Of a DNA stretch of 64,000 nucleotides, positions 1 through 64,000 are shown one piece after another. The notes beneath the pieces are model-generated. The model saw only the letters and a list, made by a program, of their open reading frames with translations. It was not told the origin of the DNA and made no database searches. The stretch lies in NCBI GenBank assembly GCA_965237835.1, contig OZ250160.1, forward strand, positions 18,371 through 82,370, read 5' to 3'. Position numbers and translations under genes: made by a program. Each line of letters begins with the position of its first letter. The first letter of the stretch is position 1. The stretch is from Candidatus Poribacteria bacterium. GTDB taxonomy: Bacteria > Poribacteria > WGA-4E > WGA-3G.

Positions 1-886
1 TCTCTTGAAAGAGTTGAATGTCTTCAGGAATGTAGGCGAGGAATTGTTGTGAAATTGGTTTTATCCCACACGATTCATCAAGACATAACCTTGAACTGCG
101 TTTATTCCGAAATTGAATCTCCGCAGTGAGTTCCCACTTAGATTGATGCAACACAGCGACAAAGAAATTTGCTAAATTCATGCCGTACCGTTTCGTTTTA
201 AAAAATAGGTTGAGTGGTCCGTCCACCGTAATCTGAAATAAATCTTCGTTTTCGGTTTTCTCTTTCCGAATTGTTGATAGTAGTTGGTTAAATCTAAGAT
301 ATTTGAACAACTGACGTAGTTCGGCTGTCATGGAATCGGTGAGTTTTAATGTGAGGGAATTGCAATGGAGAAGCAACCCTTGTACCTGCGCGGTGTTGTA
401 GCGGTGAAGTCCGTGTTCGGGAGAAAGTGTCCTGAAAGATAAAACCCGTTGCCCACTTGGCAGGTCAGCATAGAGTTTATCACCCAACTCTCCATTCTCT
501 GGTAGCGATTCATTTTCTACTATCTGTAAAACTTTCCGTTGATAGTCCGCATAATTCTGAAACTGCTCCTGTGAAAGTAATTGACTCGTATCCGTGAAGA
601 GTTTTTGGCGAAACGCAATGAGTCCTTCGTTAGGAGTCGTATCAAATTTTGTCCGATCTAACAAGAGTTTTTCGAGTCCACGTTTGACTACAAGTGTACC
701 TGATGTACTATCAATAACATGTTTGCTCGCTTCTAATAATGTTGACCGCTTTTTGTCCTGCGATTCTTCAAATACAGAGATTAATTGCGCGGAGATTGCC
801 AACAATTTGTTATCGTTTGGATCTACGAATTGTGGATAGATTTGCCCGTTTTGGATTTTATATCGGAGTAGGTCTTTGGTGAGCAT
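1..886 (-). CDS. DUF790 family (Bax1-like) endonuclease, 3' end outside window
   Basis: Not in the ORF track because it runs off the edge. Reading from ATG at 886 gives MLTKDLLRYKIQNGQIYPQF...LHRYNTAQVQGLLL...VDGPLNLFLKTKRYGMNLANF, which are DUF790 motifs. Lies directly downstream of an XPB-like helicase. Confidence 0.8.
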   Translation of the reverse strand, partial: MLTKDLLRYKIQNGQIYPQFVDPNDNKLLAISAQLISVFEESQDKKRSTLLEASKHVIDSTSGTLVVKRGLEKLLLDRTKFDTTPNEGLIAFRQKLFTDTSQLLSQEQFQNYADYQRKVLQIVENESLPENGELGDKLYADLPSGQRVLSFRTLSPEHGLHRYNTAQVQGLLLHCNSLTLKLTDSMTAELRQLFKYLRFNQLLSTIRKEKTENEDLFQITVDGPLNLFFKTKRYGMNLANFFVAVLHQSKWELTAEIQFRNKRSSRLCLDESCGIKPISQQFLAYIPEDIQLFQE

Positions 887-913
887 AATGGTTTACTGCA
901 CAGCGGAGTGTGC

Positions 914-2293
914 CTAATACTTTGATTGGTAAGCATCGTGTTGTCTTCGTCTCTCGTTGACAAATTGTTCGCTGGTCTGTTTAGAAATGAGTTCGTAAAG
1001 CACCGCTTGTTTGCCTTCCTGCTTGCGGAGTATACGTCCTAACCGCTGGACATGTTCCCGTACACTCCCACTCCCTGAAACGATAATAGCAACATTCGCT
1101 TCAGGCACATCTACGCCCTCATTTAGTACTTTTGACGTAACGAGGATAGAATAGGTGCCGTCGCGAAATCCATTCAAAAATGAGTTTCGCTCTTTGAGTT
1201 TCGTTTGATGCGTTAGGACAGGCAGAAAGAAGCGCGTGCCGAGTTGATACGCAGTGTCGTTATCCTGCGTAAAGATGAGGATTCGGTCACCACGATGCCT
1301 TTGAAGTAGTTTCCATACCCACTCTTGTTTTGCAGTGGACGCGAAACTGAGCTGCTTCTGTGTGAGATAGGCTTTGAAAGCAGCGCGCCCCGCTTCGGAT
1401 TGTGAGGATTTCCACAGAAATGTGTGCCATCCACGAGATGTCCCCATGTTGATTCTTTCTTGCTTGAGAAAGTTTAAATAAGTACGTCGTGCCTCTTCAT
1501 ACCGAATACGTTCCGTATCTTCCATATCAACAGCGATTGTAACAACTCTATATGGCGAAAGCGTTTTACCAGAAAGTTCTTGAACCTTTGCTTCATAACA
1601 ACATTCACCGACAAGTGCATAGAGTCTACTCTCTTTTCCATCAACCCGATCAGGTGTGGCTGTCAACCCTAATCGGAAAGGGGCAATACTGCTGATTGCT
1701 GCGTATTGATATTGGTCTCCCGGTAGGTGATGGCATTCATCAAAAATGGCGAAACCGAACCGATTCCCGTAGTGGGGAGCATGCATGACAGCAGATTGAT
1801 AGGTTGTTACGGTAAGGTCTCGCATTTCATGTTGCCCGCCGCCATAAAGCCCGACATCTTGTCCAAAATGTTCTTTCAGGACTTCGTACCACTGGTGCAT
1901 TAAATCAATTGTTGGCACATGCACAAGTGTTGGACGTTGCGTATCCGCAATAAGCAGAATTGCGATGAAGGTTTTACCTGCCCCTGTAGGGAGGCTGATA
2001 ACGCCTCGCTTGCTGTTGGCGTGCCATGCGTCGATCGCCTCAGTTTGATAAGGATAAGGTGATATAACCTTTTGGTCTGTGAAAGGGGTAACTGTGAATT
2101 GCCGTGCTGTATCCGTGTATGGAATATCGTGTGCACGCAGTTGTGAGACAATATGGCGATAACGGTAGGCGGGTGCTCTATAGGTGAGGGTGCGCTCGTC
2201 CCAACGGATGTCTGGCAGCTGCGATTGGAGTGCCTCCGGGACGTTTTGTAGGATGAGAGTGCCTTTGTCAAAGTCAATTTTTAACGGTGCCAT
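914..2293 (-). CDS. XPB/Rad25-like superfamily 2 DNA helicase
   Basis: LPTGAGKT Walker A, DECH, GLTATP, VLNEGVDVP and QRLGRILR motifs. Confidence 0.9.
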   Translation of the reverse strand: MAPLKIDFDKGTLILQNVPEALQSQLPDIRWDERTLTYRAPAYRYRHIVSQLRAHDIPYTDTARQFTVTPFTDQKVISPYPYQTEAIDAWHANSKRGVISLPTGAGKTFIAILLIADTQRPTLVHVPTIDLMHQWYEVLKEHFGQDVGLYGGGQHEMRDLTVTTYQSAVMHAPHYGNRFGFAIFDECHHLPGDQYQYAAISSIAPFRLGLTATPDRVDGKESRLYALVGECCYEAKVQELSGKTLSPYRVVTIAVDMEDTERIRYEEARRTYLNFLKQERINMGTSRGWHTFLWKSSQSEAGRAAFKAYLTQKQLSFASTAKQEWVWKLLQRHRGDRILIFTQDNDTAYQLGTRFFLPVLTHQTKLKERNSFLNGFRDGTYSILVTSKVLNEGVDVPEANVAIIVSGSGSVREHVQRLGRILRKQEGKQAVLYELISKQTSEQFVNERRRQHDAYQSKY

Positions 2294-2343
2294 GATGATG
2301 TTCTTTAAGATACTAAATCAGATTTTTACCTATTGATGTTTAT

Positions 2344-2371
2344 ATTATACCAAAATTCAGTCGGAATGCAA
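2344..2371 (-). promoter_or_regulatory. sigma70-type promoter for the helicase-DUF790 operon
   Basis: Minus strand TTGCAT-16 nt-TATAAT with extended -10 TG, about 50 nt upstream of the ATG. Confidence 0.55.
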
Positions 2372-2462
2372 AGCGTTTTTTCAACTAACTTGATTTTCAT
2401 GTGATTCCGTGATAAGATAGAGACATCTTGTTTAAGAAACCTTAGAGAGGAAAAAAGAATCC

Positions 2463-3428
2463 GTGCTGAAACTTGTCATGATGCCACCGCAAAACGCGGA
2501 ATCTCAGGCGTGGGCAGAACGTCTTCAAAACGAATTGTCCGATTATACTGTTGTCTTGCCAAAGACAGACGAAGAGGTTCTGGAACATCTCACTGATGCA
2601 GATGCTGTCTACGGTTGGGTGCCACCTGAACAACTACCGTTGGTGAAAAACCTGCGATGGCTTCAGAGTCCTGCCGCGGGTCCCTTCCCTGGTTTCTATT
2701 ATCCTGCACTGATTGATCATCCGGTTGTCGTTTGTAACCCACGTGGTATTTACAATGACCACATTGCACAACATATTATGATGTTCGTGCTCGCGCTTGC
2801 TCGCGGATTACCCTACTATATGGATGCACAACGTGATGGCATCTGGAACAACAATGCACGCAAAAGTGGATATATTGACCTCACAGAAGCAACCGCGTTG
2901 ATTGTCGGTGTTGGTGGGATCGGGCATGAAACTGCGCGCATCTGTGCCGAGTTCGGTATGAAAGTGATCGGTGTTGATGCGAGATGGGAATATGCTGTCC
3001 CCTTTGTGGAAAAGCATGAACCCGCAGAATTAGATACGCTCCTTCCACTCGCTGACTTTGTGATAGTCACCACACCGCACACACCGGAAACGGAGGGAAT
3101 GTGGTGCAAAAATCGCTTTGCACTTATGAAAAAGACGGCAAATTTCATCAACATTGGTCGTGGTAAAACAACGAAACTCGTTGACCTTGTTGAGGCACTT
3201 GAGAAAGGAACTATTGCAGGATGCGGATTGGACGTATTTGAAGTTGAACCGCTACCTGCCGAAAGTCCATTGTGGCAGCTACCGAATGTGTTGTTAACGC
3301 CGCATATTGCTGTTAAGGATGCTGAAAACATCACAGAACGTCAGTTTGATATATTCTTAGAAAATGCACGTCGGTTCGCTGAAGGTTTGCCACTGCAGAA
3401 TGTAGTGGATAAGTCGGTTTGGTATTAA
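2463..3428 (+). CDS. D-2-hydroxyacid dehydrogenase (NAD-binding)
   Basis: GVGGIG Rossmann motif, NIGRG, LDVFEVEPLP, LTPHIA. Confidence 0.92.
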   Translation: MLKLVMMPPQNAESQAWAERLQNELSDYTVVLPKTDEEVLEHLTDADAVYGWVPPEQLPLVKNLRWLQSPAAGPFPGFYYPALIDHPVVVCNPRGIYNDHIAQHIMMFVLALARGLPYYMDAQRDGIWNNNARKSGYIDLTEATALIVGVGGIGHETARICAEFGMKVIGVDARWEYAVPFVEKHEPAELDTLLPLADFVIVTTPHTPETEGMWCKNRFALMKKTANFINIGRGKTTKLVDLVEALEKGTIAGCGLDVFEVEPLPAESPLWQLPNVLLTPHIAVKDAENITERQFDIFLENARRFAEGLPLQNVVDKSVWY

Positions 3429-3447
3429 GAAACACAAGGAGACCTTG

Positions 3448-4931
3448 ATGAAAACGTTGCTACTGGTTAATATGACCACTCTTGCAGATGTCTACCCTGA
3501 AGATGTATTGGAGATACAGCAAGCAGTTGAATCGTTTGCTCATAGGCATAGTGCTAATATACTTGATATTGCTGAAGTTTATAGAGAAAAGACAGGACAA
3601 GATATTTCAATACCGGCGTATCCCAACCCCAACCTAACAGCAATGGCGAAGGAGATCAAAACAGAAGTCATAGCGAAAACTGATGGGAAACTGGATTTTC
3701 TCATATTAATAGGAGATGAAACCATTATTCCGATGTGGGAAGTTTGCGTCGAAAGAATGTGTCTTCACACCGATTCTTTCTATGCAGATTTAGATGGTGA
3801 TGGTATTCCTGAAGTTGTGACGACACGAGTGCTTGGAAATCCCGAAGCAATGAAGTTACAACTCAGCGAAATAGATGTAATCGGTGGACCTGAGGCGACG
3901 ATTTTGTGTTCGGAGGATACCCGCATCCATTTGGAGACGCAACGGTTTCTTGACGCCTTGGCACAACAGGGACATCAAGTTGACGTGCTTGGCAGAGGGG
4001 GTACGGAACGACTACCACATTCGGATTTGATCATTCACTTCGGGCATGGCAGTCCGAAAAGCTTGAGCAATAGGTTCGGTGAAAATTTTGTAACAGCGAA
4101 AGATATGCCTATGTTACCGCATCATCCGATTGCGATTGTTGATGGATGTGCTACTACACCGCCCGGTTCAGCGTTGTTGCGAGCGTTTTGAACAGTGGTT
4201 GTCGTGCCTATATCGGCAGTACTGCTACTGTTATGGGTATGGTTCCAGCACGGTATACGAATCAGTTAGTGATGCACTTTCTGGATGCTTACGAAACACA
4301 TCCGGAATTGCCCGTGGTGAAACTACTTTCTGCGGCGCGCGCTAAATACGCAAGCGTGACAGGTCTTTCCGAAATGTTGCTGGAACTTGAGCAGATAGGG
4401 TCTGTCCATGTACTTGAAGAAGAGATGGATACACACCTAATAACGTTTCTGGAATGGCACGCTTATGGGTCGCCATTTGCGCGCCTACATCAAGGAGAAA
4501 CTCAACCTGTTTTTGACAAACGTCCGTTGACAGAAACTCCAGTAGTTTTGGAAAGGGAACAACAAAATGCTGTTGAAGCAAACTTCAACCTAACAGATGC
4601 TGATGGTCAAGCGATTCTATTCCTCCGAGCAGATTGGTTGAATTCAGTCTCATCTTCGTTTGTTATTAAGATTCAGCAGAATAAAAAAGTTATTCACACC
4701 TTGCGGGGTGATACACATATAATCTACCAAAACCTCAAAGATATTTGTGTCGGTGGTTATGTTGATGGGGATATGTATCACGCCTATTGGTTATTGCCAC
4801 TGCAGAGAGAAGTGGGTCAAAACCATCTGAGAGTTGAACTCCTGAGTGGTAAAAAAGAATTGCACGTACTCCCAGAATCTGCAATAGAAATTTGGCCTGA
4901 ATGGGAAACGATCTCCGCACCTGATAAATAG
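3448..4931 (+). pseudogene. Peptidase C25 (gingipain)-like protein split by a 1-nt frameshift near 4186
   Basis: ORF1 has LIGD..IP, TDSFYADLDGDGIPEV, HFGHGS and DGC. ORF2 continues LNSGCRAYIGST. One extra T in GCGTTTTGAAC fuses them (LRAFLNSGC). Confidence 0.6.
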
Positions 4932-4946
4932 TCTTCAATGGTTGTC

Positions 4947-5339
4947 ATACCAAATTAACTTGATTCGAAGTTTTCCGATAAAGTCGGCAGTGCAAGGAGG
5001 CCCCAGAGACCTTGCACTACAAATCGGGTTAATTTGGTATAAGAGGCGCAATGAATTGCGCGACTACAAACGCGTTTTTTGCTAAGGTGATGCCATCATT
5101 CAGAAATGGGATTGGACCATATTAACTTGGTTAATCGGGTATAAGAGGCGCAATGAATTGCGCGACTACAAACGCGTTTTTTGCTAAGGTGATGCCATCA
5201 TTCAGAAATGGGGTTATACTAAATTAACGCGATTCTAATCTATCGGTGCGGTTAGGAATGCAGATCGCATTTGGGTGAGTACACCGCAAAACCGCACCTA
5301 CCGTCCGGAAAATAGGACAAATTCCGTTAATTTGGTATA
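4947..5339. repeat. Cluster of family-A MITEs (4947-5040, empty shell 5115-5142, long variant 5215-5339) and a 75-bp direct duplication with REP hairpins
   Basis: TIRs ATACCAAATTAAC...GTTAATTTGGTAT; 5036-5110 equals 5138-5212 and contains GCGCAATGAATTGCGCGACTAC. Confidence 0.85.
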
Positions 5340-5359
5340 ACCTATTGATGCTGGCTATT

Positions 5360-7765
5360 CTACCGATCAGTGCCGTAATCCGGTTCTTTTGCTGGTCTGA
5401 CTACCCATTCTGCGAAAACAGACTTAAATGACTTTGCTTTTTCTCCAAAATGGATATACTGGATGCTATTCACTGGAATTGACACCTCTCCGTAGATTGG
5501 AGAACGTCCAAACAATTTGTCCCCTTTAACCTCAAGCGGTTCAAAAATCAGAATTGGATTATGGAGCAACGCGAATCGAATCTCAGATTCACCGATAGCC
5601 GATTCCTGATTACCGACTGCACCTTCTGCTGATTCCTCAGGGGTATCAACACTCACATCAATTACCCGCACAACCCTTTCAATAGGAATCGGAATCTTCT
5701 TTAGTTTTGATTCAAACTGAATTACCTTTCCATTAAAACTGATTAATTTCCCGCGCATTAAATCACCATTGTTTGCGACAAGAATATGGTTCGGAGGATT
5801 ATCACGGATGAACCGCGGCACGGTTAACGCGCGTTGGATTTTTTCATCTAATTTCTCAGCTTGTGTTTCAAGCGGATCAAAGAGGAGTTCAACCGCACGT
5901 TTGAGAGCAACAGCATCATTATTTGCAACGTCTCCCACAAGGACAACGGTTTTGGGATCCACACCAGGTTTTCCCGTGTCCACTACTATTTGCAGCGTGC
6001 CATCTTTGGATCTACGCGCCACTGCTTCCAAAATTCGCCCATCTTCTAAAATGATACGATGTTTATTTCCCCCCGTGATGGTTATAGGATTTCGGTTTTC
6101 CTTTCGTGTCTGCGTTTTTCCACGTGAGAACTCAATACCTTTTATATATGCTGAATCCATTCGCGTCGCACCGATAAAAGGTGATCGAAAGTTAATGCTG
6201 GTTTTATCGTAGGACAAAACTTGACATGGGATAACTTCTCCATCTTTTAGATGTAATAGATGCGGAAACGTTTTCACACTAAAAGGTCGTAGTCTTGATA
6301 GGTATTTATTGTTACGTTCAATGCGGGCGGTTTGGTTATTAGCGAGACGCACCGGCTGCGACATGCCTATGGGTTTCCATAGAACACTGGATTCGTCATT
6401 AGTGTCAAACGTAACGTGCCCGCGGAGACTCCCGGTTGAAAAAAACATTTTATCATAATCTGTGATGCGTTTATTAGTTTTGGATTTTGACTCAAGTTGA
6501 AACCGTGAAACCCCTTCAAGCGAGCATTCAATAGGTTTGTCTGCGAAACTTGTCTGTATTACCACACTATCTGGATTCAATTGTAGTGCATGCCCATTTA
6601 TAATTGATCCATCAAGATATGTCAATGCCATCATGTATGGTTCTGTCGTTATCAACGTTCTCCCTGGCTGAACAACACGATCAATCTGCTTTAGATCAAT
6701 ATCCACTCGCTCCCCAACCGTGCCAATAACAAAGCCTTTGTCATCTTCAACAAACAACTTACCGTGTAAAACTTCTCCATCCATCATGTGTACCCGAGGT
6801 TTAGAAAAATCGACTTGTTGATCTTTATGTTCAGCAGGCTGCCGATAGACTCTTAACCGTCGCACCGTCAGATCCTGTCCTCGGTTATAAATATAGGGTC
6901 CGGAAACATTATGGGTCGGATTCACCCCATCTAATTTCAATAGCATATTTCCATTTACATCAAATACCTTCAAGACAAGAGTGTCCTGATCATAAGCGAG
7001 TCGCAGACGGAAGTTTCGACGATCAGGTTCAATTTTCATTATAGGTTCAAATAGTGTGCCTTGAACGACAACGAGTTCGTTGACCCATGTTTCTAATCGC
7101 AGTGCCTCGTAAAGGTTTTTGCCGAGTGCGAACACAAAACCGGGTGGACGTGTTGTGGATGACAATTCGATGTCAATTTCAAAACGTTGGGGCCATTCAA
7201 TTGCGTGGTATATGTTCGCCTTACCTTGATCTGTGCGTGGATGTCCTCCACGGTCTGCATACCAGCCGGTCTTTTGAATGTTATTGGAAATTTGAACACG
7301 TTCCTTAGTTTGATCTTTGTTGGATATTAGCCAAGATGCCAGTTGAGAACCGTCAAAAACAAGGTTGGAATGCTCACGATTTTCAAGGGAGTAAATTGCT
7401 GTCCGGTTCACTCGAAACGTGCCATAACGTTTACTGGAAAAGAGAAATGTGTTTTCATCTGAATCGACAATATCCGCTGTCCAAACATCACCCGATACCG
7501 TGCCAACGCGAAAAGTCTCCGTTGTTGAAGAGAATTGTTTAGAGAAAATAACTGAATCCAAAACATTTATGTCAACAATTAGATCGTCTGAGAAGTATGG
7601 TGATTTCCAGCGAATCTTTCCTGACTTACTATCCAACAGTTTACCGGAAAGTGAATCCCCATTTTTCCAGCGTAAAAGCGTTTCCTGAGCTTGTATCGTA
7701 GCGGGAAGCCACAACACTACAAGTGTAATAGCAACAATCAATATCTTATTTAGACACTCTCGCAT
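5360..7765 (-). CDS. Secreted hypothetical protein of the MoxR cluster, with repeated LxxGD/ExLxG beta-motifs
   Basis: Signal peptide; recurring WKNGDSLSG, LKDGEVIP and VANNGDLMRG motifs; last gene of a Planctomycete-type cluster. Confidence 0.7.
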   Translation of the reverse strand: MRECLNKILIVAITLVVLWLPATIQAQETLLRWKNGDSLSGKLLDSKSGKIRWKSPYFSDDLIVDINVLDSVIFSKQFSSTTETFRVGTVSGDVWTADIVDSDENTFLFSSKRYGTFRVNRTAIYSLENREHSNLVFDGSQLASWLISNKDQTKERVQISNNIQKTGWYADRGGHPRTDQGKANIYHAIEWPQRFEIDIELSSTTRPPGFVFALGKNLYEALRLETWVNELVVVQGTLFEPIMKIEPDRRNFRLRLAYDQDTLVLKVFDVNGNMLLKLDGVNPTHNVSGPYIYNRGQDLTVRRLRVYRQPAEHKDQQVDFSKPRVHMMDGEVLHGKLFVEDDKGFVIGTVGERVDIDLKQIDRVVQPGRTLITTEPYMMALTYLDGSIINGHALQLNPDSVVIQTSFADKPIECSLEGVSRFQLESKSKTNKRITDYDKMFFSTGSLRGHVTFDTNDESSVLWKPIGMSQPVRLANNQTARIERNNKYLSRLRPFSVKTFPHLLHLKDGEVIPCQVLSYDKTSINFRSPFIGATRMDSAYIKGIEFSRGKTQTRKENRNPITITGGNKHRIILEDGRILEAVARRSKDGTLQIVVDTGKPGVDPKTVVLVGDVANNDAVALKRAVELLFDPLETQAEKLDEKIQRALTVPRFIRDNPPNHILVANNGDLMRGKLISFNGKVIQFESKLKKIPIPIERVVRVIDVSVDTPEESAEGAVGNQESAIGESEIRFALLHNPILIFEPLEVKGDKLFGRSPIYGEVSIPVNSIQYIHFGEKAKSFKSVFAEWVVRPAKEPDYGTDR

Positions 7766-7876
7766 TGTATTTCTCCTTCTTGTGGCAGTCAGTATTCAGT
7801 TATCGGTTTTTAGAAAGAAGATTTATCGCTATTAAACCCTCTTCTTGATTGCCGTGAACTGTGAACCGATAGCCAT

Positions 7877-8935
7877 CTATCTTTCATAAATAGGTAAAAG
7901 ACGATAATTCAAGGCTAAGGTGAGCACAGCCATCCCAGTGCCGTAGGCTTTGCCGTATGAACTGTTGAAACTTCCATCTTCTTGCTGCATCTTTTGGAGA
8001 CGTTCTATAGTGCGTTGATTCCAAGATTGCCATGTCTGGAAATCGCTTTGAAACAGTGCCTGAGCCATATAGTATAAAGTATAGAACATGTAGTTTCCAC
8101 CGAGATTATAGTTAGCCCTACGTTTGACGAATTCAGCGACTGCTTTGTATTCTGTCGTATTCTTTCGTTTTCCAATAGCGTAAACAAGCGTGGCGATAGC
8201 AGAACGAGTGACTCCATCTCCGTGGCTGCTTGAAGGCATATAGGAGACACTCCCACTTCGCATTGTGCAGGTTTGAAAAAAGTTCAGTGCTTTGTTTATA
8301 ACTTCATTGGGAACTTCAATGCCAGCGTTTCGTGCGCCGAGTATTCCCATTAAAACGGTTCCAGCAACGGTAGTATCTGCATCTCGTGCTTGTGGAGAGT
8401 ATCGCCATCCACCCCACGGATTTTTCTCTTGTGCAGTCAACGCACATCGGACCGCGAGCTCTAAAGCCTTACTGAGGGTACGTCTACGATTTTCAGGTAC
8501 ATCACTATCTTTCCAGAGCAGATCTTCGCTTACTGCACCATAAGCTTCGGACATTGCTAACATTGCAAAACCGTGATGGTACATTGATGCGTGTCCACTT
8601 GTCCCCATGTATCCTGTTTTTGCGTTCTGCACAGCAATCATGCTTCGCAACGCTTTACGGATATTTGTGGCATAAGGACCATAATCAGGGTCTTCGCCGC
8701 TTGCCATCAATGCCATAACACAAATTCCTGTGATTCCTGCACCGTTTCTTGTTCCTGGCCAACTTCCATCTTTCAACTGTATATTAGCGAGGTAGCGCAA
8801 ACAGCGGTCATTGATACTCCTAACCGCTGGAGGAACACCTGTGCCGTATCGGAGTGTTGAATCCTGCGCGAAAGCCGTGCTGGTAGACATGCCGATACAA
8901 ACAGCAAATAATATCACAAAACAAAAACGTGTCAT
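7877..8935 (-). CDS. Prenyltransferase/squalene oxidase repeat protein
   Basis: QLKDGSW, GGWRY and QQEDGSF repeats; signal peptide. Confidence 0.85.
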   Translation of the reverse strand: MTRFCFVILFAVCIGMSTSTAFAQDSTLRYGTGVPPAVRSINDRCLRYLANIQLKDGSWPGTRNGAGITGICVMALMASGEDPDYGPYATNIRKALRSMIAVQNAKTGYMGTSGHASMYHHGFAMLAMSEAYGAVSEDLLWKDSDVPENRRRTLSKALELAVRCALTAQEKNPWGGWRYSPQARDADTTVAGTVLMGILGARNAGIEVPNEVINKALNFFQTCTMRSGSVSYMPSSSHGDGVTRSAIATLVYAIGKRKNTTEYKAVAEFVKRRANYNLGGNYMFYTLYYMAQALFQSDFQTWQSWNQRTIERLQKMQQEDGSFNSSYGKAYGTGMAVLTLALNYRLLPIYER

Positions 8936-8968
8936 TTTTCTGAGTCTCCTTATTATTGTTCCAACATT

Positions 8969-9059
8969 TATACCAAATTAACTTGATTAGACGTCTTCTG
9001 ATAAAGTCAGCAGTGCAAGGCACGGGGACCTCGCTCTACATATCACGGTAATCGGGTAT
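8969..9059. mobile_element. Family-A MITE with REP hairpin
   Basis: TATACCAAATTAAC left TIR, GGCACGGGGACCTCGC core, degenerate right TIR touching the stop codon of the upstream gene. Confidence 0.8.
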
Positions 9060-10036
9060 TAGTCCATCTGGATTGTAGCCAGTCCAGTTTGCCATTCTTT
9101 TCCTTTTTTGCCTGCGTATAGCATGGCGTAGGTATCACCGATTTCAAGAATTTGACCTGTTAGCACACCATCGCAATCATAAGCATCAGGATCGTCTGAT
9201 GGCGTAAGTACGGGGTTGTGAGGGTTCGGTTCGAAGTCTCGGAAATCGCGAGTCCGCACATGCCCGATCCGCCAAACTTCCCCGTCAAATCCACCATAGA
9301 GGATATGGAAGTATTGCGGTCCTTTGAACAATTCGGTTTCGCGAACGGATTGACTGTCCCATGCTTGCCCGCTCCCTGTGAAAACAGGATTAGCTGGATT
9401 TTTTGTGACTGATGCCGGATTGTCAGTCGGTGCAGTTGCATGACACATCGTCAGTCCTTCCCCGAAGGACTGTGTCGCCTTCCCAGTATAGATGATGTGA
9501 ATCGTGTCGCCCTCTACTACAACTGAAGGGTGCGTTGAACCGTGCCGTTCATGTTCAATATCTGCAGAAATAACAGGATTTTTCTGGACGCGCTCCCATT
9601 TACCCAAGTCACCATCGCTCACAAGCAAACCGGTCTGTTCAGGTGTCGTTTTCCCTTTGCCTCGATAATACATGTAGAACTTGCCATCAGCAGGATTTAG
9701 AAAAGGAAACGGATACTCAACAGCTGCATTATCAAAACCTTCCGCTGAAGGTTCAAGAATAGGATTCCGTGCATCCTGTGTTATATTTGTAAGGTCATTG
9801 ATGGGTGCCGTCGCGTGCATCATCAACCAGCGAACGTCGTCCGGTTCGCGTTTGCACCAGATATAGTGTACCTTATCATCAACAATTATAGCATGGGTTG
9901 CTGCAGCCCAGAGAGGAGGCGGAAGCGAAATGATCGGATTGCCAGTCTCTATCCTCTTGAAACTCGCGAATACCTCAAACGGGATAGCATCTTTTTCCGC
10001 ATCAGCCATCGGTTTCTCCTGTGTTGGACTGCACAT
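9059..10036 (-). CDS. Five-bladed beta-propeller glycoside hydrolase-like protein (GH32/43/130 clan)
   Basis: Repeated NP(V/I)L-x-P, F/WD, YMYY-x-G and HPSVV blades. Confidence 0.7.
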   Translation of the reverse strand: MCSPTQEKPMADAEKDAIPFEVFASFKRIETGNPIISLPPPLWAAATHAIIVDDKVHYIWCKREPDDVRWLMMHATAPINDLTNITQDARNPILEPSAEGFDNAAVEYPFPFLNPADGKFYMYYRGKGKTTPEQTGLLVSDGDLGKWERVQKNPVISADIEHERHGSTHPSVVVEGDTIHIIYTGKATQSFGEGLTMCHATAPTDNPASVTKNPANPVFTGSGQAWDSQSVRETELFKGPQYFHILYGGFDGEVWRIGHVRTRDFRDFEPNPHNPVLTPSDDPDAYDCDGVLTGQILEIGDTYAMLYAGKKGKEWQTGLATIQMD

Positions 10037-10046
10037 CGTGTGTCTC

Positions 10047-13000
10047 CTATTTTCCTTCTAAAACATTGAAATAAGCATCTAATCCTTGGCGGAATTCTTC
10101 GGGTAGGACGCGTCCCGCTTTGCCAGTTGCTTGTTTCGGTGAGCGATTTTCGATGAATGCTTTACCACTGTCATCACCACTTCCCATGAGTCTTAGTGCG
10201 GAAATTATTGCCGCTAACCCTTGTCCTCCACCGCCCGGTGTTTGCCCACCACTGCCTCCACCAGGGGTATTTGGCATGCGTTGTGTTGCAAGCAGGATTT
10301 CGATTACTTCGCTGATAGCTGCGATAGCTTTTGGACCCGTGTCTGGCTTCGCAAGAATTGATTCTGCTTCGTCCATAACCAAGGCTGCTTGTGATACCTT
10401 GGCATGCTGCATCTGAATCAACTGTTCATCAATATTGGGTAACAGAGCTATTTCTCTTGCGATTTCATGGGTGTCCTCTGCGATATCGTATTGTGAGTCG
10501 CTCAATGCTTCGCTTCTTTCATAGTACTTGTCAGCACCGAGTGCATCTTTCGCTTGCTCAACTTCGCGCGTTTCCTCACGTAGTTGTATCTCGCGATTGA
10601 TGATGCGCAACACTTTTACAACGATTTCTGGTGGAAGATTAGGCAGGACCATCATCCCACCCTCTCCTCCGGGTGGTGGTTCGGGCAATGGATCTACCAA
10701 TTGTTCTGCCCACCGATCCAATGTATCCCCCCAATATTCTGCCTCAATGGTTGATAGACCGACAAAGTTCCTGTTAATAGATCGGACGAGATCACGCATC
10801 TGGTTCGCGACAGAAGCATCCTCCATCTCTGAAAGGACCCGTAAGTAGTTTGCAGAGGGACGTCTGTCGGCATACGCAGACATGTCTTGTATGATAGTTG
10901 TAACTTTTTTCGACTCAGCAGACTCAAGGTCCGCTAAACGTTTTCGTTGTGCCCGATTGTCTGTTCCTCTGTCTGCAAGACCGAAACTATCCAGATTGTT
11001 GAGATCCGCAGCAATGTCAATCTGTTTTCGTGAGGATGCTTTCAAACGTTTCACGAATGTGCTGTTTTCAAAACCGACCAGTAGTCTTTTCATCTCGTCT
11101 GATAGTTTGGCAAAGGCGTCAAGTAATTCCTGCTGTTCTTCGTAAGCCTCCAGAACAAGTTCTGATGCTTGTGGTGTTGATGCATTTTGATCTTCGTTTT
11201 GGTCTTGATCATCTCTTCCACTTCCTTTGAGTATCGTAGAAGGAATTCCCATACCACCTACAATTTGTGAAGGTGGTCCATCTGATGGCTTATCGGTTTT
11301 GTTGAATCCTGATTCAACATCTGACACACCAGGTGTTGGATTTTTAGGTGAAGAACCTTGTTTACCACCGCCTTGTGGCGGCTTGCTCCTATTCGCACTT
11401 GCTGAATCACCAGATTCGTTTGGATCATCCAGATCTTCATCTTCCTCCTCAGAGGATTCATCACTATCAGGACTGTCAACTCCATACTTTTCGAGTTCGT
11501 CTTCCGAATCGCTGGGTTTGCCTTCCGATTTACCAGCGGAATTTGACTGGCTATCAGTTGGAGGAGATTTGCTTTGCTGACCGCTATTTTCTGACGGCGG
11601 ACTGCTACTCTGTCCGGGTGTATCAGATGCCTGTCCGGGTGCCTCAGATGCCTGTGCAAGTAAATCTGCAACAGATGGCATTTTCTGTCCTGCGATCTCC
11701 TCTAACTGTTTGAGCATTTCAGCCCACGATTCGAGTTGGTTTGCATCAAATTCATCGTTTTTAGTTGCTTCTTGAAACAACTCTACGCCGCTTTCAATAA
11801 GACTATCAAGTCTTGCTGCGTTCGCACGTTCTGCGGAGGCTTGATTCTGTAAGGTCTTGCGCTGTGCTGGATCGTCAAGTTCTTCAGGGGTTAGTTCGCG
11901 CAGTTCGGTATTAGTTTGGTGTAACTGCAACTCTCTATCGTGGACATCCTTCGCTGCACCTGCCCAACGTTGCATCTGTCCGATTAGCCATTTGAAGTGT
12001 TCTGCTGGGGCAAGCACATGCAGCACAATCTGAGGTGAACGGGTACGTTCGCGGTTGGGAAAATAGTCCTCCACATAGGCACGCAAACGAAAACTCTGTG
12101 GCTGTACATTTTCACGTTCAACAGAGAATGTAGCGGGAACGTTAAGTTCCTCCGATGTCGGTGTACCTGATGACACAATTTTCTCGCCGATGGCTGGATT
12201 CGGGTTGTGGATCGGGTTCTTGATACCTTCCCACTCTAAGCCAACCTGCTTCACCCCGAAATCATCCCCCGCCTGAATCTCAAAGGCAAGTGTCTCTGTA
12301 GAAAGGATAACTTGATTGTTTTTTAGTTTTTTTATAGCAATTGTTGGTTTTGCATCGTCTTCTACCTCAAATTTTAGCACTTGCGGTTCACTTGCTTCGA
12401 GTCCAAAACGATCTCGCCATGTCAAACGCATCTCTGTTGTCGTATCTGTTGATATCGGTTCGGTCATCACGCGTGCCCCATCCACCTTCTGTGGACGATT
12501 GTTTAAAGTTGCTTCTGACAGTTCGCGTGTTGTGGTAGCCTCTAAGGTTGCGGTACTGCCTTTCACTAAGTTCACTATTCCGCCGCGTACATCATCTATT
12601 TTCGGTTCTTCGCGTTGTAGGTAGTCTGGCAGTTGAATTTTGGCAACAAGTTCTTTCAATGCTGGACGCAATTTTGGTTCAATAGGAATGGATCTGCGCG
12701 CATCTCCCACGCGAAGATTCACGCTGCCACCCTCAGTCTGTGGTGGTAATTGAAATTTATAGGTTGAATCCTCTCGTTCTGCGGCTATAGGTGTTTGATC
12801 TGCGTATCGCGCCTCGCCTGACTCAGGTTTCCATGGTGACTCGTCTTTCAGTCGTGCTTCAATATCAAAAGGCTCCGCATAAGCAACCACCCGAAGGTCC
12901 GGCTTGCCATCCAATTGTGCAAAGGTATACCGATCTACGTCACGCCACGGAGTCAACCATCGAGCAAGGGCATTCCGAGTCGTTGCGGGGATTACAAGTA

Positions 13001-13523
13001 TCCCGACGATGACTAAGACTAATGGCAAACCTACTGCCAATGTCCACCGACGGTGTTTCGGATTCGGCACAGCATCTGCGAGGTTGTGTTTTGCGACCTC
13101 TTCGTCAACTTGACGCATTGCTGCTTCAACTAAGGCAGGACTTGATAGCTGGTCCGACCTATTTGACGCAAGTTCCACGATACCGAGTACATGATCACCG
13201 AAACGGGGAAACTTATGTTGTAATAACTTTGCTATTCCCTCTAATTGCCGATTTCGCCACACCCACTTGTAATATTTCAACGGTAACAGCACTACCATCC
13301 CAACCATGCCGATTGCCAGGATGAGCGCGCGCAGCAGCGCAGGCGTATCAAAAATTCGGTCTAAGCCGAACACGATGAGATATGAAACTATGAGACCAAA
13401 TATTGCTGCTAACGTGCCTTCGGCAAGTTTGATTATCCATACCCGTTTTCGGTACTGTTCTAACGCTTTTTTCATACGCGGGGGAAGGTTCACGCCGTTT
13501 TTTTCTGGTTGTGTTTGGTTCAT
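10047..13523 (-). CDS. Large membrane-anchored coiled-coil protein (DUF4175-like) of the MoxR cluster
   Basis: N-terminal TM helices, AGDDFGV motif, low-complexity S/G/E region, C-terminal LPEEFRQGLDAYF. Confidence 0.75.
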   Translation of the reverse strand: MNQTQPEKNGVNLPPRMKKALEQYRKRVWIIKLAEGTLAAIFGLIVSYLIVFGLDRIFDTPALLRALILAIGMVGMVVLLPLKYYKWVWRNRQLEGIAKLLQHKFPRFGDHVLGIVELASNRSDQLSSPALVEAAMRQVDEEVAKHNLADAVPNPKHRRWTLAVGLPLVLVIVGILVIPATTRNALARWLTPWRDVDRYTFAQLDGKPDLRVVAYAEPFDIEARLKDESPWKPESGEARYADQTPIAAEREDSTYKFQLPPQTEGGSVNLRVGDARRSIPIEPKLRPALKELVAKIQLPDYLQREEPKIDDVRGGIVNLVKGSTATLEATTTRELSEATLNNRPQKVDGARVMTEPISTDTTTEMRLTWRDRFGLEASEPQVLKFEVEDDAKPTIAIKKLKNNQVILSTETLAFEIQAGDDFGVKQVGLEWEGIKNPIHNPNPAIGEKIVSSGTPTSEELNVPATFSVERENVQPQSFRLRAYVEDYFPNRERTRSPQIVLHVLAPAEHFKWLIGQMQRWAGAAKDVHDRELQLHQTNTELRELTPEELDDPAQRKTLQNQASAERANAARLDSLIESGVELFQEATKNDEFDANQLESWAEMLKQLEEIAGQKMPSVADLLAQASEAPGQASDTPGQSSSPPSENSGQQSKSPPTDSQSNSAGKSEGKPSDSEDELEKYGVDSPDSDESSEEEDEDLDDPNESGDSASANRSKPPQGGGKQGSSPKNPTPGVSDVESGFNKTDKPSDGPPSQIVGGMGIPSTILKGSGRDDQDQNEDQNASTPQASELVLEAYEEQQELLDAFAKLSDEMKRLLVGFENSTFVKRLKASSRKQIDIAADLNNLDSFGLADRGTDNRAQRKRLADLESAESKKVTTIIQDMSAYADRRPSANYLRVLSEMEDASVANQMRDLVRSINRNFVGLSTIEAEYWGDTLDRWAEQLVDPLPEPPPGGEGGMMVLPNLPPEIVVKVLRIINREIQLREETREVEQAKDALGADKYYERSEALSDSQYDIAEDTHEIAREIALLPNIDEQLIQMQHAKVSQAALVMDEAESILAKPDTGPKAIAAISEVIEILLATQRMPNTPGGGSGGQTPGGGGQGLAAIISALRLMGSGDDSGKAFIENRSPKQATGKAGRVLPEEFRQGLDAYFNVLEGK

Positions 13524-13609
13524 TGAAATTCTCCTATTGAAGGGCTATTTATTGGTAAAAAAGTCTTCATTTCTGAAACTGATTACTGAAATTTATTAAC
13601 CATCGTATA

Positions 13610-13699
13610 ATACAAATTAACTTGATTAGAAGTTTTCCGATAAAGTCAGCATTGTGAGGCACGGGGACCTCACACTACAAATCGGGGTAATTTGATATA
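13610..13699. mobile_element. Family-A MITE (a half copy also at 13758-13797)
   Basis: TIRs plus GTGAGGCACGGGGACCTCACACTAC core. Confidence 0.8.
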
Positions 13700-13797
13700 A
13701 ATCGTTTTTAGTTGTGCAATTCACTCTGCCTCTTTTGTCACAGTATTTTGCCATCTGATACCACATTAACTTGATTCGACGTCTTTAGATACATGTG

Positions 13798-14967
13798 TTA
13801 GTGTGAAAGGAGATACGATTCTGTCTTGTGTTGTGCCTCTATTTGGCGTTCCCGTGGCAGATAAATCGCAACTGAGATGCCGATACCGTGTAAATATTGA
13901 CACATCAAGGGGCCAACCACTTTCCAGTCCATACCTCCTAATCCACAACCAAGGGCAGGCATTGCAAGCGATTGAATGCCTTGCCTGTGAATATTGTCGC
14001 GAACCCACGCAAGTCCACCTTCAATATCATCTAAACGTGAGTTATCTTTCCAATGCCGTTTCGTCGCGAAAAGCAGGAACCACTTCACAGCATTAGGGGT
14101 AACAAGCGGTGTTCCAAGATCAGCTAATTCCTCATCCAATGAACTTTCACGTTTGTAGAGATAAGGTTTTGTTGCTGTGATTCGCTTTGCTCGGCAGACA
14201 TCTTGATATGCTACATAGACATCAGGGAATTGGTATTTGGCACGCGAGGCCAATCCTTTTCCCATAACCCCTTGAAGATTAACGCTAATAGTTAGTGTCT
14301 GCAGATTTGAGAAGAACATATCACCATCAATTAGTGAAATGTTATTGCCGATTTTTGTCCGACTGTTTGGTTGGAAGAACATATCTGGTTCGAAACTAAC
14401 AGTAACTTGGGAATCCCCAATAATTTCCTGGACAGTATCTCGCGCTGAATTTCCTGCAACATAGACTGTTTGAATATGTTCAGGTTTGACGTGGTCCGGA
14501 ATTAGACATTCTGCCATAATTTTCCGCTTGGATCCATCATCTCTATTCCACCAATCGCTCTGAATAATTGACCACTGCTGTTGAAGTACTTCCATGCCTT
14601 TAGAAGGATAGTAAAAGTGTGTTGTCTCATGCGCGGCGTTCCCATCCGTGATAAAAATCCCTTGTTCAGACAACACTTTTGTATTAATACCGACAACAGC
14701 AAGATTCCTTAAATCTTTTTCATGGACAACGCGGTACATCATAGCGTTACGAGGTTGGAAGTAGAGATTAGCATAAGACCAGAGATCCCTTGTATCAGGT
14801 GTCGTTATTTGGTTACGTCGACTGACGATATCCGCGTCATAGATAGGGGTTGGATTTACCTCTTCTGCTTCAACTTTTTCGTGGGAAAAAACTCCTCGTG
14901 CAAGAATAGAAGGGAGATTGTTTATATGCGTAATGTAGTAGAGTTCTCTTATATCCAATTTCTGCAT
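13798..14967 (-). CDS. darT: DarT ssDNA thymidine ADP-ribosyltransferase fused to a DarG-type macrodomain
   Basis: N-half: LYYITH, SRR, YANLYF..RNAMMY, TDGNAA, KIMAE. C-half: GDMF, VNLQGVMGKG, FATK, MPALGCGLGG. ATG 14967 is preceded by GGAGG; the longer start in the track lies within a MITE. Confidence 0.85.
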   Translation of the reverse strand: MQKLDIRELYYITHINNLPSILARGVFSHEKVEAEEVNPTPIYDADIVSRRNQITTPDTRDLWSYANLYFQPRNAMMYRVVHEKDLRNLAVVGINTKVLSEQGIFITDGNAAHETTHFYYPSKGMEVLQQQWSIIQSDWWNRDDGSKRKIMAECLIPDHVKPEHIQTVYVAGNSARDTVQEIIGDSQVTVSFEPDMFFQPNSRTKIGNNISLIDGDMFFSNLQTLTISVNLQGVMGKGLASRAKYQFPDVYVAYQDVCRAKRITATKPYLYKRESSLDEELADLGTPLVTPNAVKWFLLFATKRHWKDNSRLDDIEGGLAWVRDNIHRQGIQSLAMPALGCGLGGMDWKVVGPLMCQYLHGIGISVAIYLPRERQIEAQHKTESYLLSH

Positions 14968-15003
14968 AATTACCTCCCCAATTGACAAGCCAAATTTATG
15001 TCC

Positions 15004-15093
15004 TACCAAATTAACGGGATTTATCTCATTTTTCTTGGTATTAGGTGCGGTTAGAAACCGCACCTACCGAGTGGGATCAAGTTAATTGGGTAT
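15004..15093. mobile_element. Family-A MITE with GGTGCGGTT/AACCGCACC REP hairpin
   Basis: TACCAAATTAAC...GTTAATTGGGTAT; abuts the stop codon of the vWA gene. Confidence 0.8.
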
Positions 15094-17300
15094 TATATCG
15101 TGCCTGCCATTTTGCGTGCAACCCAGAATAAGCCGAGCAGCAAGATAATCGATCCTCCCCAAAATGGGTTTGCCCAGATACGTGTTCTTTTGACAATTGG
15201 TTCAGGGTCTGGTAGGGCTGCCAGATGATCCAATAAGGTTCCGACCTCAGCAATTGACACTAATTTACCATCGGTGATTTTTGCGATTTCGTCCAAAACA
15301 TCAAAACGCGCCAGACGTCCCTGTTGTTCCCGATTTAAGCCCTGCACTGAAAGATCCGTTTGAACGGAAGCACCCGTTTCGCTACTGGTCGCAATGAGGC
15401 GGTAGTTACCAGATTCTTTCGGCTCAAATGTTCCGACGAACAATCCTAACGCATCTTTTATGCCCGGTTGAAGTCGTATTGTCTCCGTTTTGCCTGATGG
15501 TGAAAGTGCTTGCACAGTAACAGTGCCCCTATCCAACGGACCACCAACGTTATCCATCACATTTGCATTTAATGTTAGAACGTCATCAACGTGTGGTCTG
15601 TCTGGTGAGTAGAACATTCGTATAGATTCGCCTTGTGCCATCTGCCGGCGATATGCCATCCATCGTGCAACTTGGCTCCAAAAACGATAGTGATATTTGT
15701 CTTCCACACCATGCCGCCAACGCCACGCGCTGTCTGTTCCCATGAACAGTACTTTACCCGTGCCGTAGGTCTTTGTTACGATGAGCGGCACGCGTCCGGA
15801 AACTGTGGCAACTTGATCATGCACTGCCAGAATCTCTGTGCCAACTTTTGCGCGTTTGATGCCCGCGTACCAGAAAAACCCCGGTAATGTGCGCCACACC
15901 TCGTCATTGTCAAGGTCAGTATCTCCAAGCCTCGTTAACAAACTACGCTGTCCGGGCCCAGTAAGTGCGAAATATCCTTGTATACTTGAACCGACACCAT
16001 TCGGTGTTGTTGGGTCTAAGACAACAGGATAGAGGTCAGCAAGGGGACCGCCAGTCAACGATTCTTGTGCTCCTGTCCGTCCCGGTAGGAAAACAATTCC
16101 AGAAGCTTGCGCACTGATGAGTTGCCGTAAGTCCTGTGCTTGTTCGACCGTTAGCTGCTCAGGGGATATACCGACATCCCCAAGGAATACCACATCAAAT
16201 TTGCTAAGTTCTCTGGCATCAGGAAAATTCTTAATGTAACCGCGTCCGCCTCCAACCTGTGGTAATTCGGGGTGAAAAAGCAGACAAGTTACGTCAACAC
16301 CTGCATCCCGTTCTAAAGCATTGCGTAAATATCGGTATTCCCAACGCGGCAAAGATTCAATTACAAGGACTTTCAACTGCTCTTTCCGTATAGATATAGG
16401 CGCAGTGAGTTCATTGTTTTCGGGAATCAGCTCTTCCGCCTCCTTTGCGATATTTAGTTTTAATGTGTAATCGCCTGTTTCCTTCGGTGTCCAAGTCATA
16501 TTTTCTTGTGCTTGCCCCATAGCGGGAACATTGATAGTTTTGGAAATCGTTTGCTCATCATCAATGCTTAAAGTGAGGGTGACCTCTTTGTCTTGTCCTA
16601 TAGTGTTCCGTACGACAAACGGAATGCGAAGTTGCTTTTTTGTTACGCCATAAGTGGGTGTGTCCATACTGACTAACTCAAGGTCAGGCAATGGCACCTC
16701 ACTGCCGATTCCCACCGTGAAAACGGGAATTCCTTGCATGTGGAACCGTGTTGCTGCATCCACTGGTGATTTGCCGATGTTCCAATCACCATCCGACAGT
16801 AGTACTACACCGCGAAGGTTGTCATGATTTTCCAATACGTGCGACAATCCAGCGTTAATATCTGTTGCTTCTTCTGCTGGGTCTAATAGCGAAGAGAACG
16901 GCTCGAATACTACGTTGAGTTCCGAATCATCTGCTGGTTTCCAAACTTCCTCGGACATGAGCGGTTGAATCGTTTCTGCGCGACTTTTGCGGTTAGCGGT
17001 GGTGTCTTGTTCGTTAATAACATCTTGTGTTTGCATGCTGATGGATTTATCCCACAGCACTGCAAGTGTGGAACGTCGTTCCAGCGGTTGGGATTCTAAC
17101 CATTCGGGTTGATTTAGCGTGAGAACTACGAGGCAAACGAGCACAAAACGTAGCAACTCAAGCAATCCGATTCGTTTGCGGTAACCGCTGCGGTGCCATG
17201 CGAACGAACATAATACGCCGGCTGCAATGACGAAAATTAGTCCCAGAATTATAACGGGACCGTTTGAAAAGAATTCAAGGTGTCCTTGTTGATCTTGCAT
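15093..17300 (-). CDS. vWA plus glutamine-amidotransferase-like membrane protein of the MoxR cluster
   Basis: DKSISM MIDAS-like motif, LLSDG, PRWEYRYLRNAL, GTDSAWRWR, terminal TM helices. Confidence 0.8.
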   Translation of the reverse strand: MQDQQGHLEFFSNGPVIILGLIFVIAAGVLCSFAWHRSGYRKRIGLLELLRFVLVCLVVLTLNQPEWLESQPLERRSTLAVLWDKSISMQTQDVINEQDTTANRKSRAETIQPLMSEEVWKPADDSELNVVFEPFSSLLDPAEEATDINAGLSHVLENHDNLRGVVLLSDGDWNIGKSPVDAATRFHMQGIPVFTVGIGSEVPLPDLELVSMDTPTYGVTKKQLRIPFVVRNTIGQDKEVTLTLSIDDEQTISKTINVPAMGQAQENMTWTPKETGDYTLKLNIAKEAEELIPENNELTAPISIRKEQLKVLVIESLPRWEYRYLRNALERDAGVDVTCLLFHPELPQVGGGRGYIKNFPDARELSKFDVVFLGDVGISPEQLTVEQAQDLRQLISAQASGIVFLPGRTGAQESLTGGPLADLYPVVLDPTTPNGVGSSIQGYFALTGPGQRSLLTRLGDTDLDNDEVWRTLPGFFWYAGIKRAKVGTEILAVHDQVATVSGRVPLIVTKTYGTGKVLFMGTDSAWRWRHGVEDKYHYRFWSQVARWMAYRRQMAQGESIRMFYSPDRPHVDDVLTLNANVMDNVGGPLDRGTVTVQALSPSGKTETIRLQPGIKDALGLFVGTFEPKESGNYRLIATSSETGASVQTDLSVQGLNREQQGRLARFDVLDEIAKITDGKLVSIAEVGTLLDHLAALPDPEPIVKRTRIWANPFWGGSIILLLGLFWVARKMAGTI

Positions 17301-17323
17301 TTTTTGTTAGGTCTCCGAGTGTG

Positions 17324-20300
17324 TTAATGTTCTCTTTCTTCGTCAATCTTTGCGTGTTCAATTTGCTCTTTCAGAAATGGGGTAAATTCATTAATCCAAC
17401 GATTAACTTTTTCCTCATTATCGCTGTTCTGGATGTCAACTAGTTTCTGTAGTTTCTCTTGATAGTGTAAACTAGCAGGTCCAGAGAATCCTTCTGTTGA
17501 ATAATTTGATATCAATGTACTTCTAACATCTTTCCGATCTCCATACCGAACAAGAATTTTTCGTGCTAGAGAATCATGCCATTCTTCTATCAAAAGGGTT
17601 TTTGGAACAAATTCACGGGCAAGATACCACGCGCGATTTTCCACATCTCTGTCAACCCATTCCCAAATATTTTCGCGTGGAATTAAGGTCAATGCCCCTT
17701 TTTCTTTTTCTGTCTCTGAAAGGTCTCCTTTTCTAAGCCAATTTCCTAAGGATATTGTTCTTGAAAAATTATCACGACTGTCCAAATATTCACTAACGTA
17801 CTTCCAAACCTCGGCGGGATATTCTTTAGTGGTTTCAGTGAGGAACGAGCAACTTTGTGAGAAAGAATCAAAGATTGTTCTATCATTACCGAAGGGAACC
17901 AGCATGAGTTGTACTAACTCTAAAGCCTTTTGAGAGTAAAGGTGTAGAAATACATTTGCTGTTTTTGTCCAATAGAAATCTGTCATTGTATCATACCTAT
18001 AATTATCGGATTCTTTAAACAATTCTGGATGTGAAAGGAGGCGGAATGTAAGTTCATCTGGTAAAGTCAGTTCTGGTTTCCGAGAAATGTAGTAATTGTA
18101 GAACAATTTCAACGCAATGTCTACAGCTGACCTATCTGTAATATTCACAAGAAATTCTACCCAAGCCTGAAATACACTTTCGGATAAACTAGTAATTGCA
18201 TTTTTGTATATGAATAATCCAAAATCGTAGATATTAATAATACCGTTTTCTGCCAGGTTGAGAACTCGAAGCCCCGCTTGATCAGTTAGACCCGAATATT
18301 GTGTAAGAGATGGTATTATCGCGTTAAGTGTAGTATCCTCACAGAGTGCGTCAAGTTGATCCTCCCATAGTTCCGAATCACTATCAAACATCGCATGGAA
18401 ATAACCACCCAGAAAATAAGTACTTGCATTGTCCCCCGCGTTTCGTTGAGCATCAAGAAGCGTCGGTAGAAGTGAAAGAGACTCATCTCTCTGTCCAAGT
18501 TCATATCCAAACTTATTGCCATTCTTTGCTTCGGTAGTCACAAGCCATGATAATTCCGATCCCAAAAGGACAGGATTATCTATAGATTGCTTAGCGAGTG
18601 TTTCAAGGTGAGGTTTAACTTTATCGACTCCGTCTCTGTCTTCAATAAGAAGGTCCTCAACCAGATCCATCCCAACATACCGTTGCATGAGCGAATGAAA
18701 GTCGGAACCAATTAATTCATCTCTGAGTTGCTCAAAGCGTTGTCGGATTTCGGACGGTAAACCTTTGTTGTCAACATAGGAATCATCATGAAATAAAATT
18801 CCGCTAATTGCTTCAATAATCTGTTTTTCGCTTGCCAATTTATGTTTGATAATTGTTCTAAATGTATTCACAACCATATCACCTAAGGTAGGAATCCTTC
18901 CGAGTGAGCCTGCACGTCCAAGAAGAATTTCTACAACTTCTTTACGTTCATCTGCGTGCAAATGTTCTAATTGTTCAGATAGAAGTTGCCATACTTGGCG
19001 GTAGGCATCCCAAAGTTCACCGTATGTTTTGGGTTCCCAAAGTTTAAGGATTCCGCGTAACCCTTGATATTCTGCTCCTGACATCCGTGAGAAATGATCG
19101 GATATTAAACCTTTATGGCAAGCTTTAAGAGCAAGGGCTCGTCGTTCTTTTGAGCCAGACTCAAACGCTTCTTTCAAGACAGGCAAACGTTCTACGGGAG
19201 GTGCTTCGGTTGGTGCCACTTTACCAGTACCTGGTGAAAAGAGTTCCGCAAACACACCACTAGCGTTATTTGAATAGGTTTCATTTTCCGCTTCGCCGAG
19301 GGCGAGAAGTAACCTTGCAGCATCAACAAACAGGTCCCGATGCATCGCAATTTTTTCAAGTGCCCATATCACATTCCTTCGCCCTCCTGTAAATTCCAAA
19401 AGGGTGTCCTTATCCCAGGTGCCTATCGTTCGCATCAGGCATTTTAAAGCAGACTCTGGATCTGCTTCAGTCAGTGTGAGAAAAAAACTACTGCCCAACC
19501 TTGTGTTTAGATATTCATTATTCTGAAAAGGACCGTTTGGTCCGAGATGACCTTCAACTATTCTTAATGCGGGTTCTGATTCGGAGGCGTACCGAAACAT
19601 TTCATTAAACCATTCAATCAACTTAGGAGGAAAGTCTTTAATGAAAGTATCATAGTCGAACGGGTTTCCATAAACTTGCCACCATTCCACCCATAACTTG
19701 ATTTGGAGTGCCTTTGGCGTTATATAGAGCGTACTTCCTCCTTGAAGGATTTTACGTTTCTTGAGGGTATCAATAATTTCTTGAAATCTGTGCCAAGTAA
19801 CCTGTGAATTAGCTGCCTCAATCTTTTTGGCAATTGCTTGTGCCTCAACCACAAGAGGTCCCCCAAAGCCAAATTGCTTAAAAAGTGCTATATACCGAAG
19901 TACCAATTCTCTCTGGTGAACTTCTGGACTATTAGGATTCTCTTTTCCAAAGTCAACGTAGAAATTCTTATACAGATAGTCATCAGTCAACAGTTGGGAT
20001 GGGTCTCCAGGGTAATTGGCTAGAATTTTACCTGTGTGCAGTGCCATTCGTGGAGAACCACCACAAAATTGCAGATATAGGTCTGCCGTTTCTTTAGGAA
20101 CACCATATCCCTGAATGATAGTGAGAATCTGCTCATCCTGCAAGTGCTCCATTTCAAATTCGGAAATACCGCTGCCAGCAATCGGGTCGTGGTTGTTATA
20201 AATGCTAATCAACTTAATTCGAGATCCACGGTATTGCAGTTTATCCCAAATATAAAATCGACTTTCCGGATCACACTCATCAATCACTAAAATAATAGAA

Positions 20301-21151
20301 AAATGGTTGTCATCTCTAAGGATTTGGTTCAGCAAAAATCTGTCAGTTAAAAACTCAGCAGCAGTACATTTAATAACGAGCGGTGCTAAATCGTCAGTCC
20401 TTGTGGCTTCTAAAACGAGCTTCGTTTTTCCTATACCGGGCTCCCCTAATACCCGCACGTGAACTGTATTGTGCTTTTCTCGCAATTCATTTTGAATTTT
20501 TGGAATCAATTCACTCTGCGATTGACCGGGGAAAAATGGAACTCGCATCGTCCCATCTTCAGACCAACTCTGATGGGTTTGGAAAAACCCTCGATCATTC
20601 CTATTGACCCACAACGCTAACGATGGGAACGACTCAAGGAAGGCTATCAGGGTATTCTGAGTAAATACGTCCACTTTGGGATGTGGATAATCACACTGCC
20701 TCAAGTAATCTTCAATATGAGAACGAATTTTTTCTCGATTAGGCACAGTAGGATCAATTCCGGTGCAGACTAAAACGTAAGTGCCATCAACATCAAGGCA
20801 CGCTCGAATACTTTCACCAAGATTCTGTCGCTCAGGCGTTTTTGTGCCGAAAAACTCTTTCTTAATCTCTGACTTTTGCCACGGTTTAAATTCAGATCCT
20901 GATTTAATTTGGTAACAAGTTTTTCCTTGCTTAATGATCCCGGATCCTCCTGCAATTTGAGCATCATCTACGGAAGCATCAACTCCACCATCTGGGACAG
21001 TATTCCAACTTGACACAGTAATATCGCTGATTTTTACTCCAAGGCTCCGCGCTTCTGCCCAAAGCAGTTTCTGGAAGAATTCAACTGCTGTATTTTGATC
21101 AAGTTGGTTAAGATGCTCATTTTTTACGGTAAAAATAGTTTCAATATTCAT
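17324..21151 (-). CDS. Putative STAND-class NTPase with N-terminal Mrr-like PD-(D/E)xK nuclease and long helical C-terminus (Avs-like)
   Basis: PDGGVDA...YQIKSG, Walker A GEPGIGKT, Walker B LVIDEC, GGSP helical-domain motif. Confidence 0.65.
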   Translation of the reverse strand: MNIETIFTVKNEHLNQLDQNTAVEFFQKLLWAEARSLGVKISDITVSSWNTVPDGGVDASVDDAQIAGGSGIIKQGKTCYQIKSGSEFKPWQKSEIKKEFFGTKTPERQNLGESIRACLDVDGTYVLVCTGIDPTVPNREKIRSHIEDYLRQCDYPHPKVDVFTQNTLIAFLESFPSLALWVNRNDRGFFQTHQSWSEDGTMRVPFFPGQSQSELIPKIQNELREKHNTVHVRVLGEPGIGKTKLVLEATRTDDLAPLVIKCTAAEFLTDRFLLNQILRDDNHFSIILVIDECDPESRFYIWDKLQYRGSRIKLISIYNNHDPIAGSGISEFEMEHLQDEQILTIIQGYGVPKETADLYLQFCGGSPRMALHTGKILANYPGDPSQLLTDDYLYKNFYVDFGKENPNSPEVHQRELVLRYIALFKQFGFGGPLVVEAQAIAKKIEAANSQVTWHRFQEIIDTLKKRKILQGGSTLYITPKALQIKLWVEWWQVYGNPFDYDTFIKDFPPKLIEWFNEMFRYASESEPALRIVEGHLGPNGPFQNNEYLNTRLGSSFFLTLTEADPESALKCLMRTIGTWDKDTLLEFTGGRRNVIWALEKIAMHRDLFVDAARLLLALGEAENETYSNNASGVFAELFSPGTGKVAPTEAPPVERLPVLKEAFESGSKERRALALKACHKGLISDHFSRMSGAEYQGLRGILKLWEPKTYGELWDAYRQVWQLLSEQLEHLHADERKEVVEILLGRAGSLGRIPTLGDMVVNTFRTIIKHKLASEKQIIEAISGILFHDDSYVDNKGLPSEIRQRFEQLRDELIGSDFHSLMQRYVGMDLVEDLLIEDRDGVDKVKPHLETLAKQSIDNPVLLGSELSWLVTTEAKNGNKFGYELGQRDESLSLLPTLLDAQRNAGDNASTYFLGGYFHAMFDSDSELWEDQLDALCEDTTLNAIIPSLTQYSGLTDQAGLRVLNLAENGIINIYDFGLFIYKNAITSLSESVFQAWVEFLVNITDRSAVDIALKLFYNYYISRKPELTLPDELTFRLLSHPELFKESDNYRYDTMTDFYWTKTANVFLHLYSQKALELVQLMLVPFGNDRTIFDSFSQSCSFLTETTKEYPAEVWKYVSEYLDSRDNFSRTISLGNWLRKGDLSETEKEKGALTLIPRENIWEWVDRDVENRAWYLAREFVPKTLLIEEWHDSLARKILVRYGDRKDVRSTLISNYSTEGFSGPASLHYQEKLQKLVDIQNSDNEEKVNRWINEFTPFLKEQIEHAKIDEEREH

Positions 21152-21235
21152 TTTATTATCCCTTATGATGCAATATCAAATTAACTTGATTTATCTCATT
21201 TTTCTTGGTATGCGGAAGATGGATAATTATTCTCT

Positions 21236-23245
21236 TCAATCTGCGGGTGCGAAGTCTGTCAGCGAACTACTTTCAGGTTTCTTGCTTGGTAGACTTAAGA
21301 TTGCTTCCACAATGAGTGCTATCGCCATCGCAATGAGAAATGTGCGCCAGAGTTCATTGGCTAAAGATGAGGTGTCTCCGACCTCTACATCTATTCGCCG
21401 ATACGACAATCCATCAAAGAGTGCGTCTACTGTCTCAACGGGTGCTGCTTTAGCGGTGTCTTCAGCGGAGCTGCGGTTCACGGCTACCCAATACGCCTCG
21501 TCTCGGTAGACTCCAGCATGTAACCCGCGTTGTGAAAGGGATGCAGCATTTCCTTCAGGTGCAACCGCCTCCCATTTTTCACGGTCTGCAAGTGCATCAG
21601 GTGCAGCGTCGCGTTGAGATGCTTCAGTCAATGCGCGGCATCCCTCAGCTAACGCACGCTGCAACATCACATAAAAGACTATCCCGTCCCGTTCAAGAGA
21701 AGAAAATTGCGCTCTTGGTAGTGTGCTACAGAAATATACTGCACCGTTGTCAGTATTTACACGTGTTAAGAGTGGTGAATCGTCTCCGAACCTTGCTAAC
21801 GGCGTTCCGCTGCTCTCAATAGCACGATACCGATAGGTGCGTAGATCGTTCAAAGGTAAAGGGTTACCACTATCTACATGTGCCAGCAGATCCGCATCGC
21901 CACGCCACCACGAAATCTGGGAAACTTGCTCATCATCAGGTATCTGCCAATCGTTCCAACGCGTGTCAAACATTTGATCACCAGCATCCTGACTCGGTGG
22001 GAAAAAGATGACGACTCGTCCACTGTTAACGAAATTCTGAACCTGCTCCGCAACCAACTGATTAGGTAAAGCTGCCTGCCAGATTAACAATCCTGTATTT
22101 TCCCAATCAATCTCCCCAACACGGCTGACAGGAATCACATCTGCTTGATGTTGATGTCTGGCGTCCGTTGGTATATTGAGGGCGCGCCGAAACGCGTCGC
22201 CAGTTCTAGCATCATCACTAACGATGACCGATTTGCGCACAGGCGATTCTGAAAATACAAAGAAAAATCGATTGTCCAACGAATTCGCGTCACCCGGTAA
22301 CCCGACTGACCCCCATCCCGAAGTGAGTGTGCCGTCAATTGGGATGCGGTGTCCTTGCAATGATGCCCCGCGTGTATCAAGTTCAACTTCGACCACAGAT
22401 CGAACGTTGTTAACTTCAAACTCAATGGGCACTTCTCGTATTGCAGTATTGCTGCCTTCAGTGCGAACCATCACATCAAGAATGAGTTCCGCTTCGTTAC
22501 CGCGTTGCCATCGTTGTACGTTTTCCACCCTAACTGATAAGTTGTTCGAAGCTAGTGCTGAATATGCGAGCAGGAAGTGATTCACACCGTCTAATTGTGT
22601 CAATTCTTGTCGTATCGCATCCCAACGTCCGCTGTCAACAGCCCAATCGTTCTCTTGAAGGTCAGAGCAGAGCCAGACATCAGCACGTCCAGAATTGTTA
22701 GTTTTGAGATAGGTTAAGGCAGATTCAAACATGCCCGGAATATTGGCACTAGTAGCACTTGAATCCGTCATAGGAAGGCTTAACAATGCCTTTGGTGAAT
22801 CTACTTCTTGCAGCTGCCCGGTTGCGCTATCAATCAGAATCAGGTGAGTGCCGTAATCTCCTTGTTCCAGCAACTGTGTGAGTCTTTTTAGTGCTGTTGA
22901 TCTTTTTGACTCACCTGCCTGTAAGTCTTGCATTTCCATACTCGCGGATCGGTCAAGTAGTACCATAGTTACATCGGGTTTTGCTAATCCAATGCTTCCC
23001 AACCATCCACCAGAGAGCGGTCTGCTAATGGCAAAAATCAAAGCCGCAATAGCAAGTACACGCATCAGCAGTATGAGGATATGTCGGATACGTGCCATGC
23101 CTTTACTCATGCGTTTGGCGGTCACAAGGAACATCATCGCTGCCCAGGGGACTGTCCGATGTCGCTGTTGATTAATCAAGTGAATGATGACCGGTAGCAG
23201 CATCAGAGGGAGTGCTATTAAGGCAAAAGGTTGTAGGAAATTCAT
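21236..23245 (-). CDS. BatA domain / vWA protein
   Basis: MNFLQP..LPVIIHLI..WAAMMFL BatA N-terminus; DRSASM. Confidence 0.85.
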   Translation of the reverse strand: MNFLQPFALIALPLMLLPVIIHLINQQRHRTVPWAAMMFLVTAKRMSKGMARIRHILILLMRVLAIAALIFAISRPLSGGWLGSIGLAKPDVTMVLLDRSASMEMQDLQAGESKRSTALKRLTQLLEQGDYGTHLILIDSATGQLQEVDSPKALLSLPMTDSSATSANIPGMFESALTYLKTNNSGRADVWLCSDLQENDWAVDSGRWDAIRQELTQLDGVNHFLLAYSALASNNLSVRVENVQRWQRGNEAELILDVMVRTEGSNTAIREVPIEFEVNNVRSVVEVELDTRGASLQGHRIPIDGTLTSGWGSVGLPGDANSLDNRFFFVFSESPVRKSVIVSDDARTGDAFRRALNIPTDARHQHQADVIPVSRVGEIDWENTGLLIWQAALPNQLVAEQVQNFVNSGRVVIFFPPSQDAGDQMFDTRWNDWQIPDDEQVSQISWWRGDADLLAHVDSGNPLPLNDLRTYRYRAIESSGTPLARFGDDSPLLTRVNTDNGAVYFCSTLPRAQFSSLERDGIVFYVMLQRALAEGCRALTEASQRDAAPDALADREKWEAVAPEGNAASLSQRGLHAGVYRDEAYWVAVNRSSAEDTAKAAPVETVDALFDGLSYRRIDVEVGDTSSLANELWRTFLIAMAIALIVEAILSLPSKKPESSSLTDFAPAD

Positions 23246-23375
23246 AGTGGTTTATTGGCTGTTAACTTTCGGCGGTTAACTGTCGGTTCTCATTTTATTT
23301 ACTTTTATGGTTGTATTTGTTAACTCAGTATATTGAGTGGCATTGATATATTTGAGGTTATGAGCAAAAAGAATA

Positions 23376-23470
23376 ATACCAAATTAACGGGATTTGAAGT
23401 CTTCAGATAAAGTCAAGCATTGCAAGGAGGACCCGGGGACCTCGCGCTACAAATCCCGTTAATTGGGTAT
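23376..23470. mobile_element. Family-A MITE
   Basis: ATACCAAATTAACGGGATTTG...CAAATCCCGTTAATTGGGTAT. Confidence 0.85.
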
Positions 23471-23528
23471 AACGGCTTTTGGCATATAGTCTTCTCTGAC
23501 AGTCGATAGCCAAAAGCAAAAAACTATC

Positions 23529-24434
23529 TCACATTCGCCTTTTTGGGGTTCGTCCCAATAGGAATTTTGCCAATACGTCGCCGTAGTCCTCGTTGATACA
23601 GATACGATGGTAGTCCATTTCTGTGCCGCGGATAACTTCGTTCATGCTTTCGAGATATACTTCAAGTGCGCGGCGATATTGCGTTCCAATAATGATTGGG
23701 TCTGCCAATATGGGTTCGCCCCCCTCCATATCAACAAAGCGCATTGGACGATCGAACTTAAAATCGAGTTCGTTCTGCTCCATGAGATGAAACACCGCTA
23801 CATCGTGTTTACGGAATCGTAGGTGCTCAAAACAGTTCCGCGCCACTTCCGGTTCAATGAAGAGATCAGAGATGATAACAATAAGTGCTCGCTGGGGGAC
23901 ACGTTCAGCAGTCTCATGAAGAATGTCTGCTAATCCTGTCTCACCAGTCGGTTCAACCGCTCCGAGTTCATCAAGCACCGTACTGAGGTGTGTTGCGCTT
24001 CGCTTAGGTGGGATCTCTTTGTGGAAATGTTCACCTGCACAGTAGAGTCCGACAGCATCGCCTTGTAGTGCAGCGATATAGGCTAAGGTGCCGCCGATGC
24101 GCCGTGCATAGTCAAGTTTGCTCATACCGTTGTAGGCGAACCCCATGGATCCGCTGGTATCAACGATTAAGCACATGCGCAGGTTCGTATCTGCCTCAAA
24201 TTCCTTGATGTAGTATCGATCATTACGGGCATACGCGCGCCAATCAAGTCTTCGTGTGTCATCGCCCGGCACGTACTTACGGTATTCAGCGAATTCAAGG
24301 CTTGACCCACGGATAGGACTACGATGTTTGCCGGATACGTTCCCTATCATCGGCAACCGAGCATGTAGTTGCAGCGTTGAGAGACGTTCAAGGACCGTCT
24401 GGTTGAGGTAATCTCGTTTGAGTTGTAGTGCCAT
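23529..24434 (-). CDS. DUF58 domain protein
   Basis: G.HRS...G.S.EFAEYR.Y.PGDD.R..DW; DTSGSM; ISD. Confidence 0.92.
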   Translation of the reverse strand: MALQLKRDYLNQTVLERLSTLQLHARLPMIGNVSGKHRSPIRGSSLEFAEYRKYVPGDDTRRLDWRAYARNDRYYIKEFEADTNLRMCLIVDTSGSMGFAYNGMSKLDYARRIGGTLAYIAALQGDAVGLYCAGEHFHKEIPPKRSATHLSTVLDELGAVEPTGETGLADILHETAERVPQRALIVIISDLFIEPEVARNCFEHLRFRKHDVAVFHLMEQNELDFKFDRPMRFVDMEGGEPILADPIIIGTQYRRALEVYLESMNEVIRGTEMDYHRICINEDYGDVLAKFLLGRTPKRRM

Positions 24435-24437
24435 ACT

Positions 24438-25460
24438 TTACCTCTGTTCGGTCAACTCTTCTACGAGACGTTCAACGATGTCTTGGCTGGTAATGTTTTC
24501 AGATTCGGCAGCGAAGGATGTAATGACACGGTGTGCAAGCACTGGATTTGCTACTGCGATGACATCTTCAAGCCGTGCCATGTAGCTACCGCTGAGTGCA
24601 GCGCGTGCCTTCGCACCGAGTATTAAGTATTGAACTGCCCGTGGACCGGCACCCCAAGCGATGAGAGGTTTGAGCCAATCAGGTGCTGCATCGCCTTTTG
24701 GTCGTGTGCTGCGTGCTAAGTCAACAGCGAATTCATAGATATGCTCGGAAACTGGGACGCGACGCACAAGGTTTTGAAAGGCTATGACCCGTTCACCCGA
24801 CAGGACATGTTCTAACGTAGGAAGTGACATTCCGGTTGTAGTTCGAGCAATTTCGATTTCTTCAGATCGTGTCGGATAGTCCACATCGATTCTGAACATA
24901 AATCGATCCAATTGTGCTTCTGGTAATGGGTATGTGCCTTCCTGCTCAATTGGGTTTTGCGTTGCTAACACAAAGAACGGCGGAGCTAACTGGTAGGTCC
25001 TGCCGATTACAGTGATCTTGTGTTCCTGCATAGCTTCAAGCATTGCAGCTTGGGTTTTGGAAGGTGCACGGTTAATCTCGTCTGCAAGGATGAGATTAGC
25101 AAACAGTGGACCCTTTACGAACTCAAACTCGCGTCTACCGCCTGGAATTTCTTGGAGGATGTCTGTGCCGGTGATGTCCATCGGCATGAGGTCAGGTGTG
25201 AATTGGATTCGACTGAACTCCAATGCCATGGTTTCGGCAAACCGGCGCACCAAAAGCGTTTTCGCCAATCCGGGGACACCCATCAATAGTGCGTGCCCTT
25301 GCGAAAACAGACAGATTGATAAGTCTTCAATGACTTGATCCTGACCGATGATGATCTTTGCAAGCGACTTCTTTAATTGGCCGTAAACATCTCTAAGTTC
25401 GTCAATAGCAGCAACGTCGTCAGCATCCATTGCGTCGGTGTGTTGTGGTGTTGTTTGCAT
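24438..25460 (-). CDS. moxR: MoxR family AAA+ ATPase
   Basis: GVPGLAKT, RIQFTPDLMP, DEINR, ATQNPIEQEGTYPLPEAQLDRF. Confidence 0.95.
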   Translation of the reverse strand: MQTTPQHTDAMDADDVAAIDELRDVYGQLKKSLAKIIIGQDQVIEDLSICLFSQGHALLMGVPGLAKTLLVRRFAETMALEFSRIQFTPDLMPMDITGTDILQEIPGGRREFEFVKGPLFANLILADEINRAPSKTQAAMLEAMQEHKITVIGRTYQLAPPFFVLATQNPIEQEGTYPLPEAQLDRFMFRIDVDYPTRSEEIEIARTTTGMSLPTLEHVLSGERVIAFQNLVRRVPVSEHIYEFAVDLARSTRPKGDAAPDWLKPLIAWGAGPRAVQYLILGAKARAALSGSYMARLEDVIAVANPVLAHRVITSFAAESENITSQDIVERLVEELTEQR

Positions 25461-25611
25461 AATATTTCCTTTTGATGAAAATAGGAAGAAAGGTGAAAAT
25501 ATAGATGATTGGGATCTCTATCATCTAACCAAGTTCGTTCCACATATATTTTTAAATCTAAATACGGTTTAAAATGCTTACAGTTAATGATACCGATACA
25601 GATATTCAATT

Positions 25612-26265
25612 CTACAAATCTGAGTCAGAATTCTCAAGTGACGTATGGGTGTATTGTCCATTGCAGCTTGCTTTGAAAACAGAATCAATTGCCCCGAAGA
25701 GGATGTGCAAATTATCCATTGTCACGCTCGTTCTGTTTCGGATAAAGTCATCAGCAATAAGTTGTCCAAATTCCCATAATTTTCCGTCGCTTACAATTCC
25801 GTAGACAGGGAAATCGGCATCCCCATTAATTTTTTGGGCGGCTACTAACTCTGCCAGACATTGCCCCCAACCTTGATCAAAATCGTTCTTCTTTGCTTCA
25901 ACAAGGATGATCAGTGGTATACCGACAACGGGAATACCTAACTCAGACCGTGTAGAAATAAGGTAATCCGGGGGACCGCTCAATGTTTCATCGTAGGCGA
26001 TGGCTTTCTTAATCCAGAGAGCGTAGTCTTTTGCGTAGTCTTTGTAAACCTCCTTTAAAATCGGAAAGATAATAGCCTCACATCGCGCTGCCTCGGATGC
26101 AAAAACATCTATATGTTGCGTGCAAAACTCAAATTCTTGCAGAAAGTGTTCTGAAGGGGTGCATGAGGTTTCCTCAATCTGGACGAAATCTTTTACTGTG
26201 TAAGTGATTCTGAATTTTTCTAACACTTCTGGAATTGTTTTGAAATCACTAAAAGTCATGTTCAC
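25612..26265 (-). CDS. PD-(D/E)xK nuclease-like hypothetical protein (HsdR N-terminal-like)
   Basis: PDY...VEAKK...QCLAELVAAQ...YGIVSDG..W motifs. Confidence 0.65.
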   Translation of the reverse strand: MNMTFSDFKTIPEVLEKFRITYTVKDFVQIEETSCTPSEHFLQEFEFCTQHIDVFASEAARCEAIIFPILKEVYKDYAKDYALWIKKAIAYDETLSGPPDYLISTRSELGIPVVGIPLIILVEAKKNDFDQGWGQCLAELVAAQKINGDADFPVYGIVSDGKLWEFGQLIADDFIRNRTSVTMDNLHILFGAIDSVFKASCNGQYTHTSLENSDSDL

Positions 26266-26489
26266 ACCTCCCGTTAAAACATTGTAGCATACTCTGGGGT
26301 ATATGTCAAGAGTTTGTGTAAACGGAAGTACCCAATGAATTGCGCGATTAAATAAATTGAATAGTGATCGAATTTAAATTATAGCCCCAGTCATGGTACA
26401 GTGACACCAGTTAAAGGGAAAATGGTTGCATAATTCTGAAAGAGAGTAATTCAAGAGTTAGGACTTAGGCATTAATTTATGGTAAATCC

Positions 26490-26910
26490 TATAATTACTA
26501 TAGTTTGGACAATTTTAAGTTTTTTAGAGACAAAAAGCAGAAAAGAGGGTATCCTTTCAGTTGTGTTTACAGAACATTTTGAATACCGGTTTGGAAGTCC
26601 TGACAAGATGAAACTGTCCAAACTATAGTAATTATACTATACTTTGGACAATTTCTATCTGTTTCATGTTGTGTTTTCAAGTCCTTGCTGATTTTTCATT
26701 GAGTTTCGAATGGGAACGTAACTCACAGAAAAAGAATTTCAGGTGCAAGCAAGAGCAGCCCCAGCGGGGCGGAATGTCTATAGGGACATCGTGAACAAAC
26801 CTTCTTTAGCTCCAGCGGGGCGACAGGTATATAGAATGTAGATGCAACTGAGGTATTTCTATAAAACCTAATCTACACTACAATTTGAAAAAAATGTCCA
26901 AACTATAGTA
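26490..26910. mobile_element. Two adjacent family-C MITE-like elements (26490-26636, 26635-26910)
   Basis: Perfect 22-bp inverted repeat TATAATTACTATAGTTTGGACA in the first; the second has the same TIR core and two CCAGCGGGGCG..TATAG hairpin repeats. Confidence 0.7.
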
Positions 26911-26990
26911 ACCACTACAAGTCGTAAGCATAAGAGTGATGTAGAATCCTTGGGACCTAAAACCGTATCTATAGAACACCAGAAGATGTT

Positions 26991-29120
26991 TTGATGCATG
27001 ACAATAAATTAGATATTTCCGCACCAGCAGGTGGCGGTGAAGAGGACGTAACCACTTGGGCACTCCCCGAAGGTGCGATTGCCCGTTTAGGGCGCGGACG
27101 TGAACCTGACATCAAGTTTTCATCTGATGGGCAGTATCTTGCTATCGGCAACTCCTTCGGACTCTGGTTATATGATCTGGCAACGTTATCCCCAATCACA
27201 CTCTGGGAGACAGAACGCGGCATGGTTAGTCGCGTCGCCTTTTCACATAACGGTAAATGGATTGCCGCAAGCAATTCAGATCGAATTCTTAAAGTGTTGG
27301 ATGTCCAGAATGGCACGTGCTTGACACAAATAGAGACAGAAGATTATATTTCAGGATTGACTTTTTCCTCTGATAACCGATATCTTGCTGCTGCCTATGC
27401 ACGTTCTTCTACTATTGAAATCTGGAATCCAGAAACCGGTGAACCGTTTGCAAAATTCACTACAGACATTGAAAAAGCCGGTTTCTACTGCCCTATCAGT
27501 TTTTCACCAGATACTCAACTGATAGCGTCTACGTGTAGCTCCGCTACCACTGATAATGCGGAGTCAATAATAGTATGGGATATGGAAAGCGGCGAACAAA
27601 TTGCGTGTCTCTCAAAGCACACCAATTGGGTCACAACCCTCTGCTTTTCACCATGTGGGAAGTTCCTCGCCTCTGGCGGTGAAGATGGCACCGTATACGT
27701 ATGGGATGTGGATACTTGGCAACAGGTACAGTCATATACTGACTATGGCAAGGTGTATCGCATTATCCCTTCCTATTCACAAGATGGAATTCTACGTGCA
27801 TCGATTATCACCTATGACGAAACCGGTCCAGCCACTATCACTGTCCAAGACCTTGAGAGCGGAGAACAACTTTATACTGATCAAGTCTGGGGCAATACCG
27901 TGCAATTTTCCGATGCAGGCGATTGGGGAAACACTGTCGTATTTTCAAACGGATCGCAACTTGCTTACGAATGCAGACATGAATTTATTAACGTATGGAC
28001 TTCTGAACATCCCTACAGACGACAATTCACGCATTCGCCTATCTCGTTTCCGACATCGGTAGTATTTTCCCAAGATGGTAAAACGTTAGCCGTTCAGCAT
28101 CATCATGAAGGTGTTGTGTTATGGGATATTGAAAGTAAACGTTCACGTCCTGCAATTAAAGAGGCATCGGCAGGAAAAAATCAGTTTGTGTACGCACCCG
28201 CCAGGGGCAAACTACATGTCGCAAGTATCAAAGATGATAACGTTACGCTATGGGAAGCTGATGGTGATGGAATCCCACTTATTGAAGGAACATGCCGTAA
28301 ATACTGGAGTGCTTTTCCTGCATTAGCACCGACAGGCACGCTTTTCGCTTATGCTGACGCAGATGGCAACTTACAAATCTGGGATGTGCAAAGTGGGGAG
28401 AAACTTCATGAATTAACACATCCGCTATATGAAGATGAGGAGGATGAAGATGATGAAGATGACGAAGATAAAATTAGTGAGTTAGCGTTCAGTCCCGATG
28501 GAAGTCTTCTCACAAGTGAGTCGCGTTTCACACCTGTTCGGCTGTGGGATATGGAACATGGTGAAGAAATAATCGCATTTCCGGGTGATAGCCTTGGAGG
28601 AATCATAGGATTTTCTCCCTGTGGCAAGTATCTCGCTTGTTTTGGAGAATATGTCCAATTGTGGGACATCACCCGTGGCGAAATGTTCATAACGTCTATA
28701 ACACAAGATCAGGTGACAGACGAGTTCGCGTTTTCGCCGTGTGGGCGGTACTTGGCTGCAGGTATGAACGAAATTATGCTGTGGGACATCGCCCGTTGTG
28801 AATTACACATGCAGCTCCCACTCCCACAAGGATGCCAGCTAATGTTTCCTTTAACATTTTCTCCGTGCGGGAACTATCTTGCAGCAGGTGCATGGTGGCG
28901 ACAAGGTTTGGATAAGGTGCCTATCTGTTTGTGGGAAGTAGAAACGGGTAAACATCTTGTCACCTTTTGGGGACACTCGACAGACGTACAGGCACTCGCC
29001 TTCTCTACAGACAACAAACTTTTAGCGAGTGCAAGTTATGATGGTTCCATTCTTCTATGGGATTTAACACCTTATATAATCGATTGGGGTCAGAAGAAGG
29101 AATTGCGGGCATCACCATAA
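26991..29120 (+). CDS. WD40 repeat protein
   Basis: Many FSP/D.G..LA.G.....WD repeats; TWALPEGAIARLGRG lead-in. Confidence 0.9.
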   Translation: MMHDNKLDISAPAGGGEEDVTTWALPEGAIARLGRGREPDIKFSSDGQYLAIGNSFGLWLYDLATLSPITLWETERGMVSRVAFSHNGKWIAASNSDRILKVLDVQNGTCLTQIETEDYISGLTFSSDNRYLAAAYARSSTIEIWNPETGEPFAKFTTDIEKAGFYCPISFSPDTQLIASTCSSATTDNAESIIVWDMESGEQIACLSKHTNWVTTLCFSPCGKFLASGGEDGTVYVWDVDTWQQVQSYTDYGKVYRIIPSYSQDGILRASIITYDETGPATITVQDLESGEQLYTDQVWGNTVQFSDAGDWGNTVVFSNGSQLAYECRHEFINVWTSEHPYRRQFTHSPISFPTSVVFSQDGKTLAVQHHHEGVVLWDIESKRSRPAIKEASAGKNQFVYAPARGKLHVASIKDDNVTLWEADGDGIPLIEGTCRKYWSAFPALAPTGTLFAYADADGNLQIWDVQSGEKLHELTHPLYEDEEDEDDEDDEDKISELAFSPDGSLLTSESRFTPVRLWDMEHGEEIIAFPGDSLGGIIGFSPCGKYLACFGEYVQLWDITRGEMFITSITQDQVTDEFAFSPCGRYLAAGMNEIMLWDIARCELHMQLPLPQGCQLMFPLTFSPCGNYLAAGAWWRQGLDKVPICLWEVETGKHLVTFWGHSTDVQALAFSTDNKLLASASYDGSILLWDLTPYIIDWGQKKELRASP

Positions 29121-29251
29121 AATCAGACGAAAATTGAGTATTTCTGAATTAAAAATTCAGATTTCTTTCCAATTATGACATTTTTGCAACCTATCCACTG
29201 CAAAATCGCGTCACCATTATTGTATGTCAAATTGATTATAGGAGTTCTCTG

Positions 29252-31969
29252 ATGGAAAGAGATGACGTTGAACTAATTCACAGCGTATTATCGGGTGACG
29301 AGGCTGCCTTCAGCGAGTTAGTAAGAAAATACCAGAAAAGCGTTCACGCGCTTGCATGGCGGAAAATTGGCGATTTTCATATAGCAGAGGAAATTACCCA
29401 AGATACTTTCCTTCAAGCACATAAAAAACTTGCATCGCTAAAAAATCCGAATCAATTTGCTGGGTGGCTTTACGTGATCACAGATCGGCTTTGCAAAGCA
29501 TGGTTCCGAAAGAAGCAACCGGAAATGCAATCGCTTGAAGCTACTAGTGAAGAAACACTCGAAAAAACCGTTTATGCCAGTTATGTAACAAAACAGCGTG
29601 AAAAAGCATCAGTTGAACATCAACGTAAAATTGTTCAAAAACTTTTGGAAAAGCTGCCAGAAAGCGAACGCACGGTGATGGTACTTCACTACCTCGGAGA
29701 AATGAGTTGTGAAGCGATTAGCAAGTTTTTAGGCGTATCCCCAAACACTGTTAAAAGTCGACTTCAACGCGCGCGTGAACGATTAAGAAATGAAGAACCC
29801 ATAATTCGAGAAACCCTTGGCGGGATCCGACTCCCTACCAATCTAACTGAGAACATCATGCAGCAGATTGACAAAGTGAAACAGCCGTCCCCATTGGGAA
29901 ATAAGCCACTACCGTGGGTTGCATTAGCCTCATCTGCTGTTTTAGTACTTTTGCTGATAGGTGCAAGTAATCAATACATCGCTAATTTTCGGCAGCCGTA
30001 TAGCGTTGATGCCCAATCAGAGATCACTATTGAAATTGTTGATGCAGCTATTATTGTTAGTCTACAATCAAAACCAGAATTGAAAAACCGTATTGGTGGT
30101 GATACTAACCTCAGCAAAAACAGTATCAACGGTCTAACAAAAGGAACAAAAAAAGTGGAAAACAACTTAACACAAGATGCTATGCAATGGAACCTGCCTG
30201 AAGATGCCAAAGCGCGTCTCGGTAAAGGGTATATAGCTGATATACAATATTCTCCTGATGGGAAGTTTCTGGCTGTTGTGAGCGGCATCGGTATTTGGCT
30301 TTACGATGTAACAGTACATCAAGAGGCCAGTCTAATCACAGGGTATACGGGTATTGTACTCGACTGCCTTGTCTTCAGCCCAGATGGACGCATCTTAGCG
30401 AGTGGAAATGCCGATGGCACTATTGTCCTGCATGATAGAATCACAGGTGAGCAAACAACGCTCATTGGGCATCAAGATTATATCACAAGCTTAGCATTCA
30501 GTCCCGATGGAAAAACAATTGCGAGTGTTAGTCGGCAAGGTGCTATTCTATTATGGGATGCTATCACCGGAGAGGAAAAGTATACACTCACGAATGATTT
30601 GGGGAGTGCTAATTTATCATTCACACCAGATGGACAGACACTTGTAAGTATGAGTAGGGGAGACAAAATCAGTCTGTGGAATTCGATCACGGGTGAACAC
30701 AAGAAAACATTCGCTATGCACCCTGATTGCTCTGCTATAGGTGCAGCGTTCAGTCCTGATGGAATAACAGTCGCTGTTGGTAGTGCAAATGGCACTGTCT
30801 ACCTCTACGACTTAAACACAGGCGAACACAAGATGATCCTCTCCGAGCATAAGGATCATGTTGCCAGCTTAGCGTTTAGCCCTGATGGAAAAATACTTGC
30901 TACTGTGTCATTTGATGAAGAAACAATCTGTCTATGGGATGTACACACTGGCGCACACAGGATAATACTCACCGAACACCCGCTAAATGTCGGGTACGGG
31001 GGCTTAGCGTTCAGTCCGGATGGAAAAACAATTGCGAGTGGAGGTGGCGATGGCACCATCCGGTTCTGGGATGCACACACCGGCGACGCGAAAAAGATAT
31101 TCTCTGGACATTCGCAGGAGGTCCGCAGTGTTGCGTTCAATCCGAATGGGAACTATATCGCAAGTGGGTGCGCCAGTGGAATTATTCGTCTATGGGATGC
31201 GGACACAAGGCAACCCATAAGAACACTTAACGATCCTAAAAATGGGCATATAGGATCGGCTTACAGTATAGTGTTCAGCCCTGATGGAAAGACTCTTTTT
31301 TGTGGAACTGGCGACGGCATCCACCTCTGGGATGCACACACCGGCGAACACAAATTGATGCTTACTGGACATACGAGTTTTGTTGATGATATAGCACTCA
31401 GTTCGGACGGAAATATACTTGCGAGTGGAAGTCGGGACAATACTATCCGCCTCTGGGATGCACACACCGGCGAACATAAAAGAACACTTATTGGACATAA
31501 GTTGATCAATAGTATCGCGTTCAGTCCTGATGGAAAAATCCTCGCAAGCGGAAGTGAGGATAGAACTATTCGTCTCTGGGATGTTGCAACTGGTAAAAAT
31601 AAAATGGTACTTACCGGACATAAAAGATGGGTGGAAAGTTTAGCGTTCAGTCCTGATGGAAAAATCCTCGCAAGTGGAGACGATGGCGGGATAATCCATC
31701 TATGGGATATAGACACATGGAAAACCAAACTTACACTTAGCGGGCATACAGATTTGATGTGCTTAGCGTTCAGTCCTAATGGAAAAACCCTCGCAAGTGG
31801 TTGTGCTGATGGCACGATTCATTTATGGGATGCACACACCGGCGAACACCAGAAAACACTGACGGGTCATACAACTTGGGTCAATAGTATCGCTTTTAGT
31901 CCTGATGGAAAAACCCTTGTTAGTGGCAGTAATAATGGTTCTGTGCTTCTCTGGGAAATAGATCCTTAA
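29252..31969 (+). CDS. ECF sigma-70 factor fused to a TM helix and WD40 propellers
   Basis: sigma2 (AEEITQDTFLQA..F.GWL), sigma4 (LGVSPNTVKSRLQRAR), hydrophobic segment, then more than 10 WD40 repeats. Confidence 0.9.
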   Translation: MERDDVELIHSVLSGDEAAFSELVRKYQKSVHALAWRKIGDFHIAEEITQDTFLQAHKKLASLKNPNQFAGWLYVITDRLCKAWFRKKQPEMQSLEATSEETLEKTVYASYVTKQREKASVEHQRKIVQKLLEKLPESERTVMVLHYLGEMSCEAISKFLGVSPNTVKSRLQRARERLRNEEPIIRETLGGIRLPTNLTENIMQQIDKVKQPSPLGNKPLPWVALASSAVLVLLLIGASNQYIANFRQPYSVDAQSEITIEIVDAAIIVSLQSKPELKNRIGGDTNLSKNSINGLTKGTKKVENNLTQDAMQWNLPEDAKARLGKGYIADIQYSPDGKFLAVVSGIGIWLYDVTVHQEASLITGYTGIVLDCLVFSPDGRILASGNADGTIVLHDRITGEQTTLIGHQDYITSLAFSPDGKTIASVSRQGAILLWDAITGEEKYTLTNDLGSANLSFTPDGQTLVSMSRGDKISLWNSITGEHKKTFAMHPDCSAIGAAFSPDGITVAVGSANGTVYLYDLNTGEHKMILSEHKDHVASLAFSPDGKILATVSFDEETICLWDVHTGAHRIILTEHPLNVGYGGLAFSPDGKTIASGGGDGTIRFWDAHTGDAKKIFSGHSQEVRSVAFNPNGNYIASGCASGIIRLWDADTRQPIRTLNDPKNGHIGSAYSIVFSPDGKTLFCGTGDGIHLWDAHTGEHKLMLTGHTSFVDDIALSSDGNILASGSRDNTIRLWDAHTGEHKRTLIGHKLINSIAFSPDGKILASGSEDRTIRLWDVATGKNKMVLTGHKRWVESLAFSPDGKILASGDDGGIIHLWDIDTWKTKLTLSGHTDLMCLAFSPNGKTLASGCADGTIHLWDAHTGEHQKTLTGHTTWVNSIAFSPDGKTLVSGSNNGSVLLWEIDP

Positions 31970-32098
31970 ATACTACAACCTCTCAGTGTAGACTTCCTAA
32001 TTTTGATTCAGGAAGTTCAAAACTTTATATTAACCTATCTCATAAATCAATCGAAGGGCGAGGACTCCATGCCTCGCCATTTCTTTGGAGAGAAACCG

Positions 32099-33019
32099 AT
32101 GGAAATTCATCAATACACCACCGATATACAAACACCCTTAACTCAATTTTATAATCGACAAACTATCAATGTTCCACACTGTTATCCTGTAAAAGAAGAG
32201 GAAATGGCGACTGCGTTGTGCGGTGTTACAACAGGAAAGTCCGATGCTAAAGAAGGTGGACTTGATTCCGAAACTGCCTATGTAACTATAACAGATGGTG
32301 AAGTACAGGCATTTATTCACGTCGGTATCGGACACATTGGAAAAAACAGAGAAGAGGACATTGGTGTTATACGGTTTTTTGGTTACGAGCGCGGGGCACG
32401 GCAGGCGGGGCAAGCAGTGCTTGAAAAGGCAGAAGCGTATCTGAAAACATATAACGTTGCACGTATTTTCGCTTTCTCATCAGACTGTCGGTATCGTTTC
32501 TATCATTTTGACTACGCATGTTTATCCGATGCGCTTGATCATGTTCAAGCACTTCTTGGTTTTAACAGGTACTGTCATTATGACAATCAGATATTTTTCG
32601 ATTGGGAAAACTACTCTGTTACACCAATACCCTCAAGTCTACCAGTAACTTTTTCTGCGGATTGGAAACAAGGACGTGGTCACCGTCCAAACTACACTGT
32701 AAAAGCCTATCAAGGCGATACGAAAGTAGGTGAGTGTGATTCTCTCTCAGGCGGTGAGTTTTCGAGCCATCCTCATGCTCAAGATTGGCTGCATACCTTT
32801 TGGCTTGATATCGAAGAAGAGTATCAAGGACAAGGTTTGGGACGTTACCTTCTTCAGTACGCGCTTCAAGAGATGCATAAAGTTGGATACCGACATGCAA
32901 CAATTTGCACACACATGGAAAATTACCGCGCACAACTCTTTTACAGCAATTGCGGCTATCGAGTTGTAGATAGGACTTATGAATATGTCAAAACCATCTC
33001 TGAGTCTTCATCAAAGTAG
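32099..33019 (+). CDS. GNAT family N-acetyltransferase
   Basis: YQGQGLG acetyl-CoA motif, N.RA..FY...GY; start chosen by RBS and by alignment to the paralog at 55595. Confidence 0.85.
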   Translation: MEIHQYTTDIQTPLTQFYNRQTINVPHCYPVKEEEMATALCGVTTGKSDAKEGGLDSETAYVTITDGEVQAFIHVGIGHIGKNREEDIGVIRFFGYERGARQAGQAVLEKAEAYLKTYNVARIFAFSSDCRYRFYHFDYACLSDALDHVQALLGFNRYCHYDNQIFFDWENYSVTPIPSSLPVTFSADWKQGRGHRPNYTVKAYQGDTKVGECDSLSGGEFSSHPHAQDWLHTFWLDIEEEYQGQGLGRYLLQYALQEMHKVGYRHATICTHMENYRAQLFYSNCGYRVVDRTYEYVKTISESSSK

Positions 33020-33139
33020 ACTCAAACTATTTTATAAACTTTATTCCCAAAAACTCTCCTCTATTTATAAAACCTAATTGGGAATTCGTTTATGTACTAC
33101 GATTTAGAAACCATCAAAAATCTATCAGATGCAGAACTC

Positions 33140-33230
33140 ATACCCAATTAACGGGATTTGTAGCGCGAGGTCCCCGTGCCTCGCAATGCTTGACTTTATC
33201 AGAAAACTTTTAATCAAGTTAATTTGGTAT
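33140..33230. mobile_element. Family-A MITE
   Basis: ATACCCAATTAAC...GTAGCGCGAGGTCCCCGTGCCTCGC...GTTAATTTGGTAT. Confidence 0.85.
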
Positions 33231-33274
33231 CATACCATTAATCCAAAACCGTAATGAATCCGCTTTTTCAGAGC

Positions 33275-33553
33275 TTAGACCCAATTAACCCCATTTGTAG
33301 TGTGAGGTCCCCGTGCCTCGCAATGCTAACCGCTATTAGAAAACTTCTAATCAAGTTAATTGGGTATTAGACCCAATTAACCCCATTTGTAGTGTGAGGT
33401 CCCCGTGCCTCGCAATGCTAACCGCTATTAGAAAACTTCTAATCAAGTTAATTGGGTATTAGACCCAATTAACCCCATTTGTAGTGTGAGGTCCCCGTGC
33501 CTCGCAATGCTAACCGCTATTAGAAAACTTCTAATCAAGTTAATTGGGTCTAA
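33275..33553. repeat. Three tandem, essentially identical 92-bp family-A MITE units
   Basis: Units start at 33275, 33367 and 33459; the outer ends form a perfect inverted repeat TTAGACCCAATTAAC. Confidence 0.9.
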
Positions 33554-33597
33554 GAAAGAATTGATATTTTTCTATTTATAAAGTATACTCAATTCTT

Positions 33598-34242
33598 ATG
33601 AAAACAGAAACAGATCGCGAGCGCGGGATCATTGTAGGGATAACTGGTGGTATCGCATGTGGGAAAACAACAGTCTCAGAACTATTGGCAGAAAAAGGTG
33701 CAATTCCGATTAACGCTGATGAAATTGGACATCAACTTCTCAAGGCAGACAGTCCCGTTATTGGTAAACTCGTTGATGCATTTGGACAGGAAATTCTTGA
33801 AGAGCCCGGAGATGTCAGCAGGAAGAAATTGGGAGCAATTGTCTTTAATGATAAATCCGCGCGTGAACGGTTAAACACCATCCTGCATCCTTTGATAATC
33901 CAACGTTCCCGTACTCTCGCGCGTCAACTTGTAATGGAAAATCCGTCATGTGTTGTTCTGCTTGATGCACCGCTCCTTATTGAAGCAGGGGCATACAATT
34001 CCGTTGATCTAATTGTCGTTGTAACTGCCTCACCTGAAACCCAATTACAACGGATTTTAGAACGCAGCCAAGTACAGAACCGTCCGCTCTCCGAAACTGA
34101 AGCACAAGCCCGAATTGACGCACAAATGCCAGTGGCAGAAAAGGTTAAATATGCAGATGTTGTTATAGAAAATGAGGGTGCCCTTGATGAACTCAATAAA
34201 CAAGTGGATGCACTTTGGGAGGAATTTCAGAAAGGTTTATGA
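33598..34242 (+). CDS. coaE: Dephospho-CoA kinase
   Basis: GITGGIACGKTT, DAPLLIE, RIDAQMP, AD.VI.N. Confidence 0.95.
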   Translation: MKTETDRERGIIVGITGGIACGKTTVSELLAEKGAIPINADEIGHQLLKADSPVIGKLVDAFGQEILEEPGDVSRKKLGAIVFNDKSARERLNTILHPLIIQRSRTLARQLVMENPSCVVLLDAPLLIEAGAYNSVDLIVVVTASPETQLQRILERSQVQNRPLSETEAQARIDAQMPVAEKVKYADVVIENEGALDELNKQVDALWEEFQKGL

Positions 34243-35322
34243 GTCGTGCCAAAGCAGATTGACAGCGTTTGCCTTGATGACGCAGTAGACTTCCTTTCCT
34301 CTACACAGTTGTAGTTGCTCACGCGCTTCGCGTGTTATTTTCACCGAAAGCCGATGCTCCTCAACGAGAATCGACAGCAGTATTTGGTCATCAATTTCAT
34401 CAATAGATCCCTTCAATATATTGCGCGCACTAATTGGTAAATTAGGTTCAAGCGAAATGATGATGTCTTCTGCCCGAATGGCGATGGGAACCGTTTTCCC
34501 AATTGTCGTCTCTATGTAGGGAATAACGAGGTGCTGAGACCCGATTTCTAATTCCGTTACACCTCTCTGTTTATCAGAATTGGCAACGGGTAGTGAGAAT
34601 ATATTTTCTACACCTGTCAAATTTGCGATCGGGAGAGCAGAAGGGGAAGTTAACAGCTGATACGGTTCCCCACTTGCCGTGATCTTTCCATCAGAAAGGA
34701 GAAATGCTTCATCAGCAAGTGCCATGGCTTCTGATATGGCATGTGTGACGTAAAGTATAGGTATTTCAAATGCATTTTTTATGTGATGGAGATACGGAAT
34801 AATTCGGTTTTTCAATCCGCCATCGAGTGAAGCAAGCGGTTCGTCCATGAGCAGTAGACGTGGTTCCATAGCAAGCGCACGCGCAATTGCAACCCGTTGA
34901 CGTTGTCCGCCAGAGAGCTGACTCGGATACCGTTGAAGCAACTCAGATATTTCAAGAATATCAAGCACACGAGATATACTATCACGTTTTTTTTGCATGT
35001 TTGGCGGTTGTCCATAACGAATGTTCTGCTCAACACGCAAATGCGGAAAGAGATGTCCATCTTGAAACACATAACCAAAACGACGTTTATTTGGTGGGAT
35101 ATTGACTCTCGAATCAGAGGCGTAAAGCACCTTGTTACCGAACACAATCTGACCTTCATCGGGAGAAAGTGTACCGCTGACACAGTTGAGAAGCGTACTC
35201 TTTCCACTTCCAGACGCACCCAAAAAAGCCGTAACCTTCTTTTCGAGTGTGCAATTAAGTTCTAACGTAAAATTACCAAGGCTTTTACGAAAGTCAAGGG
35301 TGATTTTGGTGTAATCTGTCAT
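34237..35322 (-). CDS. modC: Molybdate ABC transporter ATP-binding protein with TOBE domain
   Basis: GASGSGKST, LSGGQRQRVAIARAL, LLMDEPL, ISARNIL; start taken at MTDY. Confidence 0.92.
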   Translation of the reverse strand: MTDYTKITLDFRKSLGNFTLELNCTLEKKVTAFLGASGSGKSTLLNCVSGTLSPDEGQIVFGNKVLYASDSRVNIPPNKRRFGYVFQDGHLFPHLRVEQNIRYGQPPNMQKKRDSISRVLDILEISELLQRYPSQLSGGQRQRVAIARALAMEPRLLLMDEPLASLDGGLKNRIIPYLHHIKNAFEIPILYVTHAISEAMALADEAFLLSDGKITASGEPYQLLTSPSALPIANLTGVENIFSLPVANSDKQRGVTELEIGSQHLVIPYIETTIGKTVPIAIRAEDIIISLEPNLPISARNILKGSIDEIDDQILLSILVEEHRLSVKITREAREQLQLCRGKEVYCVIKANAVNLLWHDS

Positions 35323-35409
35323 AGTGTTTTTGCACAGTCCATCGCGCCGTTTACCACACAAATTCAAACACGTGAGTTTTCTGAATTAAAGCTGCTATCA
35401 GAGTTTTTA

Positions 35410-35818
35410 TTGACATCTCCCACACCTAAAGGAGTGGGATTCTTAGGTCTTATATCAGTCCTTAATGTTTCTGAATGCCTTGTTCCTGCTTCTGCATCCA
35501 CTGCTCCGTAGTTGAGTCTAACACGGACTCCACAGGCGTTTAGACTCTCCCAGTGTCCCCAGGCGAGTTATTAGTGAATGTGGTAGGGATGTTGTAGTAA
35601 CAACATATATTAGTTTTTCTCTACCACATTCTAATGTTTCGAGTGATTTCGCACCAGCACCACACACCTTATCACGGATGGGGACAGGACTCAACACAGG
35701 TAAGTGTTGAGGTGATAACCCTATCCAACGATGCTACATATAGTCCATACTATTTCGGTGCAAATGTCAAGCGTTTTTTGACCCACAGCTAAAGCAGTGG
35801 GATTGTTAGTTAATTCCC
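35410..35818 (-). mobile_element. Non-autonomous IS200/IS605 (TnpB-type) element, copy 1, 409 bp, no ORF
   Basis: LE hairpin CCCACTGCTTTAGCTGTGGG; RE hairpin ending GATGTCAA. Removing it restores TTT GAA|TAA, the host gene's stop. No target duplication. Confidence 0.85.
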
Positions 35819-36109
35819 TTCAAATCCGCCCCCACCATCAAAACCGCCACCGTCGAATCCACCATCGCTTCCACCGTCAAATCCACCAGAATCTGTATCA
35901 GAAGAAGAGTCACCTTGGTTGTCATTGTCTAACATATCCCCAAGAATTAGTCCTGTAATTAGCATATCCCCTGTATCATCGCCAGTATCAACATGATCAT
36001 CATGCTGTTGTTTTCTTCTTTGAGATTGTCCGGCTTTTGAACGACGAGCCAGACTTGAGATTACCAACACTATTACAACAACACCGATAAAAACTAAAAG
36101 CAATTCCAT
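35810..36109 (-). CDS. Small membrane-anchored protein with Gly/Asp-rich GGFDGG tail
   Basis: N-terminal TM helix, AAGGAG RBS; the last two residues (GN) and the stop are donated by the inserted element. Confidence 0.75.
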   Translation of the reverse strand: MELLLVFIGVVVIVLVISSLARRSKAGQSQRRKQQHDDHVDTGDDTGDMLITGLILGDMLDNDNQGDSSSDTDSGGFDGGSDGGFDGGGFDGGGGFEGN

Positions 36110-36126
36110 AAGTTATGTATTCTCCT

Positions 36127-36217
36127 TATACTCAATTAACGCGATTTGTAGCGCGAGGTCCCCGTGCCTCGCACTGCTGACTTTATCGGAAAACTTCGAA
36201 TCAAGTTAATTTGATAT
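36127..36217. mobile_element. Family-A MITE
   Basis: TIRs plus GTAGCGCGAGGTCCCCGTGCCTCGC. Confidence 0.85.
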
Positions 36218-36252
36218 TATATGTAGGGCAAAACAATTTACTGTTGCTTCAT

Positions 36253-36670
36253 CAAAATCTTCGGGCTGGAGACCCCTCGCCTTTAGGCAGGGGAGGAAAG
36301 CCCGCCTCCTATTATGGTTATAATTTGTCCCCAAAAGGGGAGTGCTGTTTTATCTCCACCTGCACACTGGGAGCCTGGATTCAGTTGTGCTGCTTCGTTC
36401 AGTGAGACTGTCACTACTCGCTTACTTGACCTGACACGATGTCTTTACCAGAAAAAGATAATGGCTATAAGCCCACGCTCTCGCGGTATATGTTGCCCCA
36501 TCGACATCACGGGATCAGAGCGGATACAGACTTGGGGAGCATCCGTAACATCTTGTTGCCTGCCACGACAAGACCCGCGATATACCGTCTAGTCAACCGT
36601 TTAACTTGTGGAGTGGACGCTTGGCATGCGCTTCGCACAAGCCCCGATGCTTTAGCGCGGGGTTATTGAC
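36253..36670 (-). mobile_element. Non-autonomous IscB/IsrB-type IS200/IS605 element with omegaRNA (HEARO-like), protein gene absent
   Basis: Minus strand: GTCAATAACCCC..CTAAAG..GGGGCTTG...GTTGACTAG...GGATGCTCCCCAAGTC...CTCTG...GTCGATGGGG; far end CTTTCCTCCCC..CTAAAG..GGGGTCTCC followed by ATGAA. Confidence 0.75.
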
Positions 36671-36724
36671 CCTACTATTTTGTTACTCACTTTGATTGTA
36701 ATCATCGAAATAGCAAATCGAAAT

Positions 36725-37390
36725 CTATCGTAATGTCTTTCGTTCTGTAATCCAGATAGCAACGAATGCAAGAACGGTTGAAATAAATACCAATCGATAG
36801 ACTGTGATATCTTGTCCGAGTTGCACAGCTTCATATATAGCCAATGCCATCGTCTGAGTTTTGCCAGGGATATTTCCAGCTACCATGAAAGTTGCGCCAA
36901 ACTCACCAAGACTTTTTGAAAAACCGAGAATTGTACCCCCAATAATTCCACGATGCGCGAGCGGGAGTGTTATCGTAAAAAAGACCTTAATCGGAGAAGC
37001 ACCAAGTGTTCGCGCAGCACTTTCAAGCTCAGATGGCACAGATGCTATTCCGGTCATGATCCCTTGCACTAACAGTGGAAACGAAATAATCGAAATTGCA
37101 ATTACAACAGCGAATGGGGAAAAGATTATCTCTAAATTGAAAACTTTAGATAGAAATCCACCGATGGGACCATTGTTACCTAAGAGGATAAGAAGTAAAT
37201 ACCCACTCACCACAGGTGGCAGCACCAATGGTAACATCACGACTGTATTGAGGAAGGTTTTGCCGGGAAATTCACGTTTAGCAAGTAGCCATCCCACCAG
37301 CAGTCCTGGTGGAAACATTACAATGACGCTCAACAACGCAACTTTGATAGATAGGATAAGAGCGGTAATTTCTGCAGGAGTAATCCTCAT
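36725..37390 (-). CDS. modB: Molybdate ABC transporter permease
   Basis: LPLVLPPVV.G, AARTLGAS, LGEFGAT..VAGNIPG.TQT. Confidence 0.95.
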   Translation of the reverse strand: MRITPAEITALILSIKVALLSVIVMFPPGLLVGWLLAKREFPGKTFLNTVVMLPLVLPPVVSGYLLLILLGNNGPIGGFLSKVFNLEIIFSPFAVVIAISIISFPLLVQGIMTGIASVPSELESAARTLGASPIKVFFTITLPLAHRGIIGGTILGFSKSLGEFGATFMVAGNIPGKTQTMALAIYEAVQLGQDITVYRLVFISTVLAFVAIWITERKTLR

Positions 37391-38232
37391 TGTTGTGTGT
37401 CTGGCTTGTTCTGCATTACCGGTGTAGATGATAGACAGGTAAATCCGTGTTTTTCAAATATTTCGGTTGCATGTGAGGTATTCAGGTATGCAATAAACTG
37501 TTCTGCCGACTGATTTCGCTCGCTACTCCTCAAGATAACAGCAGGATAAACTATTGGGGTATGTGTTTCAGCAGAAAATCTGTAAAGAACCTTTACCGCA
37601 TCAGTAACTTTGGTATCAGTATCATACACAATTGCCAGATCTACATTACCTGCAGAAACATAAGCGAGCGTAGCGCGCACATCTGTTCCAAAAATCAACT
37701 TTGGTTTTAACTTATCCCATAGGTCTAAGTGCAATAATGCCTCTTTGGCATAAGTGCCTGCAGGTACAATATCCGGTTGTCCAATCGCTATGCGTGAGAT
37801 AATAGGATCCTGAAGCGCACCAACTTTTTCTATAGTTATCTTAGCATTTTTTTGAGATACAACGACTAAATGATTTGCCAAAATATCGGATCTACTATCA
37901 CCTTCAAGTAAGCCGAGAGAATTAAGAGCATCAACCTGTTTAGGACTTGCTGAAATGAAGACATCTGCAGATGCACCTTTCTCAATTTGGCGTTGAAGCA
38001 TAGTAGAAGCAGCGAAATTGTAATATACCTTAATCCGATTTTCTGCAGTAAACTGATCCCCGATTTCTGTGAGAGCATCTGTTAAACTCATAGCAGCAAA
38101 AACGTTTAATTCCTTATCTTTCTGTTTTCCTGTAGTGCATCCTAAAAACCCAAGACATATCAGTAGGATAACGAATATCGTATAGAATTTTACCCACCGA
38201 CCCATGAATTTCCATTCCAAAGCAGATTTCAT
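37387..38232 (-). CDS. modA: Molybdate ABC transporter substrate-binding lipoprotein
   Basis: FAAMSL, GASADVFISA, VPAG.YA, IVY.TD; lipobox FLGC. Confidence 0.93.
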   Translation of the reverse strand: MKSALEWKFMGRWVKFYTIFVILLICLGFLGCTTGKQKDKELNVFAAMSLTDALTEIGDQFTAENRIKVYYNFAASTMLQRQIEKGASADVFISASPKQVDALNSLGLLEGDSRSDILANHLVVVSQKNAKITIEKVGALQDPIISRIAIGQPDIVPAGTYAKEALLHLDLWDKLKPKLIFGTDVRATLAYVSAGNVDLAIVYDTDTKVTDAVKVLYRFSAETHTPIVYPAVILRSSERNQSAEQFIAYLNTSHATEIFEKHGFTCLSSTPVMQNKPDTQQ

Positions 38233-38553
38233 TTGAAAAGAGTATAGCAGAAATATGGTGATATGTCAAGAGTGATAAAATAGCGAACAAGTCATTTAAT
38301 TGGACTATAATTGCAAAGTTCCTATCAGGAGACTTCTCTGTCCGAACAACCCGCCGAATGCCATACGCGCATGAGGCGTTGATTCGCCGGTCGCGATTTT
38401 CTGATTAAAGTGTGCAATAAGCCCAAAACTAAATGGTCTTATAAACTTTACACATTCTCTTGACATTATTTAAAAAAAATGTTATTATTCAATTAATGTT
38501 ATTATTCAATTAAGGAGTGGGACACATATATCTGTGTAGCGTATCCAGATGAA

Positions 38554-38940
38554 GGGAATTATCTGACAATCCCACTGCTTTAGCCGTGGGTCAAAAAACT
38601 TATGACATTTGCACCAAAACATGTTAGACTATATGTAGCATCGTGGATAGGGTTTCCACCCCATACAACCTGTCCGGGTCCTATCCCTCACCTGTGGAAA
38701 GGTGTGTGATGCTGTGCGAAATCACTTAAAACATTAGAATGTGGTAGAGAAAAACTAACGTCCGTTGTTACTACAACGACCCTACCACATTCGCTAACAA
38801 CCTACCGTGGGATACACGGGAAGTTACGCCTGTGGAGTACAAATAAGACCTCATTCGGAGGCACGAGAGACGGAAGCAGGAATCACATAGGAGAGTTGTG
38901 TGCAAAAGAAGCACACGGCTTTAGCCGTAGTGAGTATCAC
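38554..38940 (+). mobile_element. Non-autonomous IS200/IS605 (TnpB-type) element, divergent copy, 387 bp
   Basis: Follows ATGAA, starts GGGAATTA, has the same LE hairpin and promoter, GCCTGTGGAG..GAAGCAGGAA omegaRNA motifs, ends GTATCAC. Confidence 0.8.
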
Positions 38941-39139
38941 ACGCTACTTATTATAGTATACATACATATTGGCACATTACGACATAGAATAATATCAAAC
39001 ACACTATTCTGTCTCCCCAATATCTACAGATACTATAATAGACACAGAGTTGTACGAATTTCGCTACAACAAATTGCATAAATCCAATAATAAACGTGTA
39101 AGGAAGAATACCCAAATAACACCAATAGGAGTATACACA

Positions 39140-39856
39140 ATGTTTTATCGAATCACGACCTTCTTTGCAATTATCTGTTTTTCTGTTGTTATAGCAGGAT
39201 GCAGTGCTATGTTCTCTGAACAAGAATGGAGCACTAACTATGCGCTTCTTGATGGTGCACATGCAATAAATCCTGAAATGATTGATGGCGACATCGGCAC
39301 AGTAGGCGTAACAAGTTATCAATCAACATCTAATAATGTCCGTAATGTAACGAATCCTTCACCTGAAGTTGTCATCACCTTACCTGAAAAAAAGGTAATC
39401 CGTCGGATCGTAATTCACTCAGATAACATCGTTAAGTTCAACCTTTACGCAGATAAAGGTGGCAGTGCCCTATCAGATACAGATTGGAAGTTGATAAAGG
39501 AGGCGAAAGCAGTCAAATCAAGTCCGATTGTCATCCCCATTTTATATTCATTTCCTACTGATAAAATTCGGCTTGTAGTATTAGGTACATCTGACGACGC
39601 AGCATTAACACGTAAAGAAGGTGCGCGTCAAATTCGAAGTATTGCTGCAACCCCGGCAAGTGGTTCATCGTGAGGAACTACAGCCTGCGAGACCGGTGGT
39701 CCCGTACGTCTACGCGCCTCTGCTAAGATTAGTGAAATTGAGATCTATGGCTACGAATCAGTTCAAAAACCGGCTGATGATCCAATAACAGAAGAACATA
39801 CTGATGATCCAGTAGCAAAAGAACATAATGTATTTTCAATAATAGACCGATATTAG
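39140..39856 (+). CDS. Lipoprotein (discoidin/F5-8-like) with in-frame TGA at 39671; candidate selenoprotein or nonsense pseudogene
   Basis: Lipobox IAGC; the frame stays open past the TGA and encodes KISEIEIYGY, identical to the downstream paralog. Confidence 0.7.
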
Positions 39857-39880
39857 GCAACAGTAAAGTTAGTTGTGTTT

Positions 39881-39922
39881 AGAAAAAGGGAATTTCTTAT
39901 AAACAGAAATTCCCTTTTTCTA
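39881..39922. terminator. Inverted repeat, probable intrinsic terminator
   Basis: AGAAAAAGGGAATTTC...GAAATTCCCTTTTTCT, located just after the TAG at 39856 rather than after the TGA. Confidence 0.7.
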
Positions 39923-40050
39923 ATTCTTCTCTTCACTATAAATTTCTAAACTAAAAAATAAAATTCTAATTCATTCACAGTGCCTTATAGTTTGCACATT
40001 CCCGTATCTATCCTTTTTCTAACACCTTACATTCCTTTTGTATCTTTTTC

Positions 40051-40078
40051 TTGACAAAATTTGAAAAAATGATATAAT
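40051..40078 (+). promoter_or_regulatory. Consensus sigma70 promoter
   Basis: TTGACA-16 nt-TATAAT with extended TG. Confidence 0.7.
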
Positions 40079-40315
40079 CCAATTCACGGGTATTGGAAGA
40101 TTTCAGTCTGCCAAACAAGTCTCAATCTAAACGCGAAATATAATACTAACGATAGTAATGCCGTTGAAGTCGAAACAGTAGAGATGATAAAGACACACTA
40201 CTTTGAAAAGTCGAATGTCTACTCCCGTTAAAGAAACACCAGACTCAATGAATTTTTCTGAGACAACCGCCTACATATTTCTTGCTTCACCTCAGATTTA
40301 CAAGGAGTTTACAAA

Positions 40316-40984
40316 ATGTTTAAACGATTCACCGTTTTTCTATCACTTTTCGGTCTTGCTGTAATTTCGGTAGGTTGCCATATCTTAATTGCTGAACAGG
40401 AATGGAGCGAAAATTACGCACTGATGGATGGTGCCCAATCAACGGTTCCACAAGTGATTGATGGAAATCTCAACACTATAGGTGAGACACAAGCTATGGC
40501 AGCTGGAGTATACTCCTATGGGAGAACCGCAGGATCAGAAATTATAATCACTTTACCTGAAAAAAAGCAAATCCGCAAACTCGTAATCCATTCTGATAAT
40601 ATCAAGAAGCTCAATCTCTATGCAGATAAAGGGGGAACCGCGCTTTCTGACACAGATTGGCAGTTAATTAAGGAGATAAAGAGTGTCAAGTCATATCCAT
40701 TGGAGATTCCAATAGTATACGCTTTTCCCACTCAACGGATACGTCTGGTAATTTTAGACACATCGGATGACGCATCTTTGTATCGAAGAGATAAAGCAAA
40801 TTTTTACACCGAGACTACAGCAGAGCAGAGAAATTCTTTCGGATCAACACGTGGTATGTTTAGGCGTAGCTACAACGGCAAAATAAGTGAAATTGAAATC
40901 TACGGTTACAAATCTGCACAAGAAACAGCATCTGCGAATACAGAGAACAAACGTGAAGAAGAACTTGATACTATACTGGAATAG
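40316..40984 (+). CDS. Lipoprotein, paralog of 39140-39856
   Basis: Lipobox SVGC; shares EQEWS.NYAL.DG, ITLPEKK, LYADKGG.ALSDTDW and KISEIEIYGY. Confidence 0.85.
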   Translation: MFKRFTVFLSLFGLAVISVGCHILIAEQEWSENYALMDGAQSTVPQVIDGNLNTIGETQAMAAGVYSYGRTAGSEIIITLPEKKQIRKLVIHSDNIKKLNLYADKGGTALSDTDWQLIKEIKSVKSYPLEIPIVYAFPTQRIRLVILDTSDDASLYRRDKANFYTETTAEQRNSFGSTRGMFRRSYNGKISEIEIYGYKSAQETASANTENKREEELDTILE

Positions 40985-41041
40985 AACTGGTTACTTTTCT
41001 TTTGACATGAAAAACCGAAATTCAGAAATATAAACACCGCT

Positions 41042-41524
41042 ATGAAGTATTTCGCTTATGGTTCGAATCTCAATATTAAACAGATGCAGTGGAGATGTCC
41101 GAATGCTGTCCCTCTTGGTGCATACACATTGCAAGGCTACCAACTCGTTTTTCGGGTCTATGCTGATATAATCCCTGTAACCAATAAGTCTGTTAAGGGA
41201 GGACTCTGGGAAATTTCTGAAAAAGATGAGAAATCTCTTGACAGATACGAGGGGTACCCAACCGTATATAAGAAATATTACGAACGGGATATCATGTTTT
41301 ACCGAATGATTAACGATGTACGAGACTTAGAATTGCCGAGTTTGGGGTATCTTGAGGGTTTGCTTGAAGGAATGGAAAACTTCGGATTCTCTCCTCTTGA
41401 AGATTTAAATACTAATCTTGGAAACCCTCCAACCCAAAATCTTGCTAAAGATGGAGATCTTCTACAGCATGCAATACGTCTGATTGCGGATGCTATGGAT
41501 ATCCAACTATTGGACGAGGATTAA
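41042..41524 (+). CDS. Gamma-glutamylcyclotransferase family protein
   Basis: YFAYGSNL...QM..RCP, LDRYEG.P..Y. Confidence 0.88.
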   Translation: MKYFAYGSNLNIKQMQWRCPNAVPLGAYTLQGYQLVFRVYADIIPVTNKSVKGGLWEISEKDEKSLDRYEGYPTVYKKYYERDIMFYRMINDVRDLELPSLGYLEGLLEGMENFGFSPLEDLNTNLGNPPTQNLAKDGDLLQHAIRLIADAMDIQLLDED

Positions 41525-41615
41525 ATCATTCTTGACTTCACAGTTATTCCCCTTAAATGTTCAAACCGTTGCATCTTAGCAACGGTTTGAACATTTGTAT
41601 AATTTCTTTTTTTAC

Positions 41616-42563
41616 CTATAAGATCGTCAATTCATCTTCCTCACCACTCTCCAGTAGCACTTTATCCAGTTCTATAGCAATTTTACCGAAAGCTGCTGCT
41701 TGCGGTGAATCCGGATGTCCCGCTACGATTGGAACACCGAGATCACCTGCCGTACAAACTTCAGCGTCAAGCGGGATCTCTCCCAAAAATGCTACACCAA
41801 ACCTCTCACTCGTATTTTTACCACCATCTGCACTGAATATCTCAGTCTTTTCATTACAATGCGGACAGAGGAAGTAGCTCATATTTTCAATGATCCCCAG
41901 AATCGGTACTCCAAGACGTTCAAACATTGCCACACCCCGCCGCACATCTGCCAAGGCGACATCTTGTGGAGTTGTCACAATAACAGCACCTGTAAGCGGA
42001 ATTGCCTGCGTTAAGGTAAGTGCAACATCTCCTGTACCGGGTGGCAGGTCAATGATGAGGTAATCCAGTTCATCCCACTGCACATCGGTCAGAAATTGAC
42101 GAATAGCACTATGTAACATCGGTCCACGCCAGATCATCGCTTGTTCTTCGGGCACCATAAACCCGATAGACATCAGTTTTATATCGTGCCGAACAAGAGG
42201 AATCAGCTTACGTTCCGGGCTAGTACGAGGTTTCTCTTGGACACCCATCATAGTAGGGATGCTGGGTCCATAGGCATCGGCGTCCATCAACCCAACTGCG
42301 GCACCGGTTTTTGCAAGCGAGATCGCCAAATTGGTAGCAACGGTTGACTTGCCAACACCGCCCTTTCCGCTTGCCACTGCAATCTTATACTTGATATTTG
42401 GCAATGTAATATTCTGTTGTGGAGCTTGTTGCTGCTGGGGGGTTGGTTGTTGCGGACGTTTACCTGAAATCTCGGATCCACTAATTACTTGCAGTTCAGG
42501 ATGTGGTTTTGATACCGGTTCATTTGTATTTTTGTCTTTTTCGCCTTTTTTAAAAAATTTCAA
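41616..42563 (-). CDS. mrp: Mrp/NBP35 (ApbC) Fe-S cluster carrier ATPase
   Basis: ASGKGGVGKST, DAD.YGPS, WRGPM, DLPPGTGD, ENMS...CPHC. Confidence 0.95.
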   Translation of the reverse strand: MKFFKKGEKDKNTNEPVSKPHPELQVISGSEISGKRPQQPTPQQQQAPQQNITLPNIKYKIAVASGKGGVGKSTVATNLAISLAKTGAAVGLMDADAYGPSIPTMMGVQEKPRTSPERKLIPLVRHDIKLMSIGFMVPEEQAMIWRGPMLHSAIRQFLTDVQWDELDYLIIDLPPGTGDVALTLTQAIPLTGAVIVTTPQDVALADVRRGVAMFERLGVPILGIIENMSYFLCPHCNEKTEIFSADGGKNTSERFGVAFLGEIPLDAEVCTAGDLGVPIVAGHPDSPQAAAFGKIAIELDKVLLESGEEDELTIL

Positions 42564-42707
42564 TGTCTTTTCTCCTTCTCCAAAATATCTTTACATAATA
42601 ATGCCATAAAAACCACTGAATTGCCAATCTTTTTTACGAAGAGTTATGTTGTCGTAGAAATTACAACACACCAAAAATACTACCATTTTTTCAAAAAATC
42701 CTGTATA

Positions 42708-42797
42708 ATACCCAATTAACGGGATTTGTAGCGCGAGGTCCCCGTGCCTCGCAATGCTGACTTTATCGGAAAACTTCTAATCAAGTTAATTTGGTAT
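42708..42797. mobile_element. Family-A MITE
   Basis: Canonical TIRs and REP core; the right end reads TGGTATAAT toward the ThuA gene. Confidence 0.85.
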
Positions 42798-42834
42798 AAT
42801 ATCCAACAAATTGCAAGTTTTGAAAGGAAAAACA

Positions 42835-43500
42835 ATGAACATTCTGATGTTACGTCATTCTGCAGGCTTTGAGCATAGTTACTTACCGAATGCAGAAGTC
42901 GCGCTGAAAGAGATTGGTGCAGCAAACGGTTGGAGGGTTACCACAACCCATCGCTGTGATAGAATTACGGAAAATAATTTAGCAAAACAGGATATCGTTG
43001 CATTCGCAACAACTGGAAATTTACCGTTTGATGATTCCCAAAAAGAAGCTTTACTCAACTTTGTCCGCAATGGCAAAGGATTCTTCGGGATTCACAATGC
43101 TACCGATACCTGTTACGATTGGCCAGAATTTGGAGAAATGCTCGGTGGCTATTTCAACGGACATCCGTGGCACGAAGAGGTCAACGTCATCGTTGAAGAT
43201 ACCGATCACCCTGCGACTCGGATGCTTGGCGATAGTTTCAAGGTTGTTGATGAAATCTACACTTTCAAAAGTTGGTCTCGTGAGAAGACGCATGTCCTAA
43301 TGCGTTTAGACAACGATTCAATTGATGTGTCACGCGGCAACCGCGATGATGACGATTATGCACTCGGTTGGTGTCATACTTACGGCAAGGGGCGCGTGAT
43401 GTATACTGCGTTCGGTCACCCAGACGTTCTCTGGAATCAGCCGTGGTTCCACGAACACATTACCGGATGCCTAAAATGGGCAGGCGGCTTAGAAGATTAA
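42835..43500 (+). CDS. ThuA domain protein
   Basis: GFEH, G.GF.GIH.A.D, GG.F.GHP, DEIY, G.GR..YTA.GH. Confidence 0.88.
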   Translation: MNILMLRHSAGFEHSYLPNAEVALKEIGAANGWRVTTTHRCDRITENNLAKQDIVAFATTGNLPFDDSQKEALLNFVRNGKGFFGIHNATDTCYDWPEFGEMLGGYFNGHPWHEEVNVIVEDTDHPATRMLGDSFKVVDEIYTFKSWSREKTHVLMRLDNDSIDVSRGNRDDDDYALGWCHTYGKGRVMYTAFGHPDVLWNQPWFHEHITGCLKWAGGLED

Positions 43501-43526
43501 CTTAAGAAATCTTCTCTCTTTTCATT

Positions 43527-43561
43527 GTAGGGGCAGGTCTCTGTGCCTGCCCTATTTTTTT
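43527..43561 (+). terminator. GTAG-REP hairpin followed by a U-tract
   Basis: GTAGGGGCAGGTCTCTGTGCCTGCCCTATTTTTTT. Confidence 0.6.
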
Positions 43562-43690
43562 GTACACGGAACATGCAAGGCACGGAGACCTCGCGCTACT
43601 GTTTTATCACGCTTACGGACTGAAAACCCAATCCTTTAGGTTTAGGATGAAAGTTCGCCCTTTTGTCCCAGACCAAAAGACCAAATCTCC

Positions 43691-43811
43691 CAGAGCTATT
43701 TAGTTTTCCAATAATTTTGAACTTTTGCTCAAGACTCTTCCTGTCCGAGCGAGTTCCAACTCGCGACTTTCCGATTAAAATGGATAAAAAGCCGAAAACT
43801 AAATAGCCCTA
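43691..43811. mobile_element. Family-B MITE with one REP-like hairpin
   Basis: CAGAGCTATTTAGTTTTC...GAAAACTAAATAGCCCTA. Confidence 0.7.
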
Positions 43812-43820
43812 CCCATCTCC

Positions 43821-44224
43821 CAGAGCCATTCAATTGTCCGGTAGTTTTCTTCTGTAGGAGCGATCTCCGAATCGCGACCTCTTACTCTTCTGTAGGAGCG
43901 ATCTCCGAATCGCGACCTCTTACTCTTCTGTAGGAGCGATCTCCGAATCGCGACCTCTTACTCTTCTGTAGGAGCGATCTCCGAATCGCGACCTCTTACT
44001 CTTCTGTAGGAGCGATCTCCGAATCGCGACCTCTTACTCTTCTGTCCGAGCGATCTCCGAATCGCGACCCTCCCCTCCTCTGTCCGAGCGATCTCCGAAT
44101 CGCGACCTCCTCTCTTCTGTCCGAGCGATCTCCGAATCGCGACCTCCTATATTCTGTAGGAGCGATCTCCGAATCGCGATCTTCTCTAAAATGTCCTGAA
44201 AAACTTGAAAACTGAATGGCTCTG
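43821..44224. mobile_element. Family-B MITE containing nine tandem 37-38 bp REP units
   Basis: TIR CAGAGCCATTCA/TGAATGGCTCTG; 9-bp direct repeat CCCATCTCC on both sides; unit GT(AG/CC)GAGCGATCTCCGAATCGCGAC plus a pyrimidine linker. Confidence 0.85.
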
Positions 44225-44320
44225 CCCATCTCCGAAATCAGATTGACAATTGACTTATGATATGCTAAATTGTCCAGGACTGATAATCGCACCTATTAGT
44301 TTTTGCAAAACTTTCCTTGA

Positions 44321-45439
44321 GTGGAGAAGAAATTGAACAAAAATAAAGCAGATGTAGCAATAATTGGTGGTGGTATAATCGGTTGTTCTATTGCCTATGA
44401 ACTGGCTAAAAGGCAGTTAGATGTAATCTTAATTGAGAAAGCATCCCGTGTCGGAACGGAAGCATCTTGGGCAGGTGCGGGGATTTTAACATCACATGCA
44501 TCAACCCACGAACCCTATCCAGAATTATGTCGCGCAAGTCTTGCTATGTACCCCACATTAGCGGAAGAACTGAAATCTGAGACAGATATAGATATTGAAT
44601 TTATCCGTTCAGGGACACTTTCTGTCTTTTTTGACGAAGCGGAGGCTTCGGGTTTAATCGGTTTAGCAGAACGAAGAGTTAACCGAGGATTTTCTGCTGA
44701 AGTACTATCTCCTGAACAGGCGTGGCAATTAGAACCTTCTGTTTCAAAATCTATTGCTGGAGCAGTGCTATTTCCTGAAGATGGACATGTGCGAAACCCT
44801 AAAATGGTTACCGCTTTAGCAAAAGGTGCTGCCAAATTCGGTGCAAAATTCCTTGTAGGAAATCCTGTTACTGGATTTATCAGAAAAAACGAACAGGTGG
44901 TTAGCGCAGTTGTCAACGGTGAAACTATTCATGCCGACTCATTCGTGATTGCTGCCGGGTGTTGGGCTAGCAATCTGACAGCATTGCTGGACTTTCATAT
45001 CTCAATTTCTCCTGCTAAAGGACAGATAGTCCTGCTTGAAACGATGCCTCCGATATTCCAACGGACAATAGATGGTTTGGGCATCTATATTGTGCCGCGT
45101 GCAGATGGGAAGATACTGCTCGGTGCAACGGTAGAATTCGTCGGATTCGATAAAACACCTTCAGTTGACGGTGTCAAGCAGATGATTGACGCCGCTGTTG
45201 AAATAGCACCAGAACTTGCACAAAGCGCATTTGTACAAACATGGACAGGCTTGCGTCCATATTACAAAAAGGGTCCGTGTCTCGGATATCTGCCTGGCTA
45301 TGACAATGTTGTATTGGCATCTGGCCATTACAAGAATGGTATTCTGCTTGCACCGATTACGGGAAAACTCATTGCTGAATTACTTACCACAGAACAGACA
45401 TCGTTGTCTCTGGAGCCTTTTCAACCGATAAGGTTATAA
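44321..45439 (+). CDS. thiO: Glycine oxidase
   Basis: IGGGIIG, ASWAGAGIL, KGQ, YIVPR, GLRP, GHYKNGILLAP. Confidence 0.85.
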   Translation: MEKKLNKNKADVAIIGGGIIGCSIAYELAKRQLDVILIEKASRVGTEASWAGAGILTSHASTHEPYPELCRASLAMYPTLAEELKSETDIDIEFIRSGTLSVFFDEAEASGLIGLAERRVNRGFSAEVLSPEQAWQLEPSVSKSIAGAVLFPEDGHVRNPKMVTALAKGAAKFGAKFLVGNPVTGFIRKNEQVVSAVVNGETIHADSFVIAAGCWASNLTALLDFHISISPAKGQIVLLETMPPIFQRTIDGLGIYIVPRADGKILLGATVEFVGFDKTPSVDGVKQMIDAAVEIAPELAQSAFVQTWTGLRPYYKKGPCLGYLPGYDNVVLASGHYKNGILLAPITGKLIAELLTTEQTSLSLEPFQPIRL

Positions 45440-45602
45440 GTTTCCTCAGAACATCTAAACAACAGCGATTTTATAAGTTTAGGCTTTAACATTTTTTAAT
45501 ATCACCTATAAGCATAGTATTTAGCGTTTTGAAACTGGAATTCGATATTCAATTTTTTCATAGAGTTCATCTACTTTTTGATCTCCGGAGGTAAAGCAAG
45601 TT

Positions 45603-45800
45603 ATGGGAGACCTTATCGTATTTCTTCAAGTTATGGGATACCTTATCGTATTTCTTATTGGGTTGTCTTTTGTAATTTTTTGGATGGTTGTCTTTTGGCG
45701 CTTAATGTGTGCACACGAAAAAATCGCTGATTCTGTTGAATGGTTAGCGCGACAAAATCATAGACAGGAACAACAACCAAATTCGTTGGGAGACGATTAA
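45603..45800 (+). CDS. Small membrane protein
   Basis: GGAGG RBS, one TM helix, WRLM.AHEKIA; 30-bp tandem duplication at the start. Confidence 0.6.
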   Translation: MGDLIVFLQVMGYLIVFLIGLSFVIFWMVVFWRLMCAHEKIADSVEWLARQNHRQEQQPNSLGDD

Positions 45801-45895
45801 GGATATCAATACACAACGAAAATGACCCCATGTAGAGTTCTTATATGTGCAGGGTCATTTTCTTTGATTGATAAAACTCGTTACTTAGGAGACAA

Positions 45896-46285
45896 ATGAA
45901 TCCACATATTACTATCGTTACACTTGGAGTTGAAGACTTGCAACGCTCCATCGAATTTTACCAAAATGGGTTAGGTTTCCCACGAATGGATGATTCAGAT
46001 AGTATTGCATTCTTTAAAATGACTGGAATAATACTTGGACTCTACCCAAGAGATAAACTGGCAGAAGATATTACGATCTCACCTGAAGGAACAGGTTTTC
46101 AAGGATTCACACTTGCTCACAACGTTGATTCTCCAGAGGAAGTAGACCGCACTCTTGAAGAAGCGGTTGAAGCAGGTGCAGAACTTGTCAAACTGGGACA
46201 GAAGGTATTTTGGGGAGGCTATTCAGGTTACTTTAAAGACCCGGATGGGTTTTATTGGGAAGTTGCACATAACCCGTTTCTATAA
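45896..46285 (+). CDS. VOC/glyoxalase family protein
   Basis: TLGV.DL.RS..FY, FWGGYSGYF.DPDG..WEVA.NP. Confidence 0.92.
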   Translation: MNPHITIVTLGVEDLQRSIEFYQNGLGFPRMDDSDSIAFFKMTGIILGLYPRDKLAEDITISPEGTGFQGFTLAHNVDSPEEVDRTLEEAVEAGAELVKLGQKVFWGGYSGYFKDPDGFYWEVAHNPFL

Positions 46286-46341
46286 ATAGCAGTTGATACT
46301 ATTTAATGATTACGAAAAGAATAATTTGGAGTTGATAATTT

Positions 46342-47351
46342 ATGGACAAAATTAGGATTGCTTTTATCGGTTGTGGCGGTATGTCATCGATTTTACAACA
46401 GTGCATTCCGATGATACCTGAGTTTGAATTTGTTGCTACATGTGACCTCGTAGAAGAGAAGGCGAAATCAAACGCACGTAGGTTTGGAGCACTCCGTCAT
46501 TACACAGATTACAATGAGATGTTCAAAAATGAAGACCTCTACGCAGTTGCAGTAGTAGGCAGACCAGAGGACAAACTACATCGCGATATCGGCATAGAAT
46601 GTCTTCAACGTGGGTATCATATCTATACTGAAAAACCGCCTGCCACAACTGCTGATGGCGCGAAAATGTTGGTTGATACGTCAATTAAAACAGGTAAAAC
46701 GGGTATGGTTGGCACTATGTGGCGACATGCGCCTGCACATCAAATTGCTAAACGGTTGATTGATGAAGACGATTTTGGTTCAGCATGCCAATACCATACA
46801 CGTTATCTTGCCCCAGGTCCACGACTTCAGCATGCTGGATCTCCCTTTGCTTGGCCCTTCATGCTTGACCAAGTGATTCATCCTACAGATTGCATGCGTT
46901 TCTTTATGGGACAGGTCGCAGAAGTCTACGCTATGGGAACAGTGGATTCTGCCTCAAGTAGTGTCTCAATTTCCGTTATGAGAATGGCGGTATCGGCACT
47001 ATGACGCTCGGTACAGGACCGGTTTTAGAAGCGATGGTGTTTATCAAAGGCACAAACAATCAGGCGATTCAGGTGTTTGAAACGCGGAAGTTGCGTCGTT
47101 ACCGTGTCCCTACATGGCTCGGTAGTGGCGGTGGCTATGCCGATACACCTACTGAAGAATGGAATCTCAATACTGCATACCACGGTATTAGTAGACCGGG
47201 CTATCTTGAAGAGATGCGCCATTGGGCACAATCCTTGAAGGCTGGCACACAACCTCACTCAAGTCTTGAAGATGCTTATCAGAACATGCGTGTTTTGGAA
47301 GCAATTAGTCATAGCATTGAAACGGGAGAGATAGTGAAAATATCTGTTTAA
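46342..47351 (+). pseudogene. Gfo/Idh/MocA oxidoreductase, frameshifted near 46970
   Basis: IGCGG and EKP in ORF1; the alternative frame reads FRYENGGIGTMTLG into ORF2, which holds the typical C-terminus. Confidence 0.75.
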
Positions 47352-47460
47352 CTTCAGAATTTATATGTGCATTTATCACTTTTCCCGCCAAGACCCCATG
47401 CTTTAGCTTGTGGGTCAAAAAACGCTGACTTTTATCCTTATTTGTGATATACTCTATATA

Positions 47461-47583
47461 ATGCCAAATTAACGGGATTTGTCCTATTTTCCGGACGGTA
47501 GGTGCGGTTTTGCGGTGTACTCACCCAAATGCGATCTGCATTCCTAACCGCACCGATAGATTGGAATCAAGTTAATTTGGTAT
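47461..47583. mobile_element. Family-A MITE, long variant (inverted near-copy of 5215-5339)
   Basis: Shares GTAGGTGCGGTTTTGCGGTGTACTCACCCAAATGCGATCTGCATTCCTAACCGCACC. Confidence 0.85.
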
Positions 47584-47622
47584 AACCCACTTAGTGGTAG
47601 GGGAAACCGTCACGCCTACGAC

Positions 47623-47700
47623 ACCTTGACATCTGAAACCAAACAAGAAGTCATCAGCAACACTAGGGAAACAATTGAAGGATACATTATTGATTTCTAA
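47623..47700 (+). pseudogene. Possible HicB-like antitoxin remnant
   Basis: SETKQEVISNTRETIEGYI resembles HicB GET.EEA..N.REAIE.Y. Confidence 0.3.
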
Positions 47701-47734
47701 TTGCTAATCAAAATTGGCAACGCAGGAGGAAGCC

Positions 47735-48430
47735 ATGAAAGTTTTGTTTTTTATAACCCTCGTTATCGGTTTGGTAATGCCTTGCACTCTTTGGGCGAAA
47801 AACCTGGCACTGGAATTAGATGGTGAAGGGAATTAACTAACAATCCCACTGCTTTAGCTGTGGGTCAAAAAACGCTTGACATTTGCACCGAAATAGTATA
47901 TACTATATGTGGCATCGTTGGACAGGGTTATCACCTCAACACTTACCTGTGTTGAGTCTTGTCCCCATCCGTGATAAGGTGTGTGGTGCTGGTGCGAAAT
48001 CACTCAAAACATTAGAATGTGGTAGAGAACACCTAATATATGTTGTTACTACAACATCCCTGCCACATTCACTAATAACTCGACTGGGGACACTGGGAGA
48101 GTCTAAACGCTTGTGGAGTCCGTGTTAGACTCAACTACGGAGCAGTGGATGCAGAAGCAGGAACAAGGCATTCAGAAACATTAAGGACTGATATAAGACC
48201 TAAGAATCCCACTCCTTTAGGTGTGGGAGATGTCAACCGAACCTAAACGCACACTACACTTTCGATGAAGGCAACGCCAAGGATAATACCAAAAACGGAA
48301 ACGATGGCAAAGATGGGTTGGAAAGTCGAATTATGTTGATGTCACAAAAGACCTAAACCTTGAGCCACTTTCTGTAGACCCGGAAGATAAGCTGACGACA
48401 ACGTGGGCATGGGTGAAACGGACCCGATAA
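47735..48430 (+). pseudogene. Disrupted secreted LamG-type protein with KLTTTW tail
   Basis: RBS plus MKVLFFITLV...ALELDGE before the element; PNLNAHYTFDEG...SVDPEDKLTTTWAWVKRTR after it, with an additional frameshift. Confidence 0.7.
47828..48236 (+). mobile_element. Non-autonomous IS200/IS605 (TnpB-type) element, copy 2, 409 bp
   Basis: Near-identical inverted copy of 35410-35818; follows GTGAA; internal TTGACA-17-TATACT at 47876-47904. Confidence 0.87.
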
Positions 48431-48439
48431 TTGGTTTCG

Positions 48440-48660
48440 GTTCTGAACCCTACGCCTATTGGTTAGCAAAGGCTGGCTATGAGGTCCACCTCATGGATCC
48501 TGTGGATTTACATACTGAACAGGCAAAAGAAGCCTCAAATCAACAGCCAGAACACCCGATTGTCAGCATATCACTTGGTGACGCGCGGGCACCCCGCTTT
48601 TCAACAATGTCTGCGGATGCTGTTCTGTTATTAGGACCGCCCTATCATCTCGATGTTGGA
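48440..48660 (+). pseudogene. Class I SAM-dependent methyltransferase fragment
   Basis: YAYWLA..GYEVHL.D, GDAR, DAVLLLGP.YHL; both termini missing. Confidence 0.6.
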
Positions 48661-48697
48661 TGTGCAGAAGGTTTAAGTGCAGTTAAGGTGATTAATA

Positions 48698-49525
48698 ATG
48701 TCTGAAGGTCAAGTAGTTGACAAAACGGAAACACCTGCCACAGTTGAATCGCTACAAGCTGATTTTAAAACACTCGGTATTGAAAAAGGAATGGTCTTGT
48801 TAGTCCACTCGTCCTTGAGCGGGATGGGATGGGTATGCGGCGGTGCTGTTGCTGTCATCATCGCGCTTCAAAAGGCTTTAGGTAAGACTGGCACGCTTGT
48901 GATGCCAACTCACTCAACAGATCTAAGTGATCCGAGTCAATGGGAAAATCCATCTGTCCCCGAATCGTGGTGGCAAACAATACGGCAGACAATGCCTCCT
49001 TACGATCCCGATTTAACCCCTACCCGTTCAATGGGCAGAATTGCAGAAACATTCCGAAAACAAAACGGAGTTCTCCGCAGCGCACACCCTCAAAGTTCGT
49101 TTTGTGCGTCCGGGCCTCAAGCATCATATATCATAGAAAATCATTCGTTAGCATTTGGGATGGGTGAGCACTCACCACTTGCCCGAATCTACGATTTGCA
49201 CGGCTTTGTTTTGTTACTTGGTGTAGGACATTCACGCAATACGTCCATACACCTTGCAGAATACAGGACAGACTTTCCAACCAAGCGCGTTGTACAGGAG
49301 GGTGCTCCGATCTTACAGGCGGGTTCAAGGATATGGAGTACCTTTAAAGATATTGATGTAGACTCTTCGGATTTCGATCGCATCGGTGCAGACTTTCTGC
49401 GTTCTGATGTGGGAAAGGTAGTTCAGCGAGGCACGGTCGGCCTGGCAAATTGCCAACTCATGCCACAGCGCGCTGTTGTAGACTTCGCTGTTGATTGGCT
49501 TGAGGAGAATAGAGCAATAACTTAA
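48698..49525 (+). CDS. AAC(3)/YokD family N-acetyltransferase
   Basis: LVHSSLS..GWV.GG, GTLVMPT, RS.HP..SF, LLLGVG...NTS.HLAE. Confidence 0.9.
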   Translation: MSEGQVVDKTETPATVESLQADFKTLGIEKGMVLLVHSSLSGMGWVCGGAVAVIIALQKALGKTGTLVMPTHSTDLSDPSQWENPSVPESWWQTIRQTMPPYDPDLTPTRSMGRIAETFRKQNGVLRSAHPQSSFCASGPQASYIIENHSLAFGMGEHSPLARIYDLHGFVLLLGVGHSRNTSIHLAEYRTDFPTKRVVQEGAPILQAGSRIWSTFKDIDVDSSDFDRIGADFLRSDVGKVVQRGTVGLANCQLMPQRAVVDFAVDWLEENRAIT

Positions 49526-49566
49526 AGACAATACCTGATATAAGGTGATCCGATAGCAACTTACTA

Positions 49567-49656
49567 ATACCCAATTAACCCGATTTGTAGCGCGAGGTCC
49601 CCGTGCCTCACAATGTTGACTTCATCCGAAGACGTCGAATCCCGTTAATTTGGTAT
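49567..49656. mobile_element. Family-A MITE
   Basis: Canonical TIRs and REP core. Confidence 0.85.
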
Positions 49657-49795
49657 AACTCCACAACAAACTTAAAACTTGACATTCTTTTTGTTCTTGG
49701 TAAAATGAACTGCATAGTAGTTTAGACTACAAGGTTGTTGTTTTTCATATCCTGTCTGTTCTCAACGAAGATTCTGAAGGAACAAAATTAAACCG

Positions 49796-50806
49796 ATGAA
49801 TTTTCACCAAATGCGAAACATAGATCTAAGAAAAGAACTCAAAAAGCAAGGATTGAAAGGGTACTCGTCTTTAAAGAAAGCCCAATTGATTGAGTATCTT
49901 TCAACAGGAACCCATCCACTGAAAAAAACACAAGTACCACCTGCTATTGTGGAAAGTGAAATACACGATTCTTCTGAAGGTATTGGATATTCACCGACTA
50001 TTTTTTCGGGAACAACCGATAAACTGCCGGTCAATCAAATTGTATCTGGCGACTGCCTAAACGTCCTTCCTTCTTTTCCTGATGGAGTCTTTGATTGTTG
50101 CATCACTGATCCGCCGTTTAATATGTCCAAAAAGAAAGGATTGGGGTGGGCATTTAGTTCCCATGTTACAATGCAAGAACAATGGGATATTTATGCAAAA
50201 GATGATTATTTCCAGTTCACGGTTGATTGGATTAGAGAAGTCCTTAGAACCCTAAAAACGAACGGGAATCTATTCATTTTTGGTTCTTTTCACTGTATAT
50301 TTACAATTGGTTTCATTCTTCAAAATTTGTTTAATAGACGAATTATATCTCAAATTGTATGGTATAAGCCGAATGCCCAACCTAATATCACTTGTCGAAT
50401 GTTTACTGAGTCAACCGAATTTATTATTTGGGCAGTCAACAATGAAAGTAAAAAAGCCAAAAATTGGACTTTCAATTATGAAACAATGAAGGCGATGAAC
50501 AGTGGTAAGCAGATGCGAAATATGTGGGAAATTCCACTTACAAAGCCATCAGAGAAGACGTATGGAAAACATCCTTCTCAGAAACCTGTAGCAGTCATCA
50601 ATCGTCTTATTTTAGCTGGAACTAATGAAGACGATCTGATTCTTGATCCGTTCTCTGGATCAGGAACGACAGCAGTTGTTGCTGAACAACAAAACAGGAG
50701 ATGGATAATGATTGAGAAAGACGAAACATATAACCAAATTGCGAAGTTACGTATTGATGAGTTGTCAAACAGACTACTTGAGGACAACCCAAAAAACAAT
50801 TGGTGA
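49796..50806 (+). CDS. Beta-class N4/N6 DNA methyltransferase with N-terminal Rho-N-like helical domain
   Basis: DPPF precedes HPSQKP and DPFSGSGTT; N-terminus LRKELKKQGLKGYSSLKKAQLI. Confidence 0.9.
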   Translation: MNFHQMRNIDLRKELKKQGLKGYSSLKKAQLIEYLSTGTHPLKKTQVPPAIVESEIHDSSEGIGYSPTIFSGTTDKLPVNQIVSGDCLNVLPSFPDGVFDCCITDPPFNMSKKKGLGWAFSSHVTMQEQWDIYAKDDYFQFTVDWIREVLRTLKTNGNLFIFGSFHCIFTIGFILQNLFNRRIISQIVWYKPNAQPNITCRMFTESTEFIIWAVNNESKKAKNWTFNYETMKAMNSGKQMRNMWEIPLTKPSEKTYGKHPSQKPVAVINRLILAGTNEDDLILDPFSGSGTTAVVAEQQNRRWIMIEKDETYNQIAKLRIDELSNRLLEDNPKNNW

Positions 50807-50818
50807 CAAGGAATAGCC

Positions 50819-51448
50819 ATGGAAAGACAAGAAGCAATTCAGAAATTATCTACTATTGAAGGGCAAGACCTTCTTGAACTTGCTAGTAAGTATGGAGTGC
50901 CTGTATTTAAAGAAGGTGGAGGTAAACATAAAGGTTGGGCAGGCCATATTCTCGAAAAACATCTAGGTTTACCAATTAATTCGTCTCAATCACCCAATGC
51001 TGGATCATGGGAGTTAAAGTTGATATCGCTAAAATACCTAAAAAGTGGGAAGTTAACTTTTAAAGAGACAATGGCAGTAACAATGTTTAAGCCCGATGAT
51101 GTTTCAAAGACTATATTTGAAGAAAGTCATTTACTCTCCAAATTACGACGAATGGTTGTAGGAGCAAGGATTTGGGAGAGTAAACAAGAGATTAAATCTA
51201 TTTTTTATGAGGCTAGGACTTTTGATTTAAATGATCCAGAAGTTTACAATCAGGTTAAAGCAGATTATGACTTAGTTAGAGAAACAATTGGCACAAAAGG
51301 ATTTACCGCACTTACTGGTAGAATGGGTGTATACATTCAACCGAGAACTAAGGGTCCTGGTCATGGAAGCATATCAAGAGCGTTTTATGCAAGGAAATCA
51401 TTCCTGAAATTGATCTTTCCTGAGATATATTACAAAATGCAAAATTGA
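50819..51448 (+). CDS. MutH/Sau3AI family endonuclease (probable type II REase)
   Basis: KGWAG..LE..LG, WELK, DYDL.R, Y.QPRTKG, RAFY; 12 nt downstream of the MTase. Confidence 0.8.
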   Translation: MERQEAIQKLSTIEGQDLLELASKYGVPVFKEGGGKHKGWAGHILEKHLGLPINSSQSPNAGSWELKLISLKYLKSGKLTFKETMAVTMFKPDDVSKTIFEESHLLSKLRRMVVGARIWESKQEIKSIFYEARTFDLNDPEVYNQVKADYDLVRETIGTKGFTALTGRMGVYIQPRTKGPGHGSISRAFYARKSFLKLIFPEIYYKMQN

Positions 51449-51560
51449 TTTCATTCAATAACTCTTGGAAAAACTGTTGTAACCCTTATTTTTAAGTGTT
51501 ATGCCGCCTTTTTTGTAGGAACTGTCGAAAATCAGATATGGTATAAATGGAGAAAACCAG

Positions 51561-52613
51561 ATGGAGGAATTAAAAGAGTTGTGCATCTCAAACGATGCCA
51601 TGAACGAACCGGAAGAGTTACGTATTCAGATGGCGGAAGCGGGGTACCTCTTTTTCAAGAGACTGCAAAACCCTGACAAACTCTGGGCATTGCGGCGAGA
51701 GATGCTAACAATCATGCAAGAAGGTGGTTGGCTCATTGCCGGAACGGATCCTATGGATGGCATCGCAGATATCTCCACACAGTGTACCGAAGGAGATGCG
51801 GAGTACACGGATGTATACCATAAGGTCTATAAGTTAGAAACGTTCCACCGTTCCGGACATTGGTCCGAAGTCGTTGATATGGTGGAGAAGATCATCGGCA
51901 GAAAGGTACTACCACATCCTCAGAAGATTGCCCGCCTTTGGTATCCGAAGTATACAGCGCATACAACACCGATCCACCAAGACTTCGTCCACTTTCAAGG
52001 TAATTTCCAGACTTACACTTGTTGGGCACCCGTTGGCGATTGCCCTATTGAATTGGGAGGCTTAGCAGTTCTATCCGGTTCGCACAAAGTCAACAAAGTT
52101 ATGGAACACCATTTTTCGCTTGGTGCTGGCGGTCTGTGTGTTAATGCGGACGAGTTGTCGGGTGAATGGCATACCACGAACTATGAAATCGGTGATACGC
52201 TAATTTTTCATGCCTTGACTATCCACAAAGCACTGCCAAATTTAACTGAGGATCGACTTCGCGTGTCGCTTGACAACCGCTATCAGGCAGTTGATGACCC
52301 AATTGCAGAACACATGCTTGAGCCACATCTGAACATATTCAATTCACTTCAATGGGACGATGTCTATCATAATTGGGAATCTGATGAACTGAAGTATTAT
52401 TGGAAAAACCTTGACCTTACTGTTATTCCGAGAGATTTTAGTTATGGAGAAAAAGGCTTTGCTGAGGCGTTAGAACTGGCGAAGGAAGGTGATGATCGCG
52501 CTGTGCTGCACTTGAACCGAGTCATCAAAAGAGATCCTACAACCGATTTAGCGAAGGAAGCAGCTGCGGTTCTGCAGGAAGTGAACGTTGATATTTCAGT
52601 TAATTATCCCTAA
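51561..52613 (+). CDS. Phytanoyl-CoA dioxygenase (PhyH) family protein
   Basis: HQD...GSH...GD...FH..T.H...N...R.S.D.RY. Confidence 0.9.
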   Translation: MEELKELCISNDAMNEPEELRIQMAEAGYLFFKRLQNPDKLWALRREMLTIMQEGGWLIAGTDPMDGIADISTQCTEGDAEYTDVYHKVYKLETFHRSGHWSEVVDMVEKIIGRKVLPHPQKIARLWYPKYTAHTTPIHQDFVHFQGNFQTYTCWAPVGDCPIELGGLAVLSGSHKVNKVMEHHFSLGAGGLCVNADELSGEWHTTNYEIGDTLIFHALTIHKALPNLTEDRLRVSLDNRYQAVDDPIAEHMLEPHLNIFNSLQWDDVYHNWESDELKYYWKNLDLTVIPRDFSYGEKGFAEALELAKEGDDRAVLHLNRVIKRDPTTDLAKEAAAVLQEVNVDISVNYP

Positions 52614-52988
52614 ATCACGACTTGTGCTAGTTAACTAATTGTTTTGTTTATTTTTACAGGTATTGGATTCTGTGCTATAAACATATCGTCCCTACGGGAC
52701 TGAAGAGTGTATCCAACCTATAAAGATTGGACGTTTGTATAGGAGCACGGACAAAACACACCGTCTATGTGAATAATATTTTACAAAAAGCTATCTAGCA
52801 CAACTCGTATATTTTAGATTTTGCTATAAAACATTAACGATTGTAATAAAATACACCAGAAAAATCGAAAACTAAATCACCCCGCCCCTGTAGAAAATAA
52901 TATTTGACAAAAAAACACAAATGTTGTACACTGAATTACAATTCCATACATATAGTGGAGAAAACAATCTAATAAGAGAAGGAGAAAA

Positions 52989-53822
52989 ATGAAAAAAAAT
53001 TATACTATCGCAATTGCAATTGCAATTGCTGTTTTCGTGATGTTTATGAGCGGATCCTACTCCGTTATGGCACAAACAATTAACATTGACGGTGGTCCTT
53101 TGGCTGAAGCAGAACTCTTAGTTAATCCGGCAGGGGCAGCACAAACCGGTGATGTGCATGAAGATGCGACCTGGATTACCAAATGGTATGGTCCGGATGG
53201 TAATTATGAAAACAATGGTGGAACCGGTGTTTCAGCTCCTATTGACCTGGTGTCTAAAGGCACAGGTGGTGAGATTACAGATGTATCACTTTCCACAATG
53301 ATCGGATTGAACAAGACACGGAACGCTGCTGTTGAGTGGGATGCTGCCAACGGTGGCACGCGAGTTTGGACGGTCTTTGAAATTAATCCGGCAGATGGGA
53401 ACAATATGAACAGAGGGGGGCCTATTGATAATCTTGATATCTATGCTGTTATCGTTATTGATTCCCCGAAGGCAATGACTTCCGTGATGTCACCCGCGCA
53501 CGATGATCACGCGCAGATCTGGATTAACGGTGAAAAATGGTATAACAATTCTGCGTGGACTGGTGCAGCAAAAAAAGTTCAATTCAACATTGAAGTCCAG
53601 TTGCAAAAAGGTGCTAACGTACTTCTCTATCGTTGTAGTGAAGGCGGCGGCTCAGCATACTTCAACTTGCACTTTGATGACGAAACCCACAATACAGCTA
53701 AAATCTATCCCGACAAGGCGACAGATCAAGCTACTTTCTTTGACGAAATCCAGGGAATTTTGCCTGTTGAACCACTTGAAAAGTTAACTACAACATGGGC
53801 AGATATTAAGCGGACTCGTTAA
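52989..53822 (+). CDS. Secreted hypothetical protein with KLTTTWADIK tail
   Basis: Signal peptide, HDD..QIWING beta-sandwich motif; TTGACA-17-TACACT at 52904-52932. Confidence 0.8.
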   Translation: MKKNYTIAIAIAIAVFVMFMSGSYSVMAQTINIDGGPLAEAELLVNPAGAAQTGDVHEDATWITKWYGPDGNYENNGGTGVSAPIDLVSKGTGGEITDVSLSTMIGLNKTRNAAVEWDAANGGTRVWTVFEINPADGNNMNRGGPIDNLDIYAVIVIDSPKAMTSVMSPAHDDHAQIWINGEKWYNNSAWTGAAKKVQFNIEVQLQKGANVLLYRCSEGGGSAYFNLHFDDETHNTAKIYPDKATDQATFFDEIQGILPVEPLEKLTTTWADIKRTR

Positions 53823-53876
53823 CGGAATTCGTATTTTACGATTACAAGTTAGTCTGAAAGTAATCGTATTTCTATT

Positions 53877-53986
53877 CAGAGGTATTCAATTGTTACAAGA
53901 GACTCTTGTAAGATGGTTTATAACCCCTTACTGCTTGGTTTTTAGAGGATGTTTCTCATCTGAAAACTTTAGACTGAATGGTTCTG
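53877..53986. mobile_element. Degenerate family-B MITE
   Basis: CAGAGGTATTCAATTGT...ACTGAATGGTTCTG with imperfect 10-bp flanking repeats. Confidence 0.5.
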
Positions 53987-54149
53987 TTTTTCTGTTTATT
54001 TTATATTGACAAATTTTTGCCAATATATTACAGTAGATGTTGTAATGTTGAACGATGTTCAACGTTTATAACCTAATATAAGAATATTGGTAGTTGAATC
54101 TTAGTTTAACCCAGTTCAAAACAATCTAATCTATAGAGAAGGAGAGAAA

Positions 54150-54971
54150 ATGAAAAGATTTAATGCTTTCGTAATCGCTATTGTTTTCGGTCTAGTTGTC
54201 AGCGGTTCCCACCTCGTTATGGCACAAACAATTGACATCACTGGTGGTCCTTTGACTGAAGAAGAACTCTTAGTTAATCCGGCAGGGGCAGCACAAACCG
54301 GTGATGTGCATGAAGATGCGGCCTGGATTACCAAATGGTATGGTCCGGATGGTAATTATGAAAACAATGGTGGAACCGGTACTTCAGCTCCTATTGACCT
54401 TATGGCTGTAGGTACCCGTGATATGATTACCGATGCCTCGCTTTCAACTTTGGAAGGATTATTATTGACTACAGAAGTTGATGTTGAATGGGGAGATGAT
54501 CATGGTGGCACGCGAGCTTGGACGGTCTTTGAAATTGATCCCGCAGATGGAAACAATATGAACAGAGGGGGGCCTATTGACAATCTTGATACCTATGCTG
54601 TCATCGTTATTGATTCGCCATCAGATATGACCTCCGTGATATCCCCTGCACACGATGACTACGCGCAGATCTGGATTAACGGTGAAAAATGGTATAACAA
54701 TTCTGCGTGGACTGGCGGCGCAACAAAAGTTCAATTCAACGTTGAAGTCCAGTTGCAAAAAGGTGCTAACGTACTTCTCTATCGTTGTGGAGAAGGCGGC
54801 GGCTCAGCATACTTCAACTTGCACTTTGATGACGCAACAAATGAAGCTGCAACAATCTATCCCAAAGATGCAACTGATCAACAGAGTTTCTTAAATGAAA
54901 TTGCACCTTTAACAGCTGTTGAGGCTACAAGAAAATTGACAACTACTTGGGCAGACATCAAACGGAAATAG
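54150..54971 (+). CDS. Secreted hypothetical protein, tandem paralog of 52989-53822
   Basis: Long nucleotide-identical blocks and the same tail. Confidence 0.8.
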   Translation: MKRFNAFVIAIVFGLVVSGSHLVMAQTIDITGGPLTEEELLVNPAGAAQTGDVHEDAAWITKWYGPDGNYENNGGTGTSAPIDLMAVGTRDMITDASLSTLEGLLLTTEVDVEWGDDHGGTRAWTVFEIDPADGNNMNRGGPIDNLDTYAVIVIDSPSDMTSVISPAHDDYAQIWINGEKWYNNSAWTGGATKVQFNVEVQLQKGANVLLYRCGEGGGSAYFNLHFDDATNEAATIYPKDATDQQSFLNEIAPLTAVEATRKLTTTWADIKRK

Positions 54972-55272
54972 ATTCTTGTAATTATTGTTGGGCGCGCTTT
55001 TAGCGCGCCTTTTTCTTTTATAACGTGTGTTCGAAAGTAGAAGGCGCGGCCCGCGTGCCGTAACCAAGTTAAAAGAGGCGCAATGAATTGCGCGATTACA
55101 AACAAGTGCTTTATAAATGAAGATACATCTGAAATGTGCCCTGCTTGTGATACTACCCAAAACAATTATGAAACACCCTCATTTAAATATATGTTCATTG
55201 AAAACTTGGTCTTGTATCTCGTTTACGGTGACCAAGATGCGAAGAAGACTGTTAACCAACTGCTTGTTAAGT

Positions 55273-55364
55273 TATACCAAATTAACGCGATTTGTAGCGC
55301 GAGGTCTCCGTGCCTCGCAACCGTGTACTATATCAAAAGACTTCTAATTCCGTTAATTTGGTAT
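55273..55364. mobile_element. Family-A MITE
   Basis: TATACCAAATTAAC...GTTAATTTGGTATA. Confidence 0.85.
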
Positions 55365-55595
55365 AAGAAGGACGTGGATAAAAGCTTTCACAGCACCATC
55401 AACTATCGCCACGAAAGCTGTTTCGGACTCAAGTTCTCCCTGCTTTTTGTCCTCTTTACCGGTGAAAACACCGCTTATAGCATCAGCGAATTCCTCCTCC
55501 TGTACGGGGTAGCAATGCGGAACGTCGGCGATCAGACGATTATAAAATTGTGTTACGGTTGTTAACATGTCAGGGGTATATTGGACTATTTCCAT
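55353..55595 (-). pseudogene. 5' fragment of a GNAT paralog truncated at the MITE
   Basis: MEIVQYT...PHCYPV.EEE...AFIHV aligns to 32099-33019; the stop lies within the MITE TIR. Confidence 0.8.
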
Positions 55596-55611
55596 CTGTT
55601 TCTTCTACTCA

Positions 55612-57813
55612 CTATTGTGGAACCTCCCACAACAGAATAGTCCCATCACTACTTCCACTTGCGAGAGTTTTACCATCTGGACTAAACGCCACCGAACTAA
55701 CCCCATCCGAATGTCCAGAAAGTGTTTTCAGGTGTTTTCCCGAATTGGCAGACCATACACGGACAGTTTCGTCAAAACTACCAGTGGCTATAGTTTCTCC
55801 ATTGGCGGAAAAGCGGACAGTTGTGATAGTGCCTCCACCACAATAAGGAAGACTAACATGCCCGGAGAGAGTATTTAGATGCTGTCTTGTGCTGACATCC
55901 AGTAGGTTTACCACACTGTTATTAGAATCCACCATAGCGATAATATTTCCATCTGGAGAAAAACCCGCGAAACTTTCAGCCCCCGAATATCCGGAGAGTT
56001 TTCTGATATGTTGACCTGTTTTACCATCCCATAGATACACTCCGTCGTCCCAATTTTCTTCATAAATACCAGTAACGATAGTATTTACATTAGGTGAAAA
56101 GTATGCCCCCTCAATACTACCTGTAATTCCAGTAAGAGTATTGAGGAGTTGTCCTGTACTCAAATCCCATAGTTGAACTGTGTTGTCTGTGTCGTCTAAA
56201 GACTGGGTAGCAAGAATATTTCCATCGGATGAAAAGGATAAGGAGTAAACTCTTCCCGTGATTCCAGTCAGTGTTTTGAGCAGTTGCCCCGTGCTGGTGT
56301 CCCATAACTGTACAGTATTATCCGTACCTCTACTGGCAATAGTTTTTTCATCCGGTGAAAAGATGACGTGAGTGATATTCTCCTTTTTCCGATCCAGCGT
56401 TTTGAGAAGTTGTCCCGTGTTTGCATCCCATAATAGGAAAGAATGGTCCCAGCTCCAGCTGGCAATAGTCTTTCCATCCGGTGAATAGGAAACGTGTTGG
56501 ATAGAATTTGTGTGGCGAGTCAGTGTTTTGAGCAGTTGTCCCGTGTTGATATCCCATACATATACGTTTTTATCCGAACTCACGCTGGCAATAGTTTTGC
56601 CATCCGGAGAAAAGGAAACGCTGTTAACACTATCCGTATACCCACTAAGAGTTTTCAGGAGCTGCCCTGTGATTGCATCCCATAGACGTACCGTTTTGTC
56701 CGAACCCTTGCTAAGAATAGTAATTCCATCCGGAGAAAAGGAAACGGTATCAACACCACCTGTATGTCCAGAGAGTTTTATCAACTCTTGTCCCATGGTA
56801 GCAGACCATAGACGTATCGTGCCATCAGACCCAGCCGCAGCGATAATTTTTCCATTTAGTGAAAAGCATACACAAGACGCTTTACCCTCCGTATGTCCGA
56901 CGAGACTTTGCAGGTATTGTCCAGTGGCTACATCCCATAGGCGCACCCAACCATCCGATGAACCTGCGGTAGCAAGGATATTTCCATCAGGAGAAAAGTG
57001 GACGTTGGAGAAATCACCGGTATTCTCCTGAATGAGTGTATTTAAGTGTTCCCCCGTTCTGGTATCCCATAGACGCACCGTTTTGTCCGACCCACTCGTA
57101 GCGATGGTTTTTCCATCGGGTGAAAAGAAAACTCGGTCAACACTACGTTCATGTGCAATGATAGATCTTACGAGTTCTCCCGTACCGACATCCCAGAGAT
57201 GCACAGTAGTGCTATTATGTTTCCAAATTGCAATAGTCTTTCCATCGGGTGAAAAGTGTTTGTTATAGTATGCATTGTTAGGTTTGGCGAGTGTTTTTAT
57301 GAGTTGACCTATTCTAACATCCCACAACTGCACTGTCTTGTCATGAATCTCAGAATTATTTCCACTTGATGTAGCAATAATATTTCCATCGGGTGAAAAG
57401 ACCGGTCTGTAGAGACCAATCTTATCGTCTGTCAGAGATCTTAGTAGTTGTCCCGTGGCAGCATTCCATAACAGAACTGTTGCATCCGGCCCCTCTGTAG
57501 CGATAGTATTTCCATCGCGTGAGAAAGACACGCTTTTTATACCTTTTGTATGGTGCGTAGGGTCAGTGAGTTGGTAGAGTTCTTTGCCAGTAATCGAGTC
57601 GTAGATCCAAACCCCAACTGAACTCGCTACGGCAAACCGAGTACCATCAGGAAAATAAGCGATCTCACCCAATGTCCCTTTACCGATGCGTAATTTCGCA
57701 CCTTCTGGCAAATTCAATTTGGTGGTATCTTGAGCAGGTACGTTTGACAGAAACAACACAAAAAGCAAGGATAGGGTAATGATGAATTGGTATATTGTTT
57801 TCATTTTGCACAT
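55612..57813 (-). CDS. Secreted WD40 repeat protein
   Basis: Signal peptide, LPEGAKLRIGKG, many FSPDG..IA.....D.TV.LWD repeats. Confidence 0.92.
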   Translation of the reverse strand: MCKMKTIYQFIITLSLLFVLFLSNVPAQDTTKLNLPEGAKLRIGKGTLGEIAYFPDGTRFAVASSVGVWIYDSITGKELYQLTDPTHHTKGIKSVSFSRDGNTIATEGPDATVLLWNAATGQLLRSLTDDKIGLYRPVFSPDGNIIATSSGNNSEIHDKTVQLWDVRIGQLIKTLAKPNNAYYNKHFSPDGKTIAIWKHNSTTVHLWDVGTGELVRSIIAHERSVDRVFFSPDGKTIATSGSDKTVRLWDTRTGEHLNTLIQENTGDFSNVHFSPDGNILATAGSSDGWVRLWDVATGQYLQSLVGHTEGKASCVCFSLNGKIIAAAGSDGTIRLWSATMGQELIKLSGHTGGVDTVSFSPDGITILSKGSDKTVRLWDAITGQLLKTLSGYTDSVNSVSFSPDGKTIASVSSDKNVYVWDINTGQLLKTLTRHTNSIQHVSYSPDGKTIASWSWDHSFLLWDANTGQLLKTLDRKKENITHVIFSPDEKTIASRGTDNTVQLWDTSTGQLLKTLTGITGRVYSLSFSSDGNILATQSLDDTDNTVQLWDLSTGQLLNTLTGITGSIEGAYFSPNVNTIVTGIYEENWDDGVYLWDGKTGQHIRKLSGYSGAESFAGFSPDGNIIAMVDSNNSVVNLLDVSTRQHLNTLSGHVSLPYCGGGTITTVRFSANGETIATGSFDETVRVWSANSGKHLKTLSGHSDGVSSVAFSPDGKTLASGSSDGTILLWEVPQ

Positions 57814-57841
57814 CTCCCCTTAACAATTTGTAGAAAATTTG

Positions 57842-58096
57842 TCAATTAACGACACTCCGTGGGCACGTTTACAATGCACCTACAGAGTGGAATCAAGTTG
57901 ATTTGATATAATACCCAATTAACCCCCGATTTGTAGCGCGAGGTCCCCGTGCCTCGCAATCCTGACCTTATCAGAAAACTTTGAATCCCGTTAATTTGGT
58001 ATAATACCCAATTAACCCCCGATTTGTAGCGCGAGGTCCCCGTGCCTCGCAACGGTATCCTATATCAATAGACTTCGAAGCAAGTTAATTTGGTAT
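57842..58096. repeat. Tandem family-A MITEs (degenerate 57842-57909, 57911-58002, 58004-58096)
   Basis: Head-to-tail copies joined by GGTATAATACC. Confidence 0.85.
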
Positions 58097-58129
58097 AATA
58101 CCCAACAAAGAACAAAAAGAAACGTATGT

Positions 58130-60742
58130 TTAACGTTTCTGTACTTGGAAACCGGCATCCAAAGCCTTCTCAACTCGAACTTGCGACTCTTCAAGGTGTG
58201 CCACGCTATAATCATCAAGTTTATCCTTAGAATTTTGCACCACGTTCTTTATTCGATCATTGAGTTTTACAAGATGGAAACGTGCAAGAGACCTTGCATC
58301 TTCAGGTGTACCATTATCAGCAGCTAACACAAGTTTAATGAGCTGCTTCAGGTGTTCACGCTGCAAGCCACGCCGGAAACTGGAGATAAACGCATCAGAA
58401 TTGGACCACTGTTTTGCTCCTGCATTCTTATCAAGTTCAATCCAAACAGCATCCGTAATACCTGTAAAGAGTTCTGGCAATGTGAACACATCTTCATTCT
58501 CCGAAAACTTAAGCTCTGTGTCCTGTACACGGGCAAGAACATTTGGATCAAGCAACCGTCCCAAAATTTGGCTTTGATTTCGTAGAATAACGTCATGGAT
58601 CGGGTAATCCAATCGAGACGAATTCCCACTACTTGCACCCCAATCGCTCCATTGAGTAATCGCAATACTGTTCAGCAGCTTAGGTGGAAAATCGAATGTT
58701 TTGTCTGAGAGTGCATGTTCTTTGATAAATGTCAGTGCTTCACGCTGCTTCTTTGCTGAAACAGGCACATAAGGTAAACGCCCATTTTTATCACCGCGAT
58801 GGTCGCGATGGTGATATTGTCCTCCGATGTAACGGGTTGCAAAGAACATGGAACGGCTATATTGACCCAGTAGTGACCTGAATGCCCGTCTTACGCGTTG
58901 ATAACCCATTCCATCTGTTGTGACTTTGTCTGCAATCTCGTCCCAGAGACCAGCAACAATTTCCTGACGTTGTTTAGCAAATTCAAGCGGATCCGCACCG
59001 AGATCCCAACGATTGACTAATGGATCGAGGTCGCGATATTGATACATTGAGGCATCGCCATCAGTACCATACCGAAGTTCTGGTGTTGCAACTTTAGAAG
59101 CAATTTTCTGCAACTCAGATAATTCTGCTTCAGGTTTACTCCCATCGATCTGTTTATAGGCGTACTCCACCACCCAGTAGTCCCAGGGACCGATTGTTGT
59201 TGTATAATAATTTCCCTGTTTTTTTCCTTCCGGAGCTATATTTACAGCATCGTATTCCATCACTGAACCAACAAGAGCCTTGCCTTTGTTCTTATTCAAC
59301 GCATCAAGCGTATGAATTGTACTCGCTTTAAAGTTGTGACGCAGTCCCAAAGTGTGACCGACTTCGTGCATAATCAATGCTTTGAGTGCTTGACCGATAA
59401 ACTCCTCTGGAAGTTCACCGTCGTCCATCAAGCCGCGTGCCTGTAGAACGCTCGCCATAAATCCCATTTCACGTGCAAGCCCAGATGCCATCTGACAGTT
59501 GAACCGTGAATCATGATCGACCGCGTGCTCGCGTTCATGTTCTACTTCATCAAAGAAAGTGGTATACTCGCGCTGCCAAGATCTGATCCAACTTTCACCG
59601 ACAAGGATATCTGCATCCAGAATCTGTCCTGTTAGTGGATTCACTCGAGAAGGTCCAATTGCAAAGGAAGCACCAACGATCCAACGAATTGTATTATACC
59701 GAGCATCCTCGGGGTCCCAGTCCTCATGATCTTGTTGTATCCGTGCTTCAATAGCATCAACAAAACCTGCTTTTTCAAAAGCCTTGTTCCATTCCAGAAT
59801 ACCTTGTCGGACGTACGGACGAAAACGATGCGGCACAGTTTTCTCTATGTAAAAAATAATTGGATCTTTCGGAGGAGAAAGTTTGGCATTTTTGTCCGCT
59901 TTTTCTAAGTGCCACCGATTGACAAACCGCACATAAGGATCTTCGCTGGTTTTAAGTGAGAAGTCTTTAACTGTCGTCATGAAATGTCCCATACGATCAT
60001 CAGCCAAACGGGGTTGATAGTTGTTTGATGGTAGTTCTACGAGACTGTAGTGCACTGATAATTGGATACCACGACTATCTGGAATTGTTTCACGACTACC
60101 ACTTGCAGAATAAACTGCATCGACTCTCAACTCAACGTTTTTGGGAAACGTTTTAATGGCTCCCCATGTGCTGCGCCCTTTGTCAAAACGAGCACCACCA
60201 CCTATCTGACCCGACAAAGGTAGCAGGTCTGACATAAATACGGGTGAAATATTTACTAACAAACTCTTACGTTGTGGATGGACACTTTCAAGTTTGAGGG
60301 CAAAAAGTACAGAGTCACGATATCCCAAGTCTACCGCTTCTGCTATCGGAGTTCCTTTCTTAGCACGAAAACGAACATTTTTACGGACAAGATGTACCTT
60401 ATCCCCAACACGTCTCCACTCAAGCAACCATTCATCCATGGTCATACCTGAAAGAAGGTATCCTGTTCCGATGCCTCGTGCGATGCTAATCATACATAGA
60501 AAAGGGTTGTTCAGTTGTGATGGTTGTATCTCACAATAGACATTCTCTTTTTTCTGATAAAGTTTGAAAAATCCTTGGTGACTTTTACTCTCTTCAATGA
60601 CTTTATTAAAATCTTCATACTCTTTTTTCTGTTTTGCTGGTGTAGCAGGTTTAGCCTCTTTTTTCGTTTCTTGTGCGACTATTGGAAGACAAAAGCCGCT
60701 TACAAAAATTACACAAAGCCAAAAAGTGAATAGACGTTGCAT
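58130..60742 (-). CDS. Secreted zinc-dependent metalloprotease (DUF5117/DUF4953-type)
   Basis: HEVGHTLGLRHNF, SVM.Y Met-turn, PR.AD.R.G.F. Confidence 0.88.
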   Translation of the reverse strand: MQRLFTFWLCVIFVSGFCLPIVAQETKKEAKPATPAKQKKEYEDFNKVIEESKSHQGFFKLYQKKENVYCEIQPSQLNNPFLCMISIARGIGTGYLLSGMTMDEWLLEWRRVGDKVHLVRKNVRFRAKKGTPIAEAVDLGYRDSVLFALKLESVHPQRKSLLVNISPVFMSDLLPLSGQIGGGARFDKGRSTWGAIKTFPKNVELRVDAVYSASGSRETIPDSRGIQLSVHYSLVELPSNNYQPRLADDRMGHFMTTVKDFSLKTSEDPYVRFVNRWHLEKADKNAKLSPPKDPIIFYIEKTVPHRFRPYVRQGILEWNKAFEKAGFVDAIEARIQQDHEDWDPEDARYNTIRWIVGASFAIGPSRVNPLTGQILDADILVGESWIRSWQREYTTFFDEVEHEREHAVDHDSRFNCQMASGLAREMGFMASVLQARGLMDDGELPEEFIGQALKALIMHEVGHTLGLRHNFKASTIHTLDALNKNKGKALVGSVMEYDAVNIAPEGKKQGNYYTTTIGPWDYWVVEYAYKQIDGSKPEAELSELQKIASKVATPELRYGTDGDASMYQYRDLDPLVNRWDLGADPLEFAKQRQEIVAGLWDEIADKVTTDGMGYQRVRRAFRSLLGQYSRSMFFATRYIGGQYHHRDHRGDKNGRLPYVPVSAKKQREALTFIKEHALSDKTFDFPPKLLNSIAITQWSDWGASSGNSSRLDYPIHDVILRNQSQILGRLLDPNVLARVQDTELKFSENEDVFTLPELFTGITDAVWIELDKNAGAKQWSNSDAFISSFRRGLQREHLKQLIKLVLAADNGTPEDARSLARFHLVKLNDRIKNVVQNSKDKLDDYSVAHLEESQVRVEKALDAGFQVQKR

Positions 60743-61170
60743 CTAACTTTCTCCTTATTTTAAGTGCAGCAATCTGTGTACTTCGCTGGAAATAAACCTA
60801 TTTTGAATAAATTTTGGGTGGTATATACGAATAATCTTGATATAACCAGTATACCATTTTTTGAATTTCTTTGCCAGATATGTTTTGGATATAGAAGGGG
60901 TTAACTTTGGCGAAAATGGGTTCGTCGACTACCACCAAATGAAATACGGGGCCAATCGCGCTCCCAATTCTCGGAATGATATGGAATTTAAATTTCTATA
61001 GTAGAAATAGTGATTGAAAACATTCTACAACGATAAGGAATCAATATATCAACAATTATTATTTACTCCAACGACCCAAACCTTCATCAAAAAACAGTTG
61101 ACGTTTATACGCAATAGAGATATACTTAAATATAGTGCAACACACGACAATCGCAGGAAATATCCAACTT

Positions 61171-62898
61171 ATGAAACGTCATATCGCAATTATCTTACAC
61201 ATTTTTATCCTATCCATAGTCGCGCATGCTGCGGAAGAATATACAATTCCGAAAAAACACCGTGTCATTCAAGAATCGTCTACACAACAAGTGAGTGCAC
61301 CTGTTGACACCCGACTTCCAAACGTAACTTTTACATCTCTTAAAGAAAAAACATTCCATCTTAATACTCTCATCAAACAGGGACCGGTTGTTTTTGTGTT
61401 CCTCTCTGCCGAATGTCCGGTGGCGCAACGATATGCCATGCGATTGAAACGGTTGAATTCTGAATTTTATAAGAAACAAGTTTTCATTGTTGGTGTCTAT
61501 TCTAATGAAAATGATTCTGTAGACGATGTGAAGGCATATATTACGAGGGCGGAGTTCACCTTTCCTATTGTGAAAGATACTGATGGAAGTTTAGCTCGCC
61601 ATCTCATCGCAACAATGACCCCACAAGCACATCTTGTTGATACGTCTGGTGTTTTGCGCTACCGTGGTCCGATTGACGATAACCGTTATGTAACACGAGT
61701 TAAGCAAAATTTCTTGAAAAATGCGTTGACCGCAGTCCTAAATGGAAAACCGGTGCCAGTCAAAGAGACACCCGCTTTCGGATGCACAATACATCTCCCC
61801 GACCTACCCATAGAGAGTAAGATAACCTATAGCGAGCACATCGCACCTATACTCCAAAAGCACTGTCAAACATGCCACCTTCAGGATGGGATCGCACCGT
61901 TTACGCTTGTCGATTATGAGGACGCGAAGGCACACGCTGCCAAAATTGCCGAATACACACAAACCCGCCACATGCCACCATGGAGACCGGTAGAAGGTTA
62001 CGGTGATTTTAAGAACGAACGGAAACTTACAGAGACTGAAATTGAGATGATACAACAGTGGGTTAAAACAGACACTCCACCAGGACTCAAAACTAATGAT
62101 AAAACTACAGCACAATCTTCGGAGACATGGACACTCGGAGAACCGGACTCACAAACTGAAATACCGATAGAATTTAAAGAGTTGACTGAAGGTAAACATG
62201 CAACGCTCAATATTGTCATCAAAACAGACTTTGAGAAAAATATGTATGTGCGAGCGATCGATTTTCAGTCCGAGAATAAGAAAGTAGTGCGTCGGGTTAT
62301 CGCAAACCTTGGTTCAAAAATCAAAAAACACCAAATTGCTATTCCTGATGACAACCCAATTAATTCAAATGAACGGACTACTCCAAATTACAAGATTGAT
62401 GTTAGACTTGGGACTTGGGCACCAGGTTTTGAACCGTCTGTTTTGCCAGAAGGGATTGGATATCTGCTGCCAAAGGGAGGACAGATCATTCTTGATGTGT
62501 TATATAAAGGCACTGATCGTAAAGAGCAGGATACCTTGCAGGTAGGACTCTATTTTTCTAAAACATCGGAAACAGCACAGGTGCATGAGGTATCTCTGAA
62601 TAACTATGGCGATGATAACGAACAAAAAAATGCATTATCCCATCAGTTAAAAAGCGATGCGTACTTGTTTGCATTACATGCACCAACGTATATAGATAAA
62701 CAGGGTCTTCAGGCTATAACGATAACACCCACAAATGAACGTATTAAGTTGCTCTGGATTAAGGAATCTCACTTTGAATGGTTAGATATTTACCATTACC
62801 GCGAGCCTATCTTTTTGCCAGCAGGTTCACGATTGGAACTTGATGTTGACGAAAATTCAGAGCATCAGAATAGTCAGAAGTTATCTAAGCAATATTAA
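61171..62898 (+). CDS. Redoxin + CxxCH + copper monooxygenase-like multidomain protein, C-terminus probably cut by the IS
   Basis: ECP, YRG.IDD, GC, CQTCH, MPPW, WAPG; ends abruptly next to IS630. Confidence 0.75.
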   Translation: MKRHIAIILHIFILSIVAHAAEEYTIPKKHRVIQESSTQQVSAPVDTRLPNVTFTSLKEKTFHLNTLIKQGPVVFVFLSAECPVAQRYAMRLKRLNSEFYKKQVFIVGVYSNENDSVDDVKAYITRAEFTFPIVKDTDGSLARHLIATMTPQAHLVDTSGVLRYRGPIDDNRYVTRVKQNFLKNALTAVLNGKPVPVKETPAFGCTIHLPDLPIESKITYSEHIAPILQKHCQTCHLQDGIAPFTLVDYEDAKAHAAKIAEYTQTRHMPPWRPVEGYGDFKNERKLTETEIEMIQQWVKTDTPPGLKTNDKTTAQSSETWTLGEPDSQTEIPIEFKELTEGKHATLNIVIKTDFEKNMYVRAIDFQSENKKVVRRVIANLGSKIKKHQIAIPDDNPINSNERTTPNYKIDVRLGTWAPGFEPSVLPEGIGYLLPKGGQIILDVLYKGTDRKEQDTLQVGLYFSKTSETAQVHEVSLNNYGDDNEQKNALSHQLKSDAYLFALHAPTYIDKQGLQAITITPTNERIKLLWIKESHFEWLDIYHYREPIFLPAGSRLELDVDENSEHQNSQKLSKQY

Positions 62899-64000
62899 AT
62901 ATTAAATTACCAATTCAAAATGTTTTAAGTTATACTATGAGTAAATCTACCACTTAAGGAGCGTCTCCTGTGATGATATACGCAGAATTCCGCGATGAGT
63001 CGGCACTTGATCATCTTGATGCTGCACTTTTCGAAGCAACGAAACTGCAATGGTATCGGCGTTTGCTGATCATCAAACTCAGTGCCACTGAGCATATGTC
63101 GGTGCCGAAACTCGCAAGAATGTTCAATCTATCTGATGCAAGCGTTCGGAGCTATATTCATAAGTATAACACCTCTGGTTTAGATGCGTTGATGCCCAAG
63201 AGTCCGCCGGGGTGTCGTGGTAAAATCACGCATTTCAGCAAATCTGACTGGACCCGGCTCTTTGAGCAAACACCGGATCAATACGAAAAACTTGAGACGG
63301 ACTCTCGCCAATGGACCCTTGAACTCATTAGAGTTTATCTCAAGGCATATCACGAGATTTCGGTAACACCGCCAGCGATCTATTTCGCTTTACGGCGGAT
63401 GGGCTACCGAACGGGTCGTAGTAAACTTCGTGTTGGGAGTCCAGACCCTGAATATCAAGCAAAACGGACACAACTGATGGAGTTGTCCTCTTTGCAAAAA
63501 CGGGGCAGTTGACGAGCGAGGCGGCTCGGTTGATTGTCCCGGATACCCAACTTCGGCGTTTAGGTCTCCCGCCACCTGAGAATAGCAAAAAGGAGGCTCG
63601 CCTATTTTTCTTTGACGAAGCGAATGTGTCTTGGTGTCCCAAGACCGGACGCGTCTATCGCCAGCAAGGCAGTGAATATAAGGTCAACACGCCCGGCAAA
63701 AACCAGCGGAAATACCTCATCGGCTCCTTAGAATATCCTTCGGGTGCTGGCTTGTATGAGATCTATGCTAACAAAACGCATCTTCAGATGAAAACACATT
63801 GGCAAAATTTAATGGAAATGTATCCTGATGAGTTGCTGTTTGTTGTCCGCGACAACGCTTCAAGTCATACTACGGCAAAGTTGGACGATTTCCTTAGCCA
63901 CCACAAAGACCGATTGCGTTTAGTGCCGACGCCGACTTATAGCCCGCACCTGAATCTCATTGAGCGATTGTGGCATCTGATGCGAGATCAAATCAACAGG
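62870..64000 (+). mobile_element. IS630 family element; OrfA 62970-63512 (HTH) and OrfB in the -1 frame (DDE), runs off the window
   Basis: OrfB reads FFDE...DNASSH...PTYSPHLNLIERLW; AAAAACGGGG at the overlap (63496-63505); left end approximate. Confidence 0.9.

What the first reader, a model, noticed from the sequence alone, without database searches (positions are those of the whole stretch)
13798..14967. DarT toxin and DarG macrodomain fused in one polypeptide
Seen: one uninterrupted 389-aa ORF with DarT motifs including the catalytic-position Glu (KIMAE), followed by a DarG macrodomain with the TK lysine motif. DarG's C-terminal domain is absent, and MITEs flank the gene on both sides. 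Known: DarTG2 is normally a two-gene anti-phage toxin-antitoxin pair in which DarG erases thymidine ADP-ribosylation and binds DarT. Inference: a writer-eraser in one chain needs another switch (phage-triggered conformational change or proteolysis), or it maintains a reversible DNA mark.
Basis: partly seen in the sequence, partly recalled or inferred. Interest (0 to 1): 0.7.

Follow-up and report, generated by a model that had tools for sequence, protein, structure and literature searches.

The report
Single-chain DarT–macrodomain (DarTG) gene
This is a real gene that joins a DNA-modifying toxin domain (DarT) to the enzyme domain that undoes its mark, but the design is already known from a solved crystal structure and is common in several bacterial phyla, so it is a new member of a known kind.

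Summary
Window 13798-14967 (minus strand) is one uninterrupted 389-aa ORF with a GGAGG ribosome site. It has a DarT domain (aa 10-198, Pfam E 3e-49) and a DarG-type macrodomain (aa 210-383), and DarG's C-terminal domain is absent. Independent assemblies and contigs from RNA libraries cross the domain junction without indels.

It is not a new architecture. The protein aligns end to end (E 1e-125) with PDB 7OMU, "Thermosipho africanus DarTG in complex with ADP-ribose", released 2021. A scan of species genomes found 267 relatives, and the best 80 are 60-98% identical, from Poribacteria, Cyanobacteriota, Planctomycetota and others.

Both active sites are conserved: E153 and K303 in 80/80 loci, R51 in 77/80. 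The macro half is more conserved than the DarT half in 80/80. The gene is accessory: 89/176 genomes of the phylum carry it, and same-genus genomes show empty sites. Macro-only derivatives exist, and no intact DarT-only orphan was found.

The flanking "MITEs" are two genome-wide repeat families unrelated to the gene's own spread.

Best reading: a self-neutralised one-gene DarTG2-type toxin/eraser module, probably defensive. Its switch is unknown.

The parts
13798..14967 (-). Single-chain DarTG ORF, 389 aa plus stop
   Evidence: Full-length match to PDB 7omu, E 1.2e-125, aa 6-387.
14374..14940 (-). DarT (DarT2-like) ADP-ribosyltransferase domain, aa 10-198. Holds H14, R51, Y69 and E153 (codon 14509-14511).
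   Evidence: Pfam E 3.3e-49. Foldseek to Thermus and Mtb DarT E ~1e-12, against DarT1 8baq at 2e-9. A profile aligns full length to 7omv and 7yk3 but only patchily to 8baq. Residue tallies.
14341..14373 (-). Short linker, aa 199-209 ('FQPNSRTKIGN')
   Evidence: It lies between the domain envelopes. Macro-only derivatives in relatives begin within it.
13819..14340 (-). DarG-type macrodomain, aa 210-383. Holds the G-K-G loop (K237), T302-K303 (codon 14059-14061) and the 'GCGLGG' loop.
   Evidence: PADLOC DarG profile 2-157/329. NCBIfam DarG 1-158/338. 5m31 and 5m3i at E ~1e-17.
14973..14977 (-). Shine-Dalgarno-like GGAGG, 5 nt before the ATG
   Evidence: Read from the sequence.
13542..15091 (.). 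Block with no counterpart in same-genus genomes whose 735-aa and 1158-aa genes are adjacent (the accessory insert: gene plus both intergenic flanks)
   Evidence: blastn break points against L110, L111 and L113. Gene maps.
13606..13700 (.). ~95-nt dispersed repeat in the 3' flank. It lies within a 148-nt block (13610-13757) that one public contig lacks.
   Evidence: 59 matches in the genome. Direct repeats 13613-13627 and 13762-13776. An X17 contig skips 13609->13758. L017 has a different ~140-nt element there.
15004..15092 (.). 89-nt hairpin repeat with terminal inverted repeats in the 5' flank
   Evidence: 50 matches in the genome. Fold -19.8 kcal/mol, z -6.35.
15093..17300 (-). Upstream operon gene (735 aa, CARDB domain), a host gene of the MoxR-DUF58-BatA operon
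   Evidence: Orthologue 85-89% identical in 5 of 5 same-genus genomes that lack the DarTG gene.
10047..13523 (-). Downstream operon gene (1158 aa, no Pfam family)

Best explanation
The gene encodes a natural single-chain DarTG. An N-terminal DarT2-like domain would use NAD+ to ADP-ribosylate a base (most likely thymidine) in single-stranded DNA. A C-terminal DarG-type macrodomain would hydrolyse that mark. Covalent tethering replaces the DarT-binding C-terminal domain of two-gene DarG, so toxin and antidote are made in fixed 1:1 ratio and the host genome is kept clean by the attached eraser.

It is an accessory, horizontally spread gene that sits here as an insert inside a MoxR-DUF58-BatA operon. 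Its most likely role is that of a one-gene toxin-antitoxin or anti-phage module of the DarTG2 type.

Shown: the architecture, its orthology to 7OMU, conservation of both catalytic centres, the accessory distribution, the decay pattern (the eraser survives alone, the writer does not) and a partial association with defence genes.

Inferred: enzymatic activity, thymidine specificity, toxicity and the defence role. What tips the balance towards the writer is unknown.
For: Identity:
- The match to 7omu is end to end (E 1.2e-125), and that chain carries Ala at the E153 position. The entry title is 'Thermosipho africanus DarTG in complex with ADP-ribose'.
- The DarT half is nearer to DarT2 than to DarT1. 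Its 'TDGNAA' segment matches 'SDGNAA' of M. tuberculosis DarT.

Both centres are kept. In 80 related loci the counts are E153 80/80, Y69 80/80, H14 79/80, R51 77/80, K303 80/80 and K237 78/80, and 79/80 have no stop.

The eraser is under the tighter constraint. The macro half is more conserved than the DarT half in 80/80 loci (median 78% against 57%).

Decay pattern in 176 genomes of the phylum:
- Nine macro-only genes of ~200 aa are 72-79% identical to aa ~196-388. All 5 that I fetched are intact ORFs starting in the linker, with no DarT beside them.
- With this query, every DarT-only hit was either beside a gene with a macrodomain (a fused DarT-macro gene, or a separate short macro ORF in G005), truncated, or at a contig end.

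Accessory status:
- 89/176 genomes of the phylum and 27/39 of the genus carry it.
- Of 5 same-genus genomes without it, 3 have the two flanking genes adjacent and 2 carry other cargo.
- GC is 42.7%, against 47.6-48.7% for the operon's own genes.

Defence neighbourhood:
- 10 of 31 representative contexts (9 lineages) have a PADLOC defence-type hit within two genes. These include type II/III restriction-modification genes, a ZorD/DpdE-like SNF2 helicase and a PD-T4-6-type kinase.
- In the window, a PD-Lambda-4_A-like gene lies two genes upstream.

No neighbour is conserved across lineages, so the gene looks self-contained. Contigs from RNA libraries of three studies cover the ORF.
Against: - No activity, toxicity or phage data exist for this protein. 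I found none in print for any fused DarTG, and the one paper likely to hold them was not readable.
- About two thirds of the representative contexts are plain housekeeping neighbourhoods, such as 6PGD, PolA, LepA, PurL and urease accessory genes.
- The gene keeps the same site across 15 Poribacteria loci and 16 Nostocaceae-type loci. Taxon labels cluster on the tree (9 changes against a minimum of 5). This steadier inheritance is not typical of many defence genes.
- A permanently tethered eraser gives no obvious way to release the toxin.
- No sigma-70-like promoter or terminator of its own was found.
- RNA-library contigs can contain DNA, so expression is not proven.
- The AlphaFold model is poor in the macro half (mean pLDDT 71; aa 219-304 below 50).
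Confidence: 0.6

Rival explanations
1. A housekeeping writer-eraser that keeps a transient, reversible ADP-ribose mark on host ssDNA, for example at replication origins or forks. It would tune replication or growth, as proposed for mycobacterial DarTG at oriC, and would not act against phages.
For: - Both centres are conserved.
- The position is stable across species within lineages: 15 Poribacteria loci and 16 Nostocaceae-type loci.
- About two thirds of contexts are housekeeping neighbourhoods.
- The tree largely follows taxonomy.
- A review passage describes Mtb DarT marking TTTW at oriC and controlling growth.
Against: - Presence is patchy even within the genus (27/39), and clean empty sites exist.
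- Macro-only derivatives occur.
- GC is lower than in the host operon.
- Defence genes lie beside it in 9 lineages.
Confidence: 0.2
2. An ssDNA-gated NAD+ sink. Because writer and eraser are tethered, each cycle on a target motif converts NAD+ to nicotinamide plus ADP-ribose and regenerates the DNA. Abundant phage ssDNA would then drive NAD+ depletion, an abortive infection achieved without lasting DNA damage.
For: This is inference only. It follows from the 1:1 fusion of two intact centres and the lack of any partner gene. It would explain how a chain with a permanently active eraser can still harm a phage.
Against: No data bear on it. DarT turnover rates are unknown to me. The scheme gives no self/non-self discrimination beyond the amount of ssDNA. 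The macro-only derivatives fit a toxin-antidote logic better than a sink.
Confidence: 0.08
3. Chiefly an eraser. The DarT-like half serves to find DarT target DNA or to bind DarT proteins, and the chain protects the cell from DarT toxins encoded elsewhere: by a second gene, a mobile element or a competitor.
For: - A paralogous clade (49-62% identical) sits directly downstream of a free-standing DarT gene in 16 of the 25 loci examined, plus 2 with a truncated one.
- The macro half is the more conserved one.
- The genome has a second, different DarT (WD40-DarT).
Against: - In the window's clade E153, Y69, H14 and R51 are kept in 77-80 of 80 loci, which is not expected of a mere binding module.
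- The other DarT in this genome has its own NADAR antitoxin next to it.
- The planned binding prediction could not be run.
Confidence: 0.08
4. An assembly or sequencing artefact that fuses two adjacent genes (darT and a short darG).
For: None found.
Against: - Independent contigs cross the junction without gaps.
- 79/80 related loci are uninterrupted.
- The fused form was crystallised as a single chain.
Confidence: 0.01

Closest known systems
Thermosipho africanus DarTG (PDB 7OMU, released 2021-06-23)
   Same: Same one-chain architecture, domain order and length class (406-aa chain). Collinear alignment of aa 6-387 with chain 23-404 at E 1.2e-125. Same motifs around H14, R51, E153 and K303.
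   Different: The host phylum differs (the window's nearest relatives are Candidatus Poribacteria). The crystallised chain has Ala at the E153 position. I could not read what the depositors' paper reports about its activity.
Canonical two-gene DarTG2 (Thermus aquaticus, M. tuberculosis, EPEC)
   Same: DarT2-like fold and H-Y-E plus Arg residues. DarG-type macrodomain with the catalytic Lys. The expected chemistry is reversible ADP-ribosylation of thymidine in ssDNA (passages).
   Different: One gene instead of two. DarG's C-terminal DarT-binding domain is absent. Sequence is distant: Thermus DarT E 1.9e-5, and both NCBIfam equivalog scores fall below their cut-offs. Plasmid and phage hits were all two-gene forms below 60% identity, and the three records I opened (H16, H17, H1) confirmed this.
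DarTG1 (DarT1 with NADAR antitoxin)
   Same: The toxin belongs to the same DarT superfamily. The same genome carries one such pair, as a WD40-DarT fusion.
   Different: The eraser here is a macrodomain, not a NADAR. The DarT half matches DarT1 (8baq) only over its first ~40 residues plus a weak second stretch.
Fused toxin-antitoxin defence proteins such as CapRel(SJ46)
   Same: Toxin and neutralising domain in one chain. A preprint passage describes a phage protein binding a fused toxin-antitoxin and releasing the toxin. The name CapRel is recalled, not taken from a call.
   Different: Unrelated folds. Here the neutralising domain is an enzyme that reverses the product, not only a lid on the active site, and no trigger is known.

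Membership tests
DarT (Pfam PF14487) DNA ADP-ribosyltransferases | Profile match above the curated cut-off over the whole domain | tested here: met
   167.8 bits against a cut-off of 22.5, profile 1-201/201.
DarT (Pfam PF14487) DNA ADP-ribosyltransferases | H-Y-E residues plus the catalytic Arg of the NAD+ loop | tested here: met
   H14, Y69, E153 and R51 align with Thermus DarT. They are kept in 79, 80, 80 and 77 of 80 loci. The residue roles come from passages.
DarT (Pfam PF14487) DNA ADP-ribosyltransferases | DarT fold | tested here: met
   Foldseek to 7omv, 7omy and 7yk3 at E ~1e-12, target TM 0.68-0.76. The DarT half of the model has pLDDT mostly 75-94.
DarT (Pfam PF14487) DNA ADP-ribosyltransferases | ADP-ribosylation of a base in ssDNA, and which base | not testable with these tools
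   Needs an enzyme assay. Sequence is nearer to thymidine-specific DarT2 than to DarT1.
DarG antitoxin (NCBIfam NF048014, PADLOC DarG) | DarG-type macrodomain with the catalytic Lys (K80 of T. aquaticus DarG) | tested here: met
   aa 210-383 match profile positions 2-157. K303 aligns with the first Lys of 'FPTKKHW' in 5m31. K303 is kept in 80/80 loci.
DarG antitoxin (NCBIfam NF048014, PADLOC DarG) | C-terminal DarT-binding domain | tested here: not met
   Only 157 of 329 (PADLOC) and 158 of 338 (NCBIfam) profile positions are matched, and the protein ends 6 residues later.
DarG antitoxin (NCBIfam NF048014, PADLOC DarG) | Equivalog score cut-off | tested here: not met
   133.8 bits against 250. 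The DarT equivalog also falls short, 104.7 against 150.
Two-gene type II DarTG toxin-antitoxin system | Separate toxin and antitoxin genes in one operon | tested here: not met
   One ORF. Confirmed by independent contigs.
Two-gene type II DarTG toxin-antitoxin system | The toxin arrests growth and the antitoxin rescues | not testable with these tools
   Indirect support only: macro-only survivors and no intact DarT-only orphans in 176 genomes.
Single-chain DarTG (type: PDB 7OMU) | DarT and macrodomain in one chain, collinear over the full length with the solved protein | tested here: met
   aa 6-387 against chain 23-404, E 1.2e-125. Foldseek rank 1, E 1e-38.
MITE (for the flanking repeats) | Short, non-coding, many dispersed copies, terminal inverted repeats, insertion polymorphism | tested here: inconclusive
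   Copies: 59 and 50 matches. The 89-nt unit has terminal inverted repeats and a hairpin. The 3' element is absent from one public contig and is bounded by a 15-nt direct repeat. No parent transposon was looked for, and some copies stand in tandem arrays.

The most novel reading that the evidence does not exclude
The single-chain DarTG is an autonomous one-gene immune module whose switch lies outside the chain. A phage-dependent event disables or outruns the tethered macrodomain, so the DarT half marks replicating phage ssDNA. Two versions of this are possible:
- In Nostocaceae, the switch could be phosphorylation by the PD-T4-6-type kinase whose gene overlaps the DarTG start by 4 nt.
- Here, the switch could be a surge of ssDNA that turns the writer-eraser pair into an NAD+-burning cycle.

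The three states seen at one Poribacteria site (fused gene, free DarT plus fused gene, macro-only) would then be stages of an arms race over that switch.
Probability: 0.15. Interest if true: 0.65.

Novelty: new member of a known kind. Interest (0 to 1): 0.3.

Why it matters
DarTG is a well-studied DNA ADP-ribosylation toxin-antitoxin and anti-phage system, and DarT2 is being adapted for genome editing (abstract of PMC13368585). The one-chain form poses a clean question: how can a toxin be useful when its antidote is welded to it?

The architecture is not new, because a structure exists. The comparative facts gathered here may still be useful:
- The fused form is common in Poribacteria, Cyanobacteriota and Planctomycetota.
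- Its eraser half is the more constrained half.
- It decays to eraser-only genes.
- A sister clade pairs it with a free DarT.
- In Nostocaceae it is translationally coupled to a PD-T4-6-type kinase.

These give concrete, cheap experiments on regulation. For annotation, the gene should be called a fused DarT/DarG-macrodomain protein, not a 'DUF4433 protein'.

Tried and rejected
Literature:
- The likely primary paper (Schuller et al. 2021, Nature; authors and journal from the reference lists) is not held. LeRoux et al. 2022 is not held either.
- Full-text searches found nothing on a fused DarTG: '7OMU'; 'DarTG fusion', 'fused DarTG', 'DarT-DarG fusion', 'DarT-macrodomain fusion' and 'Thermosipho africanus DarTG'; 'Thermosipho africanus' + DarT; DarT + macrodomain + 'single polypeptide'; DUF4433; Poribacteria + DarTG.
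- Passages read in PMC5179494, PMC8883491, PMC11543638, PMC11125620, PMC9503650, PMC11825919, PMC9411070, PMC13368585, PMC13309987 and bioRxiv 2023.12.14.571748 do not mention it. Subscription papers and supplements were not seen.

Ideas dropped:
- Guanine specificity. N110 aligns with the thymine-contacting His of Thermus DarT, and DarT1 has Asn there. But thymidine-specific Mtb DarT also has 'DGNAA', and free DarTs of the sister clade have Ile.
- An inactive DarT half in the sister clade. MAFFT put Cys or Ser at R51, whereas BLAST aligned an Arg there in most. The result depends on the alignment, so it is not claimed.
- The flanking repeats as carriers of the gene. Relatives with the gene lack them.

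Tools and searches that gave nothing:
- Close fused relatives on plasmids or phages. All hits were below 60% identity. The three records I opened (H16, H17, H1) hold two separate genes, and the remaining listed phage hits cover only the macrodomain half.
- Complex prediction, for free DarT against the fused protein of the sister clade, was not available.
- The promoter/terminator scan found nothing usable.
- The macro half of the AlphaFold model is low confidence, so no interface reading was attempted.
- The 1-nt gap at 14624 in a single depth-5 X17 contig is treated as an error.
- The PADLOC hits of L045 (a PCMT methyltransferase scored as mad2) and L091 (PolA scored as RTasPolA) are treated as false positives.
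Full report
**1. What is there.** On the minus strand, 13798-14967 is one open frame of 389 codons. It starts at an ATG preceded by GGAGG five bases upstream. The mechanical ORF list extends it to a GTG at 15063, but homologues begin at the ATG.

- Pfam finds DarT over aa 10-198 (E 3.3e-49, whole profile) and a weak Macro hit at aa 301-351.
- PADLOC finds DarT at aa 7-198, and DarG at aa 210-383 covering only profile positions 2-157 of 329.
- NCBIfam agrees (DarG positions 1-158 of 338), and both equivalog scores fall below their cut-offs.

E153 in 'KIMAECL' aligns with the catalytic Glu position of Thermus DarT. K303 in 'FATKRHW' aligns with the catalytic Lys of the T. aquaticus DarG macrodomain (residue roles from passages).

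**2. Not an artefact.**
- A 1916-nt contig of an independent public run covers 13818-14976 with three substitutions and no gap.
- RNA-library contigs from two studies cross the domain junction without gaps.
- A single depth-5 contig shows a 1-nt gap at 14624, which I treat as an error.
- In 80 related loci, 79 frames have no stop.

RNA-library contigs from three studies cover the ORF at depths like those of the neighbouring genes. That is compatible with transcription but does not prove it.

**3. It is a known architecture.** The protein aligns over aa 6-387 with chain 23-404 of PDB 7omu (E 1.2e-125), and that chain has Ala at the E153 position. Foldseek gives the entry title as 'Thermosipho africanus DarTG in complex with ADP-ribose', released 2021-06-23. 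I recall, but could not read, that it belongs to Schuller et al. 2021. None of the full-text searches or passages I read mentions a fused DarTG. What has been published on its activity is therefore unknown to me.

**4. How common.**
- The word-indexed protein search returned 2456 homologues. The best 120 are 346-404 aa and 66-99% identical. All 120 carry PF14487 and 111 of 120 also carry PF01661.
- In the 50%-identity representative library, 7546 proteins score E<=1e-3 and 91 score E<=1e-30. Of the 150 listed, 19 are single chains of 386-421 aa covering both domains at 38-55% identity. Longer two-stretch forms of 441-610 aa also occur.
- In one genome per species, 267 stretches encode a relative. 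The best 80 (60-98% identical) are mostly Candidatus Poribacteria. The rest include 24 Cyanobacteriota, 10 Planctomycetota, 3 Acidobacteriota, and one each of Chloroflexota and Calditrichota.
- The nearest locus (98%) is a Poribacteria chromosome, so the window is very probably from that phylum.

**5. Which DarT.** Structure and profile comparisons place the N-terminal half nearer to thymidine-specific DarT2 than to guanine-specific DarT1. Thermus and M. tuberculosis DarT score Foldseek E ~1e-12 with full-length profile alignments. DarT1 scores 2e-9 and matches only in patches.

I first suspected a guanine preference, because N110 aligns with the thymine-contacting His of Thermus DarT. That was dropped, because Mtb DarT has the same 'DGNAA' segment.

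**6. Conservation pattern.** Across the 80 loci:

| Residue | Kept in |
|---|---|
| E153 | 80/80 |
| Y69 | 80/80 |
| K303 | 80/80 |
| H14 | 79/80 |
| K237 | 78/80 |
| R51 | 77/80 |

The macro half is more conserved than the DarT half in all 80 loci (median identity to the window 78% against 57%). Both enzymes therefore look functional, and the eraser is under the tighter constraint.

**7. Accessory status and the site.** The gene lies inside a co-directional operon: MoxR AAA+ (24438-25460), DUF58/vWA (23529-24434), BatA-like (21236-23245), a 1275-aa gene, a 735-aa CARDB protein (15093-17300), the DarTG gene, and a 1158-aa protein (10047-13523).

- In the phylum, 89 of 176 genomes have a match at E<=1e-20 (68 of 133 high-quality genomes). 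In the genus the figure is 27 of 39.
- I examined five same-genus genomes without a match. In three, the 735-aa and 1158-aa genes are adjacent, with 59-255 nt between the aligned blocks. In two, other ORFs occupy the slot.
- The window block 13542-15091 has no counterpart in the empty sites.
- The gene's GC is 42.7%, against 47.6-48.7% for the operon's own genes.
- Fifteen Poribacteria loci carry the gene at this same site.
- On a quick maximum-likelihood tree the taxon labels cluster (9 changes, minimum 5, shuffled mean 32.9). Poribacteria fall into at least four clades, and a cyanobacterium and an acidobacterium sit inside the Planctomycetota clade.

The picture is an old accessory gene. It is mostly inherited within lineages, is gained and lost, and is occasionally transferred.

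**8. The 'MITEs'.** Both intergenic flanks hold short dispersed repeats: about 95 nt at 13606-13700 (59 matches in the genome) and 89 nt at 15004-15092 (50 matches).

- The 89-nt unit has terminal inverted repeats and folds as a strong hairpin (z -6.35). The 95-nt unit folds more weakly (z -2.9).
- The 3' unit lies in a 148-nt block bounded by a 15-nt direct repeat. One public contig lacks that block.
- The 98%-identical relative has a different ~140-nt element at that spot.

So they behave like small mobile repeats. But they belong to two genome-wide families, and relatives that carry the gene share only 13797-14988 with the window. They are later lodgers in the intergenic DNA and not part of the DarTG module.

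**9. Neighbours.** No neighbouring gene family is shared across lineages, so the gene appears self-sufficient. About two thirds of the representative contexts are housekeeping.

Within two genes, PADLOC defence-type hits occur in 10 of 31 representative contexts, or 9 lineages:
- type II or III restriction-modification genes (L025, L066, L088, L094);
- a type III methyltransferase apparently split by the insert (L082);
- a ZorD/DpdE-like SNF2 helicase (L085);
- an AriA/mad3-like ATPase (L037);
- PD-Lambda-4_A-like (L022);
- in Nostocaceae-type loci, a Ser/Thr kinase that matches PD-T4-6 over its whole profile (E 5e-175).

The kinase cluster is present in 16 loci, and in 13 of them its stop overlaps the DarTG start by 4 nt. 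In the window itself the 1275-aa gene two genes upstream is PD-Lambda-4_A-like (E 3e-25). Its slot is variable in relatives: an Eco57I-like 983-aa gene in L017, and nothing in L018.

**10. Natural experiments in relatives.** With the window protein as query in 176 genomes, three things stand out.

- (a) Nine genomes carry a ~200-aa macro-only gene that is 72-79% identical to aa ~196-388. All five I fetched are intact ORFs that begin in the linker. They lie between a WYL-type gene and a heparinase-like gene, the site where other Poribacteria carry the fused gene or the sister-clade pair.
- (b) No intact DarT-only gene stands without a macrodomain gene beside it. Such hits were beside a fused gene, beside a separate short macro ORF (G005), truncated, or at contig ends.
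- (c) A sister clade of fused genes (49-62% identical) has a free-standing DarT gene of 192-227 aa about 100-200 nt upstream. This holds in 16 of 25 loci examined; 2 more have a truncated one and 7 have none. Whether the fused DarT half of that clade is still active cannot be told from alignment, because MAFFT and BLAST disagree on the R51 column.

Points (a) and (b) are what one expects if the DarT half is harmful without the macro half.

**11. Mechanism.** I commit to the following, with about 0.6 confidence overall. Identity is near certain and function is about even odds.

The DarT half ADP-ribosylates thymidine in ssDNA, and the tethered macrodomain removes the mark. The covalent link replaces the DarT-binding domain of two-gene DarG. 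The module acts as a one-gene toxin/antidote system, most likely in phage defence.

The step that lets the writer win is not known. Candidates are inactivation of the macro half by a phage factor or a kinase, proteolysis of the linker, or sheer excess of phage ssDNA.

The rivals are:
- a housekeeping reversible DNA mark (0.2);
- an ssDNA-gated NAD+-burning cycle (0.08);
- an eraser that merely uses a DarT-like module for targeting (0.08);
- an artefact (0.01, refuted).

**12. Verdict.** This is a new member of a known kind, of modest interest. Its value lies in the comparative leads of sections 9 and 10 rather than in the architecture itself.

Noticed in passing
window 17324-21151 (-): A 1275-aa P-loop protein with no Pfam family matches PADLOC PD-Lambda-4_A (E 3e-25, aa 5-699). 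It sits as a second low-GC (40.6%) insert in the same MoxR-BatA operon. In relatives this slot holds an Eco57I-like 983-aa gene (L017) or nothing (L018).
   Followed up: partly
L098 (G000:C1:427538-431053), ORFs 316-2247 and 2260-2964: The same genome carries a second, different DarT system. It is a 643-aa WD40-repeat protein with a C-terminal DarT domain (aa 396-567, E 4e-20), followed 13 nt later by a 234-aa DarT1-associated NADAR antitoxin (PF22397, E 1.8e-86). A WD40-DarT fusion looks unusual.
   Followed up: partly
L046 4856-6004 and 15 further Nostocaceae-type loci (L051-L053, L056, L057, L059, L061-L065, L068-L070, L078): A ~380-aa Ser/Thr kinase matches PADLOC PD-T4-6 over its whole profile (E 5e-175). 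It lies directly upstream of the fused DarTG, and its stop overlaps the DarTG start by 4 nt in 13 of 16 loci. This may be a two-gene system.
   Followed up: partly
L099, L101-L103, L114-L119, L121-L125, L132 (genomes of the window's phylum): A sister clade of fused DarT-macro genes (49-62% identical) is preceded by a free-standing DarT gene in 16 of 25 loci examined, which makes two writers for one eraser. The NAD+-loop region of the fused copy carries a 6-residue insertion.
   Followed up: partly
L104-L108 (G149, G174, G172, G171, G168): Macro-only genes of 194-201 aa begin in the linker of the fused protein and are 72-79% identical to its C-terminal half. They occupy the site where other Poribacteria carry the fused gene or the sister-clade pair (between a WYL-type gene and a heparinase-like gene). 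Some have changed residues after the G-K-G loop ('LALHTKQ').
   Followed up: partly
L082 5359-5931 and 7200-7952: In a Planctomycetota contig, the ORFs on either side of the fused DarTG match the N-terminal (21-151) and C-terminal (387-616) parts of one type III methyltransferase profile. It looks as if the gene had been inserted into that methyltransferase.
   Followed up: no
L095 (Thermoguttaceae contig): In a different phylum, the fused DarTG again sits in a locus with homologues of three of the window operon's gene clusters (c17, c13 BatA-like, c1), upstream of the BatA-like and CARDB genes. This may be coincidence or a preferred landing place.
   Followed up: no
G000:C1:5843523-5843982 and other places listed: The ~95-nt repeat of the 3' flank also occurs in head-to-tail arrays, for example five successive copies about 92 nt apart. 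That is not typical of a simple MITE.
   Followed up: no
P0022 (alignment); L023, L070, L074, L096: Natural variants occur at catalytic positions of the DarT half. One database homologue has Ala at E153. Three loci have Pro, His or Lys at R51, and one has Gln at H14. These may be writer-dead alleles.
   Followed up: no
window 25612-26265 (-): A 217-aa ORF next to the MoxR gene matches the PADLOC PD_DExK nuclease model (E 4.9e-43), with no Pfam family at E<=1e-3.
   Followed up: no

Follow-up and report, generated by a model that had tools for sequence, protein, structure and literature searches.

The gene at 39140-39856 of the window (by which we mean the whole 64,000-nucleotide stretch of DNA analyzed here) raises the question of whether the TGA at its codon 178 ends the protein or is read as selenocysteine (Sec). 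A preliminary description of this DNA had favored the latter and proposed a new Sec-containing lipoprotein. That reading is supported by the selenocysteine machinery of the genome, by the conservation of the TGA together with a hairpin behind it, and by independently assembled contigs, and we put the probability at roughly 0.86 that the gene encodes a Sec-containing lipoprotein whose UGA178 is decoded by the ordinary bacterial route, a prediction made from sequence. UGA178 would then be translated as Sec within a lipoprotein of 238 residues, with SelB and Sec-tRNA(Sec) recruited by a SECIS element inside the coding sequence, its loop lying 21 nt past the UGA.

The frame around codon 178 and its conservation

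The features to which the argument refers are these:

39140-39856, plus strand: recoded coding sequence of 238 codons, with UGA as proposed Sec at codon 178, then a TAG stop at 39854-39856; M1 is invariant in 32 aligned homologs
39140-39202, plus strand: predicted signal peptide with lipobox V-I-A-G-C (Cys21 = 39200-39202)
39671-39673, plus strand: in-frame UGA, proposed Sec178, preceded by G-S-S; conserved in 35 copies, in 30 of 40 genus genomes
39686-39706, plus strand: SECIS-like hairpin UGCG-A-GACC [GGU] GGUC-C-CGUA; loop at 39695-39697, 21 nt after the UGA; 8 pairs; about -7.6 kcal/mol
39725-39754, plus strand: last beta strand K-I-S-E-I-E-I-Y-G-Y (residues 196-205), with the strand predicted at 197-205; would complete a beta sandwich
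39879-39923, plus strand: intrinsic terminator-like hairpin, 19 pairs and a T run, 3' of the TAG
40316-40984, plus strand: tandem paralog, with the loop FGSTRGMFRR, without Sec or Cys, and an Arg codon CGT

The ATG at 39140 is preceded at 8 nt by AGGAG, and the N terminus of the product reads ...VVIAGC(21)S, in which G20 and C21 of the lipobox are invariant both in the 32 aligned homologs and in a set of 34. We take the match to the lipobox consensus to mark 39140-39202 as a lipoprotein signal, and the gene product is predicted from it to be an exported lipoprotein. The lipoprotein part of the earlier wording of a surface lipoprotein therefore stands, and exposure at the surface is putative, a lipobox being what is seen. 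Past the TGA, the frame stays open for 60 further codons, S-U-GTTACETGGPVRLRASAKISEIEIYGY... up to the TAG at 39854-39856, just as had been described. The tail was also correctly matched to the neighboring paralog, which carries ...GKISEIEIYGY, and E199, I200, E201, G204, and Y205 are invariant in the aligned homologs and in the set of 34 Sec forms. The terminator had been placed after the later stop, and it is there that the 19-pair hairpin and its T run are found; no terminator-like hairpin was found between the TGA and the TAG, and an Rfam scan of 38200-40400 returned weak miRNA-type matches alone, all of them on the terminator hairpin.

Public annotation cuts the gene at the UGA, and its tail is sometimes called as a separate small ORF. 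Among the best 120 matches from a search of 5.8 billion proteins, 63 were gene calls of about 154 to 202 residues that stop right after G-S-[ST] or a near variant, and 56 were full-length relatives of 205 to 260 residues with 45 to 55% identity. A six-frame search was then made of 112 genomes of the family, 40 from the genus of the window and 72 from five other genera. A match with one internal TGA was present in 30 of the 40 genus genomes, and extra copies in three genomes brought the set to 35 genes; none was found among the matches listed for the 72 genomes of the other genera, a listing that stopped short of 27 weaker matches. Thirty-four of the copies, from 29 of the 40 genomes, bear the hairpin, and the 33 others in that group are 49 to 96% identical to the window protein, so that TGA and hairpin, the latter at the SECIS position, persist together in orthologs as distant as 49% identity. 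Several Sec copies may occur in one genome, with four in G062 (C8 and C25), two in G051 (G051:C207), and two in G050. A weak match with a TGA, at 29% identity, was also seen in G026. Locus L039, from another family of the order, had been flagged as having one TGA, which proved to be an ordinary stop, and it is not counted as a Sec form.

Each of the 35 copies has exactly one in-frame TGA, at the homologous position, and G-[SG]-[STI] precedes it in 33 of them. The TGA is followed by Gly in 27 copies and by Cys in 5; Thr, Arg, and Asp follow it once each. The frame past the TGA is open in all 35, and the distance from the TGA to E-I-E ranges from 17 to 22 codons in whole-codon steps. Within the 17-codon block downstream, first, second, and third codon positions vary at 9, 8, and 16 sites, respectively, and pairwise codon differences in the same block are 2584 synonymous against 1645 non-synonymous. 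By these substitution patterns, the frame downstream of the UGA is under coding constraint. The block corresponds to the last strand of the predicted sandwich, which suggests that a product ending at residue 177 would be incomplete.

These observations bear on the idea of a broken gene, in which the TGA would be a nonsense mutation (e.g., CGA to TGA) and the locus would be a pseudogene or simply end at residue 177. Public gene calls do end at the TGA, the homologous codon is CGA in one subclade, and one copy, L031, has the TGA without the hairpin. Neutral decay across 29 genomes is inconsistent, however, with a TGA kept in 34 hairpin-bearing copies, and the frame beyond it is intact, with substitutions biased to the third position and indels of whole codons. 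Moreover, no stop has been gained or lost elsewhere in the TGA genes, and the gene lies within contigs from RNA libraries. We consider a broken gene highly improbable.

The preliminary description had also called for the TGA to be checked in reads. The window stretch was found in 20 runs from 8 studies, 6 of the runs being metatranscriptomes from 3 studies. In contigs of three metatranscriptome runs and one other run (four studies), the TGA at 39671-39673 is unchanged, while these same contigs differ at 16 other places over 1001 bases. The end of one RNA contig falls within the terminator, at 39888, a weak hint only, as contigs cannot prove transcription. We found no point in favor of the TGA being an assembly error or a sense codon throughout the genome. 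The agreement of the four runs speaks against the former. As for the latter, TGA closes 513 of the 2406 open frames of at least 300 codons (21%), which indicates that the code has not been reassigned, and the paralogs have no internal TGA. The probability of either is negligible in our estimation.

The SECIS-like hairpin and the selenocysteine machinery

The hairpin at 39686-39706 begins 12 nt after the TGA and its loop 21 nt after, in line with what had been claimed for it. We searched for hairpins with a stem of at least 4 pairs and a loop of 3 to 8 nt that starts 14 to 26 nt past the codon and has a G in its first two positions. Such a hairpin follows 34 of the 35 orthologous TGAs, with loops of 3 to 5 nt that start 17 to 24 nt past the UGA. 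Energies of -6 kcal/mol or lower were reached at 30 of the 35 TGAs; among 5789 other codon positions of these genes, the share was 0.5%. When the first 18 genes were re-encoded synonymously with the codons of the genome, the mean was -2.9 kcal/mol against an observed -7.2 kcal/mol, and 0 of 1000 sets reached the observed value.

The published bacterial model has a loop of 3 to 9 nt, a stem of 4 to 16 bp, a G followed by G or U, and a spacing of 16 to 37 nt, with an energy limit of -7.5 kcal/mol or lower (PMC13188914). The geometry of the putative hairpin fits this model. The energy limit is reached by 18 of the 35 copies when the apical hairpin alone is scored, with the lower stem and bulges excluded.

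About eleven distinct hairpin sequences occur in the family, for example, GACC-GGU-GGUC, GGGCCU-GGA-GGGCCC, UGGGGC-AGGUG-GCCCCA, and GGCGGC-AGUUC-GCCGUC. In some subclades, the hairpin sits two codons further along the protein alignment, and its spacing to the UGA is kept because two or three codons have been deleted between the UGA and the hairpin. Covariation was examined in an ungapped alignment of 27 columns centered on the loops of the hairpins picked by the search. The 7-bp helix is 86% paired in this alignment, against 39 to 55% with the partner slid, a percentage that is inflated because the alignment was centered on hairpins of our own picking and the sequences are related. Double-sided changes in the helix numbered 31, against 14.5 in shuffles (0 of 500 reached the observed count), and helix pairs 8-20 and 10-18 each occur as GC, CG, AU, and GU. 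By this comparison, the putative hairpin shows compensatory base changes. Run on the plain alignment of the 60 nt past the UGA, RNAalifold gave 2 pairs and no common hairpin, since the two hairpin types are out of register by about two codons. The minimum free energy of the whole 51 nt past the UGA was not lower than that of synonymous shuffles (mean z of -0.4). The peptide encoded past the UGA is rich in Gly, Pro, Ala, and Arg, which would yield GC-rich structure regardless.

The genome of the window is a single contig of 5.9 Mb, and it holds all four of the genes, selA, selB, selC, and selD, whose presence the preliminary description had wanted confirmed. The tRNA-Sec gene (selC) scores 78 bits against a cut-off of 47 and has the anticodon TCA; selB lies directly upstream of it, selA is also present, and selD itself holds an in-frame UGA in KCAG[U]ASK. 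SelB was found in 38 of the 40 genus genomes; the completeness of the remaining two is 81% and 73%.

At least nine other genes of this genome have an in-frame TGA at a canonical-looking active-site motif. Seven are of the Redoxin family, one is FdhA-like, and one is selD, and their coordinates on G000:C1 are 3117192, 2010972, 4073248, 2846965, 2010519, 2937604, 3118994, 745166, and 5403716. The motifs of the Redoxin-type genes are W[U]PxC, G[U]T, and W[U]AC. With these nine as controls, the identical search found a hairpin in 7, with scores of -2.7 to -10.1 (apical hairpin only). In four of the hairpin-bearing controls, the stem is capped by a GGN loop of 3 nt that starts at 21 nt, and the GGU loop is combined with the 21-nt spacing in 3 of the 9. 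Two Redoxin genes with the G[U]T motif gave no hairpin under this simple model and may have larger loops.

The same data can be set against programmed read-through without Sec, in which a leaky UGA would be decoded by a near-cognate tRNA (Trp, Cys, or Arg) to give a mixture of truncated and full-length protein, the hairpin merely slowing the ribosome or stimulating read-through. The unexceptional folding energy of the region as a whole would suit such a process, and so would the lack of a Cys homolog at the site and the nested subclade with Arg (CGA), which suggests that the fold tolerates a residue other than Sec. Against it, the hairpin has the geometry of a SECIS, with a G[G/U] loop 17 to 24 nt from the UGA, like those of the Redoxin-type, FdhA-like, and selD genes of the same genome; the Sec machinery is present here and SelB is nearly constant across the genus; and the truncated partner in the mixture, of 177 residues, would be without the last strand of the sandwich. 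The distribution of Cys residues described below also counts against read-through, which we judge to be unlikely.

Predicted fold, putative partner cysteine, and history of the family

Under the selenoprotein reading, the mature protein would be a discoidin/CBM32-like sandwich whose Sec occupies a long loop rich in Gly, Ser, and Thr, with an inserted helix on one side and the last strand on the other. No Pfam family, including F5/8 type C (PF00754), was matched by the gene product or its paralog at E values up to 1, and NCBIfam release 20 contained no matching model at that limit either. An AlphaFold model of moderate quality, built with 32 sequences, has a mean pLDDT of 61, with 75 to 85 in the core (residues 72-160) and less than 50 in the Sec loop (171-187). 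Foldseek returned 33 matches at E<=0.001, and those listed are all discoidin/CBM32-like, with target-normalized TM-scores of 0.4 to 0.57. They include CBM32 modules, the discoidin domains of muskelin and factor VIII C2, APC10, and neuropilin b1; PDB entries 2xqx, 4oyu, 4zxe, and 1jhj are examples of this kind of domain. In the ESM Atlas, the paralog lies near F5_F8_type_C clusters at 0.91, which serves as a lead only. As modeled, the fold is a discoidin/CBM32-like beta sandwich in which a flexible Gly/Ser loop, leading into the last strand, carries the Sec, and the suggestion of a non-thioredoxin fold is borne out by the Foldseek matches.

The family is a small one: among 1.84 billion cluster representatives, 158 matched a profile built from the 34 Sec forms at E<=0.001. 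From the whole Sec clade, these include a single truncated gene call, and five small ORFs are its orphaned C-terminal tails. A Cys-containing homolog exists for nearly all known selenoproteins (PMC13188914, PMC12013277). Here, the stretch between the D-D motif and the last strand is free of Cys in all 56 full-length relatives found among the best 120 matches, and among the 69 representatives that retain the last strand in the best 150 of the profile search, one distant protein has a Cys in the loop. No Cys form appeared among the listed 90% clusters, and one may hide inside a 50% cluster.

Cysteines are nonetheless found close to the UGA itself. The window protein has Cys183 five residues past UGA178, encoded by the first codon of the hairpin (39686-39688). 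Of the 35 Sec genes, 28 encode a Cys no more than 8 residues from the UGA and 7 do not, with offsets of +5 or +6 in 12, +1 in 5, -6 in 6, and -8 in 5. The UxxxxC motif that had been proposed thus exists in the window protein, and its spacing is not common to the family. Copy L059 has three Cys past the UGA (U-GTAVCGTGCPAC). The restriction of such Cys residues to the UGA clade (28/35 versus 0/56) points to selenium/sulfur chemistry, and in this respect it argues against read-through and for Sec. With these Cys residues as our main clue to function, we suggest tentatively, and at somewhat less than even odds, that Sec and the nearby Cys form a redox-active selenenylsulfide or a soft-metal pair on a mobile loop in the envelope.

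We examined the history of the family with a quick maximum-likelihood tree of 96 proteins, made with a short search and with five outgroup sequences, drawn from other families of the order, to root it. All 35 TGA genes group with four TGA-free proteins in one clade (SH-aLRT of 96), whose sister is the clade that holds the adjacent paralog (99). This sister relationship fits a tandem duplication. The loop of the paralog, FGSTRGMFRR, is unlike that of the Sec gene, which agrees with the difference noted in the preliminary description. Upstream of the paralog is a 12-of-12 match to a sigma-70-type promoter (TTGACA-16-TATAAT at 40051-40078, with TG before the second hexamer), and the tandem genes thus seem to be separate transcription units.

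The four TGA-free proteins, together with L031, make up a subclade (100) that is nested inside the TGA clade beside four Sec genes (99). At the homologous codon, three of the four have Arg and one has Gln. Where L031 (G015:C61) has TGA, the codon is CGA in two genomes, in the copies L076 (G053:C106) and L077 (G054:C25), and all three of these copies are without a hairpin and without a loop Cys. Genome G054 has both a Sec form and an Arg form. L031, which we counted apart from the 34 hairpin-bearing copies, may either retain the ancestral TGA after decay of its SECIS or have undergone a recent CGA-to-TGA nonsense change. The Arg (CGA) subclade looks like a loss of Sec in that lineage, rather than a refutation of Sec in the others.

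The fewest changes that the tree allows are two, one gain and one loss of the UGA. Such an origin would lie inside one Poribacteria genus, where a tandem duplicate of a Sec-free and Cys-free lipoprotein would have acquired the UGA and the hairpin, and UGA would later have become CGA (Arg) in one subclade. We lean, at slightly better than even odds, toward a de novo birth of the family, in which a flexible loop, exposed on a sugar-binding-type lipoprotein and without Cys or redox ancestry, gained UGA and SECIS from Gly/Pro codons, a partner Cys was recruited repeatedly at differing positions, and one lineage reverted to Arg.

Comparison with known systems and surroundings of the gene

Recoding seems to proceed by the ordinary bacterial mechanism. 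The family is unusual in its predicted discoidin-like fold, its predicted envelope location, its lack of Cys homologs, and the Sec/Arg exchange. The Redoxin/peroxiredoxin-type TGA genes of the same genome would use the same proposed route, a UGA with an in-frame SECIS hairpin. Theirs is a thioredoxin fold, however, with the UGA at a catalytic-looking UxxC or similar motif and abundant Cys homologs, whereas the lipoprotein is discoidin-like, places its Sec in a disordered loop, and has no Cys homolog that we could find. With the galactose-binding-like domains of F5/8 type C, CBM32, and APC10 it has the beta-sandwich fold in common, but it differs from discoidin/CBM32 domains in that a helix (residues 153-170) and the long loop with the Sec are inserted ahead of the last strand, and no matched entry is described as a selenoprotein.

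Animal thioredoxin reductase has a C-terminal Gly-Cys-Sec-Gly redox arm, which is the tail of the flavoenzyme that reduces it. The lipoprotein resembles this arm in that its Sec adjoins or lies near a Cys in a Gly-rich flexible segment, and five copies have U-C after G-S-T. Unlike the arm, its Sec segment would lie within a binding-type domain as an internal loop, and the neighborhood showed no partner reductase. A different parallel is with SelD/SPS1, for which Mariotti and colleagues (2015) reportedly described paralogs with Sec replaced by Arg or another non-Cys residue. In both cases, a Sec codon became Arg by one base (TGA/CGA), here within a nested subclade, and a Sec/Arg exchange implies a change of function rather than a substitute of the kind that Cys would provide. 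The two differ in protein family and in domain of life, and the Sec-free ancestral family of the lipoprotein is also without Cys at the site.

We did not find the family in the literature searched on Poribacteria selenoproteins, on Sec combined with discoidin, or on selenoproteins with a lipobox. The words "Poribacteria" and "lipoprotein" are absent from the main texts of deep-Sep, BSepDB, and the 2026 and 2022 reviews, and the family table in the BSepDB supplement may list more. This is apparently a selenoprotein family that had been neither recognized nor annotated. Bacterial selenoproteins have mostly been found through a UGA aligned with the Cys of a homolog, a source of detection bias, and the authors of one method based on UGA/Cys pairs state that families without Cys homologs may be missed (PMC12013277). 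The lipoprotein family would be such a missed case.

For Sec, a beta sandwich of binding type, carried by an exported lipoprotein of sponge-associated Poribacteria, would be a new structural and cellular setting. If the de novo account is true, the family would be a rare selenoprotein without a Cys counterpart and the first on a discoidin-like fold, showing that Sec sites can arise without a Cys precursor and that searches for Cys/Sec pairs are blind to it. The Sec-free sister paralog, the 34 Sec forms with their hairpin variants, and the Arg revertant subclade would also provide a natural series for the gain and loss of a Sec codon and its SECIS.

Divergent from the gene and upstream of it are genes for a molybdate-type ABC transporter. 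Downstream are the paralog, a GGACT-like gene, and, on the other strand, an Mrp/NUBPL ATPase. The GGACT-like gene is syntenic in 21 of 29 loci and the ATPase in 20 of 29, which may merely reflect shared descent, and a Fur-like gene recurs in 5 of the 29. No redox partner or dedicated reductase was seen in the gene neighborhood.

Much of the 900-nt gap upstream of the gene is filled by a repeat of about 390 nt (38549-38940), with at least 13 more near-full copies in the genome at 89 to 99% identity, about 9 at 77 to 79%, and many fragments (90 BLAST pieces in total). Two copies of the 77 to 79% group fall inside the window by their genome coordinates, one near 35483-35822 and the other near 47824-48163. 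In L024, related DNA is found downstream of the Sec gene, and in L019 upstream of it, which suggests that the repeat moves, and it had no match in Rfam. A promoter-like site at 38460-38511, with 11 of 12 positions matching (TTGACA-17-TATTAT), runs into an exact 17-nt tandem duplication (38478-38494 and 38495-38511). If this site is the promoter of the gene, the leader would be about 650 nt long and contain the repeated element.

Elsewhere in the window, at 26991-31969, two large WD40-repeat proteins (709 and 905 residues) are encoded side by side, an unusual finding in bacteria. At 48698-51448, a member of the aminoglycoside 3-N-acetyltransferase family (PF02522) is encoded ahead of genes for a DNA methylase (PF01555) and a MutH-like endonuclease, the latter two of which may form a restriction-modification pair.

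Follow-up and report, generated by a model that had tools for sequence, protein, structure and literature searches.

Protein-less IS200/IS605 elements that carry omegaRNAs used in trans have been published as PATEs (Meers et al. 2023, PMC10055086), and the text of that study also describes, for other IS200/IS605 elements, the retention of the element through cleavage of its empty sites. The omegaRNAs or reRNAs of the IS605 and IS607 families are described as consecutive stem-loops which stop at the right-end boundary of the element and take their guide from the flank, with a pseudoknot between the nexus and the 3′ end presented as general for TnpB omegaRNAs (bioRxiv 10.1101/2023.11.20.567912). 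The same preprint describes the IStrons, which combine a group I intron and a TnpB/omegaRNA pair in one element, while the sotRNAs of IS1341-type tnpB (PMC4615843) are compared here as the same kind of RNA. Protein-less TnpB guide elements are hence a known kind; the question that they raise is how such RNAs are expressed and stabilized without a tnpB mRNA. In this regard, a 64,000-nt window from the genome of a sponge symbiont, Candidatus Poribacteria, holds an element that looks like a compact natural solution, combining a promoter with a structured cap at the 5′ end and a scaffold on which no coding constraints act. Set against the text description of the PATEs (PMC10055086), it likewise has no protein gene, shares its ends with TnpB-bearing elements, is present in many copies per genome, and has a guide presumed to be used by TnpB in trans; by the same description it differs in its own near-consensus promoter, a pseudoknotted leader of ~80 nt, and a non-coding 5′ half of the scaffold. 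Its resemblance to the published omegaRNA/reRNAs (bioRxiv 10.1101/2023.11.20.567912), in the parts of these described, extends to the right-end boundary, the consecutive stem-loops, the pairing of the nexus with the 3′ end and the flank-derived guide, whereas the lack of overlap with a tnpB ORF, the dedicated promoter and the extra 5′ domain outside the scaffold set it apart. We therefore regard the protein-less omegaRNA element as being of a known kind and, provisionally, its pseudoknotted leader as new.

The window contains three copies of the element, at 35410–35818 (− strand), 38554–38940 (+) and 47828–48236 (+), where an initial annotation, made from the letters of the window, had placed them. 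They align end to end, each lying 3′ of TGAA and opening with GGGAATTA, with TCAA closing copies 1 and 3 and TCAC closing copy 2. That annotation had recommended gathering further copies, and blastn of the whole genome (5.9 Mb in one contig) returned 23 near-full ones with strong covariation, which fall into four subfamilies of 77–100% identity: nine of the 409-nt form at 97–100% (subfamily 1, including copies 1 and 3) and 14 others in three subfamilies at 77–84% (copy 2 being of subfamily 4). TGAA and an intact left end are seen in 22 of the 23, while the right terminus is TCAA in nine, TCAC in 13 and lost in one. Target duplications are absent, and the left and right flanks are unrelated to each other. 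Thus, the mode of insertion first proposed from three copies, namely next to TGAA, with TCAA or TCAC ends and without target duplication, applies throughout the genome. The TGAA directly 5′ of copy 3 (47824–47827, +) is the target and presumed TAM, and this copy interrupts a small ORF starting at 47735. Copy 1 separates the GAA of a host ORF from the TAA stop codon, and its excision in silico yields ...GAA|TAA, so that the restoration of the host gene described earlier is directly visible in the sequence. Both ends have imperfect subterminal hairpins without terminal inverted repeats: on the left CCCACTGC-TTTA-GCTGTGGG (47845–47864), within the first 57–60 nt that are common to the TnpB-only parents discussed below, and on the right CCCACTCC-TTTA-GGTGTGGG (48208–48227), followed by the terminal AGATGTCAA up to 48236. 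The initial view that no copy has an ORF survives in the sense that there is no conserved gene, but not to the letter, as copy 3 has a mechanical 81-aa ORF with a TTG start. No empty site was found in four relatives, where the search yielded nothing beyond repeats and weak matches to the flanks.

About 20 further genomic loci match only element positions 1–57/60, i.e., the left end, in blastn, and four of the six that were opened have an ORF of ~360–390 codons. The best locus sharing this left end codes for a 358-aa protein with the Pfam domains OrfB_IS605, Cas12f1-like_TNB and HTH_OrfB_IS605. The TnpB-only parent is IS1341-like and is 96% identical to the element over positions 1–57, a stretch that contains the −35 hexamer; the RNA of the right end, from GAGAGTCTAAACGCCTGTGGAG to TCAC (the last ~130 nt), is likewise common to both. 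A parent with the same ends, for which the annotation had suggested a search, hence exists as a TnpB-only element, and the ends are common to the element and its protein-coding relatives of the same genome. In contrast, element positions ~60–270, the 5′ domain included, show no blastn similarity to the parent. Decayed tnpB coding sequence, which had been named as a source that would undo the RNA reading of the 5′ domain, is accordingly out, with neither similarity to the coding sequence of the parent nor a conserved ORF in the domain. Judged by its ends and its relatives, the element is a non-autonomous IS200/IS605-type element (PATE/MITE) descended from TnpB-only elements. The genome has 22 full-length TnpB loci, 21 of them without internal stops. 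A search with the Y1 transposase domain (PF01797) gave only two matches in it, the better of which is split by tandem ~38-nt repeats; a functional Y1 transposase is thus not evident from this search, and the present-day mobility of the element is unproven. Outside the phylum, the four plasmid loci examined among the nearest TnpB relatives (39–41% identity) all have a tnpA of the IS607 or IS605 type directly upstream.

By homology and covariation, the RNA part of the element is a complete non-coding TnpB omegaRNA, homologous to the 3′ region of the parent up to the TCAC/TCAA boundary. An RNAalifold consensus from 23 diverse copies predicts 25 pairs in the scaffold, 14 of which show compensatory changes, and such changes occur in each of its four helices. 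These are a long internal-loop hairpin (48015–48070), the 5-bp nexus hairpin ACTGG-GGACA-CTGGG (48083–48097), a long-range CCUG/CAGG helix (CUUG/CAGG in copy 3), and the right-end hairpin (48208–48236 with the terminus). Two of them, the long hairpin and the right-end hairpin, had been recognized in the initial annotation, and both covary across the 23 sequences. The long-range helix belongs to the omegaRNA core CGCTTGTGGAG ... GAAGCAGGAA (48108–48163), which is part of the region homologous to the parent, and in two sequences a CG of this helix has become AU. The loop of the nexus hairpin complements the final bases of the element, pairing in copy 3 with TGTC at 48231–48234, and the two switch together: GGATA loops go with ...GTATCAC ends and GGRCA loops with ...ATGTCAA/G ends, with at least four contiguous pairs in 15 of the 19 distinct combinations. 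This switching with the type of right end supports the earlier recognition of a TnpB omegaRNA. No terminator-like site is present in 47700–48400, the right end included; from this and the architecture of omegaRNAs, the flank beginning CCGAACCTAAA (48237–48252, +) is predicted to serve as the guide of copy 3. The predicted guides of copies 2 and 1 would start at 38941 and, reading downwards, at 35409, respectively.

In the parents, the same nexus hairpin spans the stop codon of tnpB, and just upstream of it, in the part coding for the zinc finger and RuvC-III, lies a stem ATTGCAG/CTGCAAT. This stem covaries, being AGTGCAG/CTGCACT in one parental locus (L103), with a partial match in another (L123). 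The overlap with the tnpB ORF that is a feature of omegaRNAs is absent from the element, where the stem is a non-coding hairpin, as is expected of a protein-less derivative that has lost tnpB. Based on its position and the two covarying parents, we infer that the long hairpin of the element is a non-coding replacement of the coding stem of the parents.

Upstream of the scaffold, an inward-facing sigma-70-type promoter, TTGACA-17-TATACT (47876–47904, +), matches the consensus at 11 of 12 positions, bearing out its earlier identification, and has its −35 hexamer in common with the tnpB promoter of the parent. It is followed by the leader (47911–47990, +), which is composed of an outer stem P1 (47911–47916/47985–47990), helix A (47920–47926/47958–47964), helix B (B5′ 47928–47934, B3′ 47971–47977), hairpin C (47935–47956) and helix D (47966–47969/47978–47981). 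In copy 2, helix B reads TTTCCAC/GTGGAAA. An alignment of 29 distinct leaders from 11 genomes pairs in 95.9% of its cells (P1 95.4%, A 98.5%, B 98.0%, C 93.4%, D 94.0%), with double changes in 18 of the 36 pairs, values not reached by any of 500 shuffles; sliding the partners by one to three columns lowers the pairing to 36–47%. The pseudoknot helix B itself has four of its seven pairs doubly changed, and is realized by at least eight different complementary 7-mers, with one pair occurring as UA, AU, CG and GC. G-U pairs are frequent on the sense strand. All the helices named in the initial annotation, which had described a domain of ~85 nt with an outer stem and two helices interleaved in the order A5-B5-A3-B3, are recovered here and covary, and the hairpin loop in which it had placed B3 proves to be that of hairpin D. 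On this covariation, the leader is a three-way junction of P1, the A–C arm and D, with a pseudoknot in which the D loop forms Watson–Crick pairs with the internal loop that separates helices A and C. A search of Rfam 15, another check proposed at the outset, gave no match at the gathering score over the window and none at E ≤ 10 over 47780–48290.

Downstream, the leader is immediately followed by X′ (47991–48004), a near-repeat of the P1 3′ strand, which forms hairpin E, GGTG-CGAAAT-CACT; X′ is the 5′ half of this hairpin, whose loop is Y-GNRA-Y-like. Almost no variation is seen in GGTGCGAAATCAC..AAACATTAG, the segment that comes after the leader. On the upstream side, the spacing from the −10 hexamer to P1 is exactly 6 nt in 30 of the 35 scoreable leaders of the element type. 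As P1 thus comes directly after the promoter, the 5′-terminal base of the transcript is expected to be paired.

The strongly covarying fold, absent from Rfam, is found in two-thirds of the searched genomes of one Poribacteria family (f1). By blastn, 10 of 24 further genomes of the genus have the 5′ domain, as against none of 16 genomes from three other families. A covariance model, which covers the nested part of the leader, has 37 matches in the genome under study, 25 strong and 12 weaker (31.7–52.6 bits). The weaker matches constitute a third MITE lineage, in which the ends and the omegaRNA differ and P1 is entirely dissimilar (AACTTGC/GCAAGTT), while the leader architecture is retained. Across the order, the model matches 70 of 151 genomes (67/103 in family f1, 1/11 in f2, 1/29 in f3 and 0/7 in f4), and across the phylum 64 of 99 genomes of f1 and none of 15 from f4–f9. 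An exact-motif scan with one genome per prokaryote species found 45 stretches, all in Poribacteria MAGs. The leader occurs on at least four different LE/RE or omegaRNA backbones, and some sister elements are without it, others without either the leader or the long hairpin; it hence behaves as a module. The sequence downstream of it is omegaRNA-like in 27 of 28 examined loci and is never tnpB; the exceptions are L064, which is cut by the contig end, and L074, where a host ORF follows.

Structured leaders are also found on tnpB genes themselves. Inspection of 71 distinct 5′UTRs of Poribacteria TnpB relatives revealed two further leader types. In type 1, from close relatives of the parent, P1 encloses a classical H-type pseudoknot. 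In type 2, from TnpBs of 62–68% identity, the order is P1, A, B5′, hairpin C, A3′, D5′, B3′, D3′ and P1, i.e., the architecture of the element leader in unrelated sequence. The alignment of 16 type-2 leaders pairs in 91.4% of its cells, with 18 of 32 pairs doubly changed and none of 500 shuffles reaching these values. P1 comes right after the promoter in all leader types. No conservation of unpaired junction bases was found between the types, only the architecture being retained, and an Rfam search over six tnpB loci gave only chance-level matches within coding sequence. Common descent of the leader types is plausible; we grade it no higher, as the covariance model of the MITE leader detects two of the type-2 leaders tested, and these only weakly (21.6 and 16.5 bits). 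The initial annotation had treated the pseudoknot as part of the omegaRNA element; it is real there, but it is not peculiar to the protein-less element. Since leaders of the same architecture head tnpB mRNAs, it is better seen as a leader module than as part of the guide RNA proper.

A further feature that unites all leader types is the duplication of the P1 3′ strand (X) as X′. The two are contiguous in type 2 and in the element, whereas in type 1 X′ lies ~17 nt downstream. Under a strict count (a lenient version gave 25–48% positives in controls), 15 of 24 type-1 and 10 of 16 type-2 leaders offer the P1 5′ strand two separate sites of full complementarity. All controls are at or below 0.6%: 45 of 7150 and 21 of 4790 for shuffled 5′ strands (types 1 and 2, respectively), and 5 of 1020 and 2 of 567 for other windows of the same leaders. 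The P1-5′:X′ register pairs at 89.1% in type 2, with four of seven pairs covarying, and at 96.5% in the element, which is compatible with the alternative register. In type 1, X′ includes the AGGAG Shine–Dalgarno sequence, 7 nt before the ATG; in type 2, it ends 4–10 nt before the start codon. The duplicated strand thus offers an alternative pairing that would cover the ribosome site of tnpB in the tnpB elements, and that competes with hairpin E in the protein-less element. The tnpB-mRNA leaders of the same architecture and the duplication of the P1 closing strand are both new here.

Bringing these observations together, we consider it reasonably probable that the element is a self-contained guide-RNA gene within a PATE/MITE, used in trans by TnpB and with the leader capping its 5′ end. 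Transcription would start at the first base of P1 (47911) and run through the right end into the flank, which would furnish the guide. The genome has 21 open TnpB genes, one of which could load this RNA in trans and cut TGAA-flanked empty sites, so that the element would be restored after excision. The leader most likely buries the 5′ end of the transcript and thereby protects or insulates it, as only its architecture and not its junction bases is conserved, and P1 begins at +1. X and X′ might provide a second register, a built-in switch which in the tnpB elements would mask the ribosome site. Against a mere 5′ stabilizer, it may be objected that a plain hairpin would suffice, and that so elaborate a fold, together with the X/X′ duplication, hints at a more specific role.

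That objection leads to the main rival to 5′-end protection, a ligand- or protein-controlled switch. Here the leader would act as a riboswitch, or else as a sensor to which TnpB or another protein binds, and would choose between P1-5′:X and P1-5′:X′, turning TnpB translation on or off in the tnpB elements and gating the folding or processing of the omegaRNA in the protein-less one. The X/X′ duplication lies far above chance, X′ covaries with the P1 5′ strand in type 2 and is compatible with it in the MITE leader, and its place at the Shine–Dalgarno sequence (type 1) or shortly before the ATG (type 2) is where such a control would be exerted. Yet the unpaired junction bases differ between leader types, unlike known ligand pockets, no Rfam riboswitch matches, and X and X′ may have stayed identical on other grounds, for instance as a tandem protein site; we accordingly hold this explanation to be unlikely. 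Considerably less credible is a self-cleaving or processing ribozyme which would trim read-through RNA or free the 5′ end of the omegaRNA. HDV-like ribozymes process the 5′ ends of some retrotransposon RNAs, and the order A5′-B5′-C-A3′-B3′ at the 5′ end of a mobile-element RNA resembles their helix order P1-P2-P3-P1′-P2′; the near-invariant segment after the leader could be read in the same light. However, HDV-like ribozymes are nested double pseudoknots (P1-P2-P3-P1′-P4-P2′) with a short P3 and a catalytic C, whereas in the leader D encloses B3′, C is 7–8 bp long and an outer P1 closes the fold. Moreover, no Rfam ribozyme family matches at E ≤ 10, the leader types share no invariant candidate catalytic bases, and a start of transcription at P1 would leave little upstream RNA to remove.

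Two other readings do without a functional RNA leader and appear more improbable still. IS200/IS605 elements move as a single top strand, identical in sequence to the RNA, and the fold could thus act on single-stranded DNA in transposition, e.g., as an extra structure for TnpA recognition or pausing. We give this very little credence: the leader keeps a set distance from the promoter (6 nt from the −10) but not from the element end, many G-U pairs form on the sense strand, the second register in tnpB elements extends over the ribosome site, and short leaderless sister elements (X1621, X2168 and X88076) multiplied all the same. The notion that the region codes for a small protein, with the structure being secondary, draws on the 81-aa ORF of copy 3 (47883–48128) and on a stop-free frame of 60–100 codons in many close copies. 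It is largely refuted, as only 18 of 45 distinct variants keep the frame open throughout the domain, a ground on which we reject a conserved protein in the 5′ domain; in seven of the 45 a stop lies within 30 nt of the anchor, and an in-frame ATG is found in 12. Furthermore, the ORF of copy 3 starts upstream of the predicted transcription start, and substitutions are paired across the helices instead of being concentrated at third codon positions.

Returning to the capped guide-RNA gene as the preferred reading, we tentatively entertain the stronger proposal, which we think doubtful but worth stating, that the leader with its duplicated strand is a new cis-acting RNA class of TnpB-family transposons: a two-register cap that sets the dosage of TnpB or guide. 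Such a cap may respond to TnpB itself or to a cellular signal. If so, its spread by recombination onto at least four MITE backbones would reflect selection on guide-RNA dosage, and were the register switch regulatory, it would be, to our knowledge, the first described control element for TnpB expression. Known bacterial 5′ stabilizers are simple hairpins, while the exonuclease-resistant RNAs (xrRNAs) are three-way junctions with a pseudoknot; the leader, which is known from sequence alone, resembles both kinds in being structured from +1 with no single-stranded 5′ end. We know of no counterpart of the duplicated closing strand among them. A more distant parallel is offered by the IStrons as described in the preprint (bioRxiv 10.1101/2023.11.20.567912), which likewise have a second structured RNA module at the left side of the element and alternative RNA pairings that balance two outcomes; in contrast to these, the leader has only ~80 nt, is not a group I intron (no Rfam match) and gives no indication of a role in splicing. 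Within the searchable literature (supplements and subscription papers being outside this scope) and Rfam, we found no published structured 5′ leader on tnpB or omegaRNA transcripts; nor did that literature yield work on Poribacteria and TnpB, or on IS605-orfB and an RNA motif. Leaders of this kind might also be of interest for the engineering of stable omegaRNAs.

Metatranscriptomes provide a view of the element that is compatible with expression but is not proof of it. Eleven RNA-labelled runs contain roughly half of the words sampled. All four metatranscriptome runs examined (from four studies) cover the element, in each case with assembled contigs that carry no strand information. Its depth in the contigs is 10–1000 times that of the flanks, and the part of the left end that precedes the promoter reaches the same depth as the interior; the depth hence tracks copy number, and DNA carry-over or other strains may contribute to it. 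One run (X3) shows no cover of the flanks, to which we attach no weight. Beyond 48236, some contigs extend into a number of different flanks, and the contigs terminate at repeat boundaries. In the same kind of assemblies, a contig of another strain has a different insert, of 478 letters, at the same site.

A modular, mosaic mode of evolution is shown by this element family, both because of a set of shorter sister elements and because of the way in which ends and leaders are combined in one of the subfamilies. Four such sister elements lie on the source-genome contig, G000:C1, at 1621650-1622200 (minus strand), 2168200-2168800 (plus), 87880-88400 (minus) and 2890200-2890700 (plus). Three of them lack both the leader and the long hairpin, with the nexus hairpin directly following the promoter, and the remaining one has the long hairpin attached to the left end, without promoter or leader. 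Among the near-full copies, subfamily 2 joins the leader of subfamily 1 to the ends of subfamily 4.

The same genome houses a third MITE lineage, here termed family Y, which has a nested left-end hairpin of a different kind. Its members include G000:C1 5754517-5755090 (plus), 4923957-4924430 (plus) and 541878-542330 (minus), along with about nine others; none of the family Y MITEs found in this genome falls in the window. Each combines a promoter of consensus type with a pseudoknot leader that has diverged and with a different, longer omega-like RNA with the terminus ...GGGTGSTATCAC. Full-length tnpB parents of this family measure about 1.45 kb (e.g., G000:C1 742850-744330). Just 5′ of copy 3, window 47373-47600 comprises a family-Y-type left end joined to a promoter-like stretch (47373-47455), followed by a second short repeat (about 47455-47593), which recurs in at least 12 places in the relative G003. 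In the metatranscriptome run X6, one contig links both flanks of copy 3 (window 47825/48242) via 478 other letters; this TGAA site is therefore occupied by another insertion in a different strain.

The only good match to a Y1 transposase (tnpA) in the source genome, at locus L171 (G000:C1 3080432-3083686, minus strand), is broken by six tandem repeats of about 38 nt and by a second insertion, with a tnpB-like ORF following the split match. The repeat unit is also dispersed elsewhere; one example precedes the element located at G000 1721350.

In three species of genus g9 (L086, L087 and L088), the leader and an omega-like RNA occupy one common locus on the upstream side of an OmpA-type lipoprotein gene, with the right-end hairpin exchanged for a different one; this unit looks fixed rather than mobile and has possibly been exapted. 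At L074 (the same locus as L039 in G001; 743-1405 and upstream, minus strand), an ORF of 221 aa that fits no obvious family lies 95 nt past a promoter, leader and truncated long hairpin, an arrangement in which a host gene may be expressed from the leader.

Outside Poribacteria, the closest TnpB relatives are plasmid-borne (39-41% identity) and mostly lie downstream of IS607-type serine transposase genes, whereas the Poribacteria elements have hairpin ends of the IS200/IS605 type.
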